From: Priapulus caudatus
Lineage: Eukaryota
Assembly: GCF_000485595.1 (NCBI RefSeq)
Contig: NW_014577070.1
Coordinates: 854,526 to 918,525, forward strand
Length of the DNA stretch: 64,000 bases
Direction of reading: 5' to 3'
Within the stretch, counting starts at the first letter, position 1. Every line of letters begins with the position of its first letter. This document shows positions 1 to 64,000 of the stretch, one piece after another. The notes beneath the pieces are model-generated. The model saw only the letters and a program-made list of their open reading frames with translations, made no database searches and was not told the origin of the DNA. The translations under genes and the position numbers were made by a program.

Positions 1-174
1 GGATTTTAGGAATTTACACAAATAAAATAGGGAGCTATGTTTCAGGAGATTTTTAATTTTGTATAGAATGAAAAGGCTAAGAGAGTTATCTTTAGACTAA
101 ACAAGGAAAATGCTGTATTTTTTAGGCAATAAGGATGGGCAATTTTTAATTAGCAAGCACATTAAACATTGCAA

Positions 175-500
175 ATTTATGCATGCATCATGCAGGCACT
201 AATGCACACACAACACGTGCAAGCGCACACAGGTACACTTTCATGTATACACACTCATGCGTAAATACATTTATGCGCACACACACAAACACGCATGCAC
301 GCACTCATGCACGCACATATGCATGCACGTAGACACACACACACACATGCACCAAAATACAAAATACACATGCAGGCACTGGCAAGCATACATGGAAAAA
401 CACTTTTGAACTTCTTCTTTCTCTCTCTGACATACTCTCACCCATACACGAAAGCAAGCATGCATACATGTACACATGCATAGGCACGCAGAGAGACATA
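175..500. repeat. Degenerate (CA)n/(CATG)-rich simple repeat in intron
   Basis: Runs of cacaca/catgca. Confidence 0.8.
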
Positions 501-735
501 GGACATATATGATATTAATGTTATACAATTAACATGTATACAATTAGAGTGCAGATAATGTTCAAATGTTTGGATACTTTTCAAAGGGAATTTGAAGTAG
601 CCTTGCATGTTAGTTGGTAACAGAGAATAGATCCAAAGAGGTGTTGATCCAGGAATTAGGTGACATGTGACTAGATAAAAGTAGTGATTTTAATGCTTGA
701 TATTGTGACGTCATACTGTTTTTTGTTGTTGCCAG

Positions 736-780
736 TTGTTGAAAAGAAGAAGAAAAAGAAAAAGCCAAAGAAACCTGAAG
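736..780 (+). CDS. 45-bp poly-Lys exon ([15 protein letters not shown]), phase 1-1
   Basis: gccag|TT...GAAG|gtttgt. Confidence 0.85.
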
Positions 781-3700
781 GTTTGTTTTGCTACATATTG
801 TTATGCAGTGTTACACATAATATTTGCTAAATATTTTATTGTAAATGTGAGCCTAATGATGAAAATAGCTTTGAATGAAACCATAAGTCCTCCAGATTAT
901 GTCTTGAACAGTTCATTGTAAAACGCAATTCACGTCATATTCTTGCACAAATATTGATCTGCTTAATTTTCTTCTATAGAAGTCCCGGTTGAGGAAGTCG
1001 AAGAGGCACCAGAGGAGGAGGCTCCTGAGGAGATCACACTTGAGGTTGTTCAACTGGAAGAAGAGCAACCAGAAGGTAATCCCTGTTGGTTTCCTGGCCT
1101 AATTGAGGGGCATGATCATTTCATTGCAGCTGATTGATTTGTTTCAATAGCTAATTGTTTCAAAACATCAATTTTGAAAAGAGACATCTTTATGAGCGCA
1201 GCCATCATTGTACAGTTATTTCATGCATGCACTAGCTCAGATATGCATATGGTATCTGAAGCTTGCACGTGTTCGTGAATTTTCTTCTGGTCACTGATGG
1301 AAATACATTTCCTATAACAGAAGTAATAGTTGAGTCGAAGGTCACTAAAAAGCGACGCAAAAAGAAGAAACCAAAAGAGCGCACTGAGGAGGAATTGCAG
1401 CTTGAGGTGGTAGAGCCTGTCGAAGAAGAACAGGAAACAGTTGAAGAAGAGTTCATTACACAAGAAGTCATTGAACTCACCGCGGAGGAAGAGATCACGG
1501 AAGACATTGTTGTTGAAATTGTTGAGGAAGTGACTCCAGAAGGGATTGAAGAGGTTGAGATCACCAGAGTTGTGAAAAAGAAAAGGAAGAAGCCTAAGAA
1601 ACCCAAAGGTTTGTGGCAGATGTTAATACATACTGCCACAAAATGTATTAACATTGGGCCTGGGCTGATGTTGCGAACGTTTTGCATTGATATAAGTTCC
1701 TCTTTCCACATACCTGTTTCTTCTCAAGTAGCTCCATGTATACGGGATAATTTTTGTTTTGCTCTTAATAAAATGTGAGTGTACATATTTGTCACCTTCA
1801 GAAGTCCCAGTTGAGGAGGTGGAAGAGGTACCAGAAGAGGAGGCTCCTGAGGAGATCACACTGGAGGTTGTTCAACTGGAAGAGGAGAAACTAGAAGGTA
1901 ATCACTAGTTCGTTATTGTAATTGTAACCAAGAATACTATTTAATAAGAAACAAGTTTCAATGCTGCAGAGGTTATTGTACAGGTATTTCAGACATGTTT
2001 ATGCTTAGATATTCTGCTTGAGTTGCATTAGTGATGAATGTTTTTACATTCATGCTGATGTAGCTTGATGTTGCTGATATCTGAAGCTCATACATATGTC
2101 TGAAGTGTGATCTGTCCACTGACTGAAACATGTTTCTTAATTCAGAAGTGATAGTTGAGTCGAAGGTTACTAAAAAGAGGCGTAAAAAGAAGAAGCCCAA
2201 AGATCTCACTGAAGAAGAAATACAACTAGAGATGGTTCAACCTGTCGAAGAAGTGGAAGAGACTGTCGAAGAAGAGTTTGTCACTCAAGAGGTTATTGAG
2301 CTCAAGCCGGAGGAAGAAATCACCGAGGAAATAGTCGTTGAAATAGTTGAAGAAGAGACTCCAGAAGGAATTGAAGAGGTTGAGATCACGAGGGTTGTCA
2401 AGAAGAAGACCAAGAAGACAAAGAAGCCTAAGGTTGAAATTCCTGTTGAGGAAGTTGTGGAAGTCCCAGTTGAAGAAGCTCCTGAGGAAGTCATTCTTGA
2501 GATTGTAGAAGAGGTTCCTGAGGAGGCAGTCGAAGGTAGCATTAAGCAGGCTAATAACATTTTTGAATTTCTTCCACACATTCTTGCATGCAATTGCTAG
2601 TAGTAGTCATATCAATGTGTCTGCAGATGAAATCTATAAACTTTTGTATTTTATAATGATAATTTTCGTCTTTTCTGGAAGAAATGTGAAGAAATTTACA
2701 ATGTTGCATCAGTCCTGCAAGCAGTCTAGTTGGAGTGAGCTAAGCATAGCAGTCCTCATAGTTTTGAATTATTAATATATTTTTGCATTTAAATCTTTCT
2801 GATTTTGTTTTGATTTTTGCATAGGCAATGTGGAATTATACTAAAATTGTCATCTTTTTTTGCAAAAGCGATTTTGGTAGAGACGGATTGCTCATTTTTC
2901 GCTGAATGTTATAAGCAATTGCTGACCTGATCCAGGGATTGTTTTATTATCAGTTATTGAAAAGAAGAAGAAGAAGAAAAAGCCAAAGAAACCTGAAGGT
3001 TTGTGGCAGATGTTGATACATACTGCCACATTATGTATTAACATTCTCGATGTGTATATTATTTGCCTATTGTAGATAGGTTCTATATTTATATAACGGT
3101 GTGTTGTTATATAAGGCATTATCTTTCATGAGGTCATTTCAGGAGGCATGTATTTTCCATTACTCATACTTATTCTCAAATGTTTTCTATAGAAGTCCCG
3201 GTTGAGGAGGTTGAAGAGGCACCAGAGGAGGAGGCTCCTGAGGAGATCACACTTGAGGTTGTTCAACTGGAAGAGGAGAAACTAGAAGGTAATCACTGTT
3301 GGTTTTTTGGCCTGATTGAGGGGCAAGATCTTTTCATTGCAGCTGATTGAATTGTTTTAATAGGCAATTGTTTCAAAACGTCAATTTTGAAAAGAGACAT
3401 CTTTATGAGCGCAGCCATCATTGTACAGTTATTTCATGCATGCACTAGCTCAGATATGCATATGGTATCTGAAGCTTGCACGTGTTCGTGAATTTTCTTC
3501 TGGTCACTGATGGAAATACATTTCCTATAACAGACAGTAATAGTTATCGAAGTACACTAAAAAGCGACGCAAAAAGTAAGAAGAACCAAAAGAAGCAATG
3601 AGGGAATTGCAGCTTGAGGTGGTAGACCCTGTCGAAGAAGGAATCAGGAACAGTTGAAGAAGAGTTCATTAGCACAAGAGTCATTGAAGCTCACGCGCGG

Positions 3701-6700
3701 GAAGGAAGAGATCAGGCGGAAGATCATTGTTGTTGAAATTGTTGAGGAAGTGACTCCAGAAGGGATTGATAGAGTTGAGATCACCAGAGTTGTGAAAAAG
3801 AAAAGGAAGACGCCTAAGAATACCGCAAAGGTTTGTGGTAGATGGTTAAACATAGCTGCGCCACGAAATGTATTACACATTGGGCCTGGGCCTGAGTTGC
3901 AGAACGTTTTGCATTGATTTAAAAGTCCTCTTCCACATACTCTGTTTCTTCATAGGTAGCTCCATGTATAGGGATAATTTTTGTTTGCTCTTAAAATTAA
4001 ATGTGAGTGTACATATTTGTCACTTTCAGAAGTCCCAGTTGAGGAGGTGGAAGAGGTACCAGAAGAGGAGGCTCCTGGGAGATCACACTGCGTTGTTCAA
4101 CTGGAAGAGAGAAGCTAGAAGGTAATCACTAAGTTCGTTATTGTGAATATGGTAACTCAAGAATACTAATTTAATCAAGAAACAAGTTTCAAAGTGCTGG
4201 CAGAGGTTATTGTACACAGGTGTCTTCAGACATGTATATGGCTTAGATATTCTGCTGAGTTGCATTAGTGATGGAGTGTTTTTACATTCATGCTTGATGT
4301 AGCTTGATGTTACTGAGTATCTGAATGCTCATCCACATGTCTGAAGTGAGATCGTCCACATGACTGAAACTATGTTTCCTTAATTCAGAATGAGTAGTTG
4401 AGTCGAAAGGTTACTCAAAATAGAGGTCGTAAAAAGAAGAAGCCCAAAGATCTCAGCTGAAGAAGAAATACAACTAGAGACTGGTTCAAACCTGTCAAAA
4501 GTGGATAGGACTGTTGAAGAAGAGTTTGTAACACAAAGAGGTTATTGAGCTCAAGCCGAGAAGAAATCACGAGGAAATAGTTGTTGAAATAGTGTGAAGA
4601 CGAGACTCCAGCAAGGACTTGAAGAGCGTTGACGATCAACGAGGGTTGTCGAAGAAGAAGACCAAGAAACAAGAGCCTAAGGTTCTGAAATTCCTGTTGG
4701 AGGAAGTTGTGGAATGCCAGTTGAAGAAGCTCCTTAAGAGGTCACTATTCGATCTCGTGAAAGATCACCAAAGAGGCAGTATGAAGGTAGCACGATGCAG
4801 GGCCACTAGTATCCCTGCCAGGTTATTCCGCCACGCCGACAATATATATAACATGAGTAAACTCCATTCCTTATTGTACAGCTCACCTTGTATAATTATT
4901 AGAACAATATTATGATAAGTGACATTAAATGTATTTGTAATCTCAAATCAAATGCAGAGTTTTAATTGTATTAAATGTTGGACTAGTAATTGTGTTTATC
5001 TGTCAACTTAATATAAGTAAGATACGCTTTGGTAGTAATGTTTGCACATATTGTGCTGTTGAAGTTTATTGCGGCAGGTACTTCTGACAGTGTAAGTGCT
5101 TCGATATTTCTCTCAAGTTGCTTAGCATGAATGTATAAGAATGCATGGCTGGATGTGGCGTGACGTTGCTTGTATCTTGAACTGCATACATGATGTCTGA
5201 AGTGTGATGTCCACTGACTGAAAACATGTTTCTGTAATTCATGAAGTGATAGGTTTGAATCGGAAAGTTAAAAAAGAGGCGGTAAAAAGAAGAACGCTCC
5301 AAAGATCTCGCTGAGAAGAAATACAACTAGAGCATGGTTCAACTTGGAAGAAGTAGAATGAGAACTGTCGAAGAAGAGTTCGTCACTCCAAGAGATTATT
5401 GAGGCTCAAGCCAGAGGAGAGAAATCACTAGGAAATAGTCCGTTGAAATAGTTGAAGCACGAGACTCTCAGAAGGAAATTGAAAGGTTGAGATCACGAGG
5501 TGTCAAGGAAGAAGACAAGAAGACAAAGAAGGCCTAAGGGTGTAGATTCCTGTGTGATAAGAAGTTGTGGAAGTGCCGGTGAAGAAAACTGCCCTGAGGA
5601 GGTCATTCTTGAGAATTGTAGAAGAGGTTCCTGAGAGGAAGCGAGAGTACCGAAGTCGCATTAAGCCAGGCTTACTAACAGTTTTGAAACCCTTTTTCCA
5701 CACATTCTTGCATGGCAATTGTTAGTAGTAGTCATATCAAGTGTCTCAGATGAAATGCTATAAACTTTGTATTTTATACCTGATAATCTTTGTCGCTTCT
5801 GAAGAAATTGAAGAATTTAACAATGTTGCATCAGTCTGCAAGCAGTCCTAGTTGGATCAGCTAAGAAGCATTCGCAGTGCCTCATAGTTTTGAAATTATT
5901 AATATAGTTTTTGCATTTAAATCTTTCGAATTTTGTTTTAATTTTTGCATAACAATGTGGAATTATACTAAAATTGTCATCTTTTTTTGCAAAAGCGATT
6001 TTGGTTATCATAGGACATTTTCGTACCAAAACGTGTCAGTGCAACTAGAGACGGATTGCTCATTTTTCGCTGAATGTTATAAGCAATTGCTGACCTGATC
6101 CAGGGATTGTTTTATTATTAGGTTATTGAAAAGAAAGAAGCAGAAAAAGCCAAAGAAACCTGAATGGGTTTGTGGCAGATGTTGATACATACTGCCACAT
6201 TATGTTATTGAACATTCTCGATGTGTATATGTATTTACCTATTGTAATGAGGTTCGTATATTTTTACTAACGGTGTGTTGGTATATAAGGCAATTATTTC
6301 ATGAGTCATTTCAGGAGGCATGTATTGTCCATAGCTCATACTTATTCTCAATGTCTTCTATAGAAGTCCCGTTGAGAGAGGTGAAGAAGGCACCAGAGGA
6401 GGAGGCTCCTGAGGAGGATCACACTTGAGGTTGTTCAGACTGAAGAAGAGCACCAGAAAGTAATCAGTCACTTAGTTGGTTCCTGGCCTTAATGAGGGGC
6501 GTAGAATCTTTTCATTGCAGCTGATTGAATTGTTTTAATAGGCAATTGTTTCAAAACGTCATTTTGAAAAGAGACATCTTTAGAGCGCAGCCATCATTGT
6601 AACAGTATTTCATGGCATGCACATAGCATGAGATGATGCANGAGACTCCAGAAGGAATTGAAGAGGTTGAGATCACGAGGGTTGTCAAGAAGAAGACCAA

Positions 6701-9700
6701 GAAGACAAAGAAGCCTAAGGTTGAAATTCCTGTTGAGGAAGTTGTGGAAATGCCAGTTGAAGAAGCTCCTGAAGAGGTCACTATTGATCTCGTGGAAGAG
6801 ATCACCAAAGAGGCAGTTGAAGGTAGCACGATGCAGGCCACTAGTATCCCTGCCATTATTCCACGCCACAACTAATATAACATGATAAACTCCATTCCTT
6901 ATTGTACAGGCTCACTGTGTATAATTATGTAGAACAATATTATGATAAGTGACATTAAATTGTATTTTGTATCTCAAATCAAATGAGAGTTTAATGTATT
7001 AAATGTTGGAAGTAATTGTGTTATACTGTCAACTTAATATAAGTACAGATACGCTTTGTATATGTTTGCACATATGTGCTGTTGAAGTTATTGCACAGGT
7101 ACTTCAGACATGTATATGCTTAGATATTCTGCTCAAGTTGCATTAGCAATGAATGTATATGAATTCATGCTGATGTGGCTTGACGTTGCTGGTATCTGAA
7201 GCTCATACATGTGTCTGAAGTGTGATCTGTCCACTGACTGAAACATGTTTCTTAATTCAGAAGTGATAGTCGAATCGAAAGTTACTAAAAAGAGGCGTAA
7301 AAAGAAGAAGCCCAAAGATCTCACTGAAGAAGAAATACAACTAGAGATGGTTCAACTTGTGGAAGAAGTAGAAGAGACTGTCGAAGAAGAGTTCGTCACT
7401 CAAGAGATTATTGAGCTCAAGCCAGAGGAAGAAATCACTGAGGAAATAGTCATTGAAATAGTTGAAGAAGAGACTCCAGAAGGAATTGAAGAGGTGGAGA
7501 TTACGAGGGTTGTCAAGAAGAAAGGCAAGAAGAAGAAGCCTAAAGTTGAAATCCCTGTTGAGGAATTTGTGGAAATGCCAGTTGAAGAAGCTCCTGAAGA
7601 GGTCACTATTGATGTCGTGGAAGAGATCACCGAAGAGGCAGTCGAAGGTAGCACGATGCAGGCCACTAGTATATCTGCCATTATTCCACGCCGCAGCAAA
7701 TATAACATAATACACCCCATTCCTTATTGTAATGGCTCACTGTGTATATGTAGGGAAATATTATGAGAAATGACATTAAATTGTTAATTTAGTATCTCAA
7801 ATCAAATGAGAGTATACTGTTTTAAATGTTGGGAGTAATTATGTTATACGTCAACTTCATTTAAATGCAGATACGCTATGTATTTATATATTTAAATGAT
7901 GCCGCCGTGTGGTGTGGAATATTAGCTCACTATTATGGGAGTTTTGTCATTTATTACTGAAATTGTTTCAATGCTTACTTTATCACCAGTCAATGAAAAG
8001 AAGAATAAAAGGAAAAAGGCAAATGTTGATACATAATGCCACACGATGTATTAACATTCTTGCCATGTAAAACAGTAGCCATGAAAACGAAAGTTTCAGT
8101 GCAGTGCAATTTTGTGCTGCCATGTTTTAACTATATTCGTAGATGGTTTGCACCCGTCTCATTATAATTGCTATCTACTCAGTGCACGCATATTCATTTA
8201 TCTTTTTCAGAAATCCCCGTCGAGGAGGTGGAAGAGGTTCCTGAAGAGGAGATTCCTGAGGAGATCACACTTGAGGTTGTTCAACTGGAAGAAGAGATAC
8301 CTGAAGGTAATTTATTGGTAGCTCCCACTCATGCTAACTATAAACTATGAACCTTCACAGAGAGAAACATATTTCAGTGCTGTTGAAGTTATTGCACAGG
8401 TACTTCAGACATGTATGCTTAGTATTCTGCTCAAGTTGCATTAGCAATGAATGTATATGAATTCATGCTGATGTGGCTTGACGTTGCTGGTATCTGAAGC
8501 TCATCCATGTGTCTGAAGTGTGATCTGTCCACTGACTGAAACATGTTTCTTAATTCAGAAGTGATAGTTGAGTCGAAGGTTATAAAGGGACGTAAAAAGA
8601 GAGCCAAAGATATCACGGAAGAAGAAATACAAACTAGAGATCGTTCAACCTGTCGAAGAAGTGGAAAGAGACTGTCGAAGAAGAATTTTTCACTCAAAGA
8701 GGTTATTGAGCTTAAGCGGAGGAAAATCACGCGGAAATAGTCGTTGAAATAGTTGAAGAGAGGACTCCAGAAGGAATTGAAGAGGTGGAGATCACGAGGG
8801 TTGTTAAGAAGAAAGGCAAGAAGAAGAAGAAGCCTAAAGTTGAAATCCCTGTTGAGGAAGTTGTGGAAATGCCAGTTGAGGAAGCTCCTGAAGAGGTCAC
8901 TATTGATGTCGTGGAAGAGATCACCGAAGAGGCAGTCGAAGGTAGCACGATGCAGGCCACTGGTATCTCTGTCATTATTCCACGCCACAGCAAATATAAC
9001 ATAATAAACTCCATTCCTTATTGTAATGGCTCACTGTGTATATGTAGGGAAATATTATGATAAATGACATTAAATTGTAAATTTAGTATCTCAAATCAAA
9101 TGAGAGTTTAATGTGTTAAATGTTGGTAATTATCTTATACGTCAACTTAATACAAGTGCAGATACCCTTTGTATTTAAATATTTAAATGATGCCTCCGTG
9201 TGGTTGTGGAATATTAGCTCACTATTATGGGAGTTTTGTAAGTTATTACTGACATGCTTCAATGCTTATTTTATCGTCAGTCACTGAAAAGAAGAAGAAA
9301 AAGAAAAAGCCAAAGAAACCTGAAGGTTTGTGGCAAATGTTGATACATAATGCCACACCATGTATTAACATTCCGGCCATGTAAAATTGTAGCCATGAAA
9401 AAGAAAGTTTCAGAACAGTGCAATTTTGTGCTGCCATGTTTTAACTATATTCGTAGATGGTTTGCAACCGTCTCATTATAATTGCCATCTACTCAGTGCA
9501 CGCATATTCATTTATCTTCTTCAGAAATCCCCGTCGAGGAGGTGGAAGAGGTTCCTGAAGAGGAGATTCCTGAGGAGATCACACTTGAGATTGTTCAACT
9601 GGAAGAAGAGATACCTGAAGGTAATTTATCGCTAGTTCCCATTCATGCTAACTATACCTAGGAACCTTTCACAGAGAGAAACATATTCCAGTGCTGTTGA

Positions 9701-12700
9701 AGTTATTGCACAGGTACTTCAGACATGTATATGCTTAGATATTCTGCTCAAGTTGCATTAGTAATGAATGTTTTTGAATTCATGCTTATGTGGCTTGACG
9801 TTGCTGGTATCTGAAGCTCATACATGTGTCTGAAGTGTGATCTGTCCACTGACTGAAACATGTTTCTTAATTCAGAAGTGATAGTTGAGTCGAAGGTTAC
9901 TAAAAGGAGACGTAAAAAGAAGAAGCCCAAAGATCTCACCGAAGAAGAAATACAACTAGAGATCGTTCAACCTGTCGAAGAAGTGGAGGAGACTATTGAA
10001 GAAGAGTTCGTCACTCAAGAGATTATTGAGCTCAAGCCAGAGGAAGAAATCACTGAGGAAATAGTTGTTGAAATAGTTGAAGAAGAGACTCCAGAAGGAA
10101 TTGAAGAGGTGGAGATCACGAGGGTTGTCAAGAAGAAAGGCAAGAAAAAGAAGAAGCCTAAAGTTGAAATCCCTGTTGAGGAAGTTGTGGAAACGCTAGT
10201 TGAGGAAGCTCCTGAACAGGTCACTATTGATATCGTGGAAGAGATCACCGAAGAGGCAGTCGAAGGTAGCACGATGCAGGCCACTATTCAGCACTCTTAT
10301 TGTTATTTTTATTTCGTCTACTGTTATTCCAGACTAAAGAAAATAGAACATAATAATGCCATATTATGTCAAACGTTATTGATTCTTAATTGATATCGCA
10401 TACTTCCACATAATCGCATGGTTATATTTGAATCCAAATATCTGTCCCTCCTCTTTTCATTTGAATAACGTTTGTAAGATCCAGGCGATGAAGTGTCTGA
10501 AGATGTTACTCTTGAATTTGTATAAGCAGTAACAGAAAATGCTATATTAAATGAGATTACACTTCATCGCTTCCTAATTGATATTGCATACCTGGTTATA
10601 ATTACATCTAAATATCTCTCTCTCTCTCTTTTATTTGAAGAACGTTTGGAACTTCCAGACCAGGAAGTGTTTGAGGATGTTACTCTTGAGATTGTACTTT
10701 TAACAGATTGTTTATGTTAATTTCAGTAACAGAAGATGTGGTTGAAATTACTGAGAAGAAAAAGAAGAAGAAAAAGAAGGAGAGAGGTTAGTAATTTAAT
10801 GCTGAATATATATATCTGTAAAAGCCTTTTTCGTTCTAATGTTTTAATTAAGTTCCACAGATGTCATATTTTCTAAGTTTGACTAGAATGTAGCAAAGGT
10901 AATAAGAGAACATTCAGTATATCATACACAATGCCTGCACTGATTTGTATAGATATTTAAAACATTTTACTTTTCTTTTTGACAGCTCCTAAAGTGCCAG
11001 AAGAGGTAAGCATCTTTTTTGACTAGTGTAAAGGTAATTGTGGAAGCATTTTTATTTATGCAATGAGATTGTCTGTGTAGTAGGATTATCTTCTGTAGGA
11101 TATAATGTATAGTAATATTGTGTTATATTTACATGAACTCTGAGGTTTTAAGTGAGGGCAGTTAGATTTCACATTTTCACAATTTCTTTCTAGGTTGTAT
11201 CTCCTGAGGCACCTGCTTTGACTCCTATGCCTGATTTGACACTCGTCGAAGGTGAAGTGGCTTGCTTCACAACATTTGTAAGTTATTATGTTAGTCATGT
11301 AATATGGAATAGTGCCCTATTGTGGAAATTGCATCCAAGTAAATAAACATCATGTTAGCTGGTAGGAGTATTCACGTGTACCCTGTTGAATATGTACAAA
11401 AACTAGTATTGAATAATAATCATCATTTGAGCGGTCATATAATTCACTTATGCTGCTAATAATAACAACATGCTCTGTAAGCTGATGATCATAAGATGCA
11501 CGTAGTCATGGGTAAGATTCTGGCCAATTTTGGTCATAATAGTGAGTTGTATGGAGAGGCTATACAGAACAAGTGTTTTCTGTGATCTGATATCACATAG
11601 CTTAGCAGCAGAAACCAACAGACAGTACAGCACAGTGTTGTACATTAGAGCTATGTGATAAAGATTCAAGCATATTCCTGGACAATCATTTCTCACAGGA
11701 AGGAAGCACTTTTCCTGCAATACTCTCTAACCGTTTTCTTTCTGGAGTAGTGGTATACTGGGAGGTGACACTATTATGGGATACTGAGGTGTAGCGTCTA
11801 GCGTGACACTACACAAGTGTGAGGGGGAAAGGTAGGAGAATAACCACGGGAGTAAATAACCAAAGGAGAAGAGCAAAAGTAGAGGGTACGATGTAGCTTT
11901 ATTGACTCGTAACGCCGAACGTCGATTCACACTGGCACGTGACTTCTCTCGGACTCTGTCTTGGGGTTCTGCCGTGAGCGCAGAAACCGTATTTTTACTT
12001 CCTTCATCGGCCTTGACACTTCGCGCGCTCACCGTCTGTTTCTTTGTTTTTCTGGCTGGATGTTACCGCATCCGTTGTGCATAAGACATTATGTATGGTG
12101 TCCTGCATACAATGGCCTAATATTGGTCGCTACATGTGATTGTATATTGAAAGGGGAACCAGCAGCATCTTTCTGTGAACATTAAGTCGAGCTATTCAAA
12201 CTAATGTAATCTGTATGTTTTTTTTTATTTGCCATAGGTTACTGGCTATCCGATTCCAACAATCACCTGGGGTGTTGAACATGTAGAACTCACAGACTCT
12301 CCCGACTTTGAAATAACTTTTGAAGACAACGTGGCAGAACTGGTGATCACCCACGTCTACACAGATGACCAGGGCTCCTATTGGTGTAGAGCAGAAAATG
12401 AATATGGAGAAGACTCAGTTGCTGCCATGCTATTCGTGCCAAGTACGTAGCACAATTCTGTTGTGTATTCAGTGTATTTAAAAAACCGTTTGAACAAATC
12501 TCAATTCATCCTTAATCTTGATTAGGCCAAAGTTGATAGCCACGAAATCAAGAATTCACTGAAAACTTAAAAAGCCTTGTAGATTACGTGAACAAATTAT
12601 TTGTCTAAGTGAATGTGTGCGTGGGCATGTACATCTGTGTTCTATTAAATTGTCAATGTGGGTCTCGTTTTTATGGTGGATACAGTCCATTAAAGGTGAG

Positions 12701-15700
12701 TAAATTGTCCTTATTTTCTTATCATAATGCTAGATAGGATAGGACATATATGTTTTTATTATATTACTTATATTCATTAGTGGAGCAAGAGGTAACTGTA
12801 GAAGAGGAGTTTCCTGAACATGAGATGCCAGCTAAAGAAGCTCCAGAGGAAATTACACCAGAGGTCACAGAAGTTGTTCCTGAGGGTAATTAATTTTCAT
12901 ACTCCCACATACATGTGCTCGTGCACAGATTTACACATTATAATAATATATATATATATATATATAAACTAAACAACCATTTTCTTTTGCTTGTTGATTG
13001 GAAGCATCATAAAGGAGCTTGTAATTGGAGTCAGTGTTTTCTCAATGCACATTTGTCCTGCCTCATTTCTGTGAGCATTGACAAGTATCATTCAGTCAGT
13101 GTATGAAATAACTAAAAAGTGAATTATAACATGAAAATATTCATTCTCTATTACACGATACAGTATAAGTACGTTCATGATTATAATTATCTAGCATTAT
13201 ACTTGCAGATTTACTGTGTATTGTAAATATTGACATACACACGAGCACTTGGTTTTCTCATTTTTTTATACAGTAATGGAAAAGAAGAAGCGGAAAAAGA
13301 AAGTCAAAAAACCTGAAGGTATGTGGCCGATAGACATGGAATAAAGCAGGTTTCAAACTAAATTTCATGCAGTCATTATTTTAACAGTATTGCAGGGTTT
13401 ATGGAAATTAAAGTGAACTCTGAAAGCATTGTTTTCACAGAAATACCATGTAAAGAAGTGCAAATAGCTCTTCTAGTCATCTTGGAAATTGTTGATGAGG
13501 AAAAACCAGGTTTAGCTAACATAGGATATTAGGTAGTACATAATATGAATCATATATTGTATAATAGAATGATATTAGTCATAACAGGTTCATCAGTACT
13601 GAGAATACCTATTGCCTAACATGGTTTAAACATTAAAAATAGCAACACCTAATATTTTTACTCTCACGTCCCAGACGAGGTTCCTGAGGATATTTTGTTG
13701 GAAGAGGTACCTGAGGATATTTTGTTGGAAGAGGTACCTGAGGAGGAGGCACCCCAGGAAGTGATCGTTGAGGTTATAGAACAAGAAGCTATTGAAAGAG
13801 GTAGGGTCGATAGCACCATGTGAAATGTGATAATTTATTCAAGGTATTGTCCTCTATCGTATTATGTAATATCAGAGTGTAAAGTGTAGCCAATGCTGTT
13901 AATATAAATAAGTACACTTGTATAAACTGTGTACACTTGTATATTACAGGCAGTTGTTATGGCATTTTTAAAACGAGGTTATTATATTTCAAAAGAATGG
14001 GACAGTATTATTTTCTGGCAGCGCTATAGGTGAATAAGATTAATATATGTATATAGTAAAATGTTTCAGTTTGAATATTTTGGCTGTGAATGTTGATATT
14101 ATTGATCATTGATTTTTTAGTTGTTGACAAGAAAAAGATCAAGAAGAAGAAGAAGCCTAAAGAAGGTAGGTATATTTACTGGAGATATGTTTAAGTGTAC
14201 ATAGATAAATGATACATAGATATATGCTAATATTTTTCAGGTATAAATAAGGTTTATATGCTTTTTCACATATGTTGAATGTCGTATGTCAAATGTTGTA
14301 ATCATTTCTATTACTTATTATATTTGTTTTGTGTCATCGCATTGGTGTAATGTAGTTAATTGTAAAAAAATAATTTTAAATTGTATCATTTGTTCATTTG
14401 CAGAGATTCTTCAGAAAATGCCAGAGGAGGTATGAGTAAATCATTGTTGGGACATCATTTATAGCATACAAAAATCGAACAGAATTGCCATTAAACTATT
14501 GACATGTTAATATTTAATTGGCATCAACATGTAGTTATATGTTGGTTGGACTTTCATATGTTGGTTGGTTGGGCATTCAACGTTTTACTTTTATTACAAC
14601 TACTAGAATTTATAACAGCAATGTAGATGGAAAATTCTTATTTTATTCAGCCACATGGTAATGACAAATACTGGGTGATTAGTTTTCATATGTAGATTTC
14701 TTCCAATAAGCTAAGATATGCAAATATGCCATAAAAGAAACTTTGGCCCCCTGCCTAAGTTGAGAATTTTTCTCACAGATGTTTGAGGCTCCGGAACTTA
14801 CAAAGATTCCTGTTATCACAATCAAAGAGGGTGGGGAAGCACACTTTAAGACATACGTAAGTACTGGTGTAATCGTGTCTGCATCAGTAAGCATACAGGC
14901 ACCGTCATTATTTCAGTAATGAAATCTTGCTTTGGAATGATCTATTCGGAACTAGTGTGTTATACATTCTTGTGCATGTGGTGTGATCAGGCTAGCAAAT
15001 ATATTGCATGTGCATTTATCATGATGCAATTTGTTTTACCATAGTTCACTGGCTATCCAGAACCAGTCATTACATGGTATGCAGAAAGCTTCGAAATCAT
15101 GCCTTCAAAGGACTTTGAGATCATCTTTGAGGACGATTACACAGAGCTAATCATCAACCATGTGTACACTGATGATCAGGGCACTTACTATTGCAAGGCT
15201 TTCAATGAGGTTGGGGAAGCCACAGTATCAGCAACACTTATTGTGCCTAGTAAGTGTCACATATTAGTACAAGAGTTCTTATTTTTCAACGCATTTTCAA
15301 ACTTTAAGTATGCTCACAAGTATCCATAATTATTATTCAATCTTGTCATTTATGAATGAAAAAGTAACCAGTACAATAATATATAAGTCAGAAAATTTCA
15401 CTTATTCTTTAAATTTGTTTGTATGAACATCTAATAGCAAATCTGAATAATGTGTCTATGAACGTGCTCTGATGTTTTGTGTGTTTTGTCATTTTAGTTG
15501 AAGATTACATTGATGAATTGCCTGAAGAGTTGGCTCCAGAAGAGTTAACACTTAACCTGGAAGAACAGAAACTAGAAGGTTTGGCATGATGCACTTCTTC
15601 AATTTGTCTATAGCATTTAATAGCCATTTGTTTCCAGCAGCTAGGCCTCAAGTGTTGATAAACAGGTGTCTCTCTTTTTTTACTCTTTTTGAAATATTAC

Positions 15701-18700
15701 TTGCAAGGCATCAGGCACAGATATTAGGGGAAAGAGTATTTATTATACAGAATATGTAACGTATATGCAGGGATGTCCACGTATGCCTTTGATTTCATGC
15801 AGTCGTAAAAGCAAAAAAATCAGTACTTAGTAATCAAAAGTATTAGTTATTTTCATGACAAACTTAGGGCAATCTTTTCGTTGCAACGTGTGTTGCAACA
15901 TGCTCACATGAATTGCATCAATAAAGGTTGGGATGCGTAGGACAGTTATAAAAGGCAATGGAAATATATCAATTTAAATAGATAAGCAGTGTAAAATTAG
16001 GATATAAACAACAGTTTATATTTATATGATTACCAACACAAACAATTGATAGTAAAGTGGCTGAATTGCTGAGTGGAACCAAGGTAAACGATTTATAGTT
16101 TCCAATGAGCCACGATAATACTCATTAGGGATGTAAGATTGAAGGTAGGTGCAACTGAAACATTTGTGCATGCCCGCAGTCGTAAATAATACTCTTTAGC
16201 AACTGGTTCATTAGTCAGCCATGATGTCTCATTGGAGCATTGTCACTGTGCATGACATGCAAGGTGACAATTACATGAGACATGTCTGGCAGCTATGAAC
16301 TTGGAAGTAATTGCTCAAAGAGTGTTCTATTTACAGAAATAGAAANAAGGCTACTATGTCCTTTACTGGTAAAATTTTACAGGTCGGGGGATGTTTTGCC
16401 AGAGTATATATCAACTTGTCAATTGCTTTTTACTACTACAATTTGCATTTCGGTATAGTTGTCACTTCATCCCATTGATGAACTGGCTGGAAACCAGTAT
16501 ATCCACCGAGTTTCTAACAATACGCTTGCAGAACCAGAGAAGCTGTTGCCAATTTAAATAGATCGGCAGTTCAAAATTAAAAAAAATAATTGAACGTATT
16601 CATCATGGGAAATATGATAAGACATAATTAAGCAAAACAAATTACAGCTAGTACTAGTTGATTAGGAGAGTTGCCCCAGTGGTAAGGGAGTTAAATTTTC
16701 CAATAGAAAAATATAAGTCTCTTCTGCCCCCACTGCAACATTGGCACAGTAGCGTATAAATGAAATGTTCGCCTCCTGCGCCGCAGTTGTAGATAAACTC
16801 CTTAGCAACTTGGTTCAGTAGCCCTGGCCATGATATCTGCATTGGAGTGTTGTCACTGCTGCATGAATGCACAGGTGACAATTAGATGGATATGTCTTGC
16901 AAGCCTCATGACATGGGAAGTGATTGCTCAAAAGAGTGTTGCTATTTACAGAAGCCAGAAATCACACGTGTAGAAAAGAAGAAAAAGAGAGAAGAAACGA
17001 CAGCCAGGTACAAGAAGTTGTAGAAGGAACTTCCTCAACCCGAGGAAACACTGAAGAGCGTGGTTCTTGGGCAGGTTAAACCAGTTGAAGAGCGTACCAG
17101 AAGACGTCCTGAAGTGACTGAAGAAATAACTAAGAAATCATAATAAGTAACAGAAGAGGCAAACAGCTTCCTGAGGTCACTGCAGGAAGTCACTGAGGAA
17201 TATCATCTCTGAACAAACAGTAAGAAGAGAAAACAGCTTCCAGAAGCGTACATATGTCCTTACTGTAAATTTTACAGGCGTTGGGAGTGTTTGTAGAGCT
17301 GATTATCACATGGCAAGGTTATTTAATACTACAATTTGCATTTGGCTATTCAGTTGTCACTATTCCGCATTGATGAACATGGCTGAAACATGTATAATTC
17401 ACCGAAGTTTCTAAAAACAGCTATAAGAACACAGAGAGCTTGTTGCAATTTAAATTAGATCGCGCAGCTTCAAAAATGAAAAAATAATGAACGTATTATC
17501 ATGGACATGCATTACTTTAAGGCAAACAAATTAGCTATACTATTGCAGTGCGACAGAGTTGCCAGTCTGTAGAGAGAGGTTAATATTTGTCCAACTGAAA
17601 CAATATAAGGTCTATTCTGCCACTGCAACATTGACGGTTATGGTATAAATGAAAATGTCTCGCTCATGCGCACGCGTTGCTAAGATAGTATACTCCTTTA
17701 CAGCAAAACTGGTTCATTAGCCTGCCATGATGTCTCATTTGGATGTTGGTCACTGTGCATGACACTGCAACCGGTTACAATTAGCATAAGATATGCTCTG
17801 GCAGTATGAACATGGAAGTGATTGCTCAAAGAATGTTCTATTTTACAGTAGCAAAGAATTCACACCTGTAGAAAAGTCAAGAAAAAGAGATGAAACCGAA
17901 GCCAGTAGAAGAACTTGCCTCACACCTGAGGAAACCACTTGAAAGAATTGTATGTTCTTGAGGTAAGCCAGTCGAAGAGCGCACCAGAAGGAGGTTCCTG
18001 AAGTGACTGAAGAAGACCATAACTGAAGAAAATTGTAATAGTAACAGAAGAGGAAACAGTTTACTGATGACGACGTATCACTGAGGAAGTAACTGCAACC
18101 AAATCATCTTTGAACAACCAACCGTTCAAGGAGCCGAACAACAGGTTCTGAAGTAGAATATGTCCTTACAGAAAAACATACGCATGCACTAGAATATTCT
18201 GAAATATATTATGCACATGAAAGAGCTCTTCACTACACGCTATGTGCAGCTGAGATATAATGTTTCACCTCTACTGCGCTGAATTGCCAAGTGTATATAT
18301 CAGGCATCATTAGAATAGGATAAAAACGAGGGAGCTTTATACAATTTAACTCGCTGTCGCGAAGTTTAACTGAGCATATAATAAACGGTTTAGTCTTACA
18401 CACAATCCTATTAATACCAAATAAATGAAACTCGAACTGACCGCTGTCAGCGCAGTGCTTGGCCCAAAGGTAAAATAACTACATTGTTTCAATTCAGCCT
18501 ATATAAGACTTCTTTAGTCAGTATGATCTGAAAGGCTATAGCAGTAGTGGAAACATTTCGTCCATTTGCCCTGCAGTCGATAAATAATACTCTTTAAAGC
18601 TGCCTGTTCATTAGTCTGCCATAATGTGCTCTCATTGGAGTCGTTGTCACTGTGCATGACATCAGGGCGGCTGACAATAGACATGAGATATGCTCTGCAG

Positions 18701-21700
18701 CTATGAACATGAAGTTGATTGCCTCAAAGGAGGTGTTCTATGTTACAGAAGCAGAAGATCACACGTGATAGCAAAAGAAGAAAAAGCAAGAGAAAACCCG
18801 AAAGCAGTAGAAAAGTTGGTAGAGAACTTCCTCAACCGAGGAAACTACCTGAAGAGTGCTGGTTCTTGAGGTTAAACCAGTTGAAGAGTAGCCGAGTCAG
18901 AGGTTCCTGAAGCGACTGAAGAAATAACTGGAAGGAAATCGCTAATCAATAACAGAAGAGGAAACAGTTCCTGCAGGCACTGAGGAACAGTCACTGAGGA
19001 AATCATCTGGAAACAACGAGTAGAAGCAGGAACAGGTTCAAGAAGGTAAACAATGTCCATTACTGTATGATTTTACAGCGTCGGGGATGTTTTTGTAGAG
19101 TATTATATACATGGAATTGTTTTTACACTACAATTTGCATGTTGGTATAGTTGTCACTTTCCAGTTGCATTTGAAACTGGGCTGAAACAGTATAAATTCA
19201 CAAGTTCCTAAAACAGCTATAGAACAGAGAGCTGTGTGCCAAATTAAATAGATCGGCAGTTCAAAATGATAAAAATAATGAACGTATTCAGTATGGACAT
19301 GATTTATTAAGGGCAAACAAATGATAAGCTATACTAGTGAGCTAGCGAGAGTTGCTCCAGCTCAGTGAAGAGAGGTAAATTTCCAATGAAACGAATATAA
19401 GTCTCTTCTGCCAGCTTGCACCGTCAACTGTTTGATGCGGTAGGGTATAAATGAAAGCGCTCCTGCCGGCAGTTGTAGATAAATACTCTTATAGCAACTG
19501 TGTTCATTAGGCCTGCCCATGCATGTCTCATTGCAGTGTTGTTAATGTGCATGACATGCCAAGCCGTGCACAATTAGCATGACGATTATGTCTGGCAGCT
19601 ATGAACATGGAAAGTGATTAGCCTCAAAGACGTGTTCTATTTACAGTAGCAGAAATCACACCTGCTTTAGAAAAGAAGAAAAAGCAAGAAGAAACCGAGC
19701 AGTAGAAGACTTCCTCAACCTGAGGAAATCACTTGAAGATGTTGTCTTGAGTGTTAAGCCAGTCGAAAGACCGGCTACCAGAAAGAGGTCCTGTAGTGAA
19801 CGAAAAATAACTGCAAGAAATGTAATAGTAACCAAAGAGGAAAACGTTACTTGGAGGTACTGCAGGCAAGTAACTGCAGCAAATTCATCTTTGACAACCA
19901 CATAGAGGAGGAACAGGCTTCCGTGAAGGTAGGAAATGTCCTAACTGAAAATTATTACATGACTGGTAATCTGAAATACATTATAACATGGAAAGAGCTT
20001 TCACTAACATGATGTGCAGCTGATACAATTTTCACCTTATTACTGCGGCTGAATTGCCAACGTGTATATATCAGGATCATAGAATAGCGTATAAAACGAG
20101 GGAGCTTTATCAATTTAACTCGTTCGCGACAGCTTTTAAAACTGAGCGACTATAAATACGTGTTTATTCTTTCACAATTATTAATACAAATTAAATATGG
20201 AAACTGAACTGACCGTGTAGGAGTGTTGCCCAAAGGTAAATAATAGCCAGTTTCCAAATCAGCCTATATAAGACTCTTTAGTGATTCGTAGGATTGAAGG
20301 TAGTAGGTATAGCCTGCGAAACATTGTGTCCATGGCCCTGCCAGTCATACAATAATTACTCTTTAGACAGCTGGTTCATTATTTCTTGCGCATGATTAGG
20401 TCTCATGTGGAGTGGTTGATCACGTGTGCATGAACATGCAAGGTGTACAATTACATGAAGACATTTCTGGCAGCTATGAACAGTTGGAAGCCGACTTGCC
20501 TCAAAGAGTGTATCTATTTACAGAAAGAGAAATGTACACCGCCTGTTGGAAAAAGAAGAAAAAGAAGAAGAAACGAAGCCAGTACAGGAAGTCTGTAGGA
20601 AGAACTTCCAGCACCAGAGGAAACCACTGAAGGGTTCCTTTTGAGCTTAAACCAGTTGAAGAGGTACCGAAGAGGTCCTGAACGTGACTGAAGAAATAAC
20701 TGAAGGAATCATAATAATAACAGAAGAGCGAAACAGTCTCCGAGGTGCACTGAGGAACGTCACTGAGGAAATCATCTTTTGCAACAACCAGTAGAAGAGG
20801 AACAGGTTCCAGAAGGCTACATTATGCTCCTTTACTGCCTAAAATTTTACAGCGTTGGGATGCTTTTGTAGAGTATTATCACATCGGCCAAGTGTTTTTA
20901 CCCCTACAATTTGCATTTTGGTATTAGTTGTCACTTTCCCTGAGGAACGGCTGAAACAGTATAGATTCACGAGGCTTCTAAAAACAAGCTAGGGAAGAAC
21001 CAGAGAGCTGTTGCAATTTAAATAGATCGGCAGTTTCAAAAAATGAAAAAATAATGAACGTATTCATATGAATATGATTATTAAGGCAAACAAATTAAGC
21101 TATACTAGTTGAGTAGGAGAGTTGCCCCAGTGTAAGGGAGTTAAATTTTCCAATGAAACAATATAAGTCTCTTCTGCACTGCAACATTGACGGTAGGTAT
21201 AAATGAAATGTTTGCTCCTGCGGCAGTTGTAGATAATACTCTTTAGCAACTGGTTCATTAGCCTGCCATGATGCCTCATTGGAGTGTTGTCACTGTGCAT
21301 GACATGCAAGGTGACAATTACATGAGACATTTCTGGCAGCTATGAACGTGGAAGTGATTGCTCAAAGAGTGTTCTATTTACAGTAGCAGAAATCACACGT
21401 GTAGAAAAGAAGAAAAAGAAGAAGAAACCGAAGCCAGTAGTAGAAGTTGTAGAAGAACTTTCTCAACCTGAGGAAACCACTGAAGATGTTGTTCTTGAGG
21501 TTAAGCCAGTCAAAGAGATACCAGAAGAGGTTCTTGAAGTGACTGAAGAAATAACCGAAGAAATTGTAATAGTAACAGAAGAGGAAACAGTTACTGAGGT
21601 TACTGAGGAAGTAACTGAGCAAATCATCTTCGAACAACCAATAGAAGAGGAACAGTTTCCTGAAGGTAGAAATGTCCTTACAGAAAAACATTACATATGA

Positions 21701-24700
21701 CTAGTATTCTGAAATATATTTTGACATGGAAAGAACTTTCACTAACGCTATGTGCAGCTGATATAATTTTCACCTTTACTGCACTGAATTGCAAGTGTAT
21801 ATATCAGGATTCATAGTATAGGTATAAAAACGAGGGAGCTTTATAAATTTAACTTGTTCGGAAGTTTAAACTGAGGATATAATAAACATGTTTATCTTTA
21901 CACAATTATTAATACAAATAAATAAAATTGAACTGACCGTGTAGGAGTGTTGCCCGAACGTAAGATAATAGCAGTTTCCAATCAGCCTATATAAGACTCT
22001 TTAGTGATGTAGGATTGAAGGTAGGTATAGCTGGAACATTTGTCCATGCCCTGCAGTCATAAATAATACTCTTTAGAAGCTGGTTCATTAGTCTGCCATG
22101 ATGTCTCATTGGAGTGTTGTCACTGTGCATGACATGCAAGGTGACAATTACATGAGACATGTCTGTCAGCTATGAACGTGGAAGTGATTGCTCAAAGAGT
22201 GTTCTATTTACAGAAGCAGAAATCACACCTGTAGAAAAGAAGAAAAAGAAGAAGAAACCGAAGCCAGTAGAAGAAGTTGTAGAAGAACTTCCTCAACCCG
22301 AGGAAACCACTGAAGAGGTGGTTCTTGAGGTTAAACCAGTTGAAGAGGTACCAGAAGAGGTTCCTGAAGTGACTGAAGAAATAACTGAAGAAATCGTAAT
22401 AATAACAGAAGAGGAAACAGTTCCTGAGGTCACTGAGGAAGTCACTGAGGAAATCATCTTTGAACAACCAGTAGAAGAGGAACAGGTTCCAGAAGGTACA
22501 TATGTCCTTACTGTGCAATTTTACAGCGTCTGTGTGTTTTGCAGAGTATTATCACATGGCAATTGTTTTTACTACTACAATTTGCATTTGGTATAGTTGT
22601 CACTTTCCCATTGATGAACTGGCTGAGACAGTATAATTCACGAGTTCTAAAACAGCTATAAGAACCAGAGAACTGTTGCAATTTAAATAGATCAGCAGTT
22701 CAAAATGAGAAAATAATGAACGTGTTCATATGGATATCATTATTAAGACAAACAAATACTATACTAGTTTAGTGGGAGAGTTGCTCCATGGTAAGGGAGT
22801 TAAATTTTCCAATGAGACAATATAAGTCTTCTGCACTGCAACATTGACGGTAGGTATAAATGAAATGTTCGCTCCTGCGGCAGTCGTAAATTATACACTT
22901 TAGCAGCTGGTTCATTAGTCTGCCATGATGTCTCATTGGAGCGTTGTCACTGTGCATGACATGCAAGGTGACAATTACATGAGACATTTCTGGCAGCTAT
23001 GAACGTGGAAGTGATTGCTCAAAGAGTGTTCTATTTACAGAAATAGAAATCACACCTGTAGAAAAGAAGAAAAAGAAGAAGAAACCGAAGCCAGTAGAAG
23101 AAGTTGTAGAAGAACTTCCTCAACCTGAAGAAACCACTGAAGAGGTTGTTCTTGAAGTTAAACCAGTTGAAGAGGTTCCCGAAGTGACTGAAGAAATAAC
23201 TGAAGAAATTGTAATAGTAACAGAAGAGGAAGTAGTTACTGAGGTCACTGAGGAAGTAACTGAGGAAATCATCTTCGAACAACCAGTAGAAGAGGAACAG
23301 GTTCCAGAAGGTAGATGTTTCCTTACTGAAAAATATTACATGACTGGTAATCTGAAATATATTATGACATGGAAAGAGCTTTCACTAACACGATGTGCAG
23401 GTGATATAATTTTCACTGTTACTGCACTGAATTGCAAGTGTATATTTTACGATTCATAGAACAGGTATAAAAAGCAAGGGAGCTTTATCAATTTAACTGG
23501 ATCAGCAGTTTAAAATGAGGATATAATAAACGTGTTTATATTTACACAATTGTTAATATAAACAAATGAAACTCAACTGACCGTGTAGGAGTGTTGCCCC
23601 AATGTAAGATAAGAGCAGTTTCCAATGAGCATATATAAGACTCATTAGTGGCGTAGGATTGAAGGTAGGTATTACTGGAACATTTGTGCATGTTCTGCAG
23701 TAGTAAATAATACTCTTTAGCAGCTGGTTCATTAGTCTGCCATGATGTCTCATTGGAGTGTTGTCACTGTGCATGACATGCAAGCTGACAATTATATGAG
23801 ACATATCTGGCAGGTATGAACTTGGAAGTGATTGCTCAAAGAGTGTTCTATTTACAGAAATAGAAATCACACCTGTAGAAAAGAAGAAAAAGAAGAAGAA
23901 ACCGAAGCCAGTAGAAGAAGTTGTAGAAGAACTTCCTCAACCTGAGGAAACCACTGAAGAGGTGGTTCTTGAGGTTAAACCAGTTGAAGAGGTACCAGAA
24001 GAGGTTCCTGAAGTGACTGAAGAAATAACTGAAGAAATCGTAATAATAACAGAAGAGGAAACAGTTCGTGAGGTCACTGAGGAAGTCACTGAGGAAATCA
24101 TCTTTGAACAACCAGTAGAAGAGGAACAGGTTCCAGAAGGTACATATGTCCTTACTGTGAAATTTTACAGCGTCTGGGTGTTTTGCAGAGTATTATCACA
24201 TGGCAAATTTTTTTACTACTATTTGCATTTGGTGACAACTTTCCCATTGATGAACTGGCTGAAACAGTATAATTCACGAGTTCTAAAACAGCTATAAGAA
24301 CCAGAGAACTGTTGCAATTTAAATAGATCAGCAGTTCAAAATGAAAAAATAACGAACGTGTTCATATGGATATCATTATTAAGACAAACAAATACTATAC
24401 TAGTTTAGTGGGAGAGTTGCTCCATGGTAAGGGAGTTAAATTTTCCAATGAGACAATTTAAGTCTTCTGCACTGCAACATTGACGGTAGGTATAAATGAA
24501 ATGTTCGCTCCTGCGGCAGTCGTAAATAATACTCTTTAGCAGCTGGTTCATTAGTCTGCCATGATGTCTCATTGGAGCGTTGTCACTGTGCATGACATGC
24601 AAGGTGACAATTAATTACATGAGACATGTCTGGCAGCTATGAACATGGAAGTGCTTGCTCAAAGAGTGTTCTATTTACAGAAATAGAAATCACACGTGTA

Positions 24701-38021: not shown

Positions 38022-41000
38022 GGAAGCTATTAGATATATGAAAAAAGATCAGAAGCTATTCTTATTGTTAAATGAACTAGAGTGGAAATAATTATTATTG
38101 ACCTGAAATGTATCGCCTTTATATCAATAGTTCTTGTGAGCGTCTGCACGTCTTACGCTTACTACTTTACTTAGCCAAAATTTAGTTATGGTAACACTGC
38201 TTGTCAACATCAACTACATAACATGCTCATGGATAATGCTTACGCAATCAGTGTCTCAATTTTAACTAACTCTTATTTTGTTTTGTTTTAAAGGTTTTTT
38301 TTGTATTAATTTTTATTTTAACAATTCACGCTGTTTGTTGTGTATTTCGTTTTTCATACCATATTCTCTAAGAGAAATACTAACAGGTAATCCCAGTGCA
38401 GAATATTTTGCTTGTTATATACATGATACGGAACATGTATACAGATATATTACTTACGTTTTGCTTACACAGTCTGTTGGTAACATTAGGTAATTTAATA
38501 TAACATTCACAATCGCATGTATAATTTATGCATTACTCTATTAACATATACACTCGGCTTGCTTGAAAGTACTGTTAGAGATGATCAATACTGTAGATGG
38601 AGGAACTAATCACTGCCTAAAACCTACTGCTGAAATAGGAGCACGTGTTGATGTCCTTACTAAAACGCGAATGAGCTCATGCTTCTAATGCAATACTGCT
38701 AAAGCTACTCACAAAACTTAATGTATAGGATGGAGGAACTAACTACTGCCTAGAAACCTACTGCTAAATAGGAGCACTGGTTGATGACCTTACTAAAACG
38801 TGAGATGAGCCTCATGCTTCTAATAGAATACTACTAAACCTACTGCCACGCGAACTAAAAGCGATGTTGTTTCAATACAGTCGCCGAGAGATCACGGTTG
38901 AAGCTATTACAGCCGGCTGAGGTTGGATTAGAAGTACATATGATGGCGAGGTAAGGAGGTCGACGTGCAAATAGAAGCTATTGCGCCCACAGAAGTGAGC
39001 CTTGACCTCGAACAGGAGCAGGAAATCAAGCAAGTGGAGTTGGAAATTCAACCAGTATCACCTTCCGTGCCTGCGCTTGATATTCCCACAGAAGAAACCA
39101 AGGAAGTGGAGATGCAGCGTTCAACCAGGCGTCCTGTAGAGGTTTCTGTTGATGTGACTACAGAAGAAACTAAGGAAGTGGAGATGCAAGTTCAACCAGG
39201 CGTTCCTGTAGAGGTTTCCATTGACATGGCTACAGAAGAAACTAAAAAGTCGAGAATGGCAAGTTCAACCAGGTCCCTGTAGAGGTTTCTGTGATGTGAC
39301 TACAGAAGAAACTAAGGAAGTGGAGATGCAAGTTCAACCAGGCGTTCCTACAGAAGTTTCCGTTGATGTTACACAGAGGAAACGCAAGGAAGCAGAGATG
39401 GTAATTCAACACATGTCCCTGGTGAGGTCGGCTTAGAAATCCAGTAGAGACAACGGTGGAAGATGTTACGATGGATGTACCAAAGCCAGAACCGACTGAA
39501 GAATCTGACTGTTGATCTTCCAACTGATATTGAAGTTGTTGGAAATGGCCGAGGAGGATGTTGTAATGGAGGTTGCAGACGTTCCTGCAGTATCACCTGA
39601 TACAGCGAAGAAGAAGTCATGGCGTAGATATTTCGCTCAACAACAGAAGAGGTTACTGAAGTATCCAGAAGAAATGGCCAGCACAATCGTTCTTCCAACC
39701 AAGCCAGAGGAAGTTTCCGCAAGAACTCGCAGATGCCACTGAAGCAGTTGAAGTCATTGTTAAAACAAAAGATGAAATCCGGGAAGAGAATTGAGGAGGT
39801 GTCTGAGGAACTCGTTATTACTCCAAAAACCAATAACGTCGTTGAGGAAATGTGCTGAGGAGGTTACCTTTAAGCCAATGACACAGGAAGAGGGAACAGG
39901 TATGTCATTTTGTTGTACCATCTGCGATATTCTTTTCTACTTGTGATAGGCAACAAATAATGCTTTTGAATTGGTAAGATTCATGTGATTATTGGCTATT
40001 ACTATTGTGATATGTCCAACTGGGTTCATTGGTAGTTTTATATTGTGACGAGGTTAATTAATTCTGTTTTTTAAACTCAATTGGAAAAGTGGTAGATATA
40101 TACTTCACACATGTGCCTCCTTCTGCATGATCAGTGGCAATTTAAAACCTGCAATTTTGCTATAGCAAAATTCAACATAACAGCTGGCTGCATCAAACGC
40201 CTATGGATTTCCCATGTTTAATTAATTAAGTGTATGAGTGTTATGTTATGTTGATTTTCTAATTCATGGCCAGATCAGGTGCTAACCTTATATAGGTATT
40301 TGCTTTGGCACAAATGCTATGTGTTAAAACACGGGTAATGTTAAATAACCGTACTGAACTATGATTGACATTCGCAACCATTTGCATTAACATTATTCTT
40401 CCTGCAATGAACTGAACAGGTAATCCTCCAACTAAGCTAATAACCGACAGGCTTCTAACAAAGACTAAAATAGTCAATTAATTCCATGTGCTTTTAACTA
40501 TTCACTTAACATCTTGATTTTATAAAATGGTTATATACATAACTTACACAACAATGCATGATGCACATCACATTATATTTTTTAAAGAGAATGACCAAGT
40601 TTAATGACTTACAACTTAACCATGTTGCTGAGGCATGGGTTGGAGACGTATTGCGACACGAAAAGTACCGCAACTAACGCATACTAATTTATATAATGCT
40701 AATTGTCGCATCAAGCTGAATGGATGTTATTTCAATACAGTCCCGGAGGAGATCACGTTGAAGGCTGTTACCCCGCCTGAGGTTGGACTAGAGGTACCAT
40801 ATGATGGGGAGGTAAAGGAGGTCGACGTGCAAATGAAGCATTGCGCCCATAGAAGTGAGCCTTGACCTCGAACAGGCAGCAGGAAATCAAGCAAGTGGAG
40901 TTGGAAATTCAACCAGTATCACCTTCCGTGGCTTACGCTTGATATTTCCACAGAAGAAACCAAGGAAGTGGAGATGGCAGGTTCAACCAGGCGTCCCTGT

Positions 41001-44000
41001 AGAGGTTTCTGTTTGATGTGACTACAGAAGAAACTAAGGAAGTTGAGATGCAAGTTCTAACCAGGCGTTCCTACAGAAGTTTCCGTTGATGTTGCTACAG
41101 AGGAAACCAAGGAAGCAGAGATGGTAATTCAACCACGATGTCCCTGGTGAGGTCCGGCTAGAAATCCAGTAGAGACAACGTGGAAGAAGTCACTGATGGA
41201 TGTACCAAAGCCAGAACCGACTGAAGAATTGACTGTTGATCTTCCCAACTGATATTGAAGTTGTTGAAATTCCGAGGAGGATGGTTGTAATGGAGGTTGC
41301 AGACGTTCCTGCAGTATCACCTGATACAGCTGAGAGAGAAGTCATGCTAGATATTCGCCTCAAAACCAACAGAAGAGGTTACGGAAGTATCAGAAAAATG
41401 GCCAGCACAATCGTTCTCCCACCAAGCCAGAGGAAGTTTCGGAGAACTCGCAGATGCCACTGAAGCAGTTGAAGTCATTGTTAAAACAAAAGATGAAATC
41501 CTGGAAGAAATTGAGGAGGTGTCTGAGGAACTCGTTATTACTCCAAAACCAATAACCGTCGTTGAGGAAATTGCTGAGGAGGTACCCTTAAGCCAATGAC
41601 ACAGGAAGAGGTGACAGGTATGTCATTTTGTTGTACCATCTGCGATATTCTTTTCTACTTGTGATAGGCAACAATAACGCTTTTGAATTGGTAAGAATTC
41701 ATGCTGAGTATTGGCTATTACTATTGTGATATGTCCAACTGGTTCATTGGTAGTTTTATATTGTGAAGGCAGTTAATTAATTATGTTTTTAAACTCAATT
41801 GGAAAAATGGTAGATAATATACTCACACATGTGCTCCTTCTTGCATGATCAGTGGCAATTTAAAACCTGCAATTTTGCTATACAATATTCAACATAACAG
41901 CTAGCTGCATCAAACGCCTATGGATTTCCCATGTTTAATTAATTTAAGTGTATGATGTTTATGCTTATGTTGATTGTCTAATTCATGGCAGATCAGGCTA
42001 ACCTTATATAGGTATTTGCTTTGCACAAATGCTATGTGTTAAAACACGGGTAATGTGTTAAATAACGTACTGAACTATGACTTGACATTCGCAACCATTT
42101 GCATTAACATTTTCTTCCTGCAATAACTGAACAGCAATACCTGCCAACTATAGCTCAATAACCTGCCAGTCTTATAACAACGACATAAAATAGTCAATTA
42201 ATTCATGTGCTTTTAACTATTCAACTTAACATCTTGATTTTATAAATGGTTATATATCATACTTTTACAACTATGCATGATGCACATCACATTATATTTT
42301 TTAAAGAGAATGACAAGTTTAATCACTTACAACTTAACCATGTTTGCTGAGGCATGGGTTGGAGACGGTATTGCGACACGGGAAAGTACCGCAACTAACG
42401 ATACTAATTTATAAATGCTAATTGTCGCATCAAGCTGAATGGATGTTGTTTCAATACAGTCGCCGAGGAGATCACGGTTAAGCTGTTACACCGGCTGAGG
42501 TTGGATTAGAAGTACCACATGATGGGGAGGTAAAGGAGGTCGACGTGCAAATAGAAGCTATTGCGCCCATAGAAGTGCAGCCTTGACCTCGAACAGGAGC
42601 AGGAAATCAAGCAAGTGGAGTTGGAAATTCAACCAGTATCACCTTCCGTGGCTGCGCTTGATATTCCCACAGAAGAAACCAAGGAAGTGGAGATGCAAGT
42701 TAACCAGGCCGTTCCTGTAGAGGTTTCCATTGACATGGCTACAGAAGAAACTAAGGAAGTTGGATGCAAGTTCAACCAGGCGTTCCTGTAGAGGTTCCAT
42801 TGACATGGCTACAGAAGAAACTAAGGAAGTCGAGATGCAAGTTCAACCAGGCGTCCCTGTAGAGGTTTCTGTTGATGTGACTACAGAAGAAACTAAGGAA
42901 GTGGAGATGCAAGTTCAACCAGGCGTTCCTACAGAAGTTTCCGTTGATGTTACTACAGAGGAAACCAAGGAAGCAGAGATGGTAATTCAACCACATGTCC
43001 CCTGTGAGGTCGGCCCGTTAGAAATCCCAGTAGAGACAACGGTGGAAGATGTTACGATGGATGTACCAAAGCCCAGAACCGACTGAAGAATTGACTGGTG
43101 ATCTTCCAACTGATATTAAAGTTGTTGAAATGCGAGGAGGGATGTTTTGTAATGGAGGTTGCAGACGTTCCTGCCAGTATCACCTGATACAGCTGAAGAA
43201 GAAGTCATGCTAGATATTCGCTCAAAACCAACAGAAGAGGTTACTGAAGTATCAGAAGAAATGGCCAGCACAATCGTTCTCCCAACCAAGCCAGAGGAAG
43301 TTCTCCAAGATCTCGCAGATGCCACTGAAGCAGTTGAAGTCATTGTTAAAACAAAAGATGAAATCCCGGAGGAAATTGAGGAGGTGTCTGAGGAACTCAT
43401 TATTACTCCAAAACCAACGACCGTCGTTGAGGAAATTTCTGAGGAGGTTACTCTGGAGACAATAGAGGACGAGGTCACAGGTATGGTATCGTGTTGTATT
43501 CTTTGCGATTTTTTTATTGACCTTATTATGGAAATTAATACGTCTACCACGCTCGTCAGCTGCTTGTGATCAGCAGATATTACTCTTGTAATCTGTCCAG
43601 GTGATTCAATTGGTACTGGGATATTATAACTAGGTTATTTAATTCTGTTATTGATGTCAATCGGTAAAATGATCAATTAATATACTTACACGTGTGCCTT
43701 TTCTTTGCACGCGCTATGACATTTTAAAATCAGTGATTTTGCTATGTAATTCAACATAACAGCTGGCTGCAGCACATGTCTATGAATTAACCATGTTTAA
43801 TGAATTCAACATGTATGGTGTGACGTTGACTATCAATTACGTGATATATCATTTCTTAAGTTCCTAACCTTACGCACGCATTGCGCAAATGCTGCGTGCT
43901 AAAACACCGGTAACAATCAGTAACCATGATGCCCCATGACCTGATAATCTCAAAAATTTTGGCTCGTCTTAACATTATTGTTTAAGCAATGTATGTACAA

Positions 44001-47000
44001 CAATACGTGTCAATTATGTCTGATATCGCATCAGCCATAATATGAACACCAAAACTAGCAATTAATTACTTGCGCATTTTAGCTATTTAATTTAACATAT
44101 TGACTTTATAGATACACATATATACTTACTTACACAACAATAATGGCATGATGAAAATCACATATTATTTCTAAAAGGGGTGAGCAGAACTAATGACTGA
44201 TAGCTTAACCACAATGCTAAAGCATGGGTTGGAGACTTATTGCGACACGGAAAAGTATCGCAGCTAACGATACTAATTTATAAATGCTAACTGGCGCATC
44301 AAGCTGAATGGATGTTGTTTCAATACAGTCGCTGAGGAGATCACGGTTGAAGCTGTTACACCGGCTGAGGTTGGATTAGAAGTACCGTATGATGGGGAGG
44401 TAAAGGAAGTCGACGTGCAAATACAAGCTATTGCGCCCACAGAAGTGAGCCTTGACCTCGAACAGGAGCAGGAAATCAAGCAAGTGGAGTTGGAAATTCA
44501 GCCAGTATCACCTTCCATGGCTGCCCTTGATATTCCAACAGAAGAAACCAAGGAGGTGGAGATGCAGGTTCAACCGATCGTCCCTGTAGAGGTTTCTGTT
44601 GATGTAACTACAGAAGAAACTAAGGAAGTGGAGATGCAAGTTCAACCAGGCGTCCCTGTGGAAGTTTCCATCGATATGTCTACAGAGGAAACTAAGGAAG
44701 TGGAGATCCAAGTTCAACCAGGCGTCCCTGTAGAAGTTTCCGTTGACATGGCCACAGAGGAAACTAAGGAGGTGGAGATGCAAATTCAACCAGGCGTCCC
44801 TGTAGAAGTTTCTATTGACATGGCTACAGAGGAAACTAAGGAAGTCGAGATGCAAGTTCAACCAGATGTCCCTGTAGAAGTTTCCATCGATATGTCTACA
44901 GAGGAAACTAAGGAAGTCGAGATGCAAGTTCAACCAGACATCCCTGTAGAAGTGTCCATCGATATGGCTACAGAAGAAACTAAGGAAGTGGAGATGCAAG
45001 TTCAACCAGGCGTCCCTGTAGAAGTTTTCGTTGATGTTACTACAGAGGAAACCAAGGAAGCAGAGATGGTAATTCAACCACATGTCCCTGGTGAGGTCGG
45101 CTTAGAAATCCCAGTAGAGACAACGGTGGAAGATGTTACGATGGATGTACCAAAGCCAGAACCGACTGAAGAATTGACTGTTGATCTTCCAACTGATATT
45201 GAAGTTGTTGAAATTGCCGAGGAGGATGTTGTAATGGAGGTTGCAGACGTTCCTGCAGTATCACCTGATACAGCTGAAGAAGAAGTCATGCTAGATATTC
45301 GCTCAAAACCAACAGAAGAGGTTACTGAAGTATCAGAAGAAATGGCCAGCACAATCGTTCTCCCAACCAAGCCAGAAGAAGCTTCCGAAGAAATTGCAGA
45401 TGCCGCTGAAGCAGTTGAAGTCATTGTTAAAACGAAGGATGACGTCCAGGAAGAAATTGAAGAGGTGTCCGAGGAGCTTGTTATTACTCCAAAACCAACG
45501 ACTGTCGTTGAAGAGATTGATGAGGAAGTTACCCTTAAGAAGGACGAGGTCACAGGTATGGTATTGTGTATTCACTGGATTTTTTCACTTAAGTACGTAC
45601 TGATGGAAATTCGATAGAGCTATCACCCTCGCCAGCTGATCATGGTCACCAACCATTATTGTTGTAATGTGTATAGTTGGTTTTATGGGACTGTGATATT
45701 ATAACTTGTTTACTTATTTCTATTTTTACAAAGTCAATTGATAAAATTATTAAATAATCTTCTCATATGTGGGCTTCAACCCCCCCCCCCCTGATGTATG
45801 ATGTAAGCTTTTTGTCATGTTTACACTTCTTTGCCATTTACGTATGGAAAACAAAGGATGTGTTTACCTTCTAAGGACTAATCATGTTCACCACTTATTA
45901 CTTGGCTTGTTTCTAATGGGCTATGTCAGTAGCTGGACATTACAACTTACTTCATTGCGTTTGTTTAAAACGCAAATCCGCAAAATAATGACATAATATG
46001 CTGAGGGTTGTGCCGTTCTGTTGCACGATTAATAGAGGGTTGAACCAGTGATTGCGCTATATAACTCAACATAACACTTAGTCTTTGCTTTGCTCATCGC
46101 AACTGAGCTCAATGCGTATAATTACTATATTGATCTAATTAGTTAGTTTACAATATCATAACCTTCAAGGTACATGTTTTGCACAAGCGCTGTGTTTCAC
46201 TATGGACTCGAATGCACGCTAATCAGACATTCATGGATATGTGCCTTAATAATATTATTTAGAGATTCCATATAGAAAAATAGATGGCAGTGATGTATGC
46301 TTGTCATATTTACTATGTACACTAAACCTGATTTATTTATTATGAATTTTAGTTGTTAAATTTAACACATTTTGTTTACGTATATATTTACTCACTCAAC
46401 GATAATGGCATGGTGAGAGGCCATTTAAACCGAAGTGCCACAAGACCATTCCCAAGTAGCCTGAGTTGTTTTCGCCTGTGTTGATTTGCCAAGACCAGAA
46501 TTAATGACTTAAAGTTTAACCCTGATGCCAAGGTATGGTTTGGAGGTCTAATGCCACTTGGAAAGGAACGCAATTATTAATACTAATGCATTCATGCTAA
46601 TAATTTACCAAGCTGAAAGGTTGTTATTTCAATGCAGTTGCTGAGGATGTCACTCTTGAACCTGGTGAGCTTGAATTAAATGTACCGTTTGATGGAGAGA
46701 TAAAGGAAGTCGAATTAAAGATAGACGCTGTTACTCCTGCGGAGGTGAGCCTTGACCTTGGACATGAGGGCGAAATCAAGCAAATGGCTTTAGAAATTCA
46801 CCCAGCTTCACCTTCAGTGGTTGCCATTGATATAACCACAGACGAAACTAAGGAAGTGGAGATGCAAATTCAACCAAGAGTCCCAGGCGAGGTTTCAATT
46901 GATTTAACTGTAGAAGAATTCAAGGAGGTGACGATGGAAGTAAAGCCACAAATGCCTGTAGAAGTTTCCTTTGATATTACTACAAAGGAAAGCAGGGAAG

Positions 47001-50000
47001 TTGAGATGCAAGTTCAACCAACAGTGCCGATGGACGTTTCTATTGATTTATCTACAGAAGAATTCAAGGAGGTGGAGATGGAAGTTAAGCCCCAAATGCC
47101 TGTTGAGGTTTCCTTTGATATTACTACAGAGGAAAGCAGGGAAGTTGAGATGCAAATTCAACCAACAGTACCGATGGAAGTTTCTGTTGATATAACTACA
47201 GAGGAATTCACGGAGGTAGAGATGGAAGTTAAGCCCCAAATGCCTGATGAGGTTTCCATTGAGATACCTACAGAGGAAGGCAGGGAAGTTGAGATGCAAA
47301 TTCAACCATCAGTACCGATGGACGTTTCTATTGATTTATCTACAGAAGAATTCAAGGAGGTGGAGATGGAAGTTAATCCCCAAATGCCTGATGAGGTTTC
47401 CATTGATATACCTACAGAGGAAAGCAGGGAAGTTGAGATGCAAATTCAACCATCAGTACCGATGGACGTTTCTCTTGATTTATCTACACAAGAATTCAAG
47501 GAGGTAGAGATGGAAGTTCAGCCAGAAGTGCCTGCTGAGGTGTCAAACGATATAACTACAGAGGAAAGTAGGGAAGTTGAGATGCAAATTCAACCATCAG
47601 TACCGATGGATGTTTTTCTTGATTTATCTACAGAAGAATTCAAGGAGGTGGAGATGGAAGTTAAGCCCCAAATGCCTGATGAGATTTCCATTGATATACC
47701 TACAGAGGAAAGCAGGGAAGTTGAGATGCAAATTCAACCATCAGTACCGATGGATGTTTTTCTTGATTTATCTACAGAAGAATTCAAGGAGGTGGAGATG
47801 GAAGTTAATCCCCAAATGCCTGATGAGGTTTCCATTGATATACCTACAGAGGAAAGCANNNNNNNNNNTTTCCCAAGAACTCGCAGATGCCACTGAAGCA
47901 GTTGAAGTCATTGTTAAAACAAAAGATGAAATCCCGGAAGAAATTGAGGAGGTGTCTGAGGAACTCGTTATTACTCCAAAACCAATAACCGTCGTTGAGG
48001 AAATTGCTGAGGAGGTTACCTTTAAGCCAATGACACAGGAAGAGGGAACAGGTATGTCATTTTGTTGTACCATCTGCGATATTTCTTTTCTACTTGTGAT
48101 AGGCAACAAATAATGCTTTTGAATTGGTAAGATTCATGTGATTATTGGCTATTACTATTGTGATATGTCCAACTGGTTCATTGGTAGTTTTATATTGTGA
48201 CGAGGTTAATTAATTCTGTTTTTTAAACTCAATTGGAAAAGTGGTAGATAATATACTCACACATGTGCCTCCTTCTTGCATGATCAGTGGCAATTTAAAA
48301 CCTGCAATTTTGCTATACAAAATTCAACATAACAGCTGGCTGCATCAAACGCCTATGGATTCCCATGTTTAATTAATTTAAGTGTATGATGTTATGTTAT
48401 GTTGATTTTCTAATTCATGGCAGATCAGGTGCTAACCTTATATAGGTATTTGCTTTGCACAAATGCTATGTGTTAAAACACGGGTAATGTTAAATAACCG
48501 TACTGAACTATGATTGACATTCGCAACCATTTGCATTAACATTATTCTTCCTGCAATAACTGAACAGTAATCCTGCCAACTATAGCTAATAACCTGACAG
48601 GCTTCTAACAAAGACTAAAATAGTCAATTAATTCCATGTGCTTTTAACTATTCAACTTAACATCTTGATTTTATAAATGGTTATATACATACTTACACAA
48701 CAATGCATGATGCACATCACATTATATTTTTTAAAGAGAATGACCAAGTTTAATGACTTACAACTTAACCATGTTGCTGAGGCATGGGTTGGAGACGTAT
48801 TGCGACACGAAAAAGTACCGCAACTAACGATACTAATTTATAAATGCTAATTGTCGCATCAAGCTGAATGGATGTTATTTCAATACAGTCCCCGAGGAGA
48901 TCACGGTTGAAGCTGTTACCCCGGCTGAGGTTGGACTAGAGGTACCATATGATGGGGAGGTAAAGGAGGTCGACGTGCAAATAGAAGCTATTGCGCCCAT
49001 AGAAGTGAGCCTTGACCTCGAACAGGAGCAGGAAATCAAGCAAGTGGAGTTGGAAATTCAACCAGTATCACCTTCCGTGGCTACGCTTGATATTTCCACA
49101 GAAGAAACCAAGGAAGTGGAGATGCAGGTTCAACCAGGCGTCCCTGTAGAGGTTTCTGTTGATGTGACTACAGAAGAAACTAAGGAAGTTGAGATGCAAG
49201 TTCAACCAGGCGTTCCTACAGAAGTTTCCGTTGATGTTGCTACAGAGGAAACCAAGGAAGCAGAGATGGTAATTCAACCACATGTCCCTGGTGAGGTCGG
49301 CTTAGAAATCCCAGTAGAGACAACGGTGGAAGAAGTCACGATGGATGTACCAAAGCCAGAACCGACTGAAGAATTGACTGTTGATCTTCCAACTGATATT
49401 GAAGTTGTTGAAATTGCCGAGGAGGATGTTGTAATGGAGGTTGCAGACGTTCCTGCAGTATCACCTGATACAGCTGAAGAAGAAGTCATGCTAGATATTC
49501 GCTCAAAACCAACAGAAGAGGTTACGGAAGTATCAGAAGAAATGGCCAGCACAATCGTTCTCCCAACCAAGCCAGAGGAAGTTTCCCAAGAACTCGCAGA
49601 TGCCACTGAAGCAGTTGAAGTCATTGTTAAAACAAAAGATGAAATCCTGGAAGAAATTGAGGAGGTGTCTGAGGAACTCGTTATTACTCCAAAACCAATA
49701 ACCGTCGTTGAGGAAATTGCTGAGGAGGTTACCCTTAAGCCAATGACACAGGAAGAGGTGACAGGTATGTCATTTTGTTGTACCATCTGCGATATTTCTT
49801 TTCTACTTGTGATAGGCAACAAATAACGCTTTTGAATTGGTAAGATTCATGTGAGTATTGGCTATTACTATTGTGATATGTCCAACTGGTTCATTGGTAG
49901 TTTTATATTGTGAAGGAGTTAATTAATTATGTTTTTAAACTCAATTGGAAAAATGGTAGATAATATACTCACACATGTGCCTCCTTCTTGCATGATCAGT

Positions 50001-53000
50001 GGCAATTTAAAACCTGCAATTTTGCTATACAATATTCAACATAACAGCTAGCTGCATCAAACGCCTATGGATTTCCCATGTTTAATTAATTTAAGTGTAT
50101 GATGTTTATGTTATGTTGATTGTCTAATTCATGGCAGATCAGGTGCTAACCTTATATAGGTATTTGCTTTGCACAAATGCTATGTGTTAAAACACGGGTA
50201 ATGTTAAATAACCGTACTGAACTATGACTTGACATTCGCAACCATTTGCATTAACATTATTCTTCCTGCAATAACTGAACAGCAATACCTGCCAACTATA
50301 GCTAATAACCTGCCAGTCTTATAACAACGACTAAAATAGTCAATTAATTCCATGTGCTTTTAACTATTCAACTTAACATCTTGATTTTATAAATGGTTAT
50401 ATACATACTTACACAACTATGCATGATGCACATCACATTATATTTTTTAAAGAGAATGACCAAGTTTAATGACTTACAACTTAACCATGTTGCTGAGGCA
50501 TGGGTTGGAGACGTATTGCGACACGGGAAAGTACCGCAACTAACGATACTAATTTATAAATGCTAATTGTCGCATCAAGCTGAATGGATGTTGTTTCAAT
50601 ACAGTCGCCGAGGAGATCACGGTTGAAGCTGTTACACCGGCTGAGGTTGGATTAGAAGTACCACATGATGGGGAGGTAAAGGAGGTCGACGTGCAAATAG
50701 AAGCTATTGCGCCCATAGAAGTGAGCCTTGACCTCGAACAGGAGCAGGAAATCAAGCAAGTGGAGTTGGAAATTCAACCAGTATCACCTTCCGTGGCTGC
50801 GCTTGATATTCCCACAGAAGAAACCAAGGAAGTGGCTGTAGCCATGTCAATGGAAACCTCTACAGGAACGCCTGGTTGAACTTGCATCTGCCTGGTTGAA
50901 CTTGCATCTCCACTTCCTTAGTTTCTTGTCCCTGTAGAAGTTTTCGTTGATGTTACTACAGAGGAAACCAAGGAAGCAGAGATGGTAATTCAACCACATG
51001 TCCCTGGTGAGGTCGGCTTAGAAATCCCAGTAGAGACAACGGTGGAAGAAGTTACGATGGATGTACCAAAGCCAGAACTTACTGAAGAATTGACTGTTGA
51101 TCTTCCAGCTGATATTGAAGTTGTTGAAATTGCCGAGGAGGATGTTGTAATGGAGGTTGCAGACGTTCCTGCAGTATCACCTGATACAGCTGAAGAAGAA
51201 GTCATGCTAGATATTCGCTCAAAACCAACAGAAGAGGTTACTGAAGTATCAGAAGAAATGGCCAGCACAATCGTTCTCCCAACCAAGCCAGAAGAAGCTT
51301 CCGAAGAAATTGCAGATGCCGCTGAAGCAGTTGAAGTCATTGTTAAAACGAAGGATGACGTCCAGGAAGAAATTGAAGAGGTGTCCGAGGAGCTTGTTAT
51401 TACTCCAAAACCAACGACTGTCGTTGAAGAGATTGATGAGGAGGTTACCCTTAAGAAGGACGAGGTCACAGGTATGGTATTGTGTATTCACTGGATTTTT
51501 TCACTTAAGTACGTACTGATGGAAATTCGATAGAGCTATCACCCTCGCCAGCTGATCATGGTCACCAACCATTATTGTTGTAATGTGTATAGTTGGTTTT
51601 ATGGGACTGTGATATTATAACTTGTTTACTTATTTCTATTTTTACAAAGTCAATTGATAAAATTATTAAATAATCTTCTCATATGTGGGCTTCAACCCCC
51701 CCCCCCCTGATGTATGATGTAAGCTTTTTGTCATGTTTACACTTCTTTGCCATTTACGTATGGAAAACAAAGGATGTGTTTACCTTCTAAGGACTAATCA
51801 TGTTCACCACTTATTACTTGGCTTGTTTCTAATGGGCTATGTCAGTAGCTGGACATTACAACTTACTTCATTGCGTTTGTTTAAAACGCAAATCCGCAAA
51901 ATAATGACATAATATGCTGAGGGTTGTGCCGTTCTGTTGCACGATTAATAGAGGGTTGAACCAGTGATTGCGCTATATAACTCAACATAACACTTAGTCT
52001 TTGCTTTGCTCATCGCAACTGAGCTCAATGCGTATAATTACTATATTGATCTAATTAGTTAGTTTACAATATCATAACCTTCAAGGTACATGTTTTGCAC
52101 AAGCGCTGTGTTTCACTATGGACTCGAATGCACGCTAATCAGACATTCATGGATATGTGCCTTAATAATATTATTTAGAGATTCCATATAGAAAAATAGA
52201 TGGCAGTGATGTATGCTTGTCATATTTACTATGTACACTAAACCCGATTTATTTATTATGAATTTTAGTTGTTAAATTTAACACATTTTGTTTACGTATA
52301 TATTTACTCACTCAACGATAATGGCATGGTGAGAGGCCATTTAAACCGAAGTGCCACAAGACCATTCCCAAGTAGCCTGAGTTGTTTTCGCCTGTGTTGA
52401 TTTGCCAAGACCAGAATTAATGACTTAAAGTTTAACCCTGATGCCAAGGCATGGTTTGGAGGTCTAATGCCACTTGGAAAGGAACGCAATTATTAATACT
52501 AATGCATTCATGCTAATAATTTACCAAGCTGAAAGGTTGTTATTTCAATGCAGTTGCTGAGGATGTCACTCTTGAACCTGGTGAGCTTGAATTAAATGTA
52601 CCGTTTGATGGAGAGATAAAGGAAGTCGAATTAAAGATAGACGCTGTTACTCCTGCGGAGGTGAGCCTTGACCTTGGACATGAGGGCGAAATCAAGCAAA
52701 TGGCTTTAGAAATTCACCCAGCTTCACCTTCAGTGGTTGCCATTGATATAACCACAGACGAAACTAAGGAAGTGGAGATGCAAATTCAACCAAGAGTCCC
52801 AGGCGAGGTTTCAATTGATTTAACTGTAGAAGAATTCAAGGAGGTGACGATGGAAGTAAAGCCACAAATGCCTGTAGAAGTTTCCTTTGATATTACTACA
52901 AAGGAAAGCAGGGAAGTTGAGATGCAAGTTCAACCAACAGTGCCGATGGACGTTTCTATTGATTTATCTACAGAAGAATTCAAGGAGGTGGAGATGGAAG

Positions 53001-56000
53001 TTAAGCCCCAAATGCCTGTTGAGGTTTCCTTTGATATTACTACAGAGGAAAGCAGGGAAGTTGAGATGCAAATTCAACCAACAGTACCGATGGAAGTTTC
53101 TGTTGATATAACTACAGAGGAATTCACGGAGGTAGAGATGGAAGTTAAGCCCCAAATGCCTGATGAGGTTTCCATTGAGATACCTACAGAGGAAGGCAGG
53201 GAAGTTGAGATGCAAATTCAACCATCAGTACCGATGGACGTTTCTATTGATTTATCTACAGAAGAATTCAAGGAGGTGGAGATGGAAGTTAATCCCCAAA
53301 CGCCTGATGAGATTTCCATTGATATACCTACAGAGGAAAGCAGTTGATATAACTACAGAAGAATTCAAGGAGGTGGAGATGGAAGTTCAGCCAGAAGTGC
53401 CTGCTGAGGTGTCCATTGATATACCTACAGAGGAAAGCAGGGAAGTTGAGATGCAAATTCAACCATCAGTACCGATGGACGTTTTTCTTGATTTATCTAC
53501 AGAAGAATTCAAGGAGGTGGAGATGGAAGTTAAGCCCCAAATGCCTGATGAGATTTCCATTGATATACCTACAGAGGAAAGCAGGGAAGTTGAGATGCAA
53601 ATTCAACCATCAGTACCGATGGACGCTTCTATTGATTTATATACAGAAGAATTCAAGGAGGTGGAGATGGAAGTTAAGCCCCAAATGTCTGATGCGGTTT
53701 CCATTGATATACCTACAGAGGAAAGTAGGGAAGTTGAGATGCAAATTCAACCAAGAGTACCGGTGGAAGTTTCTATTGATATAACTACAGAAGAATTCAA
53801 GGAGGTGGAGATGGAAGTTCAGCCAGAAGTGCCTGCTGAGGTGTCCATCGATATAACTACAGAGGAAAGTAAGGAAGTGGAGATGCAAATTCAACCAATA
53901 ATACCGGTGGAAGTTTCTGTTGATATAACTACAGAAGAATTCAAGGAGGTGGAGATGGAGGTGAAGCCAGAAGTGCCTGTTGAGGTTTCCTTTGATATGA
54001 GTACAGAAGAAAGTAGGGAAGTGGAGATGGTAGTTCAACCACAATCCCCTGATGTGGTAGGCATAGAGATGCCATTGGAAACCAGTGGGGGTGCGATCAC
54101 AATGAATGTGCCTAGGCCAGAACTTACTGATGCGTTTACTATTGAGTCTCCAACTGATATTGGAGTTGTTGAAATTGCTGAAGAAGATGTGTCACTGGAA
54201 CTGGCGGATCAGACGGTTTTGCTCAAGACCAGCGGCGAGCACGAAGTTACAGGTTTGTTACTATGCTGTATGGTTTGCTCGCTTTGCATTCATAAAGTCG
54301 CAAAACGCAAAGAGCGATTACGCTTTACGTGCGGTTAATGCAAATAGACTATTCCTTAGGTTCAATATCGTTTGAATTAGGTAGATTTATATGATATATT
54401 TCCAATTGATTATTCTGTTGTTCAGTTGTTTCTTGTGCATTTTGTGTGTCTCAGCTTGTAGGTTTACAAGATATGACCTTTGCCTCCAATATGACCTTGA
54501 TGTGCCCAGTTTAATATTTATTTACATATACCATAACTGTGATTGAATTTCCACCCTTACATCTATTATGCATATTTTACATAATGATTTATATTGAGTA
54601 ATTTAATACACTTATAATCGCTCTAATGTCATGTGAGTCTTAATACAATACGAACACGTTTTAACATATAACAAATTAGATACATTATCGATTTTATCAA
54701 TATGTATCATATAATAATGATTTCCCTAATTAATATTACTAGTAATTAATTCCATTTCAAATACATTCTCATAGTGGAAATGGAATTTACTTGCAACTAT
54801 AAAATGAAGTGACCAAAGAGGCGGAAATGAAAATGCGGAATATAGTGACAAAGGAGGCATGGAATCTATTGAGACATGAGTAATTGTGGTGACAATTGAC
54901 ATTGGTGATCAGAAATAAATTAGGTGATGATCGATTAGGTATGTAAGATGGTAATGAAATCGAATGGACAGTAATATGGCATGGTGAAATGGCACGAAAA
55001 TCATTCCACGTGAGAAAAAAAAATTATTTTCCAATTTACGTTGCTATCCAATGCACAGAAATGCGCATTGACCGTTGTTGCAAAATGCCGAAATATATCT
55101 AACTGTTGTTTAAATAAAAAATTAGTAACACAATGGTTTTCGCGTTTTTGAGATGTGTTTTTTCGCGTTTATGACGTTAAACACTGAATGTACCATACGT
55201 TACATTATACTATGTTATGCGTATTAGGTATGCAACCCTGAATGTAATCACGTTTCTACAACAAGCAGCACAAGATTTATGAGTTATGTAGGTAAAATTC
55301 ACCCGTGTATTAGGCGAAGGGGATATACCTATATTGACTGATGAAATGAAGGAGTCATAAGTGAATATTTCCCTGAAGATTGTCTGACAGAGGTACAATT
55401 AAATAAAGGCACTGGCGAAATCAAAGATGTTAGATTAATAGCGTTAATTCGGAAGAAGTAGAGATGTTATGCAGAACGTGTAAAGAAAAGGGAACCAAGG
55501 GCAACTTATGCCGTCATTCGTCACATATTTAAGCCAAAACGGAATATATATGACATATTTTAGTTTCAAACAGTCACCGAAAAACAACCACGTGGAAATT
55601 CAGATCCAGCAATCTTGGAATTTAATAAAAACAATGTAAAAACGTAAGCATTTTGATACTGTAATTCAGCTGCCGATTGTGAAAGAAATCGAACTAGATG
55701 TGAGGATAAGAGGAATAAAGATGTTAAGGTTCAGACACTTGTAGCAGAAGTGGGAATCCAAACACATATTTCAGAAAAATCGTGCCTGCGATGTGTAGAG
55801 GCAATTCCATTGTACTGAGGGCTCTTTATTTTATGGACATATTTAACCGAATATTGTTGCTTTGTTAGCCCTAAGCCTGTGAAATCTAATGTGGTTGCAG
55901 TACTGTTTTGATGGGCCATCGCGTTTTAGATTTACGGGTGCTGCTACCGCGGGTACAGAAATATTAAGATCAACATATTAGTTTACATTATATATGATTT

Positions 56001-59000
56001 CCTTTGATTTTTTAAATCAATACATTCCAAAATTGAGACCCTGTATTCTCTTGGTCCTTCATAATATATCTGAGATATTGTAAATTAATATTACTTGTGA
56101 TAATATTCTAAGCAATTAGTGGCTGAGTTTGTCATCAGTATGACTTGCAGAATTGAATTGCGAAGCATATATGGGACAGAAACCCGTGTCATCGATCTAA
56201 ATGCGTAGTCGTTGCTTCCGGTCCATTTTAATAATGGGTTTCTTTCTAATTATTCCTCCGTATGTGTATCATATAAATACGTCTGTATATTCTAATAAAG
56301 ATATCGTTTCACTGCAGTTGTATTAGCCTTTTACATTTTGCACACATTTACACACGATTATCAACATTATTCTATTTTCATCCTACTCTCATGCTTCTCA
56401 CATTTATCACTATTTATTTTCGCTTTTCAACCCGTTTACGACGTTTTCAGTTAGCAGGTATATGGGTAAGTACGACTATGCATTCGTACAAATATTCTTG
56501 TATGTTGCTGGAAAATGTTCAGTAGCGGAAATTTGCGATAATGTTAGTATGAAATGCTTGCGATAATGTTTACATGTGGAGGAATAATGCCAAAGAATAC
56601 TTTTAACGCGTGTCATGATTCGTTTGGCTTTAATCAGAAATCCCAGAAGAGGTTGCTGAGGATGTCACTATTGCAAGGCCTACTCAGGAAGAACTGGAAG
56701 GTAAGTCATATCGTCACCTGGAGAGGTAACATTTGGTAACATTTATTTTGGAAGGACATTTGAGTATTTTATTATATTTATTAATACCTTTGAAGAGACA
56801 TGCCTGTATCACTATAGATATGCAGATGCGTGATAGAAGATTGATGGTAAATGAGGCCATTCACAAGTATTAAAATAACAAATTTTAACATTATAGTAAA
56901 ATTTATCAACAATCGTTTTATCCACAATGCTGCGTTTCATCATCTCGAAGCTTGAGAAATGAACATTTTCATATTTTTATATACACGTATTATGCTTTTA
57001 CAAACTAATTACTCTCTGATCTTGAATTATACCATCTAGAATTCGATGTGGAAGTTGTACCAGAGGTGCCGGAGGAGGTTCCCGAAGAGGTTACAGAAGA
57101 ACTTGTACTGAGGAAGCCAGAAGAAGCCCCAGTAGAAGAGGTAGAGGAGGAAGTGACTCTCACAAGGAAGCCAGTTGAGGAGACAGTAATCGAGGCTGTT
57201 CCAGAGGAGGTTGCCGAAGAGGTTCTCATTGTAGCCCCCACACCAGAGGAATCACCCATAGAAGAGGTTGAGGAAGAGGTTACGTTCAAATCGAAAATAG
57301 AACAGACGCCCACTGAGGCGCCTCAAGAAGTTGCCTTTACCAAAGAAGAGGTTGCAGAAGATATCGTTGAAGGTTTGTTAAAATTCCCCTTTTTCCACAG
57401 ACTGCATGATGAAATAATTGTTATTTAACTTATTTTTTGTTGTTGACAAACGTCTGTTCTTTCTGCATGAATTATTACTCATCTTTCTCTTCGTTTGTGT
57501 ATTGTTATTTGCGTTAGGGAGTGACGCTATTGTATAAAATTGGTTATTACTTTATTCTAGACTTTTAGGTAAAGAAAATTCATCGTTGTTCTATGTACCT
57601 ATTGTATTTATTTCCCCCTTGGTGAAATGGGTTGCTGGGTGACTCTATAACATCCGTGTGCATGTACTATCTCTAAGTACGCCCTTATTCTGACATGATG
57701 TGACCGTTGTCTGCCGTGCCCTTAGAAGATGTAACAGCTGAATTCAAGCCCACAGTGGAGGAGGTACCTGAGGAGGTGGCTGCTGAGGTCACGTTGACCA
57801 AGGCGCCTGAGGCACCTAAACCTGTGGAGGTTGAACAGGAAGGTGTGTCTTGTTATCTCATTCTTTTATGCCATATCACTTCGTAGTTGGCATTATTTTA
57901 ACGTCTGTATTCGTTTCCTCGTGCGTGCGCGCAGGCATGCCAACATATTCACACTTTCTCTATATATATATTTCTTGCTCCCTCTCTTCACCCATTTTCT
58001 TCGTGTAATTTTTTGCCAATGATGCATACTTTGTACTATAATATTTTCACATAGCATTGAATGTGAAAATGTCATCAAAGCATGTGATATCAATTGGTCG
58101 CATCCCTTTCCCGTATTTACCGTTTGTGTTTTACCCCGTAGTTGAGGTTAAAAAACCAGAGAAGAAGAAAAAGAAGAAACCTAAGAAGGAAGAGGTTTCA
58201 GAAGATATTACTATATCTAAGAAAAAACCAGAAGTGCCCGAGGAAGTAGGCGAAGAGCTTACGTTGAAACCGAAAAAGCCAACAGAGGCTCCAGCCGAAG
58301 GTTGTTGGCTGCAGTATAATCGAATAAATTTGATCCAATAATTGAATTCCTCATTTTTATTCTGAGATGCATAACCACGTTCGCATTTTGTATTTTCATG
58401 TCGTTATATGATCTGTGTAAACTTTGTGTAGAATATATTAATATGTTATCAATTGACTAGTAATTAATAATTTCAATGACGCGTTTGGCTTATTTCATTC
58501 TCTATACAACGATTTTCCTCTGTCGTAAATGCGCATAAGTTTTTATGTATATAATATAACTTACTTATACACAAGGCAGGCAAGTTATACGTGTATCAAT
58601 ATAAAATTCTAGAAGTGACCATTGGCCTCACACCTAAGCCGGTGAAAGAAGATTTGGAAGAAGTCAGTGAGGAAATAACGTTTAAACGCCAGGAACCTGT
58701 AGCCGAGGATGTTCAAATGGGTATGTGTGTGTGTTGTCTTAATCAATTAAAAATCACAGTGCTACCAATGATCAAAAATCATAAACTTCTAGGGGGCGTG
58801 GTGATGCAGTGGTGCGCAGTCTGCAGAACAGCAAATTGTTTTCGCATATTTGGTGAAATTACCAAATATGAAACGATTTGTGATTAAAAGAATCGGTGGC
58901 CATTGTAAAGAATATACGCGCTTATTGGAAAAATAATGCAACTATCTGCTTTCAAATTGTACAATTTATCCTTCGTTTGCATTGTGAATGGGTCCGACAG

Positions 59001-60798
59001 TCTAGATAATTGTGCGTACACAACATGCTATATGTATCGTATGTATGTGTGCGTCCGTGCGTGCGTGTGTATATGTGTTTCAGATTTACAGAACGATATA
59101 TATTTCTGGTTTTACTTCTACTAGAGCTGTTACTGGCTTTCTGACTTCCAATTGTAATCAAGGGCGAATTATGGCCACGTACATAATTTAGTGTGGGTAT
59201 TACTTTTAGAAATGACAGCTATGCTGGCACCAGCTGTTATCAGAGATGAAGGAACGCCCGTGGAAGAGGTGCAGGAGGAGGTGAGTCTAGTGCAACCCAC
59301 CAAAGTTGAAGAGGCACCAGAAGAGGTATCCGAAGCATTTGACATCACGGCTCCCGCTAAGAAGAAGAAGAAACCGAAGAAGATCGAGGAGGTCAGCGAA
59401 GAGGTCAGCATGGTCGCTGGAGTCATAGAAGGTTTGTAGATATATCACAATCGTTAAACATAGTGTCTGCTCGTTTGATAACTTTACTGTATATATTGGT
59501 ATGGTGTGGTGTGCGTGCGTGCGTGCGTGCGTGTGTGCGTGTGTGCGTGCGTGCGTGCTAACATGTGCATGCGCGCCTGTGCGTGTGTGTGTGCGTGCGA
59601 GCGTGTGTGTGTGCGTGCGAGCGTGTCTGTATGCGTTGAGTACGTGTGGGCACATAGAAACCGTATTATGGGTGTTAATAAGGGCGACTTTTTATTGTCC
59701 ACATTGTTAATTTTCCCATGTAAAAGCCTGTGTGACTAATCTGTTATTATTCACTCTTGATATTATGATACCTTTCGGTATATACTACAAAACATTCTAT
59801 CGTTACAATTAGGTCATTATTTCATTATCATTACAGTCGTGTATTTATTATTCATGTTTAGAAACTGTGGCTGTTCCGAGGGAGAAGGTAATAGAGGAGC
59901 TAGGGGAGGAGGCAGTTGCATTAGAGATCATTGGCCCTGAAGAGGACGAACCTGTAGAAGGTATGTATCGAATATTTATGATTATAAACAACACTCGGCC
60001 AATTTGTCTACCAACTGGATAATGCCCCGATATACGGGGAATGAACAGCTTTTTTTAAGTTTCACGGGTGATATTTCGTTCTTGGGTCATTGCGGATATT
60101 ATAAATCTCATGATAGGTTTTATGAGCCTATATCTAATTCTGTAGCATTCTAGAAATATAATATATTGCAACTATAACAGCCAATGATGTAGGCTTATTG
60201 TTTTAGAATTAATAGGTCAATACATGGCATATGTAAACTCACTTTAGCGTCCATATAATTTAACTAGAGAGCATGTCAATATCTCTGCTTAACGCTTCAC
60301 TCACGTAATTATAAGCATAATAATTACTGTAATTAGTATTAGTATTACTTTGAAGGCAAACTTATTACTTTAGATAAGAATTAGGGGAAGTTTGTTTGTG
60401 GTGTAACAGTCTTGCATTTGCATCTGAGCAATATGTTCAATTGCTTTCGTATGCAATCGCTAACACGTCGTTCACTTCGGGCATGCGTACAAGGTGCATT
60501 TTGAAGCGGGCATGATTTGCGCGCTCGAATCGTATAATGTGCTGATCGTCACACGTATGTGTATCCTCACCGCATTTCACACAGCGGTCAGCACGCAGAT
60601 ATTGCGACAGATTATCACTGAAACGGGTGATATCGAGGAGATCGCCGAACAGGTCACGTTAAAACGCAAACCCACAGAACCGGAAGAGGCCTGGTGGGAA
60701 GGTATGTCGCGACACACAATTTGCCAAAACGGAAATGCATTCATTCTTCGTTGATGAAAACGGTTCCCGGTATTCAGATGTCATTCACGCCTACGGCA

Positions 60799-60833
<35 letters not shown>

Positions 60834-60880
60834 CGTGCGTGTGTGTGCGCGTGTATGTGTGTGCGTGCGTGCGCGTGCAC

Positions 60881-60937
<57 letters not shown>

Positions 60938-61645
60938 CGTGCGTGCGTGTGCGTGTGCGTGCGTGCGTGTGCGTGTGTGTGTGCGTGGGTGTACGTACGC
61001 ATGCGCGTGTGTTTGTGTGTATGCGTGTGCGTTCGTCCGTGGGTGTAGACTGATAGACAGATTTAGTTACTGGCAACTGTTTCACACGATTTTATGAAAC
61101 TTCGCAAGTGAGACCGGCCGTCCGTAAGCATGAAAATGCATTTGCGGCAGTTTCACAGTTTCATATTCTGACTGAATGTGTTTGTTTGTTTGGCAAATTT
61201 GTACATTTGAAATTTTCTCAATACAAATATTATCGCGTGTTTGCTGTGTTTCGTAGGTGATACATTCTTTATGGATGAGCAATTTTATCAACTATATACA
61301 TTTTTAATAATGCCGTGCGAATCTCACCACATAGAAAATATGGGGTGTATACTAACTATGTTGTAACTAATGCTTTGCTTGGCACGTGTTTAATTTTTCC
61401 CTAACAAGAAGCTTGCTATTCGTATTTAAAGCATGCCATGAACTATTATTAGCTATGAAAAGTTAGAAACATCTCTAAACCTTATAACCATAGTTCATAT
61501 ATATATATATATAGCTTGTTGTGTTTTAGGCTACCCTTTATACCTGCTACTTTAGGAATACCCTGCAATATACAATTTATATATATATAAATTTATATAT
61601 ATACCCATGTAGATATAGAAAAATATGTATTTATATTTTTCTATA

Positions 61646-61681
<36 letters not shown>

Positions 61682-63965
61682 CCTATGGTAATCCCAGTTA
61701 TCACGATTTCCTTTGGAGCCTATTTTCTCTGTGTGGTGTTATTTATGGTTGATTGCAGTGGTCCTCCCATTGATGTGTGTGTAAATATACACTGCTCAGA
61801 GCATAAATGCTCTGTCTGTTTGCTGTGGTTTGGATTTATAACAGTGTAATTTCTACAGGATTAAACACGGTACTTTTCTATTCCGTTACTTCTCACGGTT
61901 ATTATTGATAATTATCGCAAATATTCTGGACCTATACTTTATCAGATTTGCATGTGCCTGTGCACCATTGATATCTGCAAAAAATATTGAATAATTCAAG
62001 TAGTCTTTATTAGATAAGTATTCAATAGTGTCAAACTACTATCATGCGTACTTTAAATGGCGCGCCAATACGATGATGTTAAGTCATTAGACATCACCCT
62101 GTCCATTTTGAAACACCCGTACACAATTGTTCAGGATTAATCTCTTCCCGGTTTGGGAATTTACGTATCAGATATAATAGAAGATAATATAAAGTTTCAA
62201 TAAAGTTTATTTAATACGTATATACAATACGTTGATTGGTATCTCTTGTTGTGTACATAATAGATGTTGAGGAGGATGTGCTTCTGGAAGAATCAGAAGA
62301 GGAGGAGGATGAAGAAGAAGTAGAACTCACACTCAAAGGTGACAATTGCTTGCAATTTTTATAACATATGCCTTGTCCTTTATCTGTGTAAGGTTTAATA
62401 TTTGAAATCAGACCAAAGAAGTTTTATAAACATTATTATTATTATCCTTATTGTTATAATAATAATAATAATCATCATCATCATCATTATTATTATTATA
62501 TTTAATATTATTGTTAATATTAATAATATATAGCATTCAGTGGAAATACCATGGGAGAATTCATGATAGTGCGTTAACTAGGTTAATTGGTTATCTTCAG
62601 TGAAACCAGAGGTGGTGCGTCCACTTAACGACAGCCATGTTACAGAATTCGACACACTGACCTTACTCTGTGAGGTATCTCAGGAAGATGTTAAGGTGGG
62701 TTATTTTCAAATTACGAATTCAATTCATTTTTAGCAGTATATTTTATTTTTGAAGCCTCGATTTTCCATCTTCAATAACGAATAATTAAATTGCAAATAT
62801 CTACCTTCATCATGTAGGTGGCATATGCAAAGTTCACTGTAATGACTGTATGTTTATTCAAAACAGGTGAAGTGGCTGAAGAATGGCAAACGTATCAAAC
62901 AGACGGACAGAATTCAGATGGTGTCTGAAGGAACTGTCCATAAATTTGTCCTGAAGGATGCTAGACCCTCTGATACAGCTGAATATACGTGTGTGGTAGG
63001 CAAGAAGACAACAACGTCGAATGTAGTTGTCGATGGTGAGTGGGGTATTATTCCATTTAGAAAGCAATTTTATCGTGACATTTAATAATGCTGATAAATA
63101 GAGTATTTTCGTCTGTGTATAGCTTACTAGTTTAGTCTCTAAGCATATTCTCATGATCTCTGTTAATTATTGCAGAGGCCGATGCTGAGTTTGTGGTCAA
63201 ACTAAAGCCAAAAACTACAACAGAGGATGAGGATGCTGCATTCACGTGCCAGGTATAAAAATAGGATTTTTTGCGTGACACTATATGCAACTTCGTATAT
63301 TAAAACGTGTGAATGGTATTTATTTGAATTTATTTTTTGTGATAGCCAATTACATGAATAAATTATTCCTCAATATTGTACATATTATATTGTACAGTAT
63401 TACACATTGGCATGTGACAAAACGGTTACTGTGTCATTAGACTAATCTATTTACGTCACTTTGCAGCTTACAAAACCAGTGAAACCTGAAGACATTGTCT
63501 GGATGAAAGACGGTAAGCCTCTGCCAGTGGACGAATCCCGCTATAGCATCACACAGGTGAAGAACACTTACATACTGAAAGTGAAAAAGACAACTCTAGA
63601 GGATGCTGGTACATATACAGTCATGATCAAGGGCAAGCCAAGCAGTGCTGACCTGACTGTCGATGGTAAGTTTGTAGAAACTTTTTGTAACCGTAAATAA
63701 TGCTATTGTCGACAAGAAAAATAGGGATCAAAATGTGGGCGTGATTACCACAGTGGAGTGATACCCCTTGGTTCTAGTGGTTTTCGTATGCAAACAAACT
63801 TTCACCATTCACCCCGTAGAAAAAGAAGCCGAGTTCACCGTACATCCAAAGGATCAGAAGGTCAAGGAAAAGCAGCCGGTCGTGTTTGAAGCGAGTGTAA
63901 CCAAGAACATCCCTGTCAAGTGGCTGAAGAACGGCCAACCGCTGCCAGAAGATGCCAGATACCAG
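736..63965 (+). CDS. TTN: Partial multi-exon gene for a titin/connectin-like giant muscle protein (PEVK-like region with interspersed Ig domains, followed by tandem Ig domains); extends beyond both window ends
   Basis: More than 45 clean AG..GT-bounded exons with compatible phases encode E/V/P/K-rich repeats and I-set Ig domains (GYP.P.ITW, D.G.Y.C motifs). PEVK followed by tandem Ig is the titin I-band layout. Orthology to TTN is inferred, not tested. Confidence 0.8.
980..1075 (+). CDS. 96-bp acidic PEVK exon ([32 protein letters not shown])
   Basis: tatag|AA...GAAG|gtaatc, open frame. Confidence 0.9.
1321..1608 (+). CDS. 288-bp PEVK exon with two poly-K blocks
   Basis: aacag|AA...AAAG|gtttgt, inside ORF 1263..1778. 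Confidence 0.9.
1802..1897 (+). CDS. 96-bp acidic PEVK exon
   Basis: ttcag|AA...GAAG|gtaatc. Confidence 0.9.
2146..2535 (+). CDS. 390-bp PEVK exon
   Basis: ttcag|AA...GAAG|gtagca, inside ORF 2130..2600. Confidence 0.9.
2954..2998 (+). CDS. 45-bp poly-Lys exon
   Basis: atcag|TT...GAAG|gtttgt. Confidence 0.85.
3193..3288 (+). CDS. 96-bp acidic PEVK exon
   Basis: tatag|AA...GAAG|gtaatc. Confidence 0.9.
3534..6641 (+). other. Indel-rich copies of array A exons (approx. 3534-3830, 4030-4121, 4389-4786, 5243-5655, 6123-6167, 6364-6460); probably unpolished long-read gap fill
   Basis: Dense 1-bp indels spread evenly over exons and introns; the tract ends at a single N (6641). Confidence 0.75.
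6642..6822 (+). CDS. 3' part of a 390-type PEVK exon after an assembly gap
   Basis: Open frame ETPEGIEE...EAVE, donor gtagca. Confidence 0.8.
7261..7647 (+). CDS. 387-bp PEVK exon
   Basis: ttcag|AA...GAAG|gtagca. Confidence 0.9.
7990..8018 (+). pseudogene. Dead copy of the 45-bp poly-Lys exon (donor deleted)
   Basis: Aligns to 9281-9332 but lacks 23 bp (ccaaagaaacctgaaggtttgtg) including the GT donor. Confidence 0.7.
8211..8306 (+). CDS. 96-bp acidic PEVK exon
   Basis: ttcag|AA...GAAG|gtaatt. Confidence 0.9.
8559..8941 (+). CDS. 390-type PEVK exon, 383 bp with frameshifts in its 5' half (sequence error or decaying exon)
   Basis: Splice sites intact; several small indels versus 9876-10265. 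Confidence 0.6.
9281..9325 (+). CDS. 45-bp poly-Lys exon
   Basis: gtcag|TC...GAAG|gtttgt. Confidence 0.85.
9525..9620 (+). CDS. 96-bp acidic PEVK exon
   Basis: ttcag|AA...GAAG|gtaatt. Confidence 0.9.
9876..10265 (+). CDS. 390-bp PEVK exon
   Basis: ttcag|AA...GAAG|gtagca. Confidence 0.9.
10727..10786 (+). CDS. 60-bp poly-Lys exon ([20 protein letters not shown])
   Basis: ttcag|TA...AGAG|gttagt. Confidence 0.75.
10986..12442 (+). CDS. Ig I-set cassette 1 (exons 10986-11005, 11194-11277, 12238-12442; 309 bp total)
   Basis: [46 protein letters not shown]...[26 protein letters not shown]; junction phases 1-0-0-1 are consistent. Confidence 0.9.
11790..12134 (-). mobile_element. Candidate solo LTR (345 bp) in intron
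   Basis: GC-richer island bounded by TGTAGCG...CGCTACA inverted termini, with AATAAA on the minus strand near 11900; no clear target-site duplication. Confidence 0.4.
12781..12885 (+). CDS. 105-bp PEVK exon
   Basis: attag|TG GAG CAA...GAG G|gtaatt. Confidence 0.85.
13274..13318 (+). CDS. 45-bp poly-Lys exon ([15 protein letters not shown])
   Basis: tacag|TA...GAAG|gtatgt. Confidence 0.85.
13441..13509 (+). CDS. Possible 69-bp divergent PEVK exon ([23 protein letters not shown])
   Basis: cacag|AA...CCAG|gtttag, open and symmetric but atypical composition. Confidence 0.5.
13675..13800 (+). CDS. 126-bp PEVK exon with internal 27-bp duplication (EVPEDILLE x2)
   Basis: cccag|AC...AGAG|gtaggg. 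Confidence 0.85.
14121..14165 (+). CDS. 45-bp poly-Lys exon ([15 protein letters not shown])
   Basis: tttag|TT...GAAG|gtaggt. Confidence 0.85.
14404..15249 (+). CDS. Ig I-set cassette 2 (exons 14404-14429, 14779-14856, 15045-15249; 309 bp total), paralog of cassette 1
   Basis: [46 protein letters not shown]...[30 protein letters not shown]. Confidence 0.9.
15498..15578 (+). CDS. 81-bp acidic exon
   Basis: tttag|TT GAA GAT...GAAG|gtttgg. Confidence 0.85.
16346..21060 (+). other. Indel-rich copies of array B units; probable unpolished long-read gap fill
   Basis: Starts at N 16346; insertion-dominated noise in both exon and intron copies. Confidence 0.8.
21384..21665 (+). CDS. 282-bp array B exon
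   Basis: tacag|TA...GAAG|gtagaa. Confidence 0.9.
22214..22495 (+). CDS. 282-bp array B exon
   Basis: tacag|AA...GAAG|gtacat. Confidence 0.9.
23041..23310 (+). CDS. 270-bp array B exon
   Basis: tacag|AA...GAAG|gtagat. Confidence 0.9.
23703..23855 (+). promoter_or_regulatory. Representative intronic RNA hairpin covering the 3' splice site (one copy upstream of each array B exon)
   Basis: Nested complementary arms gtaaata/tatttac, actcttt/aaagagt, ttcat/atgaa, ctgcca/tggcag, atgtctcat/atgagacat, ttgtca/tgacaa, tgcat/atgca; covariation in the 26310-26462 copy. Confidence 0.7.
23858..24139 (+). CDS. 282-bp array B exon
   Basis: tacag|AA...GAAG|gtacat. Confidence 0.9.
24681..24950 (+). CDS. 270-bp array B exon
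   Basis: tacag|AA...GAAG|gtagat. Confidence 0.9.
25629..25910 (+). CDS. 282-bp array B exon
   Basis: tacag|AA...GAAG|gtaaag. Confidence 0.9.
26465..26704 (+). CDS. 240-bp terminal array B exon
   Basis: ttcag|AA...GAAG|gtatat. Confidence 0.9.
27252..28744 (+). CDS. Ig domain plus N2A-like unique insert (exons 27252-27323, 27625-27728, 27867-28048, 28225-28393, 28579-28744; 693 bp)
   Basis: [11 protein letters not shown]...[18 protein letters not shown]...[14 protein letters not shown]...[30 protein letters not shown]...; junction phases 1-1-0-2-0-1 are consistent. Confidence 0.85.
28887..29198 (+). CDS. 312-bp PEVK exon
   Basis: attag|AT...GCAG|gtaaaa. Confidence 0.85.
29656..30522 (+). 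CDS. 867-bp PEVK exon with two diverged internal poly-K/acidic modules
   Basis: cacag|AA...GAAG|gtaaga; ORF 29658..30599. Confidence 0.9.
30532..30576. repeat. (TA)n microsatellite
   Basis: Direct observation; duplicate at ~37986-38018. Confidence 0.95.
31148..31408. repeat. Two-copy ~133-bp intronic tandem duplication
   Basis: taggatggaggaactaa... begins at both 31148 and 31281. Confidence 0.85.
31430..32489 (+). CDS. Array C exon (clean to ~31995, frameshifted afterwards)
   Basis: tacag|TC...ACAG|gtatgt; [24 protein letters not shown] repeats. Confidence 0.7.
31996..43160 (+). other. Indel-rich array C copies around N gap 37665-37689 (exon copies 33332-34211, 35053-36066, 36912-37664, 37690-37971, 38881-39899, 40741-41617, 42460-43480)
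   Basis: Scattered 1-bp indels relative to the clean copies at 44329 and 48889. Confidence 0.75.
44329..45555 (+). CDS. 1227-bp array C exon
   Basis: tacag|TC...ACAG|gtatgg, fully open. Confidence 0.9.
46638..47858 (+). CDS. D-type exon with 48-aa dimeric repeats, truncated by N gap 47859-47868
   Basis: tgcag|TT..., open frame up to the gap. Confidence 0.85.
47869..48051 (+). CDS. 3' end of an array C exon after the gap
   Basis: [13 protein letters not shown]...QEEGT, donor gtatgt. Confidence 0.75.
48889..49764 (+). CDS. 876-bp array C exon
   Basis: tacag|TC...ACAG|gtatgt, fully open. Confidence 0.9.
50605..51471 (+). CDS. 867-bp array C exon containing two locally inverted pieces (50836-50927)
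   Basis: Open if each piece is reverse-complemented in place. Confidence 0.7.
52554..54252 (+). CDS. D-type exon (1699 bp as assembled, one frameshift junction at ~53343)
   Basis: tgcag|TT...ACAG|gtttgt; ORFs 52661..53347 and 53163..54338. Confidence 0.8.
56451..56465 (+). CDS. Candidate 15-nt microexon (VSRYM), phase 1-1
   Basis: Long pyrimidine tract, ttttcag|TTAGCAGGTATATGG|gtaagt. Confidence 0.45.
56638..56700 (+). CDS. 63-bp PEVK exon
   Basis: atcag|AA...GAAG|gtaagt. Confidence 0.9.
57040..57372 (+). CDS. 333-bp PEVK exon
   Basis: tctag|AA...GAAG|gtttgt. Confidence 0.9.
57726..57842 (+). CDS. 117-bp PEVK exon
   Basis: cttag|AA...GAAG|gtgtgt. Confidence 0.85.
58142..58300 (+). CDS. 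159-bp K-rich PEVK exon
   Basis: cgtag|TT...GAAG|gttgtt. Confidence 0.85.
58613..58720 (+). CDS. 108-bp PEVK exon
   Basis: tctag|AA...ATGG|gtatgt. Confidence 0.85.
59210..59431 (+). CDS. 222-bp PEVK exon
   Basis: tttag|AA...GAAG|gtttgt. Confidence 0.85.
59510..59628. repeat. (GT)n/(GTGC)n microsatellite
   Basis: Direct observation. Confidence 0.95.
59862..59960 (+). CDS. 99-bp acidic exon
   Basis: tttag|AA...GAAG|gtatgt. Confidence 0.85.
60585..60701 (+). CDS. 117-bp exon ([39 protein letters not shown])
   Basis: cacag|CG...GAAG|gtatgt. Confidence 0.8.
60800..61030. repeat. (GT)n/(GTGC)n microsatellite
   Basis: Direct observation. Confidence 0.95.
62264..62338 (+). CDS. 75-bp acidic exon ending the PEVK-like region
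   Basis: aatag|AT...AAAG|gtgaca. Confidence 0.85.
62601..63035 (+). CDS. Tandem Ig domain 1 (exons 62601-62695, 62867-63035)
   Basis: [38 protein letters not shown]...[21 protein letters not shown]. Confidence 0.95.
63176..63665 (+). CDS. Tandem Ig domain 2 (exons 63176-63252, 63467-63665)
   Basis: [36 protein letters not shown]...[21 protein letters not shown]. Confidence 0.95.
63820..63965 (+). CDS. First exon of tandem Ig domain 3
   Basis: [49 protein letters not shown]|gtaagc. Confidence 0.95.
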
Positions 63966-64000
63966 GTAAGCAATTTTTAATATCTTTGCGACCTATGAAA

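What the first reader, a model, noticed from the sequence alone, without database searches (positions are those of the whole stretch)
1945..9867. A second long hairpin (~190 nt) covers the acceptor tract of array A 390-type exons, with substitutions biased to G-U-compatible changes
Seen at 1945-2139, 8363-8550, 9677-9867 (inner part also ~7087-7239): agaaaca/tgtttct (the pyrimidine tract), tttca/tgaaa, acag/ctgt, cttcagac/gtctgaag, atgtat/atacat, agatat/gtatct, tcaagttgcattagc/gctgatgtggcttga, atgaat/attcat. Most stem differences between the 2.0-kb and 7.1-kb copies swap Watson-Crick and G-U pairs (tcaag/ttgag, tagc/tagt, gtgg/gtag, ggtatct/gatatct, actt/attt). This is expected for selection on sense-strand RNA rather than a DNA palindrome. 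It is not obviously alignable to the array B hairpin, yet has the same position and logic. The inner ~52-nt stem-loop is pre-miRNA sized.
Basis: partly seen in the sequence, partly recalled or inferred. Interest (0 to 1): 0.8.

Follow-up and report, generated by a model that had tools for sequence, protein, structure and literature searches.

The report
Intron hairpin guards titin spring exon
In an invertebrate titin-like muscle gene, a repeated and mostly skipped exon is preceded by a 190-base inverted repeat that is rich in G-U rather than A-C mismatches, so it likely folds as RNA over the predicted branch point and likely dampens that exon's inclusion, which would help set the length of the protein's spring.

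Summary
The hairpin is real: six copies lie before 390-type exons of a titin/connectin-like gene (clean copies z -5.4 to -7.5). In a strand-neutral arm alignment G-U outnumbers A-C 16:4 (p 0.006-0.05), and local mutation bias does not explain it. RNA reads show the intron is spliced and the exon mostly skipped (junction inclusion 19 of 85 and 3 of 15). DNA depth argues against a dispersed MITE. Corrections: the stem over the pyrimidine tract is the least constrained part (all 3 transitions there are A-C type; the 7.1-kb copy lacks it); no pair among the four clean copies changes on both sides; the antisense strand also folds above chance. An older paralog at 1202-1300 lacks the inner loop; its retained pairs do not beat neutral decay. 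The inner 61 nt has pre-miRNA geometry with two of four motifs, but variable seeds. Best reading (0.5): a selected pre-mRNA structure over the branch point that lowers inclusion. That the hairpin causes the skipping is untested.

The parts
1945..2139 (+). Hairpin A1, full length, 79 predicted pairs; ends 6 nt before the exon
2016..2076 (+). Inner 61-nt stem-loop of A1 with pre-miRNA-like geometry (UG at -14/-13, UGU at +24-26); absent from paralog A0
2119..2123 (+). Predicted branch-point motif CTGAC (A at 2122, -24), paired in the predicted fold; not mapped experimentally
   Evidence: sequence
1802..1897 (+). 96-nt upstream exon (phase 1-1)
2146..2535 (+). 390-nt cassette exon (poly-K and E-rich, phase 1-1); both included and skipped in RNA
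2954..2998 (+). 45-nt poly-K exon, the landing site when the 390 exon is skipped
4178..4381 (+). Hairpin A2, A1-type, in an error-rich segment; left out of the statistics
5075..5235 (+). Hairpin A3, A4-type, in an error-rich segment; left out of the statistics
7077..7252 (+). Hairpin A4, in a chimeric intron; lacks the outer left arm, pyrimidine tract predicted mostly open
7261..7647 (+). 387-nt exon of the 390 type
8363..8552 (+). Hairpin A5, full length (a 3-nt deficit and one mismatch may be assembly errors)
8559..8941 (+). 390-type exon with indels that look like assembly errors
9677..9869 (+). Hairpin A6, full length, weakened outer stem
9876..10265 (+). 390-nt exon, last of array A
1202..1300 (+). 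A0: older paralog of the hairpin before the 288-nt exon; arms 67% identical to A1, inner stem-loop missing, outer stem decayed
1321..1608 (+). 288-nt exon, paralog of the first 288 nt of the 390 exon (80% identical)
22055..22213 (+). One of the array B acceptor hairpins: same position, no detectable homology to A1/A6; comparison only

Best explanation
The element is an inverted repeat at the 3' end of the intron before a mostly skipped 390-nt exon of a titin-like gene, predicted to fold in the pre-mRNA into a stem of about 70-79 pairs that likely hides the predicted branch point (and, in full-length copies, the pyrimidine tract) and so likely lowers inclusion of that exon. Shown: the repeat, its position, the G-U excess, splicing at the expected sites, low inclusion, amplification with the exon array. 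Inferred: folding in vivo, the branch-point position, that folding causes skipping, and that skipping in-frame E/K-rich modules changes spring length or stiffness. It likely arose once by inverted duplication of the intron end and spread with the tandem unit. A helicase or RNA-binding protein (five UGCU motifs against 1.06 per 200 nt in other introns; muscleblind is a recalled candidate) could open or stabilise it.
For: G-U:A-C 11:1, 9:3, 9:1, 11:1 in A1, A6, A5, A4; union of A1, A4, A6 16:4 against an expected G-U share of 0.42 from 60 polarised transitions in paralogous introns or about 0.57 from intron composition. A1 against A6: hairpin 20 of 191 different, third codon positions 32 of 160 (p 0.015), 5' intron flank 16 of 48 (p 0.0004). 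Strong folds (z<=-4) at 4 of 4 A acceptors, 6 of 7 B acceptors, 1 of 49 others. Exon skipping and inclusion both seen; inclusion joints 19 against 66 skipping joints in X11, 3 against 12 in X10; depth-based inclusion 0.13-0.20 relative to the 96-nt exon. The 96-nt exons have no such acceptor fold (z +2.5 to -3.0) and are the most included. Array B shows 7 of 63 pairs changed on both sides. Acceptor masking by stems is established in Drosophila Atrophin (PMC2724269, passages) and cTNT exon 5 (PMC7404189, section 4.3).
Against: No two-sided change among the four clean A copies (0 of 79 pairs). The outer stem carries A-C type changes (3 of 3 transitions) and is missing in A4 and A0. The cost of opening -30..-3 is 12.4-15.6 kcal/mol for A1/A5/A6 but also 11.5 and 13.7 for two poly-K acceptors without the hairpin, so masking is not exceptional by this measure; the strongest stems lie upstream of the branch point. 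The 288 exon, with only the decayed A0 stem, is also poorly included (0.16 against 0.12 for the 390 exons and 0.56 for the 96 exons, X10/X9 depth). A0's retained pairs do not exceed neutral decay if most changes fell on the A0 line (P 0.18-0.31). The invariant last 49 nt may reflect splice signals or gene conversion.
Confidence: 0.5

Rival explanations
1. The functional part is the inner stem-loop, a pri-miRNA (or the whole stem a Dicer substrate for endogenous siRNAs), hosted in tens of copies in a muscle gene; its position next to the acceptor is incidental or secondary.
For: Inner 61 nt above an 11-13 bp lower stem gives about 35 bp; UG at -14/-13 and UGU at +24-26 in A1, A4 and A6 in the one register tried; motif names and the 35-bp stem from PMC10954719 (passages), exact positions recalled. 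A0, which lacks this part, fits neutral decay.
Against: No single-stranded basal flanks: the stem continues for about 40 more pairs. No CNNC at +16-18 and no mGHG by inspection (positions recalled). Both candidate seeds differ between copies; the inner part is not more conserved (8 of 61 A1-A6 differences). No Rfam match over any A copy at E<=1. Array B has a different geometry at the same position.
Confidence: 0.15
2. Neutral relic: an old inverted duplication or MITE landed at the intron end and was carried along and homogenised with the exon array; skipping has other causes.
For: Antisense z -3.8 to -5.2; no two-sided changes among A copies; A0 decays as neutral theory allows; A4-A6 are 97-98% alike, as are their neighbours.
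Against: G-U excess 16:4 against an expectation of 0.42-0.57; lower divergence than third positions and flank; genomic depth over the hairpin (137-187) does not exceed the adjacent exon (194-219), and the listed non-GATC loose end at its 5' edge is the array's own flank; unrelated hairpins at the same place in array B with two-sided changes.
Confidence: 0.15
3. The stem helps rather than hinders: folding 190 of about 250 nt brings the upstream donor near the acceptor, or removes cryptic sites, and partly rescues a weak, very purine-rich exon.
For: Only 47-56 nt of the intron lie before the stem (sequence); the strongest stems are upstream of the branch point and the distal stems are the variable ones; bridging by stems is described in PMC7404189 and PMC2724269 (passages).
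Against: Inclusion is low (about 0.2); the predicted branch A is paired in A1 and A0.
Confidence: 0.12
4. The duplex is a platform for ADAR or another dsRNA-binding protein, and editing or binding (for example of the branch-point A or UGCU sites) sets the splicing outcome.
For: Long imperfect duplex; ADAR binding to duplexes at pyrimidine tracts blocks U2AF65 (PMC7404189, section 4.3).
Against: None testable: intron depth in X11 is about 2; the few reads listed carry alleles also present in DNA.
Confidence: 0.08

Closest known systems
Acceptor-masking intronic stems in Drosophila (Atrophin, Nmnat; PMC2724269, passages seen)
   Same: Intronic pairing that covers or flanks an alternative acceptor and balances its use.
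   Different: Those are short boxes (9 nt or more) conserved across species and proven by rescue; most avoid the branch point and tract. Here a local hairpin of 70-79 pairs is repeated in an exon array and untested.
cTNT (TNNT2) exon 5 upstream stem-loop, MBNL1 against U2AF65 (PMC7404189, section 4.3 part 1 seen)
   Same: Muscle gene, stem at the 3' end of the intron before a cassette exon; UGCU motifs in the stem here.
   Different: This stem is far longer; no protein binding was tested; the tract-covering part is dispensable in some copies.
Vertebrate titin PEVK exon arrays (PMC6469411, passages seen)
   Same: Tandem in-frame spring exons whose alternative inclusion sets spring length.
   Different: Invertebrate E-rich/poly-K modules; that paper's main text has 0 occurrences of 'hairpin' or 'secondary structure'.
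Intronic pri-miRNAs and Drosophila hpRNAs (PMC10954719 passages; hpRNA papers as search listing only; myosin-intron miR-208/499 recalled)
   Same: About 35-bp inner stem with UG and UGU motifs; long G-U-rich imperfect duplex.
   Different: No free basal flanks, no CNNC or mGHG, variable seeds, no small-RNA evidence.
MITEs (recalled)
   Same: About 190 nt, non-coding, palindromic.
   Different: No dispersed copies by read depth, no common target-site duplication, G-U bias, right arm is the splice signal itself.

Membership tests
Splice-site-masking pre-mRNA stem | Pairing overlaps branch point or pyrimidine tract | tested here: met
   Predicted only: mean pairing probability -35..-18 is 0.75-0.86 in 4 of 4 copies; -17..-4 is 0.75-0.80 in A1/A5/A6 and 0.38 in A4
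Splice-site-masking pre-mRNA stem | Adjacent exon is alternatively spliced | tested here: met
   Inclusion and skipping forms in X5, X10, X11
Splice-site-masking pre-mRNA stem | Structure kept by selection on the sense strand | tested here: met
   G-U:A-C 16:4; by one-sided changes only, 0 of 79 two-sided
Splice-site-masking pre-mRNA stem | More stem gives less inclusion | tested here: inconclusive
   288 exon 0.16, 390 exons 0.12, 96 exons 0.56; DNA and RNA from different samples; A4-type junction not listed
Splice-site-masking pre-mRNA stem | Disruption and compensatory rescue change splicing | not testable with these tools
   needs a minigene
Canonical pri-miRNA | About 35-bp stem with apical loop, basal UG, apical UGU | tested here: met
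   motif positions recalled; one register tried
Canonical pri-miRNA | Single-stranded basal flanks; CNNC; mGHG | tested here: not met
   stem continues below the basal loop; motifs absent by inspection
Canonical pri-miRNA | Conserved seed or known family | tested here: not met
   seed positions differ among copies; no Rfam match over A copies
Canonical pri-miRNA | Discrete 21-23 nt duplex in small-RNA reads | not testable with these tools
   the RNA runs laid are 51-52 nt cDNA reads or contigs
Mirtron | Pre-miRNA-sized hairpin whose ends are the splice sites | tested here: not met
   190 nt, begins 47-56 nt after the donor; the inner stem-loop ends 69 nt before the exon
MITE | Dispersed copies in many flanks | tested here: not met
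   X9 depth over the hairpin no higher than over the exon; families under 82% identity would be missed; no genome held
MITE | Target-site duplication | tested here: inconclusive
   5' flanks of A1 and A5/A6 differ and no shared duplication is visible; age could have erased it
Dscam-type docking/selector system | One docking site pairing competitively with many selectors | not tested
   each unit folds on itself; pairing between copies was not modelled

The most novel reading that the evidence does not exclude
Two unrelated long hairpins arose independently at the acceptors of two spring-exon arrays of one titin-like gene and were amplified into tens of copies, forming an RNA-structure rheostat for spring length; in array A the nested pre-miRNA-shaped stem is cut by Microprocessor, coupling small-RNA output from tens of copies to the inclusion of the exon it guards.
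Probability: 0.1. Interest if true: 0.8.

Novelty: new variant of a known kind. Interest (0 to 1): 0.47.

Why it matters
Spring length in titin-family proteins is set by choosing among many near-identical in-frame exons. A structure copied with each exon offers a built-in way to set a default inclusion rate across a whole array without a separate code per exon. The natural series here (full A1/A5/A6, outer arm lost in A4, inner loop lost in A0, unrelated B hairpin) is a ready-made set for minigene tests. Four searches combining titin or duplicated exons with RNA-structure terms listed no paper on such hairpins in a titin-like gene, judged from listings only; subscription papers are not in the library.

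Tried and rejected
No genome is held for the window, so dispersal was judged from read depth only. The run search listed no holder on record as RNA; the raw RNA runs came in by species label. One protein search found nothing; the organism was not placed beyond animal. Rfam gave one weak match outside the A copies (mir-4524, E 0.42, 24 bits against 68), rejected. My first tests of pair retention (p 0.004-0.024) start from one extant copy and so count reversions as conservation; one search was also significant for the antisense strand; under the stricter decay model A0 is not significant, so I do not use them as support. A0 against B gave p 0.006-0.03 in 4 of 8 alignments, uncorrected and with mononucleotide shuffles; not taken as homology. 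An apparent under-use of A5-type exons in RNA (site 10006: 5 of 107 in X11 against 83 of 184 in X9) was dropped, because 51-nt A5-type reads there carry too many differences for the 90% filter and the samples differ. The A4-type junction (390 to 390) was not listed in any of 3 RNA runs; inconclusive, as those samples may lack that copy. X7 had thin coverage and its one piece reaching into A1 was identical. X12 had 2 reads. Editing could not be scored. A2 and A3 were left out of all counts as error-rich. Three look-ups of earlier findings returned nothing.
Full report
Host gene. The window is part of an animal titin/connectin-like gene on the + strand: five exons were scanned, four score as I-set immunoglobulin domains and the 390 exon as nothing in Pfam; the top PDB matches of one Ig exon are titin. 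Between Ig exons lie tandem arrays of E-rich, poly-K exons. Array A is built of 45-, 96-, 288- and 390(387)-nt exons, all phase 1-1 multiples of three, so any can be skipped in frame. About 3500-6640 is error-rich sequence ending at an N. The organism was not identified.

Observation. Six copies of the element were found: A1 1945-2139, A2 4178-4381, A3 about 5075-5235, A4 7077-7252, A5 8363-8552, A6 9677-9869. The clean four fold at -70 to -76 kcal/mol, z -5.4 to -7.5; their antisense strands fold 12-25 kcal/mol less well but still at z -3.8 to -5.2, against a window-wide strand difference of 3.8 +/- 8.6 (1574 windows). Of 60 hand-listed acceptors scanned (one more dropped for want of an AG; 20 shuffles each), 11 have z <= -4 in the last 200 nt: 4 of 4 A, 6 of 7 B, 1 of 49 others, none of 12 in array C.

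Is it selected as RNA? Aligning left arm to right arm with G-U and A-C scored alike gives G-U:A-C of 11:1, 9:3, 9:1 and 11:1 for A1, A6, A5, A4. Distinct appositions over A1, A4 and A6 are 16:4 (p 0.006 at 0.5, 0.026 at 0.565, 0.05 at 0.6); without the outer stem 16:1 (p <= 0.002; split chosen afterwards). Strand-biased mutation could mimic this, but intron composition predicts only about 0.57 (G/C 1.16, T/A 1.12) and 60 polarised transitions from 17 paralogous intron stretches, some noisy, predict 0.42. Among the 20 A1-A6 differences, in the A1 register, the transitions at paired sites 1987, 2019, 2020, 2046, 2062, 2077, 2096 and 1967 are all Watson-Crick/G-U swaps, whereas 1955, 1958 and 1961 in the outer stem are Watson-Crick/A-C; in the A6 register 1967 and 2096 score as A-C type instead, and 1971 and 1979 as G-U swaps. 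No pair changes on both sides among the four clean copies (0 of 79; 11 pairs vary on one side, 9 depart only by unpaired cells). The hairpin differs less between A1 and A6 (20 of 191) than third codon positions (32 of 160, p 0.015) or the 5' flank (16 of 48, p 0.0004); against four-fold sites alone (11 of 53) p is 0.06. Gene conversion near the exon could contribute. So selection on the sense strand is supported for the middle and inner stems and not for the stem over the pyrimidine tract, which A4 lacks altogether because its intron is a chimera.

Older paralog. The intron before the 288 exon aligns almost without gaps to both arms (67% identity) but lacks the inner 60 nt. Its own fold shares 23-27 of 37 pairs with A1/A6, z -2.5 on chosen bounds and -1.1 on wider ones. 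A permutation test gave p 0.005-0.015, but a decay model from a perfect palindrome reproduces the data if 0-20% of changes fell on the A1 line (P 0.18-0.31); equal rates are rejected (P 0.002); four two-sided kept pairs have P 0.02-0.18. Reading: the long form has been held, A0 may simply be decaying.

Splicing. Six of 14 listed runs were laid. The A1 intron is removed at GT..AG (2 reads in X10, 1 contig in X5). One X5 contig joins the 96 exon at 1897 straight to a K exon, another joins 2535 to a K exon: skipping and inclusion. On a single A6 unit as reference, the A5/A6-type 96-exon donor goes to the 390 exon in 19 reads and to another 96 exon in 66 (X11), 3 and 12 in X10; 16 further X11 reads join an A1-type 96 exon to a 390 exon (35 of 101 if added); joints to K exons were not countable and would lower inclusion. 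'Goes back' joints are read as jumps to the next unit; back-splicing cannot be excluded. Depth normalised by DNA gives 0.13-0.20 inclusion relative to the 96 exon, and in X10 0.16 for the 288 exon, 0.12 for the 390 exons, 0.56 for the 96 exons; DNA is Hi-C from another sample, so these are rough. Expression differs greatly among runs (2853, 383 and 2 reads). Intron depth is about 2, too low for editing.

Copy number and origin. In X9 the hairpin (137-187) is covered no deeper than the exon (194-219), about four times the 288 exon (48) and about 14 times a neighbouring intron (12). The real array is thus much larger than assembled, probably tens of units (inference), and no excess points to dispersed copies. 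The right arm is the intron's own branch and tract region, which fits one inverted duplication of the intron end (inference). The array B hairpin is not alignable to A1 or A6, sits at the same place, and has 7 of 63 pairs changed on both sides in at least one copy.

Mechanism. I favour a repressive structure over the branch point (0.5), by analogy with acceptor-masking stems in Drosophila (PMC2724269, passages) and the cTNT stem-loop (PMC7404189, passages and section 4.3 part 1). Against it, opening costs are not far above some hairpin-free acceptors and the 288 exon with a decayed stem is also mostly skipped. The inner 61 nt has pre-miRNA geometry with basal UG and apical UGU but lacks free flanks, CNNC, mGHG and a stable seed, so a small-RNA role stays at 0.15. 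A neutral relic (0.15), a splicing-promoting bridge (0.12) and an ADAR platform (0.08) are the other rivals.

Novelty. Structure-modulated acceptors are known; a 70-79 pair hairpin amplified with a titin-like spring exon, with an unrelated counterpart in the next array, was not found or 52 (listings only; supplements not read). It is a new variant of a known kind; causation is untested. Interest 0.47.

Noticed in passing
window 1609-1655, 2999-3045, 9326-9372 (also 3834, 6168 and about 8021 by eye): Right after the donors of the poly-K and 288 exons lies an a-b-a'-b' motif with two overlapping alternative stems, one touching the 5' splice site; z -3.6, -2.9, -3.1, the only 3 of 30 donors at z <= -2.9. 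K exons are also skipped.
   Followed up: partly
window 26305-26464 and about 25320-25460: A diverged array B hairpin supplies most two-sided changes; a partial copy of it lies just upstream of another B hairpin, where the minus strand folds best.
   Followed up: partly
window 63267-63466: Several short hairpins upstream of an Ig exon, z -5.0.
   Followed up: no
window about 50836-50920: Inverted piece of the 72-nt array C repeat inside an exon; a local inversion or an assembly artefact.
   Followed up: no
window 6823-7260 and about 4786-5240: Chimeric introns joining a 390-exon donor to the hairpin, dropping the K and 96 exons; seen in a clean and a noisy copy; the matching RNA joint was not listed.
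   Followed up: partly
window 3500-6641, about 16300-21200 and parts of array C: Error-rich, read-like segments with frameshifts; array A looks collapsed several-fold against X9 depth.
   Followed up: partly
window 22055-22213 and other B copies; 1224: TGCATG (Rbfox-type motif, recalled) sits at the apex of the B hairpin and in A0, against 0.09 per 200 nt in other introns.
   Followed up: no
window 2878: X9 reads carry a 40-nt insertion here that the noisy copy near 6005 also has: a variant absent from the clean copy.
   Followed up: no
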